This document shows, piece by piece, positions 1-64,000 of a DNA stretch of 64,000 nt. The position numbers were made by a program, and so were the translations under genes. Under the pieces are notes generated by a model that was not told the DNA's origin, did not search any database, and saw only the letters and a list, made by a program, of their open reading frames with translations. Within the stretch, counting starts at the first letter, position 1. Every line of letters starts with the position of its first letter. This stretch comes from Escherichia coli (GTDB lineage: Bacteria > Pseudomonadota > Gammaproteobacteria > Enterobacterales > Enterobacteriaceae). The stretch lies in the NCBI RefSeq assembly GCF_044647545.1, contig NZ_CP172818.1; one strand, given 5' to 3'.

Positions 1-316
1 GCTGTGGGAATGGTCCATTTATTTACAGGAATTTTGAAGATCTTAAACATTGCCCATGCAAAAGCCACATAGGTCAAAATAATCAGTAAATCCATAAGTA
101 TTACTCGGCAGAAGAGGTCTTGATGTCGGCGAGCTGTTTCTCCAGCCCGGCAATACGCTGTTGTAGTTGCACAACGCCGGAGGAGTCATGGTTTTGCATT
201 CCCCATCCCCGCTCCGGGCGGTAAAGCGTGGCCCAAATCCACAAAATGGCCAGATAACATGCAGCGTAAAAAGACTCACCCAACCAGCAACATGAATGGC
301 GTCGGCATGAGGATGA

Positions 317-325
317 TTACGTTTT
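317..325. repeat. IS1 target-site duplication, left copy (ttacgtttt)
   Basis: Identical 9-bp direct repeat ttacgtttt immediately flanks both IS1 ends (317-325 and 1095-1103). Confidence 0.85.
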
Positions 326-351
326 GGTGATGCTGCCAACTTACTGATTTA

Positions 352-657
352 GTGTATGATGGTGTTTTTGAGGTGCTCCAGTGGCTTCTGTTTCTATCAG
401 CTGTCCCTCCTGTTCAGCTACTTGACGGGGTGGTGCGTAACGGCAAAAGCACCGCCGGACATCAGCGTTATCTCTGCTCTCACTGCCGTAAAACATGGCA
501 ACTGCAGTTCACTTACACCGCTTCTCAACCCGGTACGCACCAGAAAATCATTGATATGGCCATGAATGGCGTTGGATGCCGGGCAACCGCCCGCATTATG
601 GGCGTTGGCCTCAACGCGATTTTACGTCACTTAAAAAACTCAGGCCGCAGTCGGTAA
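352..657 (+). CDS. insA: IS1 InsA-like protein, N-terminus altered by a +1 insertion relative to canonical insA
   Basis: ORF-track protein matches InsA from ...[31 protein letters not shown]... to the stop. The canonical GTG start (381) frame hits TGA after about 14 codons because of an extra T at about 422-423 (gctacTtgacgggg). Confidence 0.75.
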
Positions 658-1079
658 CCTCGCGCATACAGCCGGGCAGTGACGTCATCGTCTGCGCGGA
701 AATGGACGAACAGTGGGGCTATGTCGGGGCTAAATCGCGCCAGCGCTGGCTGTTTTACGCGTATGACAGGCTCCGGAAGACGGTTGTTGCGCACGTATTC
801 GGTGAACGCACTATGGCGACGCTGGGGCGTCTTATGAGCCTGCTGTCACCCTTTGACGTGGTGATATGGATGACGGATGGCTGGCCGCTGTATGAATCCC
901 GCCTGAAGGGAAAGCTGCACGTAATCAGCAAGCGATATACGCAGCGAATTGAGCGGCATAACCTGAATCTGAGGCAGCACCTGGCACGGCTGGGACGGAA
1001 GTCGCTGTCGTTCTCAAAATCGGTGGAGCTGCATGACAAAGTCATCGGGCATTATCTGAACATAAAACACTATCAATAA
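576..1079 (+). CDS. insB: IS1 InsB reading frame (transposase C-terminal part, normally expressed as InsAB' by -1 frameshifting)
   Basis: 167-aa ORF (...[19 protein letters not shown]...[15 protein letters not shown]) matching IS1 InsB; A-rich slippery region ttaaaaaactc near the insA stop. Confidence 0.85.
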
Positions 1080-1094
1080 GTTGGAGTCATTACC

Positions 1095-1103
1095 TTACGT
1101 TTT
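1095..1103. repeat. IS1 target-site duplication, right copy (ttacgtttt)
   Basis: Same 9-mer as 317-325, directly abutting the IS1 right end. Confidence 0.85.
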
Positions 1104-1647
1104 TTAGCAATCAGGTAGGGAATATCATGTAAAATAATAATCCCATAGAATATCACCAGAAATACAAAAATAAGCACTCCCAGTGCAAAATAGTCCAGGA
1201 ACATATTTCCCTCAAAGAATATAAAAAAGAACAATTAACGCATATTATGAAATGCCATGATGCAGTGCAACTTCCTTATTTATATAACGACATATTGTTT
1301 TTTATATACTTTCTGAAATGTGCTGTCTGGTTTTTCAACAGGACGAGGTTTATCATATTGAAATAGTGGAACTATTGGCCAAACTAATGAATAACTCCAG
1401 TAAAACATCCACAGTACAGATTAAGCGTATTAAACCTTCAATTATCTACCGTTTATTGCTGATTGGCCTCGGATCACCAATGGTGATTTACGGCCTGGTT
1501 CGCCCGCTAACCATCGAAACGCGAGATTAAACGCCCGGCAATACACGCCGGGCAGCTTCTGCCAGAAACGCACTTCTGTTGGCGTAGTCTGGGTTATTGC
1601 GCACGTAGGTTTAAAACGTAAATTGTAACAACGTGCGCTTTGTTTAT

Positions 1648-1728
1648 GCCGGATGCGGCGTGTACCTTATCCGGCCTACGGTCAGGTTCCCGTAGGCATG
1701 ATAAGACGCGTAAGCGTCGCATCAGGCA
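1648..1728. repeat. REP/BIME element (two inverted REP units) downstream of aldB
   Basis: gccggatgcggcgtg...cttatccggcctacg followed by cgtaggcatgataagacgcgtaagcgtcgcatcaggca; classic REP palindromic units. Coordinates are approximate. Confidence 0.75.
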
Positions 1729-1758
1729 ATGAATACCCAATGCGACCAGCTTCTTACA

Positions 1759-3297
1759 TCAGAACAGCCCCAACGGTTTATCCGAGTAGCTCACCAGCAG
1801 GCACTTGGTTTGCTGGTAATGCTCAAGCATCATCTTATGGGTTTCGCGTCCGATGCCCGACTGTTTGTAGCCGCCAAACGCCGCATGTGCCGGGTAAGCG
1901 TGATAACAGTTGGTCCACACGCGCCCGGCCTGAATGCCGCGCCCCATCTTATAGGCCAGATTACCGTTGCGGCTCCAGACACCCGCGCCCAGGCCATATT
2001 GCGTGTCGTTCGCCAGCTCCAGCGCCTCGTCCATCGTTTTGAAGGTGGTTACCGCCAGCACCGGACCAAAAATCTCCTCCTGGAACACGCGCATATTATT
2101 CTGACCAAACAAAATCGTCGGTTCGAGGTAGTAACCGTCTTTCAGTTCGCCTTCCAGCAGCTTGCGCCGCCCGCCGGTGAGCACGTCTGCGCCCTCTTTT
2201 TTACCAATATCAATGTAGTTGAGGATGGTTTCCAGTTGCCCGTGAGAAACCTGCGCCCCCATTTGCGTCACGCTGTCGAGCGGGTTACCGCTGCGAATGC
2301 TTTCGACACGGCGGATGGCGCGTTCCATAAAGCGTTCGTAGATAGACTCCTGCACTAAAGCACGGCTTGGACAGGTGCAAACTTCGCCCTGGTTAAAGGC
2401 AAACAGTGCAAAGCCTTCCAGCGCTTTATCGAAAAAGGCATCTTCTTCATCCATCACATCAGCAAAGAAGATATTTGGGGATTTGCCGCCCAGCTCCAGC
2501 GTCACCGGAATAATGTTTTGCGTGGCGTACTGCATAATTTGTTGGCCCACTTCCGTTGAGCCGGTAAACGCCACTTTGGCGATGCGTTTCGAGGTCGCCA
2601 GATATTCGCCAATTTCTCCGCCCGCACCGTTGACCACGTTCACCACGCCCGGCGGCAGTAAATCACCGACGATTTCCATTAGCAGCAGTACTGAGAGCGG
2701 GGTAAGACGTGCGGGTTTCAGCACCACACAGTTGCCCGCCGCCAGCGCGGGAGCCATTTTCCAGCTCGCCATCAGCAGCGGGAAGTTCCACGGAATAATC
2801 TGCCCCACCACGCCTAACGGTTCGTGGAAGTGATAAGCCACAGTTTCGCTATCCACTTCACTAATACCGCCTTCCTGCGCCCGAATACACGAGGCAAAAT
2901 AGCGAAAATGGTCAATCGCCAGCGGCACATCAGCAGCACTGGTTTCGCGAATGGGTTTGCCGTTATCCCAGGTTTCAGCGGTCGCTAACAGTTCGAGGTT
3001 CTGCTCCATCCGATCGGCAATCTTAAACAGAATCGCCGCGCGATCCTGCACCGAAGTATGCGCCCATTTATCTTTCACTTTGTGCGCAGCATCCAGCGCC
3101 AGATCGATGTCTCGTTTGCCCGAAGACGCCACTTCGCACAGCAGCTGTCCGGTCACCGGCGTCAGGTTCTGGTAATACTCGCCGTCGGCAGGGGCTACCC
3201 ATTCGCCGCCAATAAAGTTGTCGTAGCGGGCTTTTAACTTGAGGGGGAAACCATACTCGCCGGGCTTAATCTGTGCTGAAGGGGGATTATTGGTCAT
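1759..3297 (-). CDS. aldB: NADP-dependent aldehyde dehydrogenase B
   Basis: 512-aa product beginning [17 protein letters not shown] with aldehyde dehydrogenase motifs (ELGGKSP, catalytic Cys region). The ORF track extends to 3435 but the ATG at 3297 gives the conserved length. Confidence 0.95.
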
Positions 3298-3461
3298 GAT
3301 CGTCTCCTTGCGGTGTGAGGTATAACAAGGGTAGACGTGACTGGCGAAATCTTCGCCAGTCGATAACAGCTTTACGACGGCTATCACGAATTTACGGGCA
3401 AGGGTTACAGAGATAGTTGAAAAAGCGGCTGACAACTCGCCAGCCGTTGCGGGAATGATGA

Positions 3462-4613
3462 TTACATTGCGGCGCGATAAATCGCCACAATTTCTTCGTG
3501 AGTTGCCTGGATCGGGTTAGTAAAGCCACAGGCATCTTTCAGGGCATTAGTCGCCAGTACCGCGAAATCTTCTTCTTTCACGTTCAGGTCACGCAGGCCT
3601 GCCGGGATATCCACTTTCTTCGCCAGTTCACGGATGGCGTTAATGCAGGCTTCAGCACCTTCCGCGTCGTTTTTACCAGTCACGTTCACGCCCATTGCAG
3701 CGGCACAGTCACGCAGACGTGCTGCAGCGACTTTGCTATTGAATACCTGAACGTGTGGCAGCAGAACAGCATTACATACACCGTGTGGCAGGTTGTAGAA
3801 ACCGCCCAGCTGGTGCGCCATCGCATGAACATAACCCAGAGAAGCATTATTGAACGCCATACCGGCGAGGAACTGGGCATAAGCCATTGCTTCACGCGCT
3901 TTAGCATTGCTGCCATCTTCAACGGCTAACGGCAGATTTTCGGCAATCATGGTCACCGCTTTCAGTGCGCAAGCGTCAGTGATCGGCGTGGCGGCAATAG
4001 AAACATACGCTTCGATAGCGTGCGTTAAGGCATCCATACCCGTTGCGGCGGTCAGTGACTTCGGCATACCGATCATCAGAGAGGAGTCATTGACAGAAAG
4101 CAACGGAGTTACATGTTTATCAACAATCGCCATTTTGATATGACGCGCTTCGTCAGTGATGATGCAGAAACGGGTCATTTCAGAGGCCGTACCCGCCGTG
4201 GTATTGATGGCGATCATCGGCAGCTGCGGTTTTGCAGAGCGGTCAACGCCTTCGTAATCGCGAATATCGCCGCCATTGGCTGCCACCAGCGCAATACCTT
4301 TTGCGCAGTCGTGCGGAGAACCACCGCCTAAGGAGATCACGCTATCGCAATTATTTTCTTTAAGTAATTTCAAACCTGCGGCGACGTTTTCCGTGGTGGG
4401 GTTAGGTTGGGTGCCATCATAAATAACGCTAAAAATATTGCGTTCTTCCAGTGCTTTTTGCACATCACCCGCCATACCCAATTTCGTTAACATATTGTCG
4501 GTGACAATTAAGGTACGGGTAAATCCATAATCTGCCATCATATTCATTGCATCATTCAATGAATCAGCACCAATAACATTCACGGAAGGAATAAAAAAGG
4601 TTGAAGCTGCCAT
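3462..4613 (-). CDS. yiaY: Iron-containing (group III) alcohol dehydrogenase
   Basis: 383-aa ORF ([19 protein letters not shown]...) with the GGGSPHD NAD-binding motif typical of Fe-ADH; position next to aldB as in K-12. Confidence 0.9.
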
Positions 4614-4803
4614 AACACACTCCTGAAAGTGTAAAAAAGGGCGGGCAGCTTACTGAGGATTTTCATTTGAAAATATGATCAACATTACCGTTTATTAAAA
4701 TATTTTTAATAAAAAGCACGTTACATTCATCAAATAACGTGCCTTCTTAACATTAATAAGAAATTTTGTATTAATTCATATTTATTATGAATTAATCATT
4801 TCC

Positions 4804-6648
4804 TTATTTTTCCGGAAATAATAATGCGTCGCGCAATAAATGATCATTTCCACGACGACGCGTAAAGCCAATGCGGTCAAAATATTCCAGAATCTGAATT
4901 GCCAGCTTTCGGCCTACGCCTAAGCGATCGCGGAAATCCGCCGCGCAGGTTGAACCACACTCCTGATCGAGATCGCGGATCATATTGGCAAACTCGACAA
5001 TCCGATCGTTACGGTAATAACGATCTTTGACGATCGCGGTAATTATTCCTTGCTGCGCCGCCTGACGTAGCGTCAGACGCATTGCCTGCTCGTCGGTTCC
5101 CGTCTCTTTTGCCAGGTCTCGCACCCACCACGGTTCGTCACCAAACAGTGGCTCTGCTTTTTGCCAGATGGCCTGCTGCTCTTCGCTGAAGCCCGCTTTG
5201 TGATCCGGCAGATGCAGCCAGCCGTGATGACTGAGGATGTCACCGCTTTCACGCATCTTTTCAATCAGCAACAGTACCAGCGCTTCATCTTCCATTGGCA
5301 ACGCCATACGTCGCAGACGTTCGCGCCCAGGACCAGGTTCATCGCGATGTTTCTCATGATAAGTCGCTAATGTGTCGAGAATTTTCCGCTGCCAGCGGGC
5401 GGCAACTGGCGCATTCAACAAGCTGTAACCAGCCTGAATATAGCCAGGCTGTTGCAGCAGTTCGCGCATCCCTTCGCCGTTGAGCTGCCGTGCCCAGGCG
5501 AAATCCGCAAGGTTAACCGCGCCGCGTTCCAGATGAACAGATAACGCATCGGCATCGCTCTGCGCCCGTGCAAGAGACGCCAGCCATTGCAGATATTCCG
5601 GCTTACGCTTACCGCGACGCGGCGGGTTAAGCATCACCACACGCGCCCCCGCCAGCGTGTTGCGGGCCGAGATATCGCGCAGCACTATGCGATCGTTATC
5701 CGCCAGCCACAGCGGCGTGTCGAACACCAGCTCGGCAAGGTTATCTTCCAGCAGCGAAACGCGTCCCGTAACGTGGCTGGCGGCGTGGTGAATATGCAGT
5801 GGCTGCCACTGGGTCAGCGGTGTATGGGTTTGAAGCTCGACTATCACCCGCGTAAACGGCTCCGGCGGCACATCGGCAAGCAGCCAGTCGCCACGGTTAA
5901 TCTGCTCTTTTTCCGCATCACCCGCGATGTTAAGCGCGATACGCTGCCCGGCATGGGCAGTTTCTGTTGGCTGATTTTGCGCATGTAGCGCACGCACGCG
6001 CATCGGTTTATTTACACCAGTCAGCCAGATTGAATCGCCTACCTTCACTTCCCCGCTTAACGCCGTACCGGTGACGACCAGCCCGGCACCTTTTACGGTA
6101 AATGCGCGGTCGATCGCGAGGCGGAAACTATGTTGGCTGGCGTGTTCACGTTCTGGTAACTGAAGCAAATGCTCGCGCAGGGCATCAATTCCCCGACCTT
6201 CGGTTGCTGCGGTGATAAACAGTTTTGCCTCAGCAAAACCGTATTCCCGCAGCACCTCCTTTACCTGGCGTTCAACCTCATCAACACGCGCTTCGTCCAC
6301 GCGATCGGCTTTGGTCAGCGCCACTGTCAGCATCGGGTTACCGGTCAGCTGCAAAATCGCCAGATGCTCACGGGTCTGTGCCATCACGCCGTCATCGCAC
6401 GCCACCACCAACAGCGCGTGATCGATACCACCAACGCCCGCCAGCATGTTGGAAAGAAACTTTTCATGACCGGGAACGTCGATAAAACCCGGAACACGAC
6501 CATCCGGCTGCGGCCAGTAGGCATAGCCGAGATCGATGGTCATGCCGCGCTTTTTTTCTTCCGGCAGACGGTCGGCATTTACGCCAGTAATCGCCTGCAA
6601 TAAGGTTGTTTTGCCGTGGTCAACGTGTCCGGCAGTCGCAATAATCAT
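4804..6648 (-). CDS. selB: Selenocysteine-specific translation elongation factor SelB
   Basis: 614-aa ORF with N-terminal GTPase motifs ([28 protein letters not shown]); overlaps selA by 4 bp. Confidence 0.95.
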
Positions 6649-8036
6649 TTCAACAACATCTCCAAAAACCGTTGCTCATCTTCAAGGCAGCGTAAATCCA
6701 GCCACAATCGTCCGTCATAAATACGACCAATCACCGGCACTGGCAATTCACGCCAGCGGGCGGCTAATGACTCAAGGTGGCTACCGCGTCCATCATGGGG
6801 TGTAAACGTTAATGCCGCGCTCGGCAGGCGATCAACCGGCAGCGAACCACTGCCAATCTGCGAAAGACATGGCATAACCTGTACCGCAAACTCCGCGCCG
6901 TAATGTGCGGCAAGGGGAGCCTGTAAACGTTGTGCCTGGATTTGAATGACCTCTGCGCTGCGGGTAAGCAGGCGCAGGGTCGGTAATTTTTTACTCAGAG
7001 CTTCAGGGTGTAAATAAAGACGCAACGTGGCTTCCAGCGCCGCAAGGGTCATTTTATCCGCGCGTAATGCACGCTTCAGCGGGTGGCTTTGCAGTCGGGC
7101 GATCATCTCTTTTTTACCAACAATAATTCCTGCCTGCGGCCCGCCTAACAACTTGTCGCCGGAGAAGCTCACCAGACTGACGCCCGCCGCAATCAACTCC
7201 TGCGGCATTGGCTCTTTCGGCAAACCGTACTGGCTAAGATCGACCAGCGAGCCACTGCCTAAATCAGTCACTACGGGGACATCCAGCTCTTTGCCGAGCG
7301 CCACCAGTTCCGCTTCATCTATCGCTTTGGTGAATCCCTGAATGCTGTAGTTACTGGTATGTACTTTCATCAACAGCGCGGTATTTTCATTCACCGCCTG
7401 GCGATAATCATTAGCGTGCGTGCGGTTGGTGGTCCCCACTTCGTGTAGGGTGCAGCCTGCCTGACGCATAACATCGGGAATACGAAACGCGCCGCCAATC
7501 TCCACCAGTTCGCCGCGAGAAACCACCACCTCTTTCCCGCTGGCAGTGGCCGCCAACATCAATAACACCGCCGCCGCATTGTTATTAACGATACAGGCAT
7601 CTTCCGCCCCCGTAATACGGCACAGCAGCTGCGCCAGCGCCCGATCGCGATGTCCGCGTCCGGCGTCGTCCAGATCGTACTCGAGGGTCACTGGCGAACG
7701 CATAGCCTTCGTAACGGCTTCCACCGCGGCTTCCGCCTGTAAAGCTCGCCCAAGGTTGGTATGCAGCACGGTTCCCGTCAGGTTGATTACCGGACGCAGC
7801 GCGCTTTGCGCCTCTTTCGTCAACCGGGCATCGACTTCTTGCGCCCAGTTTTCACACCACGCGGGAAGCGTCTGGCTGTCTCGAATCACTTCTCGCGCTT
7901 CGTCAAGCATCTGACGCAGCAATTCCACCACGCGGGTGTGACCATAAGTATCACGCAAAGAAAGGAAGGAGCTATCGCGCAATAAGCGATCAATAGCCGG
8001 AAGTTGACTATAGAGGGAACGCGTTTCGGTTGTCAT
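6645..8036 (-). CDS. selA: L-seryl-tRNA(Sec) selenium transferase
   Basis: 463-aa ORF ([19 protein letters not shown]...), PLP-dependent fold; selAB operon arrangement. Confidence 0.95.
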
Positions 8037-8133
8037 AGGAAACCTGGCTGATCAAGGCCCTCTCACACGGAGAAGGGCGTTTAACATAACCACGGATTGT
8101 AACGTGAGATGGGTCAGGAGGACATATCGCGCA

Positions 8134-8742
8134 TCAAGCCTTTGGCGGTTCGGTGCGAGCAAAACTTTCGCGGCTAAACAGGTTTTCGACCAGTTTGACT
8201 AAGTGTGGGCGGTCGACACACCAGCCTGGCGCAACGCGGCGGAAATTGAGATATCCGACGGCACAGGCAATGGCGATAGTCGCCAGATTGACCGTATCGG
8301 TTTTGAGCGTGCCATCGACCAGATATCCTTCCAGCACATCCAGACTGCGGTTGATTTTCTCCCGCTGGCGTAACAATTCATCTTCAGACTGCTGCGCCGC
8401 CGGACGCGCCTGTTCACGCACCGATACCAGCCCGGCATCCATAATGCCATCCGCCAGTGCCTCAATTTTGCGCACTCGCAACGACTCCAGCGGATCGCGC
8501 GGCAACATCGCCGGAGCGACATTCATTAATTCAATATATTCAGCGATGATCGCCGAATCAAACCAACATTCACCCTCTTCGGTCACCAGCACCGGCACTT
8601 TCCCTAACGGGTTAAATTGCGCCACGCCGTTGTCCGCGTTATAGGGCAGTTCATTAATAAATTCGAAAGTTATGCCCTTTTCTAACAACAGAATAGAAAG
8701 TTTGCGTACAAACGGGCTGGTGTAGCTACCGACGAGTTTCAT
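8134..8742 (-). CDS. yibF: Glutathione S-transferase-like protein
   Basis: 202-aa ORF ([24 protein letters not shown]...) with GST N-terminal thioredoxin-like fold signature; K-12 gene order. Confidence 0.85.
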
Positions 8743-8970
8743 GCCGAGTCCTTTGTGCGAGGAAAAATATCAGTATGGCCTGGTGATGGGAAAAAGGGCA
8801 GAAAATGTTGATGGTTTGTTACTTCCCAATAAATCACATATTTATCATGGTGATATAAATATTTTCCTAATTGTTCTTATCTGACAGATATCTCACTTAA
8901 GGCTTTCTTATAAATCTGTAGGGTTTCGCCTGTCAGCAGACAAATAACCCGATAAAACAAGGATGAGCAG

Positions 8971-11900
8971 ATGAGCGGAAAACCGGCGGCGCGTCAGGGC
9001 GACATGACGCAGTATGGCGGTAGCATTGTCCAGGGTTCAGCCGGGGTACGTATTGGTGCCCCCACCGGCGTGGCCTGTTCGGTGTGCCCCGGCGGAGTAA
9101 CGTCCGGCCATCCGGTCAATCCGCTGCTCGGTGCAAAGGTCCTTCCCGGCGAGACAGACATCGCCCTGCCCGGCCCGCTGCCGTTCATTCTCTCCCGCAC
9201 CTACAGCAGTTACCGGACAAAAACGCCCGCGCCGGTGGGGAGCCTCGGCCCCGGCTGGAAAATGCCTGCGGATATCCGCTTACAGCTGCGCGATAACACA
9301 CTGATACTCAGTGATAACGGCGGCAGAAGCCTGTATTTTGAGCACCTGTTTCCCGGTGAGGACGGTTACAGCCGCAGCGAGTCACTCTGGCTGGTGCGCG
9401 GCGGCGTGGCGAAACTGGATGAAGGTCACCGGCTGGCCGCACTCTGGCAGGCGCTGCCGGAAGAGCTTCGCCTGAGTCCGCATCGTTATCTGGCGACGAA
9501 CAGTCCACAGGGGCCGTGGTGGGTACTCGGCTGGTGTGAGCGGGTGCCGGAGGCGGATGAGGTGCTGCCTGCGCCGCTGCCGCCGTACCGGGTACTGACC
9601 GGGCTGGTGGACCGCTTCGGGCGCACACAGACGTTCCACCGTGAGGCTGGCGGCGAATTCAGCGGCGAAATCACCGGCGTGACGGATGGCGCAGGCCGTC
9701 ACTTCCGGCTGGTACTGACCACGCAGGCGCTGCGGGCAGAAGAGGCCCGGCAGAAGGCCATTTCCGGCGGGACGGAACCGTCCGCTTTTCCTGATACCCT
9801 GCCGGACTACACGGAATATGGCCGGGACAACGGTATCCGTCTGTCTGCCGTGTGGCTGACACACGACCCTGAATACCCGGAGAATTTACCTGCCGCGCCG
9901 CTGGTGCGCTATGGCTGGACGCCACGCGGCGAACTGGCGGTGGTGTATGACCGCAGCAATACACAGGTGCGCAGCTTTACTTACGATGATAAATACCGGG
10001 GCCGGATGGTGGCGCACCGTCACACGGGCCGGCCGGAAATCCGTTACCGTTACGACAGTGACGGGCGGGTGACAGAACAGCTAAACCCGGCAGGCTTAAG
10101 CTACACGTATCAGTATGAGAAAGACCGCATCACCATCACCGACAGCCTGGACCGCCGTGAAGTCCTGCATACCGCAGGCGAAGGCGGCCTGAAGCGGGTG
10201 GTGAAAAAGGAACACGCGGACGGCAGCGTCACGCAGAGTCAGTTTGACGCGGTGGGCAGGCTTAAGACACAGACGGATGCCGCAGGCCGGACAACAGAAT
10301 ACAGCCCGGATGTGGTGACGGGCCTCATCACGCGCATCACCACGCCGGATGGCAGGGCATCGGCGTTTTACTATAACCACCACAGCCAGTTAACGTCAGC
10401 CACCGGGCCTGACGGGCTGGAAATACGCCGGGAATATGATGAATCCGGCCGTCTGATTCAGGAAACCGCCCCTGACGGCGATATCACCCGCTACCGTTAT
10501 GATAATCCACACAGTGACTTCCCCTGCGCAACGGAAGATGCCACCGGCAGCCGGAAAACCATGACGTGGAGCCGTTACGGTCAGTTGCTGAGCTTCACCG
10601 ACTGTTCCGGCTACCAGACCCGTTATGACCATGACCGCTTCGGGCAGATGACGGCGGTGCACCGCGAGGAAGGCCTGAGCCAGTGCCGCGCATACGACAG
10701 CCGTGGACAGTTAATTGCCGTGAAAGACACGCAGGGCCATGAAACGCGGTATGAATACAACATCGCCGGTGACCTGACCGCCGTCATTGCCCCGGACGGC
10801 AGCAGAAACGGGACACAGTACGATGCGTGGGGAAAGGCCATCCGTACCACGCAGGGCGGGCTGACCCGCAGTATGGAATACGATGCTGCAGGACGGGTCA
10901 TCCGCCTGACAAACGAAAACGGCAGCCACACCACCTTCCGTTACGATGTACTCGACCGGCTGATACAGGAAACCGGCTTTGACGGCCGCACACAGCGTTA
11001 CCACCACGACCTGACCGGCAAACTTATCCGCAGCGAGGATGAGGGGCTGGTCACCCACTGGCACTATGACGAAGCAGACCGCATCACGCAGCGAACGGTG
11101 AATGGTGAAACCGCAGAACAGTGGCGGTACGACGAACGCGGCTGGCTGACACAAATCAGCCATCTCAGCGAAGGGCACCGGGTGACGGTGCATTACGGGT
11201 ATGATGAGAAAGGCCGCCTGACCGGTGAGCGCCAGACGGTGCATCATCCGCAGACGGAAGCACTGCTCTGGCAGCATGAGACCAGACATGCGTACAACGC
11301 GCAGGGGCTGGCGAACCGCTGTATACCGGACAACCTGCCCGCCGTGGAATGGCTGACTTATGGCAGTGGTTACCTGGCAGGGATGAAACTCGGCGACACA
11401 CCGCTGGTGGAGTACACCCGCGACCGCCTGCACCGGGAAACGCTGCGCAGCTTCGGCCGTTATGAACTCACCACCGCTTATACCCCTGCCGGGCAGTTAC
11501 AGAGCCAGCACCTGAACAGCCTGCAGTATGACCGCGATTACACCTGGAACGACAACGGCGAACTCATTCGCATCAGCAGCCCGCGCCAGACCCGGAGTTA
11601 CAGCTACAGCGACTCCGGCAGGCTGACCGGCGTTCACACCACCGCAGCGAACCTGGATATCCGCATCCCGTATGCCACGGACCCGGCAGGTAACCGCCTG
11701 CCCGACCCGGAGCTGCACCCGGACAGCACCCTCAGCATGTGGCCGGATAACCGTATCGCCCGTGACGCGCACTATCTTTACCGGTATGACCGTCACGGCA
11801 GGCTGACGGAGAAAACCGACCTCATCCCGGAAGGGGTTATCCGCACGGATGATGAGCGGACTCACCGGTACCATTACGACAGCCGGCACCGGCTGGTGCA

Positions 11901-12750
11901 CTACACGCGGACACAATATGCAGAGCCGCTGGTCGAAAGTCGCTATCTTTACGACCCGCTGGGCCGCAGGGTGGCAAAACGGGTGTGGCGGCGTGAACGG
12001 GACCTGACGGGCTGGATGTCGCTGTCACGGAAACCGGAAGTGACCTGGTACGGCTGGGACGGCGACCGCCTGACCACGATACAGAACGACAGAACCCGCA
12101 TCCAGACGGTTTATCAGCCGGGGAGCTTCACACCACTCATCAGGGTCGAAACCGCCACCGGTGAGCAGGCGAAAACGCAGCGCCGCAGCCTGGCGGATGC
12201 GCTTCAGCAGTCCGGCGGCGAAGACGGTGGCAGTGTGGTGTTCCCGCCGGTGCTGGTGCAGATGCTCGACCGGCTGGAAAGTGAAATCCTTACTGACCGG
12301 GTGAGTGAGGAAAGCCGCCGCTGGCTGGCATCGTGCGGCCTGACGGTGGCGCAGATGCAAAACCAGATGGACCCGGTGTACACGCCGGCGCGAAAAATCC
12401 ACCTGTACCACTGCGACCATCGCGGCCTGCCGCTGGCGCTTGTCAGCACGGAAGGGGCAACAGAATGGTGCGCAGAATACGATGAGTGGGGCAACCTGCT
12501 GAATGAAGAGAACCCGCACCAGCTGCAACAGCTTATCCGCCTGCCGGGTCAGCAGTATGATGAGGAGTCCGGCCTGTATTACAACCGCCACCGCTATTAT
12601 GACCCGCTGCAGGGGCGGTATATCACTCAGGATCCGATTGGGCTGAAGGGGGGATGGAATTTTTATCAGTATCCGTTGAATCCGATATCAGACATCGAGC
12701 CCCCTGGGTTTATCTATGTGGGAGGATGCAAAATCGGGGGCATGTACTAA
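8971..12750 (+). CDS. rhsA: Rhs-family core protein (RhsA-type) with N-terminal PAAR-like region and YD repeats; very short atypical C-terminal tip
   Basis: 1259-aa ORF starting [26 protein letters not shown]; many YD/RHS repeats (RYRYDxxGR); conserved core end ...[29 protein letters not shown], followed by only [21 protein letters not shown] before the stop. GC-rich, unlike the AT-rich DNA downstream. Confidence 0.9.
12241..12686 (+). repeat. 3' end of rhs core; copy A of a dispersed direct repeat (copies at 14626-15069 and 17213-17298)
   Basis: About 450 bp nearly identical to 14626-15069; the last 80 bp or so also recur at 17213-17298. Boundaries are approximate. Confidence 0.8.
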
Positions 12751-13754
12751 TGGTCTTTGCGGCATATCAGCTGTGATGAGAGGTGCATAAGTTTTTCATA
12801 GACCGCATATGACGCCTTAATAACAATAAAATTAAAATATATTTTCAATAAAATCAATAGCCAAATAAAATAAATAAATAAATTTTCCCTGCACCTAGAA
12901 CGTGGAGAAAGTTAGTACATACTATGGATGCAATAGCATTGACATAATGGTGGGACGAATATTTTCACTTCGACTAATGTGGTAGATATCAGATTTGGAC
13001 GAAATATTTTAAGCAAAGATGAAAATAATTAAAATAAACAACGAATAAATACCACCCCATTAATAAACAATAGATAACCACGGGAAGGAAATAACAAACG
13101 GAAAAGGATCCGATGCCAGAGTTATCGGTAATATTAAAAAAAAAAATATAAATAAAATAAATAAATTTTATTTAGCACTCCCATTTTTTTTACACAACAT
13201 GGCCATAATAATAATTTTAAAATAATAATGACGGGAAAGAGAGAAAGAAGGTAAACTGTAAAAGGATTACAAAAATTTGGTCTACAAATACAGGTTATAG
13301 TAAAAAAATATTTTTTAGAATTTATTGTATCTTTTTTTTTTTACAACAACACAGGTCGCAGTGTAATTACAGAGATATTAAAATAATGCTCAAATTTATG
13401 AAGCAGTGAGGCAGAAGAATATACATATAAACGCTTCATTAAAACAAGTGGGTAATTTGGTTAAAAATAAACTAACATTGAATTACAATATATGTTAAAA
13501 TCAGGCAACCAAAAAGAAAAAATATAAAATATGATTAACAACAAGTCTTGTTGAAGGCACCATTCACTCAGACCAAATTGCTGGTGGGGTTTTTATTAGA
13601 AAATAGGCAAAAATGATGGGGTAATTCTGAATTTTGGCCACGGAAAATAAGTATGTAAGGATAATCAAACATCGTGTGCGCTGATGGCAGAGTAGGTGGA
13701 GGACTCCAGACAGTCAAACGATAAAAAAAGATAGCCTTTATGGAGGCTCCTGCA

Positions 13755-14597
13755 ATGTCAAATACATACCAGAAAAGAAAGGCAAGTAAAGAGTATGGTT
13801 TATATAATCAATGTAAGAAACTAAATGATGATGAATTATTTCGCTTACTTGATGATCACAATTCCTTGAAAAGGATTTCATCTGCCAGAGTATTACAGTT
13901 AAGAGGTGGGCAAGACGCTGTTAGATTGGTAATTGAGTTCTGCTCTGATAAAAATTATATCCGTAGAGATATCGGAGCATTTATACTCGGGCAAATAAAA
14001 ATTTGCAAAAAATGCGAAGATAATGTGTTTAATATTTTGAACAATATGGCATTGAATGATAAGAGCGCTTGCGTTCGAGCTACGGCAATCGAGTCAACGG
14101 CTCAGCGATGCAAGAAAAACCCAATTTATTCACCTAAAATAGTAGAACAATCTCAAATTACTGCTTTTGATAAATCGACTAATGTCAGACGTGCTACAGC
14201 ATTTGCTATTTCTGTTATCAATGATAAAGCAACAATTCCACTATTGATTAATCTGTTAAAAGATCCAAATGGAGATGTCAGAAACTGGGCCGCATTTGCA
14301 ATAAATATCAATAAATATGATAATAGTGATATTAGGGATTGTTTTGTGGAGATGCTTCAGGATAAAAATGAGGAAGTCCGTATTGAAGCAATAATCGGAC
14401 TTTCCTACAGAAAAGATAAAAGGGTTTTATCTGTTTTATGCGATGAGTTAAAAAAAAATACTGTTTATGATGATATCATTGAAGCTGCGGGTGAATTAGG
14501 TGATAAAACGCTACTTCCTGTTTTAGATACTATGTTGTACAAGTTTGATGACAATGAAATTATAACTTCCGCTATTGATAAGCTGAAGCGTTCATAG
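13755..14597 (+). CDS. yibA: HEAT/armadillo-repeat protein YibA
   Basis: 280-aa product from the ATG at 13755 (MSNTYQKRKASKEYGLYNQ...); repeated helical DxxVRxxAxxAL-like units; sits inside the Rhs accessory region as in K-12. Confidence 0.85.
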   Translation: MSNTYQKRKASKEYGLYNQCKKLNDDELFRLLDDHNSLKRISSARVLQLRGGQDAVRLVIEFCSDKNYIRRDIGAFILGQIKICKKCEDNVFNILNNMALNDKSACVRATAIESTAQRCKKNPIYSPKIVEQSQITAFDKSTNVRRATAFAISVINDKATIPLLINLLKDPNGDVRNWAAFAININKYDNSDIRDCFVEMLQDKNEEVRIEAIIGLSYRKDKRVLSVLCDELKKNTVYDDIIEAAGELGDKTLLPVLDTMLYKFDDNEIITSAIDKLKRS

Positions 14598-14638
14598 CGT
14601 GAGTTGCCTATGCACAGTGGGGTATTCCCGCCGGCACG

Positions 14639-15148
14639 GTGCAGATGCTCGATCGGCTGGAAAGTGAAATCCTGGCTGACCGGGTGAGTGAGGAAAGCCG
14701 CCGCTGGCTGGCATCGTGCGGCCTGACGGTGGAGCAGATGCAAAACCAGATGGACCCGGTGTTCACGCCGGCGCGAAAAATCCACCTGTACCACTGCGAC
14801 CATCGCGGCCTGCCGCTGGCCCTTATCAGCAAGGAAGGGACAACAGAATGGTACGCAGAATATGATGAATGGGGCAACCTGCTGAATGAAGAGAACCCGC
14901 ACCAGCTGCAACAGCTCATCCGCCTGCCGGGTCAGCAGTATGATGAGGAGTCCGGCCTGTATTACAACCGCCACCGCTATTATGACCCGCTGCAGGGGCG
15001 GTATATCACTCAGGATCCGATTGGGCTGAAGGGGGGATGGAATTTTTATCAGTATCCGTTGAATCCGATGACAACGGTTGATCCTCTTGGATTAAAATTT
15101 AAGGTAGAAGGTGACGGTCAGCTTTTGATTCTGCAATTGAATATTTGA
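14639..15148 (+). pseudogene. yibJ: Orphan Rhs core-end fragment (yibJ/rhsJ-like) with a truncated C-terminal tip
   Basis: GTG-initiated 169-aa ORF duplicating the last 150 residues or so of the rhsA core ([12 protein letters not shown]...[27 protein letters not shown]), then only 17 residues before the stop; no upstream core. Confidence 0.65.
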
Positions 15149-15209
15149 AACAAGATGATGAGATGAAAAAAAATAATTACGGCCCTTGAAAAGGATAAAC
15201 ACACTATAG

Positions 15210-15536
15210 TGGTTAGTTGTAATAATAATTATGATACACTCATTTAATCGATGGACAATGAGAATACACTGGGATCCTAAAGCTGCTCTATTGTGTACGG
15301 GTGTACAGAAAGATGGTAATTTTGATTTTAAAAATGACAATCTTGAGCCTGTAGTAGCATTAGGTCATGAAATAGCCCATGCAGAGGCTTATTAAATGAA
15401 GAATTCAGTGTTTATATGAAGCGAGTAAATACACCTGATCCTATATATGATAACGCAGAGGAAAGAAGAGTAATAACAGGTATTGAGAAACATGTTGCAC
15501 AAACATTAAAACAATGTGTTAGAAAAAACCACGGGG
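15210..15536 (+). pseudogene. Decayed remnant of a putative HExxH-motif toxin domain (two short frames separated by a frameshift)
   Basis: Frame 1 (about 15210-15396) translates ...WDPKAALLCTGVQKDGNFDFKNDNLEPVVALGHEIAHAEAY*; a second frame (about 15411-15536) gives MKRVNTPDPIYDNAEERRVITGIEKHVAQTLKQCVRKNHGE*. Read by eye; no ORF of 60 aa or more. Confidence 0.3.
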
Positions 15537-17284
15537 AATAATTTACCATGTACCTTAACAATATACGGTTGTAGTTGCTATATTTGTAAAGAGATTACCC
15601 CATCGAACCGGAATAAATGAAAATGACTATATTTTATGAGTTACTATCATCATTGAACAATCAGCATATAAGATAACCTCACCAAAAGCAGTTTAAACCA
15701 TGGTAAGTTGTAGAAGTGGGACATCTCGGCACCCCATTTTTTGTATGAAAAGTTACGAGAAATATATATTTTAATTTTTTTTTATATTATATATTAACCA
15801 AAATTAAAAAAACAACAATTTAAATAAAAAATTATTTATTACTTATATATTAACAATATCATAATAAATTCATTAAAACCGCTAGTTATAAATAATTATA
15901 AAAAAATCACAAATTGTTAAAATTTAATATTAATTATTTTAAAACAACCTAATGATATAAGATGGGGATTTATAGATCTAAGTGAAAGAGCTTGTTACTA
16001 TATTTTTATTTTTCTTTTGTTCCGGTGATTTGAATGGTATTAGTATGTTGAAAAAAATAGAAAAAAAGTGGAGGGGTCTAAGCCATAATATATCATTAGT
16101 GAAGAAAAGATGATGCATAAACTGAAATATAATATGGCAAAAAAGAATTCAAAGGCATCATTCTACTCCTGACTATTTTTCACATTTCCTCGAAGTTAAA
16201 TTGAAAATACGAGACGCAATATTAAAATTATACAAATGAATTCCAGAAAATCACGTAACGCTGCTTTTTTTACTAAACAATTCCATTTTATGTTTAAAAA
16301 TTAGATATCTATTAGAAGCTGTTTTTTATTGTTATAGATCATCAAAAATACTCCTTATAATAAAAGAACAAAATTGATTAAAAAATTGAAAATATTTATT
16401 ATCCATTACAACAATAAAAAATAAATTATATATTCTATTTGACTATTGGTTATTTCGTAGATGGTTGGGAAATATAACGATTATTGGAAAGATCAGCATC
16501 TCGGGATTTTTACAAGCAATATTGATTTTGAAAAGGGTATTCCTTTTCACGATACCATTCCAGATTTACCTGTATCAGATCTTGCATAATTTCACGAGAG
16601 CTTTATTAATTGGATGTGACATTCTCAGATGAAATAAAGCGTCATATTGTATGGAAACGATTTATACAAATCCCCAAATATTATTATGTAAAAATTTATC
16701 AAATAGAAATCAGACAGATGCGAAATCCAATGAGATCAAACAGCTACAAATTTAAAAATATTAAAAAAAATCATCACAAACGTATTAAAAATAAAAAATA
16801 CAAAAACATATTATTTATCTTAAAAGAAATCACCTAAATAAACCTAGAAAAATCATAAAATTAAATAACAAAATACATACCAATTATGAAAAATCACCAA
16901 AAAAATCTCTCACATTCATTCTATGAATTATTATTTCACTAATAAATCTAAAATCATTGCATCTCTCTCAATAATACAAACAAAAAAAAAAAAACGTCAA
17001 TATAATCATTCTTATTTAACCAAAGCTTCCACACAATCGAAACAGCACGGAAATAAGCCGCACTGGCGTCGACGCGGTAATGAATGAAGACGACTGCAAA
17101 ATAAGAAGAATCCGTAAACAGCAGAATTAGTTCTCAGGATACCGCACACGCTAGTAATATACGAATGATAAGTATTCAAGGCAGTGCTAAGACGTAATAT
17201 CGGTAACTTTTCCCGCCGCAGGGGCGGTATATCACTCAGGATCCGATTGGGCTGAAGGGGGGATGGAATTTTTATCAGTATCCG

Positions 17285-17758
17285 TTGAATCCGATAACTG
17301 ATATTGACCCGTTGGGATTAGCGACCTGTTTATACAGCATAACTTTAGGTATGCTTTCATGCGTTTCAGATACGTCAAGTGATGATAATTCTTATGGTGT
17401 GCTTACTATTTCAGTCGCCTCTGGTAATAATGGTAATAATATGCAATGTAAAAATAATCCTGGTTGTACACACTTACAAAATAGAGGCCCAATACCTCAA
17501 GGGGTATGGAGCTGGAATGTTAATGGTCCTGGAGCAACTAATAGAAAACCTAATGGTATACGTTTAGTACCGTCAGCAAATACAGAAACGTATAATCGTG
17601 ATGGATTTTTAACACATAGTTGTTTAAACGCTTTTGGTCCATCTTTAGGACCTCGATTCTGTTCCGAGGGGTGTATAACTGGTTCATCTAATGACATGCA
17701 AAAATTAAATGAGCTAATATTTTCAGAGCCAGATAGCACATTAACAGTGACGGACTAG
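17285..17758 (+). CDS. Orphan Rhs C-terminal toxin module; putative L,D-transpeptidase-like (YkuD/Tlde1-like) toxin domain
   Basis: Rhs core-end homology resumes at about 17213 ([36 protein letters not shown]); in-frame stop at 17204-17206 and no ATG before the TTG at 17285. The tip contains RGPIPQGVW and H-x15-SEGCI ([24 protein letters not shown]), resembling the LD-transpeptidase catalytic His/Cys signature. Confidence 0.6.
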
Positions 17759-17762
17759 AAAT

Positions 17763-18284
17763 ATGGCAAGGTTATTAACAATTGTGCTTTTTTTCTCTAT
17801 TTCTGCGAATGCAGTTACTGTAAACCAATTTCAGAGAGAGTTGGATTTGGCAGACAAGGCAATATTATGGGCACTAATATCAGCCAGTACCCAAGAGGGA
17901 CGAAAAGCGTGTTCACTTAGCTATTTTTCATGTAAAGCCGCAGAGGCTGAACTCGGACTGGCATATATGGCTGCTAATGATAACAAGGCATTTCTCACAT
18001 CCTTATCTAGAATAATGATGTACAAAATAGATGCTGGACTTTCCGAATCCTATACATGCTATTTATTAAGCAAGGGAAAGATCATAAGACCATATCTGAA
18101 GAATCTAAATCCACACCAACTTGTCGCTGATTGCATTGAAACTGTAAATAAAATAAAAGATAAAAATAAAAAAATCATTGATATAGATTCAGTTAATATT
18201 TGCAATGATAATAAAAATATAAATTGGAGAGTTAATAGTACTATTGTAGCCATTGATGATTCTATAAAATGCATCGATGAATAA
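17763..18284 (+). CDS. Putative secreted (periplasmic) immunity protein paired with the upstream orphan Rhs toxin
   Basis: 173-aa ORF starting 5 bp after the toxin stop; N-terminal signal-peptide-like segment MARLLTIVLFFSISANA followed by a Cys-containing soluble domain; AT-rich like the toxin tip. Confidence 0.5.
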   Translation: MARLLTIVLFFSISANAVTVNQFQRELDLADKAILWALISASTQEGRKACSLSYFSCKAAEAELGLAYMAANDNKAFLTSLSRIMMYKIDAGLSESYTCYLLSKGKIIRPYLKNLNPHQLVADCIETVNKIKDKNKKIIDIDSVNICNDNKNINWRVNSTIVAIDDSIKCIDE

Positions 18285-18741
18285 TAACTTAATTATATTT
18301 AAAAATATATTAATAACTCACTCTCCAGGAGTTTTTTTAACTTAGTGTTATAATGAATACGATAATTAAAAGTGAAGAGAAAAATAGTTGTATACATATA
18401 TTCCATGAACCTACATTGTGATCTATAAATTAAATATTTTTAAATGTGACTATCATCCTTCAGATAATAAAGCCATCATCGCAATAGATGGAAAAGCACT
18501 CCTGCTCTTTTTTGATTAGAGCCGTGGCAGAGGAACAACTCATATCATCATTGCGATCTCGACAATGTATAGTCTGATCCTTCGGCAGATCAAGACGGAT
18601 AAAAAATCCAATGAGTTCACACTCATCCCGAACTTCTTAACATAATGGATATTAACGAAAAATCATCACAGCCGATGAAATAATATGCAAAAATAATTAG
18701 TCCTTGCAGGGAGCAAAGTTCCATAATCTCCCCCGCCCCCC

Positions 18742-19878
18742 TCAATGATCCAAATAAAGATAATGCATCCAACTGGTCATTCTTAGCAGCACCTTCCGCA
18801 TCACCGAAACATGGCTGAAATGGTCGGAGTAAACTGCTACCTGGGCGTAAATGCCGTCGGGTAAGGCATCGATATCATCGTTAGGGTCCAGTTCAATGGT
18901 TCCCAGCACACCGTCCGTGCCGGGTACGACGGTTAATGATTGCAGTACCCCTTGCGCCTGATACGAACCGCCTGGCACGACAGGTAAAATACTAGTCAGT
19001 TTGCCGTGGAACACCTGCCCAGGTAGCGCGTTAAACACCACTTCCGCATCATCGCCGGGTTTCAGACGTAACAGCGAGTTCTGCCGAAATTGGGCGACAA
19101 TTTGCCGTTTTTGCTCGGGGATGAAAACCATCACCGGACGCAACGGCAAGGCAGCTGCGTATGTACCTGGGCGGATCAGTACCTGAGTAACGTAGCCATT
19201 GCTTGGTGCGCGAATGACAGTCTGCTCAAGGTTATATTTTGCTTCAGTAAGTTGCGCTCTTAAGCTCACAATCTGCGACTGCTCGCCGTTAACCATACTG
19301 TCGAGCTGGCTCTGGATCTGCGCCTGCTCCGCCACCGAGCCTTTCACCAGCGCGTCCTGCGCGAGGAAGTTTTGCCGCGCATCGTCGATGTCACGTTCCG
19401 AGAACGGATTCACTGCCGCCTGGCTGCCTTTCAGGTAACGTTGATAATTTTTAAACAGGCGGTCGCGCTCCGCTGAAACCTGGGTGGTGTTGGCCTGCGC
19501 TTCAGTGAGCTGCGCGCGCAGCGTCTTTATATTATGCGTCGCCGTCATCAGGTCAGCCTGAAGTCTGTCAACTCGCGCCTGGTAACGAACCGGGTCGAGC
19601 TTAAAAAGCACCTCGCCCTTCTGAATAAGCTGATTATTTTTGTCGGTGACTTCAGTAACAATTCCCGTCACCTGTGGCGTGATGGGGATCGCTATCACTG
19701 CCTTTTGCGCGGTAAAAGTGTAAGGGTGGTTGTAGTTCATCAACAAAATCAAACCACTCACCAGAAACACGCCTCCCAGCGCCGCCGTCGCCAGCGTCCA
19801 CTGATTTACCGGAATGCGGAAGATTTTAAAGACCGCCCACGCCAGCGCCACGTAAGTTAAAACAATCAATAGATCCAT
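18742..19878 (-). CDS. yibH: HlyD-family membrane fusion protein
   Basis: 378-aa ORF with N-terminal TM helix, long coiled-coil (RLQADL...LRAQLTEAQ) and C-terminal beta-barrel typical of HlyD/EmrA periplasmic adaptors. Confidence 0.85.
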
Positions 19879-19880
19879 AT

Positions 19881-20243
19881 TTAGATCTCCGGGAACGTGG
19901 AATAGTCAGTCTTTTTCTCGGCGGCGAGTTGATGCTCCAGCCGGGAAATTCGGTCAGAAAGTGCGGCGATTTCCGGGTCAGTCGCTTTCTCCTGCGACGC
20001 AACATGTGACTGCATACCCCAGCCACGCTCCGGTTGATAGAGCGTCGCCCAGATCCACAGGAACGGCCAGATAACATGCAGAGTAAACAGGCTCACCCAG
20101 CCCGCTGTATGAATAGCGTCGGCATGGGGGTGATTACGCTTTTTGGCAATCAGATAAGGGATGTCATGTATCGCGATGATTCCATAAAAAATCACCAGAA
20201 AGACGAAGATCAGCACTCCCAACGCGAAGTAGTTTAGAAACAT
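19881..20243 (-). CDS. yibI: DUF3302 inner-membrane protein
   Basis: 120-aa product from the ATG at 20243 ([45 protein letters not shown]...); the track ORF extends upstream to 20345. Confidence 0.85.
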
Positions 20244-20458
20244 ATCTGCCTCGGATTCACGTTTATCAGTGTTGTTTTTGGCTGGCAGCCAGATGGGAGT
20301 CGGGCTGATATTTTGACAATAATCCGGGTTGGCGATTCTCGCCATAACACCGAAGAATAATTTTTAGAGGTGATGAGTTGCTTAGTTACATAACGATTTT
20401 ATGACGAAGGCATAACATGCTGCAGATCACATCAGGTGAACGCCGTAAGAAAATATCT

Positions 20459-20474
20459 TGTGATTCAGATCACA
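20459..20474. promoter_or_regulatory. CRP binding site (TGTGA-N6-TCACA) in the mtlA promoter
   Basis: tgtgattcagatcaca, a perfect match to the CRP half-site consensus. Confidence 0.7.
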
Positions 20475-20502
20475 AAGATTCAACAAACTAACAAAACAAA
20501 AA

Positions 20503-20518
20503 TGTGACATTACTCACA
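20503..20518. promoter_or_regulatory. CRP binding site in the mtlA promoter
   Basis: tgtgacattactcaca, perfect TGTGA-N6-TCACA. Confidence 0.7.
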
Positions 20519-20575
20519 TTTAAATGCCATTTTTAGCGAAAATCGCCGCCTTGTTGCTTTTTTACACAAGAGTTT

Positions 20576-20591
20576 TGTGATGCACATCACG
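20576..20591. promoter_or_regulatory. CRP-like site in the mtlA promoter
   Basis: tgtgatgcacatcacg, one mismatch in the right half-site. Confidence 0.6.
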
Positions 20592-20629
20592 TCAATTACC
20601 TCTCTACCCCCTATATTTATGTGATTCAT

Positions 20630-20645
20630 ATCACACAAAAAGCCG
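20630..20645. promoter_or_regulatory. CRP binding site in the mtlA promoter
   Basis: tgtgattcatatcaca, perfect TGTGA-N6-TCACA about 135 bp upstream of the mtlA ATG. Confidence 0.7.
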
Positions 20646-20778
20646 TCGACTGGACAGTTAACCGATTCAGTGCCAGATTTCGCAGTATCTACAAGGTCCG
20701 GCTACCTCTGCCGCCACATTAACAAAAAACCTCGGGCTTCCAGCCTGCGCGACAGCAAACATAAGAAGGGGTGTTTTT

Positions 20779-22692
20779 ATGTCATCCGATATTAAGATCA
20801 AAGTGCAAAGCTTTGGTCGTTTCCTCAGCAACATGGTGATGCCAAATATCGGCGCGTTTATCGCGTGGGGTATCATCACCGCGTTATTTATTCCAACAGG
20901 GTGGTTACCGAACGAAACGCTGGCGAAGCTGGTCGGGCCGATGATCACTTATCTCCTGCCACTGCTGATCGGTTATACCGGTGGTAAGCTGGTAGGCGGC
21001 GAACGTGGCGGCGTAGTCGGTGCCATTACCACCATGGGCGTTATCGTCGGCGCAGACATGCCGATGTTCCTCGGTTCTATGATTGCAGGTCCGCTGGGCG
21101 GCTGGTGCATTAAGCACTTCGACCGCTGGGTAGACGGTAAGATCAAATCCGGTTTTGAAATGCTGGTGAATAACTTCTCCGCAGGCATCATCGGGATGAT
21201 CCTCGCTATTCTGGCATTTCTCGGCATTGGCCCGGTTGTTGAAGCCCTGTCTAAAATGCTGGCGGCGGGCGTTAACTTCATGGTTGTCCATGACATGCTG
21301 CCGCTGGCGTCTATCTTTGTTGAACCGGCGAAAATCCTGTTCCTCAACAACGCCATTAACCACGGTATCTTCTCGCCGCTGGGTATTCAGCAGTCCCATG
21401 AACTGGGTAAATCCATCTTCTTCCTGATTGAAGCTAACCCAGGTCCAGGTATGGGCGTGCTGCTGGCGTACATGTTCTTTGGTCGTGGTAGCGCTAAACA
21501 GTCTGCGGGCGGTGCGGCAATCATCCACTTCCTGGGGGGTATCCACGAAATCTACTTCCCGTATGTGCTGATGAATCCGCGTCTGATTCTGGCCGTTATC
21601 CTCGGCGGTATGACTGGCGTATTCACGCTGACTATCCTGGGCGGTGGGCTGGTTTCTCCGGCATCTCCGGGTTCTATCCTTGCTGTACTGGCGATGACGC
21701 CAAAAGGTGCTTACTTCGCTAACATCGCGGGTGTGTGTGCGGCGATGGCAGTCTCCTTCGTTGTCTCTGCTATTTTGCTGAAAACCAGCAAAGTGAAAGA
21801 AGAAGATGATATTGAAGCTGCTGCGCGTCGCGTTCAGGAAATGAAAGCTGAGTCTAAAGGTGCATCTCCGCTGTCTGCGGGCGATGTGACTAACGACCTG
21901 AGCCACGTACGTAAAATCATCGTTGCCTGTGACGCCGGTATGGGTTCCAGTGCGATGGGCGCAGGTGTGCTGCGTAAGAAAATTCAGGATGCAGGTCTGT
22001 CGCAGATTTCTGTTACTAACAGCGCGATCAACAACCTGCCGCCAGATGTGGACCTGGTCATCACTCACCGTGACCTGACCGAACGCGCTATGCGCCAGGT
22101 TCCGCAGGCACAGCATATTTCGCTGACCAACTTCCTCGACAGCGGCCTGTACACCAGCCTGACCGAACGTCTGGTTGCTGCCCAGCGCCATACTGAAAAC
22201 GAAGTAAAAGTGAAAGACAGTCTGAAAGACAGCTTTGACGATTCCAGTGCTAACCTGTTCAAGCTAGGCGCGGAGAACATCTTCCTCGGTCGCAAAGCGG
22301 CCACCAAAGAAGAAGCGATTCGTTTTGCTGGCGAGCAGCTGGTGAAAGGCGGTTACGTTGAGCCGGAATACGTTCAGGCGATGCTGGATCGTGAAAAACT
22401 GACCCCGACTTATCTGGGTGAGTCTATCGCGGTGCCACACGGTACGGTTGAAGCAAAAGATCGCGTACTGAAAACGGGCGTGGTGTTCTGCCAGTACCCG
22501 GAAGGCGTGCGCTTCGGTGAAGAAGAAGATGACATTGCCCGTCTGGTGATTGGTATTGCTGCCCGTAACAACGAGCACATTCAGGTTATCACCAGCCTGA
22601 CCAATGCACTGGATGATGAGACTGTCATCGAGCGTCTGGCACACACCACCAGCGTGGATGAAGTGCTGGAATTGCTGGCAGGTCGTAAGTAA
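20779..22692 (+). CDS. mtlA: PTS mannitol-specific EIICBA component
   Basis: 637-aa ORF ([31 protein letters not shown]...) with membrane EIIC, EIIB Cys region and C-terminal EIIA domain. Confidence 0.95.
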
Positions 22693-22786
22693 TCCAATCC
22701 TCCCCTCTCCTCACGGAGAGGGTTTGGGTGAGGGAAAAGCCTCACCCCAGCCCTCTCGGGTAAAAACATTGATGAAGGTTAATACT
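22693..22786. repeat. GC-rich intergenic palindromic element (two stem-loops) between mtlA and mtlD
   Basis: cctctcctcacggagagg and ggtgagggaaaagcctcacc inverted repeats; possible attenuator or REP-like element. Confidence 0.5.
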
Positions 22787-23935
22787 ATGAAAGCATTACA
22801 TTTTGGCGCAGGTAATATCGGTCGTGGCTTTATCGGTAAACTGCTGGCAGACGCGGGTATCCAACTGACGTTTGCCGATGTCAATCAGGTGGTACTTGAT
22901 GCCCTGAATGCCCGTCATAGCTATCAGGTTCATGTGGTTGGTGAAACCGAGCAGGTAGATACCGTTTCCGGCGTCAATGCTGTCAGCAGCATTGGTGATG
23001 ATGTCGTTGATCTGATTGCTCAGGTTGATTTAGTCACTACCGCCGTGGGCCCGGTTGTGCTGGAACGTATTGCCCCGGCAATCGCCAAAGGGCTGGTGAA
23101 ACGTAAAGAACAAGGTAATGAATCCCCGCTGAACATCATCGCTTGTGAAAACATGGTCCGCGGCACCACACAGCTGAAAGGACATGTGATGAACGCCCTG
23201 CCGGAAGATGCCAAAGCGTGGGTAGAAGAACACGTTGGCTTTGTTGATTCCGCCGTTGACCGCATCGTGCCGCCTTCGGCTTCTGCAACCAACGATCCGC
23301 TGGAAGTGACGGTAGAAACATTCAGCGAATGGATTGTTGATAAAACCCAGTTCAAAGGCGCGCTGCCGAACATCCCAGGCATGGAGTTAACCGACAACCT
23401 GATGGCATTTGTTGAGCGTAAACTCTTCACCCTGAATACAGGTCATGCTATAACCGCGTACCTCGGAAAACTGGCCGGTCATCAGACCATTCGTGATGCG
23501 ATTCTCGACGAGAAAATCCGCGCGGTGGTAAAAGGTGCGATGGAAGAAAGTGGTGCAGTATTGATCAAGCGCTACGGCTTTGACGCAGACAAACATGCGG
23601 CGTACATCCGGAAAATCCTCGGTCGTTTCGAGAACCCGTACCTGAAAGATGATGTAGAGCGCGTAGGCCGTCAGCCGCTGCGTAAACTGAGTGCTGGCGA
23701 CCGTCTAATCAAGCCACTGCTCGGAACGCTGGAATATGGTCTGCCACATAAAAACCTGATTGAAGGTATTGCCGCTGCAATGCACTTCCGCAGTGAAGAT
23801 GATCCGCAGGCTCAGGAACTGGCAGCACTGATCGCTGACAAAGGTCCGCAGGCGGCGCTGGCACAGATTTCCGGTCTTGATGCCAACAGCGAGGTTGTAT
23901 CCGAGGCGGTAACCGCTTATAAAGCAATGCAATAA
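22787..23935 (+). CDS. mtlD: Mannitol-1-phosphate 5-dehydrogenase
   Basis: 382-aa product from the ATG at 22787 ([20 protein letters not shown]...), Rossmann GxGxxG motif. Confidence 0.95.
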
Positions 23936-24522
23936 TGGTGGACCAGGCGCAGGATACCCTGCGCCCGAATAACAGATTGTCAGATATGCAGGCAACAATG
24001 GAACAAACCCAGGCCTTTGAAAACCGTGTGCTTGAGCGTCTGAATGCTGGCAAAACCGTGCGAAGCTTTCTGATCACCGCCGTCGAGCTTTTGACCGAGG
24101 CGGTAAATCTTCTGGTGCTTCAGGTATTCCGCAAAGACGATTACGCGGTGAAGTATGCTGTAGAACCGTTACTCGACGGCGATGGTCCGCTGGGCGATCT
24201 TTCTGTGCGTTTAAAACTCATTTACGGGTTGGGCGTCATTAACCGCCAGGAATACGAAGATGCGGAACTGCTGATGGCATTGCGTGAAGAGCTAAATCAC
24301 GACGGCAACGAGTACGCTTTTACCGACGACGAAATACTTGGACCCTTTGGTGAACTGCATTGCGTGGCGGCGTTACCACCGCCGCCACAGTTTGAACCTG
24401 CAGACTCCAGTTTGTATGCAATGCAAATTCAGCGTTACCAACAGGCTGTGCGATCAACAATGGTCCTTTCACTGACAGAGCTGATTTCCAAAATCAGCTT
24501 AAAAAAAGCCTTTCAAAAGTAA
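23935..24522 (+). CDS. mtlR: Mannitol operon repressor
   Basis: 195-aa ORF whose ATG overlaps the mtlD stop (TAATG); K-12 gene order. Confidence 0.9.
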   Translation: MVDQAQDTLRPNNRLSDMQATMEQTQAFENRVLERLNAGKTVRSFLITAVELLTEAVNLLVLQVFRKDDYAVKYAVEPLLDGDGPLGDLSVRLKLIYGLGVINRQEYEDAELLMALREELNHDGNEYAFTDDEILGPFGELHCVAALPPPPQFEPADSSLYAMQIQRYQQAVRSTMVLSLTELISKISLKKAFQK

Positions 24523-24532
24523 GTACTTTCGC

Positions 24533-24742
24533 TTACTTCTCCTCTACCTGTTTCGGACGATAAAGCTGACGATAATACTCCAGACGTTGTAGATATAACG
24601 GCACGCTTTCATCAGGTATTCCGGACGGAATCGCGTTACGGGGAGGTAGTTTTTTCAGATACTCCCGGAACGCCTGGCTCGATGCCATGAAATCTACGGC
24701 TTTATCGATAAGAAGCGGAACGTTTTCACCTAATTTGCCCAT
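24533..24742 (-). CDS. yibT: Small protein YibT
   Basis: 69-aa ORF ([31 protein letters not shown]...) between mtlR and yibL, as I recall for K-12 yibT. Confidence 0.65.
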
Positions 24743-25024
24743 GATGATATCTCCGTATTACCCCGCGCCGGGAATGCGCGGCCGCCAATTTTAGTTTAGA
24801 TCCCGGTATAAATGACATTAAGGAAAACGTGCTCAATCCTCAATAATCATCCGTTTTATTAACTATCTTTTTTCTTTAAATTTCTTAATTAATCAATAAA
24901 TTGCGTAGTTTTTAAGCATGTTAATGTTTACATTATAGAACTATTGCAATGTCATCAGTTGTGAACAAAGCACCTGGTCGCGCATACTAGGGGCTATAAA
25001 TTTATCTTTATCAGAAGCCATCAC

Positions 25025-25387
25025 ATGAAAGAAGTCGAAAAAAACGAAATCAAACGTCTCAGCGATCGCCTGGACGCCATCCGTCACCAGCAGGCCGATC
25101 TGTCGCTGGTTGAAGCCGCAGACAAATATGCCGAACTGGAAAAAGAGAAAGCCACTCTGGAAGCAGAAATTGCTCGCCTGCGCGAAGTTCACAGCCAGAA
25201 ACTCAGCAAAGAAGCGCAGAAACTGATGAAGATGCCGTTCCAGCGTGCAATCACCAAAAAAGAGCAGGCTGATATGGGCAAACTGAAAAAAAGTGTTCGC
25301 GGACTGGTGGTTGTGCACCCAATGACCGCGCTGGGCCGTGAAATGGGCCTGCAAGAGATGACAGGGTTCTCAAAGACTGCGTTTTAA
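25025..25387 (+). CDS. yibL: DUF2810 family protein YibL
   Basis: 120-aa charged coiled-coil-rich ORF ([23 protein letters not shown]...). Confidence 0.85.
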
Positions 25388-25423
25388 GAACACAGTATCT
25401 ACAGGGTGATTCTGCACATTCCT

Positions 25424-25460
25424 ATAGGCCGAGTAAGGTGTTCACGCCGCATCCGGCAAG
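25424..25460. repeat. REP element
   Basis: ataggccgagtaaggtgttcacgccgcatccggcaag, matching the REP consensus (reverse orientation). Confidence 0.65.
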
Positions 25461-25544
25461 ATAAGGCGCTCTGGATCAACAACCTAAGGGCAATTCTCTG
25501 ATGAGGATTGCCCTTTTCTTTACCAGACATCTCCCTCCACCAAG

Positions 25545-25561
25545 AATTGGCCCTACCAATT
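25545..25561. promoter_or_regulatory. Putative LldR operator O1 (palindrome AATTGG-N5-CCAATT)
   Basis: aattggccctaccaatt, a perfect 6-bp inverted repeat about 200 bp upstream of lldP; GntR/FadR-type operator architecture. Confidence 0.6.
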
Positions 25562-25673
25562 CTTCGCTTATCTGACCTCTGGTTCACAATTCCCCAATTA
25601 AAACTCACATCAATGTTGCTAATGCATAACATTTAGTTAACTATCCATTGTCATTATCCCTACACAACACAAT

Positions 25674-25684
25674 TGGCAGTGCCA
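25674..25684. promoter_or_regulatory. Putative LldR operator O2 (TGGCA-N-TGCCA)
   Basis: tggcagtgcca palindrome about 80 bp upstream of the lldP start codon. Confidence 0.5.
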
Positions 25685-25759
25685 CTTTTACACAACGTGT
25701 GACAAGGAGATGAGCAACAGACTCATTACACTGCGTGTGTGGACTGCAGGAGACCTGCA

Positions 25760-27415
25760 ATGAATCTCTGGCAACAAAACTACGATCCCGCCGGGAATAT
25801 CTGGCTTTCCAGCCTGATAGCATCGCTTCCCATCCTGTTTTTCTTCTTTGCGCTGATTAAGCTCAAACTGAAAGGATACGTCGCCGCCTCATGGACGGTG
25901 GCAATCGCCCTTGCCGTGGCTTTGCTGTTCTATAAAATGCCGGTCGCTAACGCGCTGGCCTCGGTGGTTTATGGCTTCTTCTACGGGTTGTGGCCCATCG
26001 CGTGGATCATTATTGCGGCAGTGTTCGTCTATAAGATCTCGGTGAAAACCGGGCAGTTTGACATCATCCGCTCGTCTATTCTTTCGATAACCCCTGACCA
26101 GCGCCTGCAAATGCTGATCGTCGGTTTCTGTTTCGGCGCTTTCCTTGAAGGAGCCGCAGGCTTTGGCGCACCGGTAGCAATTACCGCCGCATTGCTGGTC
26201 GGTCTGGGCTTTAAACCACTCTACGCCGCCGGACTGTGCCTGATTGTTAACACCGCACCAGTGGCATTTGGCGCGATGGGTATTCCGATTCTGGTCGCCG
26301 GGCAGGTAACAGGCATCGACAGCTTTGAGATTGGTCAGATGGTGGGGCGTCAGCTGCCGTTTATGACCATTATCGTGCTGTTCTGGATCATGGCGATTAT
26401 GGACGGTTGGCGCGGTATCAAAGAGACGTGGCCTGCGGTCGTGGTTGCAGGTGGTTCGTTTGCCATTGCTCAATACCTCAGCTCTAACTTCATTGGGCCG
26501 GAACTGCCAGACATTATCTCTTCGCTGGTATCACTGCTCTGCCTGACGCTGTTCCTCAAACGCTGGCAACCAGTGCGCGTATTCCGCTTCGGTGACTTGG
26601 GGGCGTCACAGGTTGATATGACGCTGGCTCACACAGGTTACACGGCAGGTCAGGTGCTGCGCGCCTGGACACCGTTTCTGTTCCTGACCGCCACCGTAAC
26701 GCTGTGGAGTATCCCGCCGTTTAAAGCCCTGTTCGCTTCAGGCGGTGCGCTGTATGAGTGGGTGATCAACATTCCGGTGCCGTACCTCGATAAACTGGTT
26801 GCCCGTATGCCGCCAGTGGTCAGCGAAGCGACAGCGTATGCCGCCGTGTTTAAGTTTGACTGGTTCTCTGCCACCGGTACCGCCATTCTGTTTGCTGCCC
26901 TGCTCTCGATTGTCTGGCTGAAGATGAAACCATCTGACGCTATCAGCACCTTCGGCAGCACGCTGAAAGAACTGGCTCTGCCCATCTACTCCATCGGTAT
27001 GGTGCTGGCATTCGCCTTTATCTCGAACTATTCCGGTTTGTCATCAACACTGGCGCTGGCACTGGCGCACACCGGTCATGCATTCACCTTCTTCTCGCCG
27101 TTCCTCGGCTGGCTTGGTGTCTTCCTGACCGGATCGGATACCTCATCTAACGCCCTGTTCGCCGCCCTGCAAGCCACTGCAGCACAACAAATTGGCGTTT
27201 CTGACCTGTTGCTGGTTGCTGCCAACACCACCGGTGGTGTCACCGGCAAAATGATCTCTCCGCAATCTATCGCTATCGCCTGTGCGGCGGTAGGCCTGGT
27301 GGGCAAAGAGTCTGATTTGTTCCGCTTTACTGTCAAACACAGCCTGATCTTCACCTGTATGGTGGGCGTGATCACCACGCTTCAGGCCTATGTCTTAACG
27401 TGGATGATTCCTTAA
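25760..27415 (+). CDS. lldP: L-lactate permease
   Basis: 551-aa product from the ATG at 25760 ([30 protein letters not shown]...), multi-TM lactate permease family. Confidence 0.95.
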
Positions 27416-28191
27416 TGATTGTTTTACCCAGACGCCTGTCAGACGAGGTTGCCGATCGTGTGCGGGCGCTGATTGATGAAAAAAACCTGGAAGCGGGCAT
27501 GAAGTTGCCCGCTGAACGTCAACTGGCGATGCAACTCGGCGTGTCGAGAAATTCACTGCGCGAGGCGCTGGCGAAACTGGTAAGCGAAGGTGTGCTGCTC
27601 AGTCGACGTGGCGGCGGGACGTTTATTCGCTGGCGTCATGACACATGGTCGGAGCAAAACATCGTCCAGCCGCTGAAAACGCTGATGGCCGATGATCCGG
27701 ATTACAGTTTCGATATTCTGGAAGCCCGCTACGCCATTGAAGCCAGCACCGCGTGGCATGCGGCAATGCGCGCCACACCAGGCGAAAAAGAGAAAATTCA
27801 GCTTTGCTTTGAAGCAACGCTAAGTGAAGACCCGGATCTCGCCTCACAAGCGGACGTTCGTTTTCATCTGGCGATTGCCGAAGCCTCACATAACATCGTG
27901 CTGCTGCAAACCATGCGCGGTTTCTTCGATGTCCTGCAATCCTCCGTGAAGCATAGCCGCCAGCGGATGTATCTGGTACCCCCGGTTTTTTCACAGCTGA
28001 CCGAACAACATCAGGCAGTCATTGACGCCATTTTTGCCGGTGATGCTGACGGGGCGCGTAAAGCAATGATGGCGCACCTTAGCTTTGTTCACACTACCAT
28101 GAAACGATTCGATGAAGATCAAGCTCGCCATGCACGCATTACCCGCCTGCCTGGTGACCATAATGAGCATTCGAGGGAGAAAAACGCATGA
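27415..28191 (+). CDS. lldR: GntR-family transcriptional regulator of the L-lactate operon
   Basis: 258-aa product ([52 protein letters not shown]...), wHTH plus FCD domain. Confidence 0.95.
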
Positions 28192-29378
28192 TTATTTCCG
28201 CAGCCAGCGATTATCGCGCCGCAGCACAACGCATTCTGCCGCCGTTCCTGTTCCACTATATGGATGGGGGGGCATATTCTGAATACACGCTGCGCCGCAA
28301 CGTGGAAGATTTGTCAGAAGTGGCGCTGCGCCAGCGTATTCTGAAAAACATGTCTGACTTAAGCCTGGAAACGACGCTGTTTAATGAGAAATTGTCGATG
28401 CCGGTGGCGCTAGGTCCGGTAGGTTTGTGTGGCATGTATGCGCGACGCGGCGAAGTTCAGGCTGCCAAAGCAGCGGATGCGCATGGCATTCCGTTTACTC
28501 TCTCGACGGTTTCCGTTTGCCCGATTGAAGAAGTGGCTCCGGCTATCAAACGTCCGATGTGGTTCCAGCTTTATGTGCTGCGCGATCGCGGCTTTATGCG
28601 TAACGCACTGGAGCGAGCAAAAGCAGCGGGTTGTTCGACACTGGTTTTCACCGTGGATATGCCGACACCGGGCGCACGTTACCGTGATGCGCATTCTGGG
28701 ATGAGCGGCCCAAATGCGGCAATGCGCCGCTACTTGCAGGCGGTGACGCATCCGCAATGGGCGTGGGATGTGGGCCTGAACGGTCGTCCGCATGATTTAG
28801 GTAATATCTCGGCTTACCTCGGCAAACCGACCGGACTGGAAGATTACATCGGCTGGCTGGGGAATAACTTCGATCCGTCCATCTCATGGAAAGACCTTGA
28901 GTGGATCCGCGATTTCTGGGATGGCCCGATGGTGATCAAAGGGATCCTCGACCCAGAAGATGCGCGCGATGCAGTACGCTTTGGTGCTGATGGAATTGTG
29001 GTTTCTAACCACGGTGGCCGCCAGCTGGACGGTGTGCTCTCTTCTGCCCGTGCACTGCCTGCTATTGCAGATGCGGTGAAAGGTGATATCGCCATTCTGG
29101 CGGATAGCGGAATACGTAACGGGCTTGATGTCGTGCGTATGATTGCGCTCGGTGCCGACACCGTACTGCTGGGTCGTGCTTTCCTGTATGCGCTGGCAAC
29201 AGCGGGCCAGGCGGGTGTAGCTAACCTGCTAAATCTGATCGAAAAAGAGATGAAAGTGGCAATGACGCTGACTGGCGCGAAATCGATTAGCGAAATTACG
29301 CAAGATTCGCTGGTGCAAGAGCTGAGTAAAGCGCCGGCGGCGGCGCTGGCTCCAATGGCGAAAGGGAATGCAGCTTAA
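28188..29378 (+). CDS. lldD: FMN-dependent L-lactate dehydrogenase
   Basis: 396-aa ORF ([29 protein letters not shown]...), alpha-hydroxy acid oxidase family; overlaps lldR by 4 bp. Confidence 0.95.
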
Positions 29379-29425
29379 GGGTTAGATGAATATCTGCTAT
29401 CCTGCCCCCGCACTAAGGGGGCAGT

Positions 29426-29899
29426 ATGCTAAACATCGTACTTTACGAACCAGAAATTCCGCCAAATACTGGCAACATCATCCGTCTTTGCGCTAATACC
29501 GGCTTTCGTCTGCATCTCATCGAACCGATGGGATTTGCCTGGGACGATAAGCGCCTGCGCCGCGCGGGGCTGGACTATCACGAGTTTACCGCCGTTACGC
29601 GTCATCATGACTATCGCGCGTTCCTTGAAGCAGAAAATCCCCAGCGCCTGTTTGCCCTCACCACGAAAGGTACGCCTGCTCACAGCGCCGTAAGCTATCA
29701 GGATGGCGATTATCTGATGTTCGGCCCGGAAACACGCGGCCTGCCAGCGAGCATTCTTGATGCCCTGCCCGCTGAACAAAAAATTCGCATTCCAATGGTG
29801 CCGGACAGCCGCAGCATGAACCTGTCCAATGCGGTGTCGGTCGTGGTGTATGAAGCCTGGCGGCAGCTGGGATATCCGGGAGCGGTGTTGAGAGATTAG
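29426..29899 (+). CDS. trmL: tRNA (cytidine/uridine-2'-O)-methyltransferase, SpoU family
   Basis: 157-aa ORF ([27 protein letters not shown]...), SPOUT motifs. Confidence 0.9.
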
Positions 29900-29908
29900 T
29901 TACTGTAT

Positions 29909-29937
29909 GCCGGATAGATGATTACATCGCATCCGGC
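29909..29937. terminator. REP-like hairpin between convergent trmL and cysE (probable bidirectional terminator)
   Basis: gccggat(ag)...atccggc inverted repeat with a 15-nt loop. Confidence 0.5.
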
Positions 29938-29951
29938 ACAATCACAGGACG

Positions 29952-30773
29952 TCAGATCCCATCCCCATATTCAAACGTATGGTTAATACCGTTGAAATGC
30001 TGATCCATATCCATTGACGGTTTATCGCTATCCGGTTTGCCGACAATGCGTGCCGGAACGCCAGCGGCGGTGGTATGCGGCGGCACCGGTTGCAGCACCA
30101 CGGAACCTGCGCCAATCTTCGCGCCGCGCCCAACTTCAATATTGCCGAGAATTTTCGCGCCCGCGCCAATCATCACACCTTCACGAATTTTCGGATGACG
30201 GTCGCCACCAGATTTACCCGTACCGCCAAGCGTCACAGATTGCAGAATCGATACGTCGTTTTCAATCACCGCCGTTTCACCCACAACGATGCCCGTGGCG
30301 TGGTCAAGCATGATACCGCGGCCAATTTTTGCTGCCGGGTGAATATCAACCTGGAACGTCACAGAAACCTGGTTTTGCAGAAAGATTGCCAGTGCGCGAC
30401 GCCCCTGATTCCACAACCAGTGGCCGATGCGATACGCCTGCAAAGCATGAAAACCCTTCAGGTATAGCAACGGGGTTGAGTATTTATCCACCGCCGGGTC
30501 ACGGGTACGCACCGCCTGAATATCACAGGCCGCAGAGGCGATCATTTCCGGGTCGGCGGCGTAGGCTTCTTCGACCACTTCACGGATAGCAATAGCCGGC
30601 ATAATGGGCGATGACAGCTTGTTCGCCAGCATGTAGCTCAGTGCACTGCCAAGGTTTTCGTGCTTGAGTAGCGTCGCGTGGTAAAAACTGGCCAGCATTG
30701 GCTCACAGTCTGCCAGCGTTCTGGCTTCAGCTTTAATATTGTTCCAGACAATTTCCAGTTCTTCACACGACAT
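29952..30773 (-). CDS. cysE: Serine O-acetyltransferase
   Basis: 273-aa ORF (MSCEELEIVWNNIKAEARTLADCEPMLASFYHATLLKHENLG...), hexapeptide-repeat C-terminus. Confidence 0.95.
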   Translation of the reverse strand: MSCEELEIVWNNIKAEARTLADCEPMLASFYHATLLKHENLGSALSYMLANKLSSPIMPAIAIREVVEEAYAADPEMIASAACDIQAVRTRDPAVDKYSTPLLYLKGFHALQAYRIGHWLWNQGRRALAIFLQNQVSVTFQVDIHPAAKIGRGIMLDHATGIVVGETAVIENDVSILQSVTLGGTGKSGGDRHPKIREGVMIGAGAKILGNIEVGRGAKIGAGSVVLQPVPPHTTAAGVPARIVGKPDSDKPSMDMDQHFNGINHTFEYGDGI

Positions 30774-30852
30774 TGCTTACTCCACACGATAAGATAATGA
30801 CCGGCCCGTTCTGCGCGGGCCGGGTCATAGTGGTAACAAAGGTTCCCTGGGT

Positions 30853-31872
30853 TTAGTGGCTGCTGCGCTCGTCCTTGCGTGCACGACCTAGTAAAGTCAA
30901 TGCTGCCTCGCGCGCGTTTTTTCCGCAATATAATACTTGATAAATTTCCTCGGTTATTGGCATTTCAACGCCGAAGCGATGCGCCAGTTCGCGGACTTCT
31001 TTCGTATTGCGGTAGCCTTCCACCACTTGACCAATTTTCTCCTGCGCGCTTTGTACATCCATGCCCTGACCGAGCATCATGCCAAAACGGCGGTTACGCG
31101 ACTGGTTGTCGGTACAGGTCAGCACCAGATCGCCCAGCCCCGCCATGCCCATAAAGGTGGCAGGATCGGCACCCAGCGCCGCGCCAAGACGCGACATCTC
31201 AGCCAGCCCACGGGTGATCAGCGCCGTACGCGCATTCGCGCCAAAACCGATACCGTCGGACATCCCCGCGCCAATGGCAATGACGTTTTTCACCGCGCCG
31301 CCAAGCTGCACACCGATGAAATCCGGGTTGCTGTAAACGCGGAAACTTTTGCCACAGTGCAGCAATTGCTGGAGGTCATCGGCAAAGGTCTGGTCCGTCG
31401 AGGCCAGCGAAATGGCCGTCGGTAAACCTGCCGCCAGTTCTTTCGCAAACGTTGGGCCAGAGATAACCGCCAGCGGAATTTGATCGCCTAAGGCCTCACG
31501 CGCTACGTCCTGTAACAGACGTCCGGTTTCTGCTTCCAGCCCTTTGGTCGCCCACACCAGACGCGCATCAGGACGCATCAGCGGTTTAATCTGGCGCAGC
31601 ACTTCACCAAAGACATGGCTGGGTACGACGACGAGAATATTACGGCTGGCTGCCAGCGCAGTGGCGAGATCGCTTTCAAGATGGAGCGTATCGGGAAAAG
31701 GCACATCGGGGAGAAACGCGGCGTTACAGCGGTCGCGTTCAAGCGTTGCGATATGTTCAGGGTCATGGCCCCAGAGGACAACCTCGTGGCCATTTCTTGC
31801 CAGGGTAATGGCAAGAGCGGTGCCGTACGAGCCGGCACCGATCACAGTCATTGAAGCATTACGTTGGTTCAT
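30853..31872 (-). CDS. gpsA: NAD(P)H-dependent glycerol-3-phosphate dehydrogenase
   Basis: 339-aa ORF ([29 protein letters not shown]...). Confidence 0.95.
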
Positions 31873-32339
31873 CAGGCATCCTGATGTTCTTCAGTACCTT
31901 CGCCAGCCTGCTGCTGCAAATAGTTCATGAACAGCGCATCGAAGTTAACCGGCGCAAGGTTCAGTTGCGGGAATGTACCGCGGGATACCATGCTGGTGAT
32001 GCACTCACGAGCATACGGGAACAGAATGTTCGGGCAGTATGCACCCAGGCAATGTGCCATCTGGGTGCCTTCGATACCCGCGATGGAGAAAATACCGCCC
32101 TGCTGAACTTCACACAGGAACGCGGTTTCTTCGCCCAGGGAGGCCGTTACGGTAACACGCAGTACCACTTCGTAAACGTCATCTGCCAGTTGAGAAGATG
32201 CCGTATCCAGATCAAGTTTAACTTCTGGCTGCCAATCTTTCTGGAAAACGTGCGGCGCGTTCGGCGCTTCGAAAGAAATATCCTTGGTATAAATACGTTG
32301 GATCTGGAAAGTCATTTCGGTGTTGTTTTGTTCTGACAT
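31872..32339 (-). CDS. secB: Protein-export chaperone SecB
   Basis: 155-aa ORF ([33 protein letters not shown]...). Confidence 0.95.
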
Positions 32340-32401
32340 GTGTAGAAAACCCTTAAGTGTTGTCCTTAAATACTGCGCAATGTAATGCCAACGTTCACAC
32401 G

Positions 32402-32653
32402 TTATTTCAGCAGGGGATCCAGTCCACCACGTGCATCCAATGCATACAAGTCATCACAGCCGCCAATGTGCTGTGCGTCAATAAAAATCTGGGGAACCGT
32501 GGTGCGACCGCTGCGTTTGATCATCTCTTCACGCTTAGCGGCGTTGCCATCGATCGGCAACTCCTGAAAACTCACGCCCTTGCTGCTCAGCAGTGCTTTC
32601 GCACGATGGCAATACGGGCAGGTTTCTTTGGTATAGATTTCAACATTGGCCAT
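32402..32653 (-). CDS. grxC: Glutaredoxin 3
   Basis: 83-aa ORF with the CPYC active site ([22 protein letters not shown]...). Confidence 0.95.
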
Positions 32654-32794
32654 AACTTAGCTCCTGTTTTTTTACCCTGAAATTTCATGTTGCAGGGCGG
32701 CTGCAAAATGGAGTGTCCCCAGAAGCTTATAACAATAAGTCGCTGGGGGCCTAATTGCAGCTAACGGCCTGCATCATGAAAGACGACAGGTAAA

Positions 32795-33226
32795 TTATTT
32801 GCCGCGCACCAGAGGTAAGTTTTCGCCAGCCCAGCCAGCAACGCCCTCTTTCAGCACGAATACTTGCGCAAAACCAGCTTTCGTCAGCGCGTTTGCAGGC
32901 TCCTGGCACTGCATGCCAGAACCGTCTACCACGATAACCGGTTTGTCTTTGTGCTTCTCAAGCTCACCAACATTGTTGGCTTTGATTTCGCTCGGCAACA
33001 GGTTGATAGAACCTGCGATATGGCCTTTACGGAAGTCATCACGCTGACGTAAATCCACAACCACAGCATCTTCTTTGTTGATCAGACGCGTAGCTTCACC
33101 ACGAGTAATCACCTTCACTTTCGAGGTCAGGCTCTTAAACGTAGTCACAATAACCGCCACCAGTAACGCGATCCAGGCGATACTCAGTATGGGATGACGG
33201 CCAACAAATTGCATAATTTCTTGCAT
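32795..33226 (-). CDS. yibN: Rhodanese-domain membrane-anchored protein
   Basis: 143-aa product from the ATG at 33226 ([27 protein letters not shown]...), rhodanese fold C-terminus. Confidence 0.85.
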
Positions 33227-33470
33227 GGGGGGTAACAACTCCCGACGTAGTGATTAAAAAAACCAGGAAAGGAGTATACCTGCGCGTTGCGGCAAATACA
33301 GCCAGCGCGTTAACTGGAATGCAATTTTGCGGGGCGCTACGAAAAAAAAGCGTAAATCTGGCATCTGCTTGCCGCGAGCGGTCGTATATTTTGATCTTCA
33401 GAGGCTATTTTATCGATTCAGCTGTAGTAAAATTACGCAAATTTTGACTCTTGAGTATGAGGTTGTCGCA

Positions 33471-35015
33471 ATGTCGGTTTCTAAAAAACCTATGGTACTG
33501 GTGATTCTGGATGGCTATGGCTATCGCGAAGAACAGCAGGATAACGCCATTTTTAGTGCTAAAACCCCGGTAATGGATGCACTGTGGGCCAATCGTCCGC
33601 ATACCCTGATCGACGCTTCCGGTCTGGAAGTCGGTCTGCCTGACCGTCAGATGGGCAACTCCGAAGTAGGCCACGTTAACCTGGGTGCCGGCCGCATCGT
33701 GTATCAGGACCTGACTCGTCTGGACGTTGAAATCAAAGATCGCGCTTTCTTTGCTAATCCGGTGTTGACTGGTGCAGTAGATAAAGCGAAAAACGCAGGC
33801 AAAGCAGTACACATTATGGGTCTGCTCTCCGCAGGTGGTGTACACAGCCACGAAGATCACATCATGGCGATGGTAGAACTGGCAGCTGAACGCGGCGCAG
33901 AAAAAATCTACCTACACGCATTCCTTGACGGTCGCGACACTCCGCCGCGCAGTGCTGAATCCTCGCTGAAAAAATTCGAAGAGAAATTTGCCGCGCTGGG
34001 TAAAGGCCGCGTAGCGTCCATCATTGGTCGTTACTACGCGATGGACCGCGATAACCGTTGGGATCGCGTTGAAAAAGCTTATGACCTGCTGACTCTGGCG
34101 CAAGGTGAGTTCCAGGCCGATACCGCCGTTGCCGGTTTGCAGGCTGCTTATGCTCGCGACGAAAACGACGAGTTCGTGAAAGCGACCGTTATTCGTGCAG
34201 AAGGTCAGCCAGATGTGGCAATGGAAGACGGCGATGCACTGATTTTCATGAACTTCCGTGCTGACCGCGCGCGTGAAATCACTCGAGCATTCGTAAATGC
34301 CGATTTTGACGGCTTCGCGCGTAAGAAAGTGGTTAACGTCGATTTCGTGATGCTGACCGAATACGCTGCCGACATCAAAACCGCAGTGGCTTACCCACCC
34401 GCTTCCCTGGTTAACACCTTCGGCGAATGGATGGCGAAAAACGACAAAACTCAGCTGCGTATTTCCGAAACCGAAAAATATGCCCACGTCACTTTCTTCT
34501 TTAACGGTGGCGTAGAAGAGTCGTTCAAAGGCGAAGATCGCATTCTGATCAACTCACCGAAAGTGGCTACCTACGATCTGCAACCGGAAATGAGCTCCGC
34601 AGAGCTGACCGAAAAACTGGTTGCGGCAATCAAGAGCGGCAAATACGACACCATTATCTGTAACTATCCGAACGGCGACATGGTAGGTCACACCGGGGTG
34701 ATGGAAGCGGCGGTTAAAGCGGTTGAAGCGCTGGATCACTGCGTGGAAGAAGTCGCGAAAGCGGTTGAGTCCGTGGGTGGACAACTGCTGATCACCGCTG
34801 ACCACGGTAACGCTGAACAGATGCGCGATCCGGCAACGGGTCAGGCGCACACAGCACACACCAACCTGCCAGTTCCGCTGATTTACGTTGGTGATAAGAA
34901 CGTGAAAGCGGTTGAAGGCGGCAAACTTTCTGACATCGCGCCGACCATGTTGTCGCTGATGGGTATGGAAATCCCGCAAGAGATGACTGGTAAGCCGCTG
35001 TTCATCGTGGAATAA
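33471..35015 (+). CDS. gpmM: 2,3-bisphosphoglycerate-independent phosphoglycerate mutase
   Basis: 514-aa product from the ATG at 33471 ([28 protein letters not shown]...). Confidence 0.95.
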
Positions 35016-35048
35016 TCCCTCCCCATGAGGGGAAAGGCGATTAATACC

Positions 35049-36308
35049 ATGACACGGGCCGTGAAACCGCGCAGGTTTGCAATCAGGCCCATCATCTACG
35101 CCAGCGTTCTGAGCGCTGGCGTATTGTTGTGCGCCTTTTCCGCCCACGCGGATGAGCGTGACCAACTCAAATCCATTCAGGCTGACATCGCCGCGAAAGA
35201 GCGCGCGGTACGCCAAAAGCAACAACAACGCGCAAGCCTGCTCGCACAATTGAAAAAGCAGGAAGAGGCGATATCTGAAGCCACTCGCAAACTGCGCGAA
35301 ACGCAAAATACGCTCAATCAACTCAATAAACAGATTGATGAGATGAACGCGTCGATTGCCAAACTGGAGCAGCAAAAAGCCGCCCAGGAGCGCAGCCTCG
35401 CCGCGCAACTGGATGCCGCGTTTCGTCAGGGTGAACATACCGGTATTCAGCTGATTCTCAGCGGTGAAGAAAGCCAGCGTGGGCAGCGCTTACAGGCTTA
35501 TTTCGGCTATCTCAACCAGGCGCGACAAGAAACCATTGCTCAGTTGAAACAAACGCGTGAAGAAGTCGCTATGCAGCGTGCCGAACTGGAAGAGAAACAG
35601 AGCGAGCAACAAACGCTTTTATATGAGCAGCGCGCCCAACAGGCGAAGCTGACCCAGGCGTTGAGCGAGCGTAAAAAGACGCTGGCAGGGCTGGAGTCTT
35701 CCATCCAGCAAGGTCAGCAACAGTTGAGCGAGCTGCGCGCCAACGAATCCCGCCTGCGTAACAGCATTGCCCGTGCGGAAGCTGCGGCGAAAGCGCGTGC
35801 TGAACGAGAAGCGCGTGAGGCCCAGGCGGTTCGCGACCGCCAGAAAGAAGCGACGCGCAAAGGCACCACCTACAAGCCGACCGAAAGCGAAAAATCGCTG
35901 ATGTCCCGAACTGGTGGCCTGGGTGCGCCGCGTGGTCAGGCATTCTGGCCGGTTCGCGGGCCGACGCTGCATCGCTATGGTGAACAGCTACAGGGCGAAC
36001 TACGCTGGAAAGGAATGGTTATCGGTGCCTCTGAAGGTACTGAAGTTAAAGCGATTGCCGACGGCCGGGTGATTCTGGCTGACTGGCTGCAAGGCTACGG
36101 TCTGGTGGTGGTGGTTGAGCACGGTAAAGGCGACATGAGTCTTTACGGCTATAATCAGAGCGCACTGGTGAGCGTTGGTTCGCAGGTTCGCGCGGGCCAG
36201 CCAATTGCACTGGTGGGCAGCAGTGGCGGTCAGGGTCGGCCTTCACTCTATTTCGAAATTCGCCGCCAGGGTCAGGCGGTCAATCCACAGCCGTGGTTGG
36301 GAAGATAA
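35049..36308 (+). CDS. envC: Murein hydrolase activator EnvC (coiled-coil plus LytM domain)
   Basis: 419-aa product (MTRAVKPRRFAIRPIIYASVLSAGVLLCAFSAHA...), long Q/E/A-rich coiled coil and C-terminal M23-like domain. Confidence 0.9.
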   Translation: MTRAVKPRRFAIRPIIYASVLSAGVLLCAFSAHADERDQLKSIQADIAAKERAVRQKQQQRASLLAQLKKQEEAISEATRKLRETQNTLNQLNKQIDEMNASIAKLEQQKAAQERSLAAQLDAAFRQGEHTGIQLILSGEESQRGQRLQAYFGYLNQARQETIAQLKQTREEVAMQRAELEEKQSEQQTLLYEQRAQQAKLTQALSERKKTLAGLESSIQQGQQQLSELRANESRLRNSIARAEAAAKARAEREAREAQAVRDRQKEATRKGTTYKPTESEKSLMSRTGGLGAPRGQAFWPVRGPTLHRYGEQLQGELRWKGMVIGASEGTEVKAIADGRVILADWLQGYGLVVVVEHGKGDMSLYGYNQSALVSVGSQVRAGQPIALVGSSGGQGRPSLYFEIRRQGQAVNPQPWLGR

Positions 36309-36311
36309 GTT

Positions 36312-37271
36312 TTGTTTCCATTTCGTCGTAACGTTCTTGCATTTGCCGCTCTGTTGGCGCTCTCCTCCCCCGTAATTGCTGGCAAACTTGCCATCGTCAT
36401 TGATGATTTTGGGTATCGCCCGCACAACGAAAACCAGGTGCTGGCGATGCCTTCCGCTATCTCCGTCGCTGTATTACCCGATTCACCGCACGCCAGAGAG
36501 ATGGCGACCAAAGCGCATAACAGCGGTCACGAAGTGTTGATTCATCTCCCGATGGCACCGTTGAGTAAACAGCCGCTGGAGAAAAATACGCTGCGCCCGG
36601 AGATGAGCAGCGACGAAATTGAGCGCATTATTCGTAGTGCGGTCAATAACGTGCCCTATGCCGTGGGGATCAATAACCACATGGGCAGCAAGATGACCTC
36701 TAACCTGTTTGGTATGCAGAAAGTGATGCAGGCGCTGGAGCGTTACAATCTTTACTTCCTCGACAGCGTAACCATCGGTAATACCCAGGCGATGCGCGCC
36801 GCGCAAGGCACTGGCGTGAAGGTGATCAAACGGAAGGTGTTCCTCGACGATTCGCAGAACGAAGCGGACATCCGTGTACAGTTTAATCGCGCAATTGACC
36901 TGGCGCGTCGCAACGGATCAACCATTGCCATTGGGCATCCTCACCCTTCAACGGTACGCGTGCTACAACAGATGGTTTATAACCTGCCGCCAGACATTAC
37001 GCTGGTGAAAGCCAGCAGCTTGCTGAATGAACCGCAGGTTGATACGTCTACACCGCCGAAAAACACTGTGCCCGACGCACCGCGTAATCCGTTCCGTGGC
37101 GTGAAGCTCTGCAAACCGAAGAAACCGCTGGAACCTGTTTATGCTAATCGCTTCTTTGAAGTATTAAGCGAAAGCATCAGCCAGAGCACGCTGATCGTTT
37201 ACTTCCAGCATCAGTGGCAAGGCTGGGGCAAACAGCCTGAAGCGGCGAAGCTTAACGCTAGCGCAAATTAA
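36312..37271 (+). CDS. yibQ: Divergent polysaccharide deacetylase family protein
   Basis: 319-aa ORF with signal peptide (MFPFRRNVLAFAALLALSSPVIAG). Confidence 0.85.
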   Translation: MFPFRRNVLAFAALLALSSPVIAGKLAIVIDDFGYRPHNENQVLAMPSAISVAVLPDSPHAREMATKAHNSGHEVLIHLPMAPLSKQPLEKNTLRPEMSSDEIERIIRSAVNNVPYAVGINNHMGSKMTSNLFGMQKVMQALERYNLYFLDSVTIGNTQAMRAAQGTGVKVIKRKVFLDDSQNEADIRVQFNRAIDLARRNGSTIAIGHPHPSTVRVLQQMVYNLPPDITLVKASSLLNEPQVDTSTPPKNTVPDAPRNPFRGVKLCKPKKPLEPVYANRFFEVLSESISQSTLIVYFQHQWQGWGKQPEAAKLNASAN

Positions 37272-38292
37272 AGGCGCTACGCGTAATGCGATGGTGCGAC
37301 CGCGTTTTGTCGCGCCATTGCCATAAGCGGAAAGACCACAGTAACGCCTGATAACCCACCTTCACGCTGCGCACATTGGTAATCAGGCGCTTATACATAC
37401 CGGAAGTAAATATCTCGGCAATCATCCGTTGGCGGGTAATAATATCCGGCTCTTTGCGCACCGCATGGCAAACACGCAATGCTTCGTAGGTTATTTGCTG
37501 ATGAAATTCCGGATAAATCGTAATTTTGTCAGCATAATTTCGATTTAATTTCTCCAGCAGGCGGGTAATCTTAATATAGTGACGTTGATAATTAAGGTTT
37601 TTGTTCCCTTGTCTGTTCAACCGACTCACTGACGTATTATGCAGATAATATTTATATAATGATTGCTCGGTATATCGCGCACGCAGCGCGTTAAACATAA
37701 ATTCTGTTGTCCAGACAATATCCTGATGATGTAATCCGGCAATAAATTTAATGTTATTTTTAACAATAACATCGCGGCGATAAACCCCCATCCAGACCAC
37801 GTGTGTCCAACGGCGGGAAGAAAGTCCCATCCGCAGCCAGTCCGGACCAGTTAATACACCGGTTGAGCGAAGGCGATCGGTAGGGATGGATTGCCAGGTT
37901 TCACCCGTTTCACGAAAACACCAATCAGCGTTGCACTGCGCCACGTCGAGGTCGTCCTCTAACGCCATGGTCATCAGCGTTTCGTACATGGTGGGATAGA
38001 CCTCATCGTCAGCATCGACAAAAGCGACATATTTTCCCGTTGCCACCTCGATCCCACGATTACGCGCCACCGATGCGCCAGCATTCGCCTGATGCAACAA
38101 ACGAACGTGCGGATAGTTTTCTGCGTAATGCTTTGCTATTTCAACAGAATTATCCGTTGAACCATCGTTAATAATAATGATTTCCAGAGCAGTCCATGTT
38201 TGCGCAATTAAAGATTCCATACAAGTGCGGAAATCATTGCCCGCATTATATAACGGAATAATAACACTAAGTTTATTGGTGCTGTTCATCAT
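37258..38292 (-). CDS. waaH: Family 2 glycosyltransferase (LPS core glucuronic acid transferase WaaH/YibD)
   Basis: 344-aa ORF (MMNSTNKLSVIIPLYNAGNDFRTCMESLIAQT...), GT-A with DxD; 3' end overlaps yibQ convergently by 14 bp. Confidence 0.85.
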   Translation of the reverse strand: MMNSTNKLSVIIPLYNAGNDFRTCMESLIAQTWTALEIIIINDGSTDNSVEIAKHYAENYPHVRLLHQANAGASVARNRGIEVATGKYVAFVDADDEVYPTMYETLMTMALEDDLDVAQCNADWCFRETGETWQSIPTDRLRSTGVLTGPDWLRMGLSSRRWTHVVWMGVYRRDVIVKNNIKFIAGLHHQDIVWTTEFMFNALRARYTEQSLYKYYLHNTSVSRLNRQGNKNLNYQRHYIKITRLLEKLNRNYADKITIYPEFHQQITYEALRVCHAVRKEPDIITRQRMIAEIFTSGMYKRLITNVRSVKVGYQALLWSFRLWQWRDKTRSHHRITRSAFNLR

Positions 38293-38530
38293 AAATTACC
38301 GACGACCTCTGAAGTTATCCTGACGTTTTACAGGCTTTGTATTAAGAAACTATTAAGCCTGTGAGATATTATTTTTACCGGTGAGAGAGTCACGTCAGGG
38401 TAGAGAGATAATGAGAGCAGCTATATAAGAGATCAGCGCAATTACGATATCTTGATTACACTGACAGGATTTTACATATTTAACGGATTATCCTCAGGAA
38501 AAAGGGCTGGAATACCAGCCCTTGTTTGTG

Positions 38531-39556
38531 TTAATCCCAGCTCAGGATAACTTTCCCGGACTGGCCCGAACGCATGGCGTCAAAGCCCTTCTGGAAATCA
38601 TCGATAGAGAAACGATGAGTAATGATCGGCGAAAGATCGAGGCCAGACTGAATCAGCGCCGCCATCTTGTACCAGGTTTCAAACATCTCACGACCGTAAA
38701 TACCTTTAATGAACAAGCCTTTAAAGATCACTTTGGTCCAGTCGATAGACATATCAGACGGTGGAATACCCAGCATCGCAATACGACCGCCGTGGTTCAT
38801 GGTGTCGAGCATGGTACGAAACGCTGGCGGCGCACCGGACATTTCCAGACCGACATCAAAGCCTTCGGTCATGCCCAGTTCTGTCATCACATCATTAAGG
38901 TTTTCTTTCGCGACGTTAACCGCACGGGTGATACCCATTTTACGCGCCAGCTCAAGGCGGTATTCGTTAACATCAGTAATCACCACGTTACGTGCACCAA
39001 CGTGTTTCGCCACCGCCGCAGCCATAATACCTATCGGACCTGCACCAGAAACCAGTACATCTTCGCCCACCAGATCGAACGACAGCGCAGTATGCACGGC
39101 GTTACCGAACGGATCAAAAATGGAAGCCAAATCGTCGGAGATATTGTCAGGGATTTTGAAGGCGTTGAACGCCGGAATCACCAGATATTCGGCGAAGCAG
39201 CCCGGACGGTTAACACCGACACCAGTGGTGTTGCGGCACAGATGGGTACGACCGCCACGACAGTTGCGACAGTGACCGCAAGTGATATGGCCTTCACCAG
39301 ATACGCGATCGCCAATCTTGAAGCCTTTCACTTCCTGACCAATACCTACCACTTCACCGACATATTCATGGCCCACGACCATCGGCACCGGGATGGTTTT
39401 TTGCGACCACTCATCCCAGTTATAGATGTGAACGTCAGTCCCGCAGATGGCTGTTTTACGGATTTTAATCAGCAGATCGTTATGCCCGAGTTCCGGTACA
39501 GGAACGTCGGTCATCCAGATGCCCTCTTCCGCTTTCAGTTTGGATAACGCTTTCAT
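38531..39556 (-). CDS. tdh: L-threonine 3-dehydrogenase
   Basis: 341-aa zinc-ADH family ORF ([43 protein letters not shown]...). Confidence 0.95.
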
Positions 39557-39565
39557 CTCACATCC

Positions 39566-40762
39566 TCAGGCGATAACGCCCAGTTGTTTACCAATACGCG
39601 TGAATGCTTCTACTGCACGCGTAATTTGCTCAGGGGTATGCGCCGCAGACATCTGGGTACGAATACGCGCCTGACCTTTCGGAACGACCGGATAGAAGAA
39701 ACCGGTGACGTAAATCCCCTCTTTTTGCAGCTCACGAGCAAATTTCTGCGCTACTACCGCATCGCCAAGCATGACCGGAATAATGGCGTGATCGGCTCCC
39801 GCCAGGGTAAAGCCCGCCGCCGACATTTGCTCACGGAACTGACGCGCGTTCGCCCACAGACGGTCACGCAGCTCGCTACCCGCTTCAACCATCTCCAGCA
39901 CTTTGATGGAAGCGGCAACAATGGCCGGTGCCAGCGAGTTGGAGAACAGGTACGGACGAGAACGCTGGCGCAGCCACTCAACCACTTCTTTGCGCGCCGC
40001 GGTATAACCACCAGAAGCCCCGCCCAATGCTTTACCCAACGTACCGGTAATGATGTCTACACGCCCCATCACATCGCAGTATTCATGGGAACCACGACCG
40101 TTTTCACCGACAAAACCGACCGCGTGGGAGTCGTCTACCATCACCAGGGCATCGTATTTATCTGCCAGATCGCAAACGCCCTTCAGATTGGCAATCACGC
40201 CGTCCATCGAGAACACACCATCGGTGGCAATCAGCACATGACGCGCACCGGCTTCACGCGCTTCTTTCAGACGAGCTTCCAGCTCCTGCATATCGTTGTT
40301 GGCATAGCGATAGCGTTTAGCTTTACACAGACGCACACCATCAATAATAGACGCGTGGTTCAGTGCGTCGGAGATAATGGCGTCTTCCGCGCCCAACAGC
40401 GTTTCAAACAGGCCACCGTTAGCATCAAAGCAGGAAGAGTAGAGAATCGCATCTTCCATCCCCAGGAAGGCCGCCAGTTTTTGTTCAAGCTCTTTATGAC
40501 TGTCCTGAGTGCCGCAAATAAAACGCACCGAAGCCATGCCGAAACCGTGAGAATCCATTCCCGCCTTTGCCGCCGCAATCAGATCCGGATGATTCGCCAG
40601 TCCGAGATAGTTATTGGCACAAAAGTTAATGACGTGGCTTCCATCAGCCACAGTGATATCTGCTTGCTGCGCAGACGTAATAATGCGCTCTTCTTTAAAC
40701 AACCCTTCCGCCCGTGCGGTTTCCAGATCGTTGGTTAACTGCTGATAACATTCTCCACGCAT
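39566..40762 (-). CDS. kbl: 2-amino-3-ketobutyrate CoA ligase (glycine C-acetyltransferase)
   Basis: 398-aa PLP-dependent ORF ([33 protein letters not shown]...). Confidence 0.95.
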
Positions 40763-40971
40763 TGCGATTCTCCAGACAGGGCAAATTCCAGCACATATTA
40801 CCCAAACTTATAGGTCGCGACGAGATGACGCGTTAACACTTCTGCAAAATTCAGGATAAATCCAGCCCCCTCACTTTTGGTGAATGGCTGAAGCCAACGT
40901 CATGTAGTGATATGATAAGAAGTATTCGTGTCTGAGATTGTCTCTGACTCCATAATTCGAAGGTTACAGCT

Positions 40972-41904
40972 ATGATCATCGTTACCGGCGGCGCGGGCTT
41001 TATCGGCAGCAACATCGTTAAAGCCCTGAATGATAAAGGCATCACCGATATTCTGGTGGTGGACAACCTGAAAGACGGCACCAAGTTTGTCAACCTGGTG
41101 GATCTGGATATCGCGGACTATATGGATAAGGAAGACTTCCTGATCCAGATTATGGCTGGCGAAGAGTTCGGCGATGTCGAAGCGATTTTCCACGAAGGCG
41201 CGTGCTCTTCCACCACCGAGTGGGACGGCAAGTATATGATGGATAACAACTATCAATACTCCAAAGAGCTGCTGCACTACTGTCTGGAGCGCGAAATCCC
41301 GTTCCTGTATGCCTCTTCCGCAGCCACTTACGGTGGACGCACCTCCGACTTTATTGAATCCCGCGAATATGAAAAACCGTTGAATGTCTACGGTTACTCA
41401 AAATTCCTGTTTGATGAATATGTTCGCCAAATCCTGCCTGAAGCGAACTCGCAGATTGTTGGCTTCCGTTATTTCAACGTTTATGGACCGCGTGAAGGCC
41501 ATAAAGGCAGCATGGCGAGCGTCGCTTTCCATCTCAACACCCAGCTTAATAACGGTGAATCACCGAAGCTGTTCGAAGGTAGCGAGAACTTTAAACGCGA
41601 CTTCGTCTATGTGGGCGACGTGGCAGATGTAAACCTGTGGTTCCTGGAAAATGGCGTTTCCGGCATCTTCAACCTCGGTACTGGTCGTGCGGAATCCTTC
41701 CAGGCTGTAGCAGATGCTACGCTTGCTTATCACAAGAAAGGCCAGATCGAATACATTCCGTTCCCGGATAAACTGAAAGGCCGCTATCAGGCGTTCACGC
41801 AGGCAGACCTGACGAATCTGCGCGCGGCGGGTTATGACAAACCGTTCAAAACCGTTGCCGAAGGCGTAACGGAATACATGGCCTGGCTGAATCGCGACGC
41901 ATAA
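40972..41904 (+). CDS. hldD: ADP-L-glycero-D-manno-heptose 6-epimerase
   Basis: 310-aa ORF ([33 protein letters not shown]...). Confidence 0.95.
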
Positions 41905-41913
41905 GAGCTCTGC

Positions 41914-42960
41914 ATGAAAATACTGGTGATCGGCCCGTCTTGGGTTGGCGACATGATGATGTCGCAAAGTCTCTATCGCACGCTCCAGGCGCGCTATCCC
42001 CAGGCGATAATCGACGTGATGGCACCGGCATGGTGCCGTCCATTATTATCGCGGATGCCGGAAGTTAACGAAGCTATTCCTATGCCTCTCGGTCACGGAG
42101 CGCTGGAAATCGGCGAACGCCGCAAACTGGGTCATAGTCTGCGTGAAAAGCGCTACGACCGCGCCTACGTCTTACCCAACTCCTTCAAGTCCGCATTAGT
42201 GCCTTTCTTCGCGGGTATTCCTCATCGCACCGGCTGGCGCGGCGAGATGCGCTACGGTTTACTTAACGATGTACGCGTGCTCAATAAAGAAGCCTGGCCG
42301 CTAATGGTGGAACGCTATGTCGCGCTGGCCTATGACAAAGGCATTATGCGTACAGCACAAGATCTGCCGCAGCCATTGTTATGGCCGCAGTTGCAGGTGA
42401 GCGAAGGTGAAAAATCATATACCTGTAATCAATTTTCGCTTTCATCAGAACGTCCGATGATTGGCTTTTGCCCGGGTGCGGAGTTTGGTCCGGCAAAACG
42501 CTGGCCACACTACCACTATGCGGAGCTGGCAAAGCAGCTGATTGATGAAGGTTATCAGGTGGTTCTGTTTGGCTCGGCGAAAGATCATGAAGCGGGCAAT
42601 GAGATTCTTGCCGCTTTGAATACTGAGCAGCAGGCATGGTGTCGTAACCTGGCGGGGGAAACACAGCTTGATCAAGCGGTTATCCTGATTGCAGCCTGTA
42701 AAGCCATTGTCACTAACGATTCTGGCCTGATGCACGTTGCGGCGGCGCTCAATCGTCCGCTGGTTGCCCTGTATGGTCCGAGTAGCCCAGACTTCACACC
42801 GCCGCTATCCCATAAAGCGCGCGTGATCCGCCTGATTACCGGCTATCACAAAGTGCGTAAAGGTGACGCTGCGGAGGGTTATCACCAGAGCTTGATCGAC
42901 ATTACTCCCCAGCGCGTACTGGAAGAACTCAACGCGCTATTGTTACAAGAGGAAGCCTGA
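41914..42960 (+). CDS. waaF: LPS heptosyltransferase II
   Basis: 348-aa ORF (MKILVIGPSWVGDMMMSQSLYRTLQARYP...). Confidence 0.95.
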   Translation: MKILVIGPSWVGDMMMSQSLYRTLQARYPQAIIDVMAPAWCRPLLSRMPEVNEAIPMPLGHGALEIGERRKLGHSLREKRYDRAYVLPNSFKSALVPFFAGIPHRTGWRGEMRYGLLNDVRVLNKEAWPLMVERYVALAYDKGIMRTAQDLPQPLLWPQLQVSEGEKSYTCNQFSLSSERPMIGFCPGAEFGPAKRWPHYHYAELAKQLIDEGYQVVLFGSAKDHEAGNEILAALNTEQQAWCRNLAGETQLDQAVILIAACKAIVTNDSGLMHVAAALNRPLVALYGPSSPDFTPPLSHKARVIRLITGYHKVRKGDAAEGYHQSLIDITPQRVLEELNALLLQEEA

Positions 42961-42963
42961 CGG

Positions 42964-43923
42964 ATGCGGGTTTTGATCGTTAAAACATCGTCGATGGGCG
43001 ATGTTCTCCATACGTTGCCCGCACTCACTGATGCCCAGCAGGCAATCCCAGGGATTAAGTTTGACTGGGTGGTGGAAGAAGGGTTCGCACAGATTCCTTC
43101 CTGGCACGCCGCCGTTGAGCGAGTTATTCCTGTGGCAATACGTCGCTGGCGTAAAGCCTGGTTCTCGGCCCCCATAAAAGCTGAACGCAAAGCGTTTCGT
43201 GAAGCGCTACAAGCAGAGAACTATGACGCAGTTATCGATGCTCAGGGGCTGGTAAAAAGCGCGGCGCTGGTGACGCGTCTGGCGCATGGCGTAAAGCATG
43301 GCATGGACTGGCAAACCGCTCGCGAACCTTTAGCCAGCCTGTTTTACAATCGTAAGCATCATATTGCGAAACAGCAGCACGCCGTAGAACGCACCCGCGA
43401 ACTGTTTGCCAAAAGTTTGGGCTATAGCAAACCGCAAACCCAGGGCGATTATGCTATCGCACAGCATTTCCTGACGAACCGGCCTACAGATGCTGGCGAA
43501 TATGCCGTATTTCTTCATGCGACGACCCGTGATGATAAACACTGGCCGGAAGAACACTGGCGAGAATTGATTGGTTTACTGGCTGATTCAGGAATACGGA
43601 TTAAACTTCCGTGGGGCGCGCCGCATGAGGAAGAACGGGCGAAACGACTGGCGGAAGGATTTGCTTATGTTGAAGTATTGCCGAAGATGAGTCTGGAAGG
43701 CGTTGCCCGCGTGCTGGCCGGGGCTAAATTTGTAGTGTCGGTGGATACGGGGTTAAGCCATTTAACGGCGGCACTGGATAGACCCAATATCACGGTTTAT
43801 GGACCAACCGATCCTGGATTAATTGGTGGGTATGGGAAGAATCAGATGGTTTGTAGGGCTCCAAGAGAAAATTTAAATAACCTCAACAGTCAAGCAGTTT
43901 TGGAAAAGTTATCATCATTATAA
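42964..43923 (+). CDS. waaC: LPS heptosyltransferase I
   Basis: 319-aa ORF (MRVLIVKTSSMGDVLHTLPALTDAQQAIPG...). Confidence 0.95.
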   Translation: MRVLIVKTSSMGDVLHTLPALTDAQQAIPGIKFDWVVEEGFAQIPSWHAAVERVIPVAIRRWRKAWFSAPIKAERKAFREALQAENYDAVIDAQGLVKSAALVTRLAHGVKHGMDWQTAREPLASLFYNRKHHIAKQQHAVERTRELFAKSLGYSKPQTQGDYAIAQHFLTNRPTDAGEYAVFLHATTRDDKHWPEEHWRELIGLLADSGIRIKLPWGAPHEEERAKRLAEGFAYVEVLPKMSLEGVARVLAGAKFVVSVDTGLSHLTAALDRPNITVYGPTDPGLIGGYGKNQMVCRAPRENLNNLNSQAVLEKLSSL

Positions 43924-43932
43924 AGGTAAAAC

Positions 43933-45192
43933 ATGCTAACATCCTTTAAACTTCATTCATTGAAACCTTACACTCTGAAATCATCAATGATTTTAGAGAT
44001 AATAACTTATATATTATGTTTTTTTTCAATGATAATTGCATTCGTCGATAATACTTTCAGCATAAAAATATATAATATCACTGCTATAGTTTGCTTATTG
44101 TCACTAATTTTACGTGGCAGACAAGAAAATTATAATATAAAAAACCTTATTCTTCCCCTTTCTATATTTTTAATAGGCTTGCTTGATTTAATTTGGTATT
44201 CTGCGTTTAAAGTAGATAATTCGCCATTTCGTGCTACTTACCATAGTTATTTAAATACTGCCAAAATATTTATATTTGGTTCTTTTATTGTTTTCTTGAC
44301 ACTAACTAGCCAGCTAAAATCAAAAAAAGAGAGTGTATTATACACTTTGTATTCTCTGTCATTTCTAATTGCTGGATATGCAATGTATATTAATAGCATT
44401 CATGAAAATGACCGCATTTCTTTTGGTGTAGGAACGGCAACAGGAGCAGCATATTCAACAATGCTAATAGGGATAGTTAGTGGCGTTGCGATTCTTTATA
44501 CTAAGAAAAATCATCCTTTTTTATTTTTATTAAATAGTTGCGCGGTACTTTATGTTCTGGCGCTAACACAAACCAGAGCAACCCTACTCCTGTTCCCTAT
44601 AATTTGTGTTGCTGCATTAATAGCTTATTATAATAAATCACCCAAGAAATTCACTTCCTCTATTGTTCTACTAATTGCTATATTAGCTAGCATTGTTATT
44701 ATATTTAATAAACCAATACAGAATCGCTATAATGAAGCATTAAATGACTTAAACAGTTATACCAATGCTAATAGTGTTACTTCCCTAGGTGCAAGACTGG
44801 CAATGTACGAAATTGGTTTAAATATATTCATAAAGTCACCTTTTTCATTTAGATCAGCAGAGTCACGCGCTGAAAGTATGAATTTGTTAGTTGCAGAACA
44901 CAATAGGCTAAGAGGGGCATTGGAGTTTTCTAACGTACATCTACATAATGAGATAATTGAAGCAGGGTCACTGAAAGGTCTGATGGGAATTTTTTCCACA
45001 CTTTTCCTCTATTTTTCACTATTTTATATAGCATATAAAAAACGAGCTTTGGGTTTGTTGATATTAACGCTTGGCATTGTGGGGATTGGACTCAGTGATG
45101 TGATCATATGGGCACGCAGCATTCCAATTATCATTATATCCGCTATAGTCCTCTTACTCGTCATTAATAATCGTAACAATACAATTAATTAA
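43933..45192 (+). CDS. waaL: O-antigen ligase (K-12 type)
   Basis: 419-aa polytopic membrane ORF (MLTSFKLHSLKPYTLKSSMILEIITYILCFF...), AT-rich. Confidence 0.9.
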   Translation: MLTSFKLHSLKPYTLKSSMILEIITYILCFFSMIIAFVDNTFSIKIYNITAIVCLLSLILRGRQENYNIKNLILPLSIFLIGLLDLIWYSAFKVDNSPFRATYHSYLNTAKIFIFGSFIVFLTLTSQLKSKKESVLYTLYSLSFLIAGYAMYINSIHENDRISFGVGTATGAAYSTMLIGIVSGVAILYTKKNHPFLFLLNSCAVLYVLALTQTRATLLLFPIICVAALIAYYNKSPKKFTSSIVLLIAILASIVIIFNKPIQNRYNEALNDLNSYTNANSVTSLGARLAMYEIGLNIFIKSPFSFRSAESRAESMNLLVAEHNRLRGALEFSNVHLHNEIIEAGSLKGLMGIFSTLFLYFSLFYIAYKKRALGLLILTLGIVGIGLSDVIIWARSIPIIIISAIVLLLVINNRNNTIN

Positions 45193-45223
45193 GAATAAAC
45201 AAGTTTAAGAAGTGAGTTAAAAC

Positions 45224-46297
45224 TCACTTCTTATCTATACAACTTAATCTCTTTACTGAATTAGTTAAAGTTTCAGTATCGATATCTTTTACCGTATATG
45301 TTGGGGATACTATTTGTATAGATTTATGATGATTCGGGGACCAAATTAAATGCGAGGGATATTCCGGAGTACGTGAATTAGGGTAAAATGCAAGCGTTGG
45401 TTTATGATAAGCCGCAGCGATATGAACAAGAGCTGTATCAACAGAAATGACAAAATCACTATACTTGGTCAACGCAACGGTATAAATAAACTCATCAAAT
45501 GGTAGTGTTTCGATTTCAAGTATTGGTATTGTCAATAAATCTTGCGGTAACCCGGTAAATATAATCCGATAATTTTCAAAGTGTGTTTTCACTTCTTGAT
45601 ATATAACTTTTATTTGCTCAAACGTAAGACGGCATATTTTTTTTGCACCTAATGGATTAATAATGACTATTCTTGTATCTCCAATAAATTCTTTTATTTT
45701 ATCTTCAACATCTACTGGTAAATGCAAGTCGTAGTTGGTGGAAAATTTACCCTCACCATAAATATGCTTCAGTATTTCTATTGCTCGTGTACTCATATGT
45801 TCTTTTAAACATTCATCGTGGGGATGGTAAAATGAATAGTAACGCTTATACCAATGATCAAAACCCAGAATGTAAGAATCTTTTAAACTTGATAATATTA
45901 AGCTATGCTTAAATGAGGGCATAGTTTCAAAGGGGTCTAATACAATATCGAACTGTAAATCCCGCAGATGCTTACATAGAGTAAGCATTTCAAGAAAACC
46001 GGTTGATTCTTTAATACAGAACTCAAATATATTTTTATTATTAGAGAGAAATTCCCCACCCTTTCTATTTGTGAGAAGAGTTATTTTAACCCCTTTACTA
46101 TAAAGTTCACGATAAATCGAACTTAATACAATTAGATCACCAAGTTTATTATTATCATGAATAATAAGGCATGATTTAACTTGTGCTGGATCTGTAATTT
46201 GATTATTTATTTTATTACGAAATAAAAAAGAAAGGAAATTAATCTTGATTTTGTTTATATAAAATCTTTTCTTTTTGTGAAAAGTTCCTAAGCGCAT
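45224..46297 (-). CDS. waaU: LPS core heptosyltransferase IV (WaaU/RfaK)
   Basis: 357-aa GT9-family ORF; position in the K-12 core cluster. Confidence 0.85.
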   Translation of the reverse strand: MRLGTFHKKKRFYINKIKINFLSFLFRNKINNQITDPAQVKSCLIIHDNNKLGDLIVLSSIYRELYSKGVKITLLTNRKGGEFLSNNKNIFEFCIKESTGFLEMLTLCKHLRDLQFDIVLDPFETMPSFKHSLILSSLKDSYILGFDHWYKRYYSFYHPHDECLKEHMSTRAIEILKHIYGEGKFSTNYDLHLPVDVEDKIKEFIGDTRIVIINPLGAKKICRLTFEQIKVIYQEVKTHFENYRIIFTGLPQDLLTIPILEIETLPFDEFIYTVALTKYSDFVISVDTALVHIAAAYHKPTLAFYPNSRTPEYPSHLIWSPNHHKSIQIVSPTYTVKDIDTETLTNSVKRLSCIDKK

Positions 46298-46329
46298 TTT
46301 TATACCATATTATTTTAGTTTCAGGATGA

Positions 46330-47181
46330 TTAATTAGCATAAGAATCGGTTGAAGTTCTATATTGCATTTTTTTTCTTGTCATATCTTTTGATTCTTCTG
46401 CACTGATGTCTTGAAGTTTAATAAATGGAATTACATCGTAAGAAATAGCTGTATCATCTGATAAATTATAAATATTAATATCTTTTACATTATCATGCAT
46501 AAAACGAAAAAATGGCAATATTTTGAATAAATCCCTACTTAATTCCGAGGGCATGGGATTTTTATTCTCATCATAGAAACGAGAACAGCTACCCGTTAAA
46601 TCAAGACCAGAACAAATAATCCGCGCATACTTAAGTGAATATGCGATTTGAATTGCAGCAAAGGCAATAGTATGGCATGAGCAATAACCAAGACTAATGT
46701 CCTTGCAAAATCCAACCAGACGACCTTTTTTAGACAACGGTACAGAGATCAGCAGTTCTTTGTGAATCTGTCTCAAAATATTAAATTTAATCTTCTTTAT
46801 AAAACCACCTTTTTCCCGACGGTAAAAGGACCGTAATACGAGGCAGTTCTGGAGGATATAAAGTTTATCTTCTTTGGAAGCGTGTTCATAAACGTCAACG
46901 TTTACTATGGTATAACGACTTCTCTGGCTAAATTTATAAAAATCATCACGACGCTGATGTAAAAATCGGACATCTGTAAGTACATATATAAAAGGAACGA
47001 TATTATTACTTAACAGATATTGCGCAGAACCATTGACAGCAATAATATCCTTTGTTCGTAATACTGACAAAGGTGTTTTTTGCGATGTAGGGCCCGAAAG
47101 AAAAATAATAACATCATCAGATATTTTATTTTCAATCAGGTTTTCAACATCTTTTTTGTCAATGTATCTAATATTCTTCAT
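46330..47181 (-). CDS. waaZ: LPS core biosynthesis protein WaaZ (KdoIII-related)
   Basis: 283-aa ORF (MKNIRYIDKKDVENLIENKISDDVIIFLSGPTSQ...); K-12 core-type gene. Confidence 0.8.
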   Translation of the reverse strand: MKNIRYIDKKDVENLIENKISDDVIIFLSGPTSQKTPLSVLRTKDIIAVNGSAQYLLSNNIVPFIYVLTDVRFLHQRRDDFYKFSQRSRYTIVNVDVYEHASKEDKLYILQNCLVLRSFYRREKGGFIKKIKFNILRQIHKELLISVPLSKKGRLVGFCKDISLGYCSCHTIAFAAIQIAYSLKYARIICSGLDLTGSCSRFYDENKNPMPSELSRDLFKILPFFRFMHDNVKDINIYNLSDDTAISYDVIPFIKLQDISAEESKDMTRKKMQYRTSTDSYAN

Positions 47182-47251
47182 GATAAACCTGTGAAATAAA
47201 TAACTCCGCTTAAAACTGTCCTGGTGAAGACATGTAATTGTGGGATTTTTT

Positions 47252-47950
47252 TTAGCGCGCTGGTTTCCCTTTCAAACGCCGCATAAAATTGCGCATTTTT
47301 TTACGATATACTAAAAGATAATAGCCTAGATCTCTAATCTCATTTTTAATACCGTAATGACGCTCTAAGTCAATACGATCTTTCGCTTTACGCTGCGCTG
47401 AAGCACGCTTTCCGGAGAGATCGATAATTCGAACCTCACCATTTTTTATAATGAAGTTACCACGATGGGGGTCGCCAGAAACCATGCCATGTTGATGTAA
47501 GGCATTAATTGATTGCTGAATTTTATTTTTTAGCGCATCATCAATATCGGGCATATCACACAACTCTATGCCATCAATATACTCGATGATCATGATATAA
47601 GTATGGACAAAACGTAAGGTTTTCCGTTCAGCCAATAAATAAAAGTCATTGAGTGTATTTAACCCTTCATTTCGTACTTTTTGGGTTTGCTCAAAAAGGC
47701 GTTCGTAATAATCACCTTTTAACAGAGACTTAAAGAAACGTTCGTTACGCTTAACTTTCGGAGAAAAAACCTTAAGAATCAATTTACCGTAATCGGTATC
47801 AATAAGCATAACTTTTGTATCATCAATAGAACGAAAAACCTTGATGATATTTATATTATAAGACAAGAAGTCATTTAATACATTGAGGTACTTTGAATTG
47901 TTTTCATCGGTAAAAACAACCAAGTCTTTGATCTTGCTCTTCTGAATCAT
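47252..47950 (-). CDS. waaY: LPS core heptose II kinase WaaY
   Basis: 232-aa ORF (MIQKSKIKDLVVFTDENNSKYLNVLNDF...), WaaP-like kinase fold. Confidence 0.85.
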   Translation of the reverse strand: MIQKSKIKDLVVFTDENNSKYLNVLNDFLSYNINIIKVFRSIDDTKVMLIDTDYGKLILKVFSPKVKRNERFFKSLLKGDYYERLFEQTQKVRNEGLNTLNDFYLLAERKTLRFVHTYIMIIEYIDGIELCDMPDIDDALKNKIQQSINALHQHGMVSGDPHRGNFIIKNGEVRIIDLSGKRASAQRKAKDRIDLERHYGIKNEIRDLGYYLLVYRKKMRNFMRRLKGKPAR

Positions 47951-47967
47951 AATAAACCAGTTAAATG

Positions 47968-48984
47968 TTATTTACGGTAATATTTTCGGCAAAGATAACA
48001 GACTCCTGCTATAATTCCTGAGATATAATGATGTTGCACTAAAAGATGTTTATATCTTTTTTTAAATTCAATAATTGATTTCGCATCTCGTGGAGAGTCA
48101 TCTTTCCAGGGGGAATTTTCTAAAGCTATTTTATAGTATTTTACCGATGGATAAATTGCCCATTTGTGCCACGGTTTAGTTGCACCTGTATAATGAATAA
48201 GAAGAGTACTTTCTGTAATCAGCTTTTTATAGTTTTGATGTGTTTTGTCTTTTAATTCACTTTTAATTGTATAAATTGTATTGTACTCACGAGGCAAAAA
48301 TAATGTCATCCCTTTCAGTAAGACATTCATAACATCCTGATCAGGGTATTTATAAACATTATCTTTACTCATAAGAATAGACAACGCTTTTTCTGTTAGT
48401 TTTGCGTCAGCCCATTTTTTTAAGTCTAAATAAACGACACCGGAATTAAAGTACTGCCCAAGTAATTCAGGATCAGACAACCTGGATACCGCCTTTTCTT
48501 GCATTGGCTCAACATCTTTAACAACAGCAGCAACCGCTCCATTTAAACCCAGATGTAATAGTTGGCTAATATCGCCTTTACAAACAACATCTGCATCAAG
48601 ATAAAGCAAACGATCAAGCGTTAAACCCAATAATTGAAATGCAAATAAACGGAAGTACATTGCTCTTGACCAGACCTGTGTACAAGGCAAGCACTGGAGC
48701 TTATCAGTGTTAATTCTATATAACGTGATTCTTAATTGGTTTTGCTCTGCAAGCTTTGCAATTTTTTGAAAAAAACCATCATTATAAACATCAGCAATAA
48801 TATAAAAATCAAGATTAATATGTCGATTATTTAGGACAATTGATGTGATGGAAACACCTACACCATCAAGATAATTAGCATCGACACCATAGGCAACATT
48901 TAAACATTCAGAAGTATTTATATTAGCTAGCCGAAAATCCCAGGCTTTAACTTTATCTATCTCTATGGCAGGAAATGAGTCCAC
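47968..48984 (-). CDS. waaJ: LPS 1,2-glucosyltransferase (WaaJ/WaaR, GT8)
   Basis: 338-aa GT8 ORF with a DxD motif. Confidence 0.85.
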   Translation of the reverse strand: MDSFPAIEIDKVKAWDFRLANINTSECLNVAYGVDANYLDGVGVSITSIVLNNRHINLDFYIIADVYNDGFFQKIAKLAEQNQLRITLYRINTDKLQCLPCTQVWSRAMYFRLFAFQLLGLTLDRLLYLDADVVCKGDISQLLHLGLNGAVAAVVKDVEPMQEKAVSRLSDPELLGQYFNSGVVYLDLKKWADAKLTEKALSILMSKDNVYKYPDQDVMNVLLKGMTLFLPREYNTIYTIKSELKDKTHQNYKKLITESTLLIHYTGATKPWHKWAIYPSVKYYKIALENSPWKDDSPRDAKSIIEFKKRYKHLLVQHHYISGIIAGVCYLCRKYYRK

Positions 48985-49023
48985 AATGCTACCCTTATAT
49001 CATTACTTTATAGTTTCCCAGTT

Positions 49024-50043
49024 TTAATGCTTTATCTTTTCAATAAAATAAAAAAGATAGTTGCTAAATCCTTTTAGATATCTATGCTTTTTAAGCATAT
49101 GTTTTGCGCTATATCTTAATTGATTGCTATTGTTCGGTTTCAGCAACGCCGTATTCTTCCATGGCGAAGCATTTTTTGCCTCCATAAAGGCTTGTGATAC
49201 AGGATAATCCCAGGCCCAATCATGCCAGGGCTTGGTTGGCCCGATATAATGGATAAAAATAGTATCGTTGGTTACTGGGTTTATAAAGCTTTCTTTGAGT
49301 TGATAATTTAAGCTGAACTGGGTGTTATATTTAATATCAGCGAAAATAAGTTTATCCGCCAGCAACATATTTAACACATCCTGATCAGGATGTGTTATTT
49401 TTTTGATTATTTCTGGCTCATTTAGCATTGCAATAGCTCGTGCAGAAACCTGCTGAGCCGCCCATTGGGCAGTATTAATCAATAAAAAACCGGAGTTAAA
49501 GTAACCTTTAGCAATTCCCGCAACACCTAACGAATGGGCGCGTTTTTCCCACCAGTCAGCTTGCCCTTCTGTAACAACCATTGCGACTTTATCGTCAGGA
49601 AATGAGAAATTAATTAGTGGCTCAATAGTCCCCTGACAAATGATATCTGCATCCAGATAAAGGACTTTAGGCGCCTTATTAATAAAGTAATCTGCAATAA
49701 CAAAACGAAAATATATTGCATGAGTCCAATTCTTAGTGCTAGGCAATGAGCGCAGTCGATCACCATTAATCAGATATATTTTAATTCTGGTTTTATACTG
49801 CAACGCCAGGGCATCAAAATACTTACGATCATCATCACCAAAATAATCAGTAAAAATATGGAAACACAATCGACTTCCTTCATTATATTTTAATATTGAA
49901 GCAATCGAAATTCCGCAACCAAATAGAAAGTTTTTGTCAGTTCCATAAGCGATGTCCAGACAAAGATTTTCTGTTTCTACTTTATGATCATAATCAATAA
50001 CTGAATTAAGAAACTCAGTTTCCTGGAAAAACACCTGCTGCAT
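49024..50043 (-). CDS. waaO: LPS 1,3-glucosyltransferase (WaaO/WaaI, GT8)
   Basis: 339-aa GT8 ORF paralogous to the preceding gene. Confidence 0.85.
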   Translation of the reverse strand: MQQVFFQETEFLNSVIDYDHKVETENLCLDIAYGTDKNFLFGCGISIASILKYNEGSRLCFHIFTDYFGDDDRKYFDALALQYKTRIKIYLINGDRLRSLPSTKNWTHAIYFRFVIADYFINKAPKVLYLDADIICQGTIEPLINFSFPDDKVAMVVTEGQADWWEKRAHSLGVAGIAKGYFNSGFLLINTAQWAAQQVSARAIAMLNEPEIIKKITHPDQDVLNMLLADKLIFADIKYNTQFSLNYQLKESFINPVTNDTIFIHYIGPTKPWHDWAWDYPVSQAFMEAKNASPWKNTALLKPNNSNQLRYSAKHMLKKHRYLKGFSNYLFYFIEKIKH

Positions 50044-51122
50044 TATTTCCTCCGGGAAATAGCAGAAATAATTACCTTATGTAATCTATCGTAATACTTC
50101 GATTGGTAAAATTCATCGATCGACGCAGGAATTTTTTCATGTTCGATATGAATTTCACCTGCTATATATTTATTTAGAAGAGTTACAAAACCAGCAATAT
50201 CTCCCGGTTGATACAGATGGCCATTGACATCAGGTTGAATAATGTCAGCAGGCCCGGAGACACAATCGGCACTGATACAAGGAATCCCCCACGACAAGGC
50301 TTCAAGTAGGGTCATTGGGAAACCTTCAAAAGATGACGTGAGCAATAACGCACTCACTTTTTCAATATCTTGCTGGACCAATTCCCAGGGATATTGTTGC
50401 CAACCATACCAGACAATTCGATCATCAATATTTAATTCTCTACCATAAGCCTGGCATTTTTCGAAATCGGAGCCATCACCCAATACATGGAGTTTCCAGT
50501 TACCTTTCGCTTGTGATAAGCCATCAAGCAGGTCTTTAACTCTTTTCTGGCCTTCAAATTTCATACGCCCAACATAAATAAACGTTGCCGTTTCACCTTC
50601 CTCGGGCGCGGGAATGACTGAGTCTTTAGTTTCGACGGGATTAAAAATAACATTTATCGTCGATTCTGCTACACCTCGATTAATCATTTGCTGTTTAATG
50701 CCAGAGCTGATTGCTAAATGATAGTCGGCACAGGTGATATATTCAGCATGTTTTTTGTGATCTAAAGAAAAATGTGGCCATGAAAATACTGGCATATCAA
50801 TTCCTGATTTTTTACGTGCTTTTGCGGCAAACAGGCAGGAGATCACATCAATACAAATAACGATATCTGGTTGGTACTCCTGAAGCCATTTACTTAGAGC
50901 ATGAATATGTTTCGCCCGACGCAAAAAACCTAAACGAATATTGGAAAATGAACATGAGTATTTAATACCTTCCAGCCATCCCTTATCCATTTTGTCATTA
51001 CGACAAAAGAAAAACATTTCACTTTGGATATGTTGTTGCCTGAAGGTAGTAATAACATCACGGATGACAGTTTCCATGCCGCCAAATCCAGAAACAGCTT
51101 CGCCGATAAACGCTATTTTCAT
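50043..51122 (-). CDS. waaB: LPS 1,6-galactosyltransferase WaaB
   Basis: 359-aa product from the ATG at 51122 (MKIAFIGEAVSGFGGMETVIRDVITTF...), GT4 fold. Confidence 0.85.
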   Translation of the reverse strand: MKIAFIGEAVSGFGGMETVIRDVITTFRQQHIQSEMFFFCRNDKMDKGWLEGIKYSCSFSNIRLGFLRRAKHIHALSKWLQEYQPDIVICIDVISCLFAAKARKKSGIDMPVFSWPHFSLDHKKHAEYITCADYHLAISSGIKQQMINRGVAESTINVIFNPVETKDSVIPAPEEGETATFIYVGRMKFEGQKRVKDLLDGLSQAKGNWKLHVLGDGSDFEKCQAYGRELNIDDRIVWYGWQQYPWELVQQDIEKVSALLLTSSFEGFPMTLLEALSWGIPCISADCVSGPADIIQPDVNGHLYQPGDIAGFVTLLNKYIAGEIHIEHEKIPASIDEFYQSKYYDRLHKVIISAISRRK

Positions 51123-51165
51123 AGAAACTCTCATTAATTGAGTAAAACTCACTGTTTTAACGGTT

Positions 51166-52101
51166 TTATTTGTCTATAAAATCAGAAACAATCGTTGACA
51201 TCATTTTATCTGGACTGAATTTATATAAACTATCATAATCCATTGGTTTAACAGATGAGTTAATAAAATACTCTAACTTATCCCAATCATCATGACCTAT
51301 TATAAAAAAGCGAGATTCACTATAGATTTCTGAACCAAATACATTTATATTATTAGTAATTAATTTTTTATTGAAAAATAGTGCCTCAAGTATACGAAGA
51401 GTCCAGCCAGATTGGTTTTCTTTGGTTATATCAACAATTATATTAGCATTTAATGTTCTTCTAATATTCTCTTCATAAGATATTTGTTTTTCAATCAAAT
51501 ACTTTGAAGTCGTAGATGATGTCTTATCTTTGACAACATTAAAATCTAGCTTACATCCTAGTGTTGTTAATCTCTCGGCTAACTCATTAATTATTTGAAG
51601 ACGCCCTTTATCACGACCAAGGAAAAAACATATTGGCTGGCTGTTATTTTTGTCAGATAAACTATAATTTCTAATTTCATCCATTCCTATAGGAAAAAAT
51701 TGTTCTATTGCCTTGATCTTTTCATTCCCTATAAATCTATGCTCAAAATCATATATAATATCGAAATAATTCGCGTTATCAAGAATAAAATCTTCGCCAA
51801 CAGTATTTCTTAGAAGCAAAACTTTATGACAGTTAATATTTTTTAATATTTGTTTATTGATACCTTTATTAACAACACTGTCATTAATGATAATTATGTC
51901 ATCTTTTTTAATATCATTGAGGTAATGCTTGATGAATAATCGCCCCAGCCATGCATTATCCATCCCTATTTTTGATATTTTTTTATTAATCCAGTTATAT
52001 TTTTTTGGTGTTGTTATATTTTTTATCTTGTACTTTTTTTTCAGGTACTGAATCATTTTTAATTCATAATCTGCAACCCAATTTATAAAATAAATAGTCA
52101 T
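51166..52101 (-). CDS. waaS: LPS core biosynthesis protein WaaS (rhamnosyltransferase-like)
   Basis: 311-aa AT-rich ORF ([33 protein letters not shown]...). Confidence 0.8.
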
Positions 52102-52137
52102 AATAAAGTTAGTTCCAGTACATACTAATAAATATTT

Positions 52138-52935
52138 TTATAATCCTTTGCGTTGTGTTCGCTCTTTAATACGCTCGGCCTTAACGCTTGCCATGTTCAA
52201 TAAATTCTGTTCAAGAGACAATATTTTGCGTAAAGGCATCCCAAAATACACTTTCATAAACCGCCAGATATCCCGCTGAGTCAGGCCGATATTCATCGAA
52301 GAAAAATAAAGCCCAATAAGATCTTTATCGCGCCAACGACGTGGAACGCGCGTGCGAAGCTGCGCCCGGTGCAGGTCAATTACTGAAATTTTTAACTCCT
52401 CTTCCTTACCGGAAAAAGGCAAGTGCAGCAGGAAATGACAGATATAACAGTCACGGTGGTTAATGCCCGCAGCATGCATATCGCGCACCATCGTCGCGAC
52501 ACGCTTAATAAGCATACGCTTTACGCGAACATCTGGTGGGTTGGTCGCCCAGTCAGCACAGTAATCTTCCAGACTGATGGTTGGTGTCAGATCTTCGGTA
52601 ATAATAAACGAGGTTCTGGTCAGCGGATTAATGCCTTTTTCGCCGAATGCCACCCCATACATAGTATCAACGCCGACATCCCGCAGTCGATGAATCGCAT
52701 TCCATTCGCGGTCTGCGCCTAATACTGGCATCCGCAATGAGAGTAAATTTTTGATTATCTCTTTCAGGGTCGTGCCGCGATGCCATTTGAGAAAATAGCT
52801 TTTGCCCGCCATTTCAAAGCGCAGAGTGCGGCGAGTTTCCAGTTCACGAAATACCTCACCCTGCAAGGTTTTAACTTCCTCAAAAGGATCTTTACCGCGC
52901 CATAACGTGGCAAACGGCTCTTTAAGTTCAACCAT
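52138..52935 (-). CDS. waaP: LPS core heptose I kinase WaaP
   Basis: 265-aa product ([40 protein letters not shown]...). Confidence 0.9.
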
Positions 52936-54052
52936 CCAGACCACCCGTTATGATGTCCGCTGCTTTCTCTGGCAGACTGTATAAATCTTGTGTATCAGCA
53001 TAATGTCGCGCATTTTCTGCCCAGGCCTGGCGCAATGAAGATTGCGTTAACGCTTTGCGTAAAATCTCATTCAATGTTTCCTGGCGGAATGGCTCAGCAA
53101 TAGCCTCGCCGCAATTGGCGTCAACAATATAATGCGCATAGCCACAAACGGCTGTTGTTAGTACCGGTAATCCTGCAGTAATCGCTTCCAGCAGCACAAT
53201 TCCCGCCGCTTCCTGGTAGGCAGGATGAAGTAATAAATCCGCCGCCGCCATTAATTCCGAGACATCGTTGCGCCCCGAGAAGAAGTGAACATTACTGCGC
53301 ACGCCGCGTTTTTCTGCCAGCGCCTCAAATTTTCGCGGTTTATCCTGCCCAACAACATATAGTAATGTGTTGTGGCGCAGCGAATCCGGTAACGAAGCAA
53401 GTGCTTCAATGGAACGATCGACACCTTTACGCGTGAAGTCTGAACCGACCTGCAACAATAAATATTGTTGTTCGGTTATTCCATTCTTCTTACGGAAGAT
53501 TTCACGGCTATTCGCTGGTTGCTGGCTATATTTACGATCAGGATAAATCCCCGGTGGCAGAATATGAAAACGCTCCGCTTCAGTCTGATAATGTTTCTGG
53601 AAATCGGCGATTTGCTTATCTGTCAGCATCAGCAGCTGTGTCGGCTTGCCCTGTTCGAAGGTTGCCCGCTCAAAGGCGGCATAATGGCGATAACGTGACG
53701 TCAGGCGATAGAAAAAGCCTTTCTCCTGCGCTACTTTCTCGGCATAACAAACATCAGCGGCATAATAAACGTCCAGCCCCGGCATTTTATTAAATCCAAC
53801 GACTCTATCGACGGGGTATTCACGTAAATGTTTTTGCACCCAGGCAAAATATTCCGCATTGCGCCCGTGATTGGTATGCGATTTAACCGGCACTTTGATC
53901 AGTTCAAATACATCAGGGCATTCGCCTTCCCACGACTGGGTATAAACCCGAACATGATGACCTCGGGCGGCAACTGTCTGAGCAATACGCATAAAATCGC
54001 GCTGCAAACCGCCAAAGGGAAAATATTTATATAAACAAAAAGCAACGATCAT
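52928..54052 (-). CDS. waaG: LPS glucosyltransferase I WaaG
   Basis: 374-aa GT4 ORF ([43 protein letters not shown]...). Confidence 0.9.
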
Positions 54053-55107
54053 AACGACGTACCTGTCGTGGAGGAGGGAAGTAATTTATCGACAGCTGCA
54101 ATGACATCTGCCGCCGGAATAACCGAAAGATACATCTCATTTCGGTCACGCTGATCGCGCGTTGGCATTTCCCGGTAATCTCCCGCCCAGAATTGAATCA
54201 TGTTATTTGACCAGGGACGCCAGAAAATATGGTCTGTCGCACCAAACAGCGATATCAGTGGCGTATTAACTGCAGCGGCAATATGCGCCGGTGCGGAATC
54301 AACGCCAATAAACAGCTGCGCATGATCGATTAACGCACCAAGTTCCGGGAAGGTCACCTTTCCGGCCAGTGCCGTTACTGGTGGCGTCTGGCATCCCTGC
54401 GCAATTTCATTGACGCAGGCCAGATCGTCTTTATCTGGGCCGGACGTCAGAACGACTTCATAACCACGAGCATGTAAGGCATCAATCACAGCGGAAAACT
54501 TGGCGTTGTCCCAGCATTTGAAGATTTGCCGCGCCGTAGGTTGGATAACCACATAATTTTGTCCAACACCAGCGTGATCAAGTTCGCGACGCATACGTTT
54601 CCAGCTTGCAGGCGGGTAACTCATGGTTGTCTGCTTCACCAACGATTCAAGTCCCAATGGCGTCAGCACGGATAAGTTACTTTCCACCACATTTCCACCC
54701 TGCAACGGCACCAAATGAGTGAAACTATTACGCCAAAAAGCAGACTGCCGATGATGATAATCCTGGGAAATTTTCACACGGGCATTTAATAAGCGAACCA
54801 GTATAGCAACCATCCATTGATCGGTAAGATTAACGATAAGGTCATACTTATTGGCACGTAATATCTTGATGAGATGGAAAAAGTTGGCAATTTTTTCTGA
54901 GGCTTTTGCTTTTTTATTTTTTATGCCGTAGAGCGCGTTAATCTCTGGATTTTCAGACAGGATCGGGATGGTGTCCTGATAAAGCAGCACATCGATTTTT
55001 GCGTCAGGGTAATTTTTTTTCAGCGAACTAATGACGGGAGTAGTTAATAACATATCCCCATGAAAACGCATCTTAATGAGCAAAATTCTTCGAAATGGCT
55101 TATCCAC
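54049..55107 (-). CDS. waaQ: LPS heptosyltransferase III WaaQ
   Basis: GT9-family ORF; the track start is the GTG at 55107 (352 aa). A TTG at 55083 would give the 344-aa length I recall for K-12 WaaQ, so the start is uncertain. Confidence 0.85.
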   Translation of the reverse strand: MDKPFRRILLIKMRFHGDMLLTTPVISSLKKNYPDAKIDVLLYQDTIPILSENPEINALYGIKNKKAKASEKIANFFHLIKILRANKYDLIVNLTDQWMVAILVRLLNARVKISQDYHHRQSAFWRNSFTHLVPLQGGNVVESNLSVLTPLGLESLVKQTTMSYPPASWKRMRRELDHAGVGQNYVVIQPTARQIFKCWDNAKFSAVIDALHARGYEVVLTSGPDKDDLACVNEIAQGCQTPPVTALAGKVTFPELGALIDHAQLFIGVDSAPAHIAAAVNTPLISLFGATDHIFWRPWSNNMIQFWAGDYREMPTRDQRDRNEMYLSVIPAADVIAAVDKLLPSSTTGTSL

Positions 55108-55156
55108 AAGTAACTCTTTTTGTTGAGATTATCCGATTAAGGTGAAGCAGAAAAAG

Positions 55157-55168
55157 CACGCTACCGCC
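55157..55168 (-). promoter_or_regulatory. ops element (GGCGGTAGCGTG) of the JUMPstart sequence in the waaQ operon leader; RfaH recruitment site
   Basis: Reverse complement of 55157-55168 is ggcggtagcgtg, located about 50-60 nt upstream of the waaQ start on the coding strand. Confidence 0.75.
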
Positions 55169-55519
55169 CCAGGCTCAACAGCTACCTGAATACTGATACC
55201 GCACTGATATTGACGCGCTAGTGTATCACTTCTTTCGCGGCAATCCGACCCGAATGATTTTTAAGCACATTGTTGATTTTCAATAAAGAAATCAATCAAA
55301 TAAAATCATTAGCAACCATATTCTTTTACTGTTGCTCTGCGATTCCTTCCTGCACGTACTGCAGAAATCAATGAATCGCATAAAAATACAAAAAAAGTAT
55401 AGATGTTCAGCAAGAATTGGCGGGTAAATTGCTATTTAAGTCAAAAACGGGAAAAGTAATGGTAAAGCCACAGCTAAATACATAGAATCCCCAGCACATC
55501 CATAAGTCAGCTATTTACT

Positions 55520-57284
<1,765 letters not shown>

Positions 57285-57291
57285 CGTTTAT

Positions 57292-57313
57292 GCCGGATGG
57301 TATGCCATCCGGC
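57292..57313. terminator. Hairpin between convergent coaD and mutM (probable bidirectional terminator)
   Basis: Perfect 9-bp inverted repeat gccggatgg / ccatccggc with a 4-nt loop. Confidence 0.55.
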
Positions 57314-57322
57314 TCGCATCAA

Positions 57323-58132
57323 TTACTTCTGGCACTGCCGACAATAAAACGTTGCCCGCTGCGCATGTTTAGTCGCCACAATTGGCGTACCGCACACCCG
57401 ACACGGCTCGCCTTTTCGCCCGTAAACCTGCAATTCCTGCGCGAAATAGCCCGGTTTACCATCACTTTGCAGAAAATCTTTCAGCGTTGTACCACCCTGC
57501 TCAATCGAACGCAGCAACACCGCTTTAATCACCCGAGCTAACAATTCACACTCTGCCAGCGACAGTGATGACGCCAGCCGATCCGGATGGATCCCCGCAG
57601 CAAACAGAGATTCGCTGGCATAGATATTCCCTACGCCTACCACCAGCTTGTTATCCATCAGCCATGGTTTAATCGCCGTTTTTTTCTTCGCGCACTTCTG
57701 ATGCAGGTACTCACCGTTGAAATCGTCGCTAAGCGGCTCCGGTCCAAGATGGGCCAGCACGTTGTGCCCTTCCAGCTCTTTGGTCCACAGCCAGGCACCA
57801 AAGCGGCGCGGATCGGTGTAGCGCAGCACTTTACCGTTGCTCATCACCAAATCAACATGGTCATGCTTTTCAGGGGGAAGTTCTTCTGGAAGGATGCGCA
57901 GGCTGCCAGACATCCCCAAATGAATGATAATCCAGCCCTCAGGCAGCTCCAGCAGCAGATATTTAGCCCGCCGCTGCACGCTAAGCACTGGTTGGTCGCT
58001 TAAACGGTAGATCTCTTCTGAAACCGGCCAGCGCAAGCGTCCGTTGCGCACCACCGCATGAAGAATGGTTGCACCAACGAGATGCGGTTCTATGCCGCGA
58101 CGGCTGGTTTCAACTTCGGGTAATTCAGGCAT
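57323..58132 (-). CDS. mutM: Formamidopyrimidine-DNA glycosylase
   Basis: 269-aa ORF starting [20 protein letters not shown] with C-terminal zinc finger CRVCGTPI...CRQCQ. Confidence 0.95.
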
Positions 58133-58229
58133 AGCATCTCCAGGAATGAACAGATGCAGTCAATATGGGGGCAAGCAGATAACAAAAAACCCCGCCGGAG
58201 CGAGGTTTTTCGTTACATCAAAGCGAGAA

Positions 58230-58400
<171 letters not shown>

Positions 58401-58417
58401 TTATTTCCTCTAAGTAC

Positions 58418-58675
<258 letters not shown>

Positions 58676-58870
58676 TTAGCTCGAGCTTCGTATGGGGTAT
58701 TGGCGCCTCGTCAGGCTTTACAGCCCGGTCATCGCAGTTCTATGTGAACTCTCGATTGCCAGGCCCAAATGCCAAACCCGAGATTCTCAAAGGTGGCGTA
58801 GTATACGCTGACTCAGCGATGTGCTCAAGTCCCGAACAGACAAAGATCCCGAAGGATCGCGCATAGCGGG

Positions 58871-59545
58871 TTAAATCCAGCCGCGTTCGGCAAAAGAAAC
58901 ATACTCTCCACGCCCAATTACGATATGGTCGAGCACGCGTAAATCCATGAACTGACAACTCTTTATTATCCGTTCAGTAATGAGTTTATCCGCTTTACTG
59001 GGTTCAGCACAACCCGAAGGGTGATTATGTGCAAGGATCAGCGCCGAGGCATTTATTTTTATCGCTTCGCGGATAATTTCCCGAGGATGGACTTCAACAT
59101 GGTTTAGCGTGCCGGAAAAAAGACGGCTATGCGTTATAACCCGGTGTTGTGAGTCGAGAAAGATCACCATAAAGATCTCCCGCTCCTCGCCCGTAAGCTG
59201 GCTTTGTAAAAATTCCCTCGTCATCTCCGGGCTGAGTAAAGGGCTTTCTTCACGCATCCGCACGTTGTAGTAACGCCGCGCCAGTTCGGCAATCCCCTTT
59301 AACTGGGCGAATTTCGCCACGCCAATTCCATGAACGCCACTAAACTGTTCATATTCAGAGGTTAACAAGCCATAAAGAGAGCCGAAATTCTCCAGCATCT
59401 CTTTTGCCAGGGTTAATACATCTTTACCGCGCGTTCCGGTACGCAGAAATAGCGCCAGCAGCTCGACATCCGTTAAGGCGCTAATACCAAACTTCAGCAT
59501 TTTTTCGCGCGGCATCAACAGCTGTGCATTGTTTTTCACCTTCAC
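58871..59545 (-). CDS. yicR: RadC-like JAB-domain protein YicR
   Basis: 224-aa ORF with a JAMM-like HNHPSG motif (...[17 protein letters not shown]...). Confidence 0.9.
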
Positions 59546-59710
59546 CTCCTTTGTGGTGCTCGCATCCTGTCATAGCCGTTCCGTTAAATCGACGGCCAGT
59601 TTTCAATCCTGGAAAGCGCCTCGCAAAGTGATTCTCAGGTGAAGGCACGACAACAAAAGTATTGTGATAAAATCGCCAACTTCTGGTGTCACCCAACAGG
59701 AAAAATCATC

Positions 59711-60931
59711 ATGAGCCTGGCCGGTAAAAAAATCGTTCTCGGCGTCAGCGGCGGTATTGCTGCCTATAAAACCCCTGAACTGGTGCGTCGTTTGCGCGAT
59801 CGCGGGGCCGACGTCCGCGTAGCCATGACCGAAGCGGCAAAAGCCTTTATCACCCCACTTAGCTTGCAGGCGGTTTCTGGTTATCCCGTTTCCGACAGTC
59901 TGCTGGACCCGGCAGCCGAAGCCGCTATGGGCCATATTGAGCTGGGTAAATGGGCTGATTTAGTGATTCTCGCCCCTGCCACGGCAGATTTGATTGCCCG
60001 TGTTGCTGCCGGAATGGCGAATGACCTGGTATCGACGATTTGTCTGGCTACACCTGCGCCTGTAGCCGTGCTCCCCGCCATGAACCAGCAGATGTACCGT
60101 GCCGCTGCCACGCAGCATAATTTAGAGGTGCTTGCTTCCCGTGGTTTGCTCATCTGGGGGCCAGACAGCGGCAGTCAGGCTTGTGGTGATATCGGCCCAG
60201 GGCGAATGCTCGATCCGTTAACCATTGTGGATATGGCGGTGGCGCATTTTTCGCCCGTCAACGACCTGAAACATCTGAACATTATGATTACCGCCGGTCC
60301 GACGCGTGAACCGCTCGATCCCGTGCGTTATATCTCTAATCACAGCTCCGGCAAGATGGGTTTTGCTATCGCCGCCGCCGCAGCCCGTCGTGGCGCGAAC
60401 GTCACGCTGGTATCAGGTCCGGTTTCACTACCGACGCCACCGTTTGTTAACCGTGTTGATGTGATGACCGCGCTGGAAATGGAAGCCGCCGTGAATGCAT
60501 CTGTACAGCAGCAAAATATTTTTATCGGTTGCGCCGCCGTGGCGGATTATCGCGCAGCTACCGTGGCCCCAGAGAAAATCAAAAAGCAGGCCACGCAGGG
60601 TGATGAATTAACAATAAAAATGGTTAAAAACCCCGATATCGTCGCAGGCGTTGCCGCACTAAAAGACCATCGACCCTACGTCGTTGGATTTGCCGCCGAA
60701 ACAAATAATGTGGAAGAATACGCTCGGCAAAAACGTATCCGTAAAAACCTTGATCTGATCTGCGCGAACGATGTTTCCCAGCCAACTCAAGGATTTAACA
60801 GCGACAACAACGCATTACACCTTTTCTGGCAGGACGGAGATAAAGTCTTACCGCTTGAGCGCAAAGAGCTCCTTGGCCAATTATTACTCGACGAGATCGT
60901 GACCCGTTATGATGAAAAAAATCGACGTTAA
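59711..60931 (+). CDS. dfp: Bifunctional phosphopantothenoylcysteine decarboxylase/synthetase
   Basis: 406-aa product from the ATG at 59711 ([28 protein letters not shown]...). Confidence 0.95.
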
Positions 60932-61367
60932 GATTCTGGACCCGCGCGTTGGGAAGGAATTTCCGCTCCCGACTTATGCCACCTCTGGCTCTGCCGGACT
61001 TGACCTGCGTGCCTGTCTCGACGACGCCGTAGAACTGGCTCCGGGTGACACTACGCTGGTTCCGACCGGGCTGGCGATTCATATTGCCGATCCTTCACTG
61101 GCGGCAATGATGCTGCCGCGCTCCGGATTGGGACATAAGCACGGTATCGTGCTTGGTAACCTGGTAGGATTGATCGATTCTGACTATCAGGGCCAGTTGA
61201 TGATTTCCGTGTGGAACCGTGGTCAGGACAGCTTCACCATTCAACCAGGCGAACGCATCGCCCAGATGATTTTTGTTCCGGTAGTACAGGCTGAATTTAA
61301 TCTGGTGGAAGATTTCGACGCCACCGACCGCGGTGAAGGCGGCTTTGGTCACTCTGGTCGTCAGTAA
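60909..61367 (+). CDS. dut: dUTP diphosphatase
   Basis: 152-aa ORF ([36 protein letters not shown]...); its start overlaps the last 23 nt of dfp in another frame. Confidence 0.95.
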
Positions 61368-61473
61368 CACATACGCATCCGAATAACGTCATAACATAGC
61401 CGCAAACATTTCGTTTGCGGTCATAGCGTGGGTGCCGCCTGGCAAGTGCTTATTTTCAGGGGTATTTTGTAAC

Positions 61474-62070
61474 ATGGCAGAAAAACAAACTGCGAAAAGG
61501 AACCGTCGCGAGGAAATACTTCAGTCTCTGGCGCTGATGCTGGAATCCAGCGATGGAAGCCAACGTATCACGACGGCAAAACTGGCCGCCTCTGTCGGCG
61601 TTTCCGAAGCGGCACTGTATCGCCACTTCCCCAGTAAGACCCGCATGTTCGATAGCCTGATTGAGTTTATCGAAGATAGCCTGATTACTCGCATCAATCT
61701 GATTCTGAAAGATGAGAAGGACACCACAGCGCGCCTGCGTCTGATTGTGTTGCTGCTTCTCGGTTTTGGTGAGCGTAATCCTGGCCTGACCCGCATCCTC
61801 ACTGGTCATGCGCTAATGTTTGAACAGGATCGCCTGCAAGGGCGCATCAACCAGCTGTTCGAGCGTATTGAGGCGCAGTTGCGTCAGGTATTGCGTGAAA
61901 AGAGAATGCGTGAGGGTGAAGGTTACACCACCGATGAAACGCTGCTGGCAAGCCAGTTGCTGGCATTTTGTGAAGGTATGCTGTCACGCTTTGTCCGCAG
62001 CGAATTTAAATACCGCCCGACGGATGATTTTGACGCCCGCTGGCCGCTAATTGCCGCGCAGTTGCAGTAA
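61474..62070 (+). CDS. slmA: Nucleoid occlusion factor SlmA (TetR family)
   Basis: 198-aa product ([52 protein letters not shown]...). Confidence 0.95.
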
Positions 62071-62108
62071 TATGACGTCCGGCATGATTATTCATCCAGC
62101 GAATATTT

Positions 62109-62750
62109 TTAAACGCCAAACTCTTCGCGATAGGCCTTAACCGCCGCCAGATGTTCCGCCATTTCCGGCTTCTCTTCCAGGTAAGCAATCAGGTCTTTCA
62201 GGGTGATGATAGAGATCACTTTGCAGTTGTAATCACGCTCAACTTCCTGAATTGCCGAAATCTCGCCGCGCCCCCGTTCCTGACGATCGAGCGAAATCAA
62301 TACGCCAGCAAGCGTCGCGCCATTGGCCTGAATAATTTCCATCGACTCGCGGATCGCCGTTCCGGCGGTGATCACATCATCCACCAGCATTACGCGTCCT
62401 TGTAACGCGCTACCGACCAGATTGCCACCTTCACCATGGTCTTTTGCTTCTTTGCGGTTAAAGCAGTACGGCAGGTCCAGGTCATGATGCTCCGCCAGCG
62501 CCACGGCAGTTGTGGTGGCAATCGGGATCCCTTTGTAAGCAGGGCCAAACAGCAGATCGAACTCAATGCCGGAATCCACCAATGCTTCAGCGTAAAAACG
62601 GCCTAACAGTGCCAGATCGCGCCCGGTATTAAACAGCCCGGCGTTGAAGAAATAGGGGCTTTTGCGCCCGGACTTCAACGTAAACTCGCCAAACTTTAAC
62701 ACCTGCTTGCTAAGCGCAAATTCAATAAACTGGCGCTGATATGGTTTCAT
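62109..62750 (-). CDS. pyrE: Orotate phosphoribosyltransferase
   Basis: 213-aa product ([38 protein letters not shown]...). Confidence 0.95.
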
Positions 62751-62815
62751 GCCTTCGCTCCTCATCTTACTTTTCTACAGACAAAAAAAAGGCGACTCAT
62801 CAGTCGCCTTAAAAA

Positions 62816-63532
62816 TCAGTTTGCCAGCGCCGCCTTCTGCGTCGCTACAATGGATTCGATTCCCCCTCGGGCCAGCGCCAACAAGGTGAGTAATTCTTCG
62901 TGGGTGAACGGTTCGCCTTCTGCCGTCCCCTGCACTTCAATGATGCGCCCGTCTTCGGTCATCACTACGTTCATGTCGGTCTCTGCGGCTGAGTCTTCAA
63001 CGTATTCCAGATCGCAAACCGCTTCGCCGTTGACAATGCCGACAGAAACTGCGGCTACCATCCCTTTCATCGGGTTGGTTTTCAGCTTGCCGTTTTCCAC
63101 CAGCTTCTGTAGCGCATCTGCCAGCGCCACGCAGGCACCCGTAATCGACGCGGTACGCGTGCCACCATCAGCCTGAAGCACGTCGCAGTCCAGCGTAATG
63201 GTGAACTCACCCAGCGCTTTCAAATCTACTGCCGCACGAAGAGCACGGGCGATCAGACGCTGGATTTCCATGGTGCGTCCACCCTGCTTACCTTTCGCCG
63301 CTTCACGCGCGTTACGGGTGTGGGTAGAACGTGGCAGCATGCCGTACTCTGCGGTGATCCAGCCCTGGCCCTGACCTTTCAGGAAGCGCGGCACGCCTTC
63401 TTCAATAGAGGCGGTACACAATACTATGGTATCGCCAAATTCGACCAGCACCGAGCCTTCTGCATGTTTTGTATAGTTACGAGTCAGGGTAACGGGACGC
63501 ACCTGATTATTGCTACGGCCTGCTGGACGCAT
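62816..63532 (-). CDS. rph: Ribonuclease PH, apparently full-length
   Basis: 238-aa product ([35 protein letters not shown]...ATQKAALAN) with no internal frameshift. Confidence 0.95.
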
Positions 63533-63659
63533 ATTGAAATCTCCGGCTTGAAACAAATGTGGCTGCGCATTATACGGACTTCCGGCGGTTATTCCTATCC
63601 TGACAAGGCATCGATGGCTATAATCCTTCCACCTCTCCTTTTATAAACAGGAACGTCTA

Positions 63660-64000
63660 TGATCCGCAGTATGACCGCCTACGCCCGGCGTGAAATCAAG
63701 GGTGAATGGGGGAGCGCAACCTGGGAAATGCGCTCGGTAAACCAGCGTTATCTGGAAACTTACTTTCGTCTGCCGGAGCAGTTCCGTAGCCTTGAACCTG
63801 TCGTTCGTGAGCGTATTCGTTCTCGCCTGACGCGCGGTAAAGTGGAATGTACCCTGCGCTATGAGCCAGATGTTAGCGCGCAAGGTGAGCTGATCCTCAA
63901 CGAAAAACTGGCTAAACAGCTGGTAACTGCCGCGAACTGGGTAAAAATGCAGAGCGACGAAGGAGAAATCAACCCGGTTGATATTCTACGCTGGCCGGGC
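63660..64000 (+). CDS. yicC: YicC family protein (5' part; runs off the window end)
   Basis: Open frame from the ATG at 63660 (MIRSMTAYARREIKGEWGSATWEMRSVNQRYLETYFRLPEQFRSL...) continuing to the window end; read by eye, not in the ORF track. Confidence 0.85.

Follow-up and report, generated by a model that had tools for sequence, protein, structure and literature searches.

A very probable canonical JUMPstart/ops signal for RfaH in the leader of the waaQ (rfaQ) operon of Escherichia coli

Leader signals that make RNA polymerase resistant to termination over a long operon are known from lambda nut/N, put RNA, rrn boxA/Nus and the targets of LoaP and other NusG paralogues. The nut, put and boxA signals act as RNA; the ops element has a like outcome and differs in acting as non-template DNA. 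RfaH, a fold-switching, ribosome-recruiting NusG paralogue, reads this DNA in single-stranded form within the paused complex (PMC5995543). The sequence of ops conforms to the consensus pause; all validated E. coli targets have in common the TG at positions 11-12 that induces pausing, and the pause gives RfaH more time to load. Recruitment of RfaH by the non-template ops strand is established structurally: the protein contacts residues 4-7, the strand forms a small hairpin with C3:G8 as its closing pair, and T6 is turned out into a pocket of RfaH (PMC5995543). In wild-type strain CFT073, RfaH ChIP-seq signal was reported at four loci, rfa among them, where it runs from the single leader ops onward through the unit; when rfaH was deleted, polymerase occupancy was near background toward the end of the unit (PMC9765446). 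For wzx, kps and rfa the RfaH-dependent traveling ratio was 0.1-0.34 or less and ops lies 40-67 nt from the start codon, and all RfaH targets of CFT073 are coated by H-NS/StpA; K-12 is cited as having two RfaH-bound operons (PMC9765446). The refolded C-terminal domain of RfaH was described to bring S10 and the ribosome to genes without a canonical ribosome-binding site, and waaQ is described as such a gene (PMC6358824, PMC8745692). The ops of the waaQ leader counts among the founding examples of RfaH control; the factor takes its name from the rfa genes. It is a textbook RfaH site that is already known, and its description here is no discovery.

The leader described here lies in a 64-kb stretch of E. 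coli DNA (the whole stretch that was analysed, hereafter the window). Very probably it carries the canonical JUMPstart/ops signal of an E. coli-type waaQ (rfaQ) operon leader, acting by RfaH loading. The observations made on the window itself are the anatomy of the signal, its strand, position, family and conservation, and the base composition of the operon. The genes and the spacer between them are as follows.

54049-55107, minus strand: waaQ (rfaQ), heptosyltransferase III, 352 aa, GTG start, first gene of the operon (ORF and PGAP)
45224-54052, minus strand: waaG, waaP, waaS, waaB, waaO, waaJ, waaY, waaZ and waaU, K-12-type outer core (ORFs and K-12 colinearity)
45224-46297, minus strand: waaU, last gene of the operon
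55520-56797, plus strand: waaA (kdtA), Kdo transferase, divergent, followed by coaD
55108-55519: waaQ-waaA divergent intergenic region, 412 bp (ORFs and annotation of identical genomes)

The waaQ-waaU transcription unit comprises about 10 genes in about 9.9 kb and has one ops. Judged by K-12 map distances, the rfaH gene would lie beyond the window. DNA identical to positions 54900-55800 is present in many complete E. coli genomes, in which PGAP calls rfaQ (waaQ) and waaA. An earlier note on this DNA had described a divergent region of roughly 410 bp between these two genes, with the exact 12-mer on the waaQ coding strand at 55157-55168; the spacer is indeed 412 bp long, the gene assignments are correct by ORFs and PGAP, and the 12-mer was found at that place by a search of the window. 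The distal genes of the operon together with waaL (44000-52000) have 29-40% G+C, against about 50-54% in the flanks, and this low G+C is in keeping with DNA that is exchanged horizontally and bound by H-NS, as has been described for RfaH targets. Because the ops lies 49 nt ahead of the GTG, is single, and is followed by distal genes of 29-40% G+C, the leader fits the picture drawn from CFT073.

The start codon of waaQ is annotated differently in K-12, where the gene is read from an ATG (344 aa, position 55071 here); PGAP places the start at a GTG 12 codons upstream, also in K-12-type genomes. With the K-12-annotated ATG as the start, the spacer would be 448 bp. All 27 leaders compared, from several genera, have the GTG; the codon of the K-12-annotated ATG reads Leu in Pectobacterium and Serratia; and the residues RILLIK, encoded between GTG and ATG, fall on the N-terminal strand of WaaC and WaaF when WaaQ is aligned with these paralogues. 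For these three reasons the true start of waaQ is probably the GTG at 55107, and the K-12 annotation is probably 12 codons too short. Ahead of the GTG stands only a weak Shine-Dalgarno-like sequence, listed below, the counterpart of which (AAAGAG) is kept in most leaders and reads K-E in the upstream frame.

The elements of the leader, all on the minus strand, are listed in the order in which they would be transcribed.

55220-55228, minus strand: candidate extended -10 TGATACACT, with TG at -15/-14 and TACACT at -12 to -7 (position relative to the K-12 rirA 5' end)
55213 (T), minus strand: putative transcription start of the waaQ mRNA and RirA, aligned with the 5' end of K-12 rirA (b4760) at 3808238
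55142-55213, minus strand: RirA homologue, 72 nt (aligns locally over all 73 nt of K-12 rirA; 6 mismatches, one 1-nt gap)
55157-55195, minus strand: JUMPstart element, 39 nt, CAGTATTCAGGTAGCTGTTGAGCCTGGGGCGGTAGCGTG (Rfam RF01707)
55170-55188, minus strand: JUMPstart hairpin, 5-bp stem and 9-nt loop (Rfam structure line)
55157-55168, minus strand: ops element GGCGGTAGCGTG, predicted transcript positions +46 to +57, non-template strand
55151-55155, minus strand: T5 tract immediately past ops and one C, candidate element
55114-55118, minus strand: weak Shine-Dalgarno-like AAGAG, 6 nt upstream of the GTG

The 64-kb window has one exact copy of the 12-mer GGCGGTAGCGTG, on the minus strand at 55157-55168, and this remains the single match when one mismatch is allowed. 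The minus strand is here the sense, non-template strand of waaQ and of the nine genes beyond it, as is required of ops, and the GTG start of waaQ lies 49 nt downstream. By homology to the K-12 5' end the site falls within the 5' leader, between promoter and first start codon. It agrees exactly with the 12-nt consensus GGCGGTAGnnTG, and all bases with an assigned role are present: G1 is at 55168, C3 at 55166, the loop bases G4-A7 at 55165-55162 (T6 at 55163), G8, which pairs with C3, at 55161, and the pause bases T11 and G12 at 55158 and 55157. The looser consensus GGCGGTAGNNTG also has this site as its sole match in the 64-kb window, against a mean of 0.07 matches in shuffles. Neither the 12-mer nor the core searches revealed a second ops within the waaQ-waaU unit. 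Three further copies of the 8-mer core GGCGGTAG are found in the 64-kb window, at 9016-9023 (plus), 23037-23044 (minus) and 27286-27293 (plus). They are without TG at positions 11-12 and without JUMPstart context and were ruled out as ops sites; the total of four, against 1.3 expected, is within chance.

The ops forms the 3' end of a complete JUMPstart element. The match to RF01707 spans the full model (1-38), including the hairpin, with 55.2 bits (gathering score 35, E 2.5e-11); no other Rfam family attains its gathering score anywhere in the 64-kb window. A match to MIR5284, a plant microRNA family, was discarded as chance (21 bits against a gathering score of 93). The element lies directly upstream of a polysaccharide-synthesis cluster, the LPS core operon waaQ-waaU, as expected of a JUMPstart. 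In the hairpin, CAGGU (55188-55184) pairs with GCCUG (55174-55170), and one G separates the hairpin from ops. The 3' end of the hairpin precedes T11 (55158), the expected pause nucleotide, by 12 nt, a spacing that is typical of hairpin-stabilised pauses. The role of the JUMPstart RNA hairpin is left unexplained by the DNA-recognition model.

That the 12-mer is a functionless chance match is so improbable that it can be set aside. Unrelated copies of the 8-mer core do occur in the window at near chance expectation; the exact 12-mer, in contrast, is expected 0.0076 times per 64 kb on both strands and the looser consensus 0.07 times. The site also sits inside the full JUMPstart, on the correct strand and in the correct leader, and is invariant across diverged alleles and genera, a conservation by which the chance explanation is already refuted.

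The leader shares with those of O-antigen (rfb/wb*), colanic acid and capsule (wzx, kps) and hlyCABD operons the same 12-nt ops, the 5-bp hairpin, the fixed spacing between them, the location in the 5' leader and the presence of one copy per transcription unit. It differs in the upstream half of the element, which reads CAGTGCAC-TGG...CCA in the rfb-type JUMPstart and CAGTATT-CAGG...CCTG in the waaQ type. The ops of hly lies about 600 nt from the start codon (PMC9765446), against 49 nt here. A T-tract after ops and a divergent waaA partner are specific to waaQ-type leaders. The closest described relative is the waaQ leader of K-12, which has the same waaQ/waaA locus and orientation, an identical 39-nt JUMPstart, ops, TACACT and TG extension, 45 nt from start to ops and 47-49 nt from ops to GTG. 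Unlike K-12, the window has 7 substitutions in the conserved island, a T5 tract in place of T6, and a wholly different central spacer.

The transcription start is placed by alignment with K-12. The MG1655 record contains a 73-nt ncRNA, rirA (b4760, 3808166-3808238), on the waaQ strand and directly upstream of the gene, which includes ops. Its homologue in the window is complete from end to end, ops included, and would form the first part of the waaQ 5' UTR, carrying both JUMPstart and ops. Because the K-12 rirA 5' end aligns to 55213, transcription is inferred to start there, with ops 45 nt further downstream (+46 to +57) and a 5' UTR of 106 nt to the GTG. The earlier note had considered a start site downstream of the 12-mer as evidence against its proposal; such an arrangement is contradicted, by homology, by the K-12 rirA/waaQ 5' end. 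The 5' end of RirA and waaQ was reportedly mapped by Klein et al. in 2016. In K-12, a Tn5 insertion at 3808201, between the rirA 5' end and ops, gave mucoid cells like insertions in waaG and waaQ (PMC11014345).

Just upstream of the putative start lies the extended -10, and no good -35 hexamer was found ahead of it. TACACT is present at the same distance in the waaQ leaders of E. albertii, Citrobacter, Pluralibacter, Cedecea, Shimwellia, Silvania and Intestinirhabdus, and Kosakonia has TACAAT at the same position. A generic promoter scan did not call the TGATACACT promoter; it yielded three sites where 1.9 are expected, which is not above chance. Two of the promoters proposed by the scan, TTGAAA-18-AATCAT at 55283-55254 (minus) and TTTTCA-18-TAAAAT at 55277-55306 (plus), lie in or beside the allele-specific spacer and were given no weight.

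RirA has itself been described as a regulator. According to three reviews, all from the one group that described it, RirA lies in the waaQ 5' UTR with ops and JUMPstart and has its 5' end and start in common with the waaQ mRNA; in K-12 it accumulates as a discrete RNA of about 73 nt, and when overexpressed it abolishes O-antigen incorporation, truncates the LPS core and lowers the amount of LPS, much as deletion of rfaH does, and it binds RfaH along with polymerase, which depends on ops (PMC6358824, PMC8745692, PMC5736990). On this ground the ops/JUMPstart copy might work mainly as RNA, a trans-acting RirA that titrates RfaH and so exerts negative feedback on LPS synthesis, and not as a DNA loading site. 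The annotation of the K-12 leader as ncRNA, the 72-nt homologue in the window and the compensatory variation of the JUMPstart stem, as expected of a structured RNA, agree with such a role. However, RfaH reads ops as non-template DNA in the paused complex (PMC5995543), the ops of the rfa leader is where the RfaH ChIP signal begins and polymerase occupancy of rfa needs RfaH (PMC9765446), and the effects of RirA were obtained by overexpression. As a replacement for DNA loading the RNA role is quite unlikely; it is compatible with the cis role, and since the latter was directly shown by ChIP, it is treated here as an addition. The leader thus has two described roles, as the cis loading site and as the source of an sRNA with a possible feedback on RfaH.

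Within E. coli, the intergenic region was found in 5424 of 5426 complete genomes and falls into two allele classes.

Window-type allele: 4468 records, at least 95% identity to the window
K-12-type allele: 946 records, 60-80% identity to the window

The window therefore carries the majority leader allele of E. coli and K-12 the minority one. At least 99% identity to the intergenic region of the window is found in 4432 records, and strain 536, which is close to CFT073, has 99.8%. Compared with K-12, the region and its neighbours are unevenly conserved.

55151-55263: waaQ-proximal block with promoter, start, JUMPstart and ops, 93.8% identity to K-12
55157-55195: JUMPstart, 39/39 identical to K-12, flanks diverged
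55264-55420: central spacer, allele-specific, 57.6% identity to K-12
55421-55519: waaA-proximal part, conserved, 90.9% identity to K-12
waaQ/waaG coding DNA: 65-80% identity to K-12

For the segment 55108-55150 the value of 60.5% against K-12 is an underestimate that reflects an ungapped 1-nt shift after the T-run. The island of promoter, JUMPstart and ops, conserved between more diverged sequences, appears as a clear footprint of constraint on the control elements.

The waa cluster of the window is a mosaic. Positions 43985-52234, with the outer-core genes waaL to waaS, are 100% identical to K-12 MG1655. From 52235 to about 55420 (the 3' part of waaP, waaG, waaQ, the leader and the central spacer) the identity to K-12 is 65-85%, and the DNA is a non-K-12 allele that is 99.2% identical to the R1-type strain SMS-3-5. 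One breakpoint falls within waaP, some 100 nt from its 3' end, and the other roughly 100 bp before waaA. The mosaic junction is present at 100% identity in none of the complete RefSeq E. coli genomes; the best match is 99.5%, in 3 strains. E. coli SW07163 (NZ_CM129852.1) has an IS1 in the waaQ-waaA spacer, about 70 bp upstream of the conserved promoter block, which takes the place of the waaA-proximal part of the match. At the other end of the window, positions 1-20000 contain multicopy, IS-like DNA, which matches a median of 18 sites in each E. coli genome and some 15,000 on plasmids. In the E. coli genome that matches best, near rhs, selAB and aldB, only 85% of the stretch is covered, at 95.7% identity; the DNA may come from an IS-rich Escherichia or Shigella lineage absent from the set of complete genomes.

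Beyond E. coli, a scan of species-representative genomes with the pattern GGTAGCTG-N3-5-GCCNGGGGCGGTAGCGTG returned at least 120 loci, nearly all from Enterobacterales. Among the 120 loci listed, 30 have a WaaQ homologue starting 39-66 nt after ops, and 19 of these 30 have a divergent waaA upstream. Among the waaQ-linked genera are Escherichia, Citrobacter, Pluralibacter, Kosakonia, Shimwellia, Cedecea, Silvania, Intestinirhabdus, Pectobacterium, Symbiopectobacterium and Serratia. The T-tract after ops is found in most waaA-divergent waaQ leaders of Enterobacteriaceae and is absent in Pectobacterium and Serratia. The variable pair of the JUMPstart stem is T-A in 76 of the 120 loci listed, A-T in 23, G-T in 10, T-T in 6, G-C in 4 and G-A in 1; in this set the free stem position is thus 94% pairable with four pair types, in agreement with the Rfam hairpin. 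Within waaQ leaders the pair is A-U in 12, U-A in 5, G-U in 4 and G-C in 2.

The minimum-free-energy fold of the 72-nt RNA (-19.3 kcal/mol) is one long irregular hairpin in the region 55151-55205 (minus), in which the stretch +47 to +59, made up of the ops RNA and two further bases, would pair with +9 to +22 around the enclosed JUMPstart hairpin, the long hairpin ending one base before UUUUU. Such a hairpin followed by U5 suggests an attenuator, in which unmodified polymerase would stall or stop past ops and give RirA, and RfaH-modified polymerase would pass. In 23 distinct waaQ leaders, 90.8% of cells are paired in the predicted hairpin, against 30-51% with slid partners, a figure that is inflated by the structure coming from one of the aligned sequences and by the 3' side being fixed by the search pattern. 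The changes in these 23 leaders are mostly one-sided and consistent with pairing (U-G to C-G, G-U to A-U), and a few are two-sided; the T-tract is kept in most enterobacterial waaQ leaders. Against an attenuator, the stability of the fold does not exceed that of shuffles (z -0.66 for the 72-nt RNA, +0.89 for 124 nt), the terminator scan of the leader found no terminator-like site, the annotated 3' end of RirA is about 14 nt past the stem and so beyond the usual release point of an intrinsic terminator, and Pectobacterium and Serratia have leaders without the T-tract. Since the folds are no more stable than shuffles, what is said here of leader structure is drawn from comparative counts only. 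The attenuator is on balance unlikely. In its fullest form, the leader would be an RNA switch in which polymerases missing RfaH stall or terminate past ops and release RirA, which titrates RfaH, and polymerases loaded with RfaH continue; this proposal is tentative and is likewise regarded as improbable. If it were true, the leader would be a self-measuring attenuator of RfaH availability, and the JUMPstart hairpin would gain a function.

The preferred reading remains RfaH loading at ops on the non-template strand, for which the start site, pausing, RfaH binding and dependence, and the activity of RirA are taken by analogy from work on K-12, on CFT073 or in vitro. RNA polymerase would start at about 55213 from the extended -10 promoter, move leftward and, after about 56 nt, pause on ops at the T11-G12 step (55158/55157). 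There, the non-template strand with GGCGGTAGCGTG, exposed in the bubble of the paused complex, would form the tiny C3:G8 hairpin and present G4-A7 with T6 flipped out. Autoinhibited RfaH would recognise this hairpin, its N-terminal domain clamping polymerase and its C-terminal domain refolding to a beta-barrel, and would then ride polymerase over the whole AT-rich operon of about 10 kb, from waaQ to waaU. While riding, RfaH is expected to exclude NusG and so blunt Rho termination, to suppress the backtracked pausing imposed by H-NS/StpA, and to recruit the ribosome via S10 to waaQ, with its weak Shine-Dalgarno sequence and its GTG 49 nt past ops. The first 72 nt or so of the waaQ transcript would be RirA, which in K-12, when overexpressed, binds RfaH and polymerase and dampens RfaH-dependent expression.

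The proposal of the earlier note, that the 12-mer is the RfaH-dependent signal of the long waaQ operon, is supported by the JUMPstart, by homology to the K-12 leader, and by the ChIP-seq and rfaH deletion results in CFT073 (PMC9765446). Three points are absent from that note: the leader is also annotated as an sRNA, RirA; the ops belongs to a larger, hairpin-bearing conserved element; and the action of RfaH exceeds classical antitermination, since it includes ribosome recruitment and the countering of H-NS.

Confirmation of the waaQ leader opens no long-standing question. For the annotation of the strain, the result is one RfaH-dependent unit in the 64-kb window, with its signal at 55157-55168. 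Its practical use lies in engineering or interpreting the LPS core of this strain, for which the leader must stay intact; it doubles as the RirA sRNA, and the true start of waaQ is probably the GTG at 55107.

Follow-up and report, generated by a model that had tools for sequence, protein, structure and literature searches.

RNase PH, the product of rph, is a phosphorolytic 3'-5' exoribonuclease that trims the precursors of tRNA and other stable RNAs. Much has been published on the rph-1 lesion, an oddity of the MG1655/W3110/EMG2 branch of Escherichia coli K-12. The window (the whole 64,000-nt stretch of E. coli DNA analysed here) carries a copy of rph, and the question is whether this copy is of the rph-1 type or encodes the full-length enzyme and, in the latter case, what the intact frame says about the origin of the sequence and about the control of the downstream gene pyrE. 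A full-length frame could have several causes: the window could come from a non-K-12 strain with an ordinary wild-type rph-pyrE operon, it could come from a K-12 derivative in which the lesion has been repaired, or the base that keeps the frame open could be an error of sequencing or assembly.

The rph reading frame and its product

An uninterrupted open reading frame on the minus strand, running from 63532 to 62816, corresponds to rph (62816..63532, 717 nt: 238 codons and a TGA stop). The frame is listed as 62816..63556, and the annotated ATG of rph is at 63532. The encoded RNase PH consists of 238 amino acids and ends with ...ATQKAALAN; when compared with the frame listing and the translation, the coordinates, length and C-terminus reported for it in the first-pass annotation proved exact.

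The protein scores 377.2 bits against TIGR01966, the NCBIfam equivalog of RNase PH (cut-off 141.5), and its residues 2-236 cover profile positions 1-235 of 236, that is, the profile from end to end, whereas the rph product of MG1655 covers positions 1-221 only. The two-domain architecture is present, with PF01138 (RNase_PH) at residues 10-140 (105.4 bits) followed by PF03725 (RNase_PH_C) at residues 157-222 (58.3 bits). Over its whole length the protein is also alignable to the solved structures from Pseudomonas aeruginosa (1r6l, E = 4.8e-103), Bacillus subtilis (1oyp, E = 4e-82) and Mycobacterium tuberculosis (3b4t, E = 1.2e-79), with all of which it shares the phosphate-binding segment GGTRTA. 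As read from the translation, it retains R86, G124, T125 and R126, which we take to form the phosphate site, with the numbering and role as published for the B. subtilis and P. aeruginosa structures; the segments around these residues, ...GGR86TMEIQ... and ...ADGG124T125R126TASITG..., are the same as in the aligned 1r6l. Since the TIGR01966 match, both Pfam domains and the alignments to the PDB structures all point the same way, these sequence comparisons leave no doubt that the rph frame is a genuine gene and did not arise by chance.

Comparison with the rph-1 allele

To locate the lesion, the rph gene and the spacer downstream of it were aligned with the MG1655 reference (NC_000913.3, 3813000-3819000). 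Over this region the two sequences differ in length only by a single homopolymer base: the plus-strand sequence is GATTCCCCCTCGGG in the window and GATT-CCCCTCGGG in MG1655. The coding strand of the window has five consecutive G there (62862..62866, minus strand; CCCCC on the plus strand), at the Gly-Gly codons 223-224, where rph-1 of MG1655 has four G and hence a frameshift. Thus, the 1-bp deletion which the first-pass annotation had ascribed to the 3' end of MG1655 rph is seen as a gap in MG1655 and none in the window, and the alignment of the rph 3' end and the spacer, which would have exposed a deletion shared by both sequences, revealed no such deletion in the window.

For the MG1655 gene b3643 (687 nt, 228 aa) the annotation reads 'truncated RNase PH', and the gene product has an altered tail, ...ARGESNPL, after which a TAG stop follows. 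By translation of the MG1655 coding sequence, this premature stop falls at 62845..62847 (minus strand) of the window, where the TAG is out of frame. It is situated 29 nt upstream of the natural TGA; because one base of the G5 run is lost, the rph-1 frame ends that much earlier. When the missing G was put back into MG1655 rph in silico, a 238-aa protein was obtained, from which the RNase PH of the window differs by K36I, V138A and I216T. The window shows neither hallmark of the rph-1 allele, a G5 run shortened by one G·C pair and a 228-aa product.

Frequency of the intact allele and origin of the window

To estimate how common both alleles are, we used as a query the MG1655 61-mer centred on the deletion, for which identity of at least 99% over 61 nt amounts to an exact match. 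Of the 5,355 complete E. coli genomes with a match, 167 had an exact one. Among the exact matches listed are K-12 strains of the laboratory (MG1655 and J53, for instance), and the other listed matches that cover the whole query are all 62 nt long, with one extra base. By this count, about 97% of complete E. coli genomes have an intact rph, and hence its presence in the window is unremarkable. The full-length rph is the E. coli norm and the broken copy of MG1655 is the exception, as was already known; the intact gene is the ancestral and near-universal state of the species. Since full length is the default, the intact frame tells only that the sequence does not come from a K-12 strain of the MG1655/W3110 type. 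As a marker of provenance it has this one use, that is, to set the window apart from laboratory strains like MG1655.

If the window came from an MG1655 or W3110 derivative in which rph-1 had been repaired by reversion or engineering, the frame would be intact as well. Repaired strains are known, a true rph-1 reversion having been built in PMC5933015. Several features of the window would suit such a derivative: the rph-pyrE spacer and the rph-yicC intergenic region do not differ from MG1655, and the LPS core genes are K-12-type according to the annotation of the best-matching genome. More generally, rph-1 of MG1655, W3110 and EMG2 is the same gene at the same position, with the same spacer, attenuator and upstream intergenic region as in the window. 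However, the coding sequences do not have a K-12 background. There are 16 substitutions between rph of the window and that of MG1655, with three amino-acid changes relative to K-12 (the K36I, V138A and I216T mentioned above), and 16 more in pyrE, all synonymous; over the 3,001 nt compared with MG1655, 56 mismatches were observed, which corresponds to 98.0% identity, and elsewhere in the window identity to the best E. coli matches is 96-99%. The flanking 60 kb, too, fall short of the identity to MG1655 (more than 99.99%) that would speak for a repaired derivative.

The rph allele itself is of the ST648 type. For an 801-nt query covering rph, the best matches (99.9%) were found in ST648 and similar strains, and 716 of the 717 nt of the gene are identical to rph of ST648 (NZ_CP008697.1), the one difference being A->T at 63426 in the window, which yields K36I. 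The rph+ allele of ST648 and of BS-04 (NZ_CP172819.1) encodes WP_001247093.1, which has 238 aa as in the window, and the operon layout and the spacer are also the same. The substitution density relative to MG1655 rules out a repaired K-12 derivative, the probability of which we consider practically nil. Thus, of the two explanations that had been offered for the full-length frame, an origin outside the MG1655 and W3110 lineages stands, while a repaired derivative does not, given the number of substitutions and the ST648-type rph.

The third alternative is that the fifth G is a homopolymer error of sequencing or assembly, the true sequence being frameshifted. Indel errors in long-read assemblies are indeed most frequent in homopolymer runs, but five G are present in all non-K-12 alleles examined (ST648, BS-04 and three independent metagenome/Logan contigs), each of these rph alleles being 717 nt long and in frame, and in most complete genomes the region is 62 nt long versus the 61 nt of the rph-1 query. 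The background of the window is non-K-12, and no natural carrier of the deletion was seen outside K-12. We consider such an error extremely improbable. The window almost certainly carries a wild-type rph-pyrE operon of the ordinary kind, from a non-K-12 E. coli.

The rph-pyrE spacer, the attenuator and pyrE

The natural rph stop TGA (62816..62818, minus strand), identified from the sequence and the terminator scan, is followed by an intercistronic spacer of 65 nt (62751..62815, minus strand) that matches MG1655 exactly (65/65). The spacer contains the pyrE attenuator hairpin, AAGGCGACU-GAUG-AGUCGCCUU, at 62789..62810 (minus strand), with nine pairs, five of them G-C; it was detected by the terminator scan and recurs in both the minimum-free-energy and the centroid folds of the region. 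A U tract follows the stem at 62783..62788 (minus strand), so that there are eight consecutive U if the last two stem bases are counted. An intrinsic terminator, consisting of a hairpin and a U tract, is hence located between rph and pyrE, directly after the rph stop. The distance from the natural TGA to the base of the attenuator stem is only 5 nt; for a ribosome ending at the rph-1 TAG the distance to the stem is 34 nt. The fold of the whole 136-nt region is not more stable than that of shuffled sequence (z = -1.13), and within this fold the terminator hairpin alone is meaningful.

Downstream of the spacer lies pyrE (62109..62750, minus strand), which encodes orotate phosphoribosyltransferase of 213 aa (TIGR00336, 240.6 bits). 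With all its 16 nucleotide differences, the gene encodes the same PyrE protein as in MG1655, with no amino-acid differences.

On the other side of rph, the divergent rph-yicC intergenic region (63533..63659, 127 nt), which presumably contains the rph promoter, also matches MG1655 exactly. A promoter consensus scan of this region found no promoter-like site; this negative result says little, since MG1655 has exactly the same sequence there. Both intergenic regions are therefore identical to MG1655 over their entire length (65/65 and 127/127), with the flanking coding sequences carrying 16 substitutions each. At the level of sequence, this complete identity would fit a strong constraint on the regions of the attenuator and the promoter.

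Expected control of pyrE

Jensen 1993 is said to have described rph-1 as polar on pyrE, and this paper and Bonekamp et al. 1984 are reportedly the ones that deal with the pyrE attenuator. Both are cited in passages of PMC9997739 and PMC5933015. According to PMC9997739, the frameshift that MG1655, W3110 and EMG2 carry in rph leads to a truncated RNase PH and lowers the expression of pyrE, and pyrimidine starvation follows from it; PMC5933015 describes rph-pyrE as the commonest adaptive target of MG1655 in M9 glucose minimal medium. The polarity of rph-1 on pyrE, as it had been noted for this locus, is thus established knowledge, with which the geometry of the spacer, the stops and the hairpin agrees.

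As the rph frame of the window is intact, ribosomes would translate it up to the natural TGA, 5 nt before the attenuator hairpin. In the published model, which the geometry fits, RNA polymerase slows when UTP is low, and the ribosome at the 3' end of rph closes in on it; this ribosome would then cover the 5' arm of the hairpin, so that termination would be suppressed and transcription would proceed into pyrE. In MG1655 and W3110, where a G is lost from the G5 run, ribosomes would stop 29 nt earlier, too far away to affect the hairpin. In rph-1 strains termination would then be constitutively high, whatever the level of UTP, pyrE would be under-expressed, and the cells would be partly starved for pyrimidines.

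Since the spacer is identical to the experimentally studied region of K-12, UTP-sensitive control by coupled translation should be intact in the window strain. We infer both this coupling and the normal expression of pyrE in the strain from the published work on the K-12 operon. The source strain is predicted to be free of the partial pyrimidine starvation that MG1655 experiences in minimal medium.

The K36I variant of RNase PH

A full-length frame is not the same as the standard protein, because the copy in the window carries the rare substitution K36I. Codon 36 (63425..63427, minus strand) is ATA (Ile), and in other E. coli it is AAA (Lys), the changed base being 63426. Over 717 nt, this A->T change alone separates the gene from the ST648 allele, and hence K36I is the only change from WP_001247093.1, the commonest RNase PH protein of E. 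coli. The exact protein of the window is WP_400165090.1 [Escherichia coli], which is recorded on very few contigs, and it was also found in three metagenome/Logan contigs. The T base is observed on at least three synonymous rph backgrounds in independent samples (the window, with the contig L003, which is essentially identical to it, L002 and L004). Among about 5,420 complete E. coli genomes, no exact match was found for 61-mers around K36I on two local backgrounds, and an exact 51-mer spanning the substitution had no match in a set with one genome per GTDB species.

In the solved structures 1r6l, 1oyp and 3b4t, the residue that aligns with Ile36 of the window protein is in each case Lys, so that this Lys was suspected to be invariant. 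To survey the position, 1.84 billion cluster representatives (a 50%-identity library) were searched and the best 150 were aligned. The position turned out to be variable: Arg is present in 54 of these representatives, Lys in 36, His in 25, Gln in 11, Ile in six, Glu in four and Val in three. A basic residue (R, K or H) thus occupies it in 115 of the 150, and the nearby residues G33, T35 and V37 hardly vary.

There are, hence, two ways to read the substitution. If K36I impairs the enzyme, the strain would be functionally rph-deficient; its pyrE control would still be normal, because translation would reach the natural rph stop as before. In favour of such an impairment, this is the sole change from the commonest protein, it is absent from the complete genomes searched, and the protein that carries it is seldom recorded; Lys is kept in the enzymes of P. 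aeruginosa, B. subtilis and M. tuberculosis, and the position is surrounded by nearly invariant residues and is mostly basic. On the other hand, the presence of Ile in six of the 150 representatives means that Ile is naturally tolerated here, and together with Val in three, and with Gln and Glu, it argues that a basic residue is not essential; the occurrence on at least three synonymous backgrounds in independent samples indicates that the variant persists in nature. To our knowledge, residue 36 of RNase PH has no catalytic or phosphate-binding role. We regard an impaired enzyme as unlikely, and K36I is probably tolerated, the evidence favouring a benign rare polymorphism.

The recurrence of K36I could also mean that the substitution alters the function and has been selected repeatedly for a changed RNase PH activity in some niche. 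We find this more doubtful still than impairment: the recurrence could equally reflect separate mutations, neutral or mildly deleterious, that come to light only through the heavy sampling of E. coli. We do not read selection into it, as sampling of this depth would yield the same pattern for many single-base changes. As far as the analysis shows, K36I is the sole undescribed element of the rph locus, and it is a minor curiosity.

Neighbouring features and mosaic structure of the window

The intergenic site between slmA and pyrE is empty in the window (62072-62096, 25 bp). In the contig L003, a 1,289-bp insert (2273-3561) is situated between pyrE and slmA and encodes a reverse transcriptase (438 bits vs PADLOC RT_Ec107-like); in ST648, a gene of a retron-type reverse transcriptase is annotated downstream of pyrE (locus L006, 1-552). 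The 1,289-bp segment of L003 is absent from the window. Herzer et al. 1992 reportedly found that the retron Ec107 replaces a short palindromic spacer between pyrE and ttk; a literature search on Ec107, pyrE and retron retrieved no paper.

The relationship of the window to complete genomes varies along its length. Positions 1-62000 are unusually far from all 5,426 complete E. coli genomes: for 1-25000 the best matches are about 96% identical at 88% coverage, and for 40000-62000 the identity is 99.0%, the best relatives there being BS-04 and HS-01, which have K-12-type core LPS genes and small genomes of about 4.5 Mb. Beginning at 62097, identity to ST648-type strains is 99.9%. Such a pattern suggests that the window is a recombinational mosaic whose lineage lacks a close complete genome in the collection.

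The interval between kbl and rfaD is 62 bp long (40862-40923) versus 1,288 bp in BS-04, where it contains yibB (htrL), a gene absent from the window. An IS1 element of 769 bp is located at 326-1094, in or just after yiaW and upstream of aldB; where its flanks match strain w264, the two matches share 9 bp, which fits the 9-bp target duplication that IS1 typically makes. Finally, an Rhs-element frame at 8971-12750 (1,259 aa) is about 96% identical to rhsB of strain w264 (a 4,236-nt coding sequence, about 1,411 aa) and then diverges from it, and the Rhs tip fragments downstream are rearranged in the window; the Rhs differences at 8971-12750 are probably ordinary Rhs variability.
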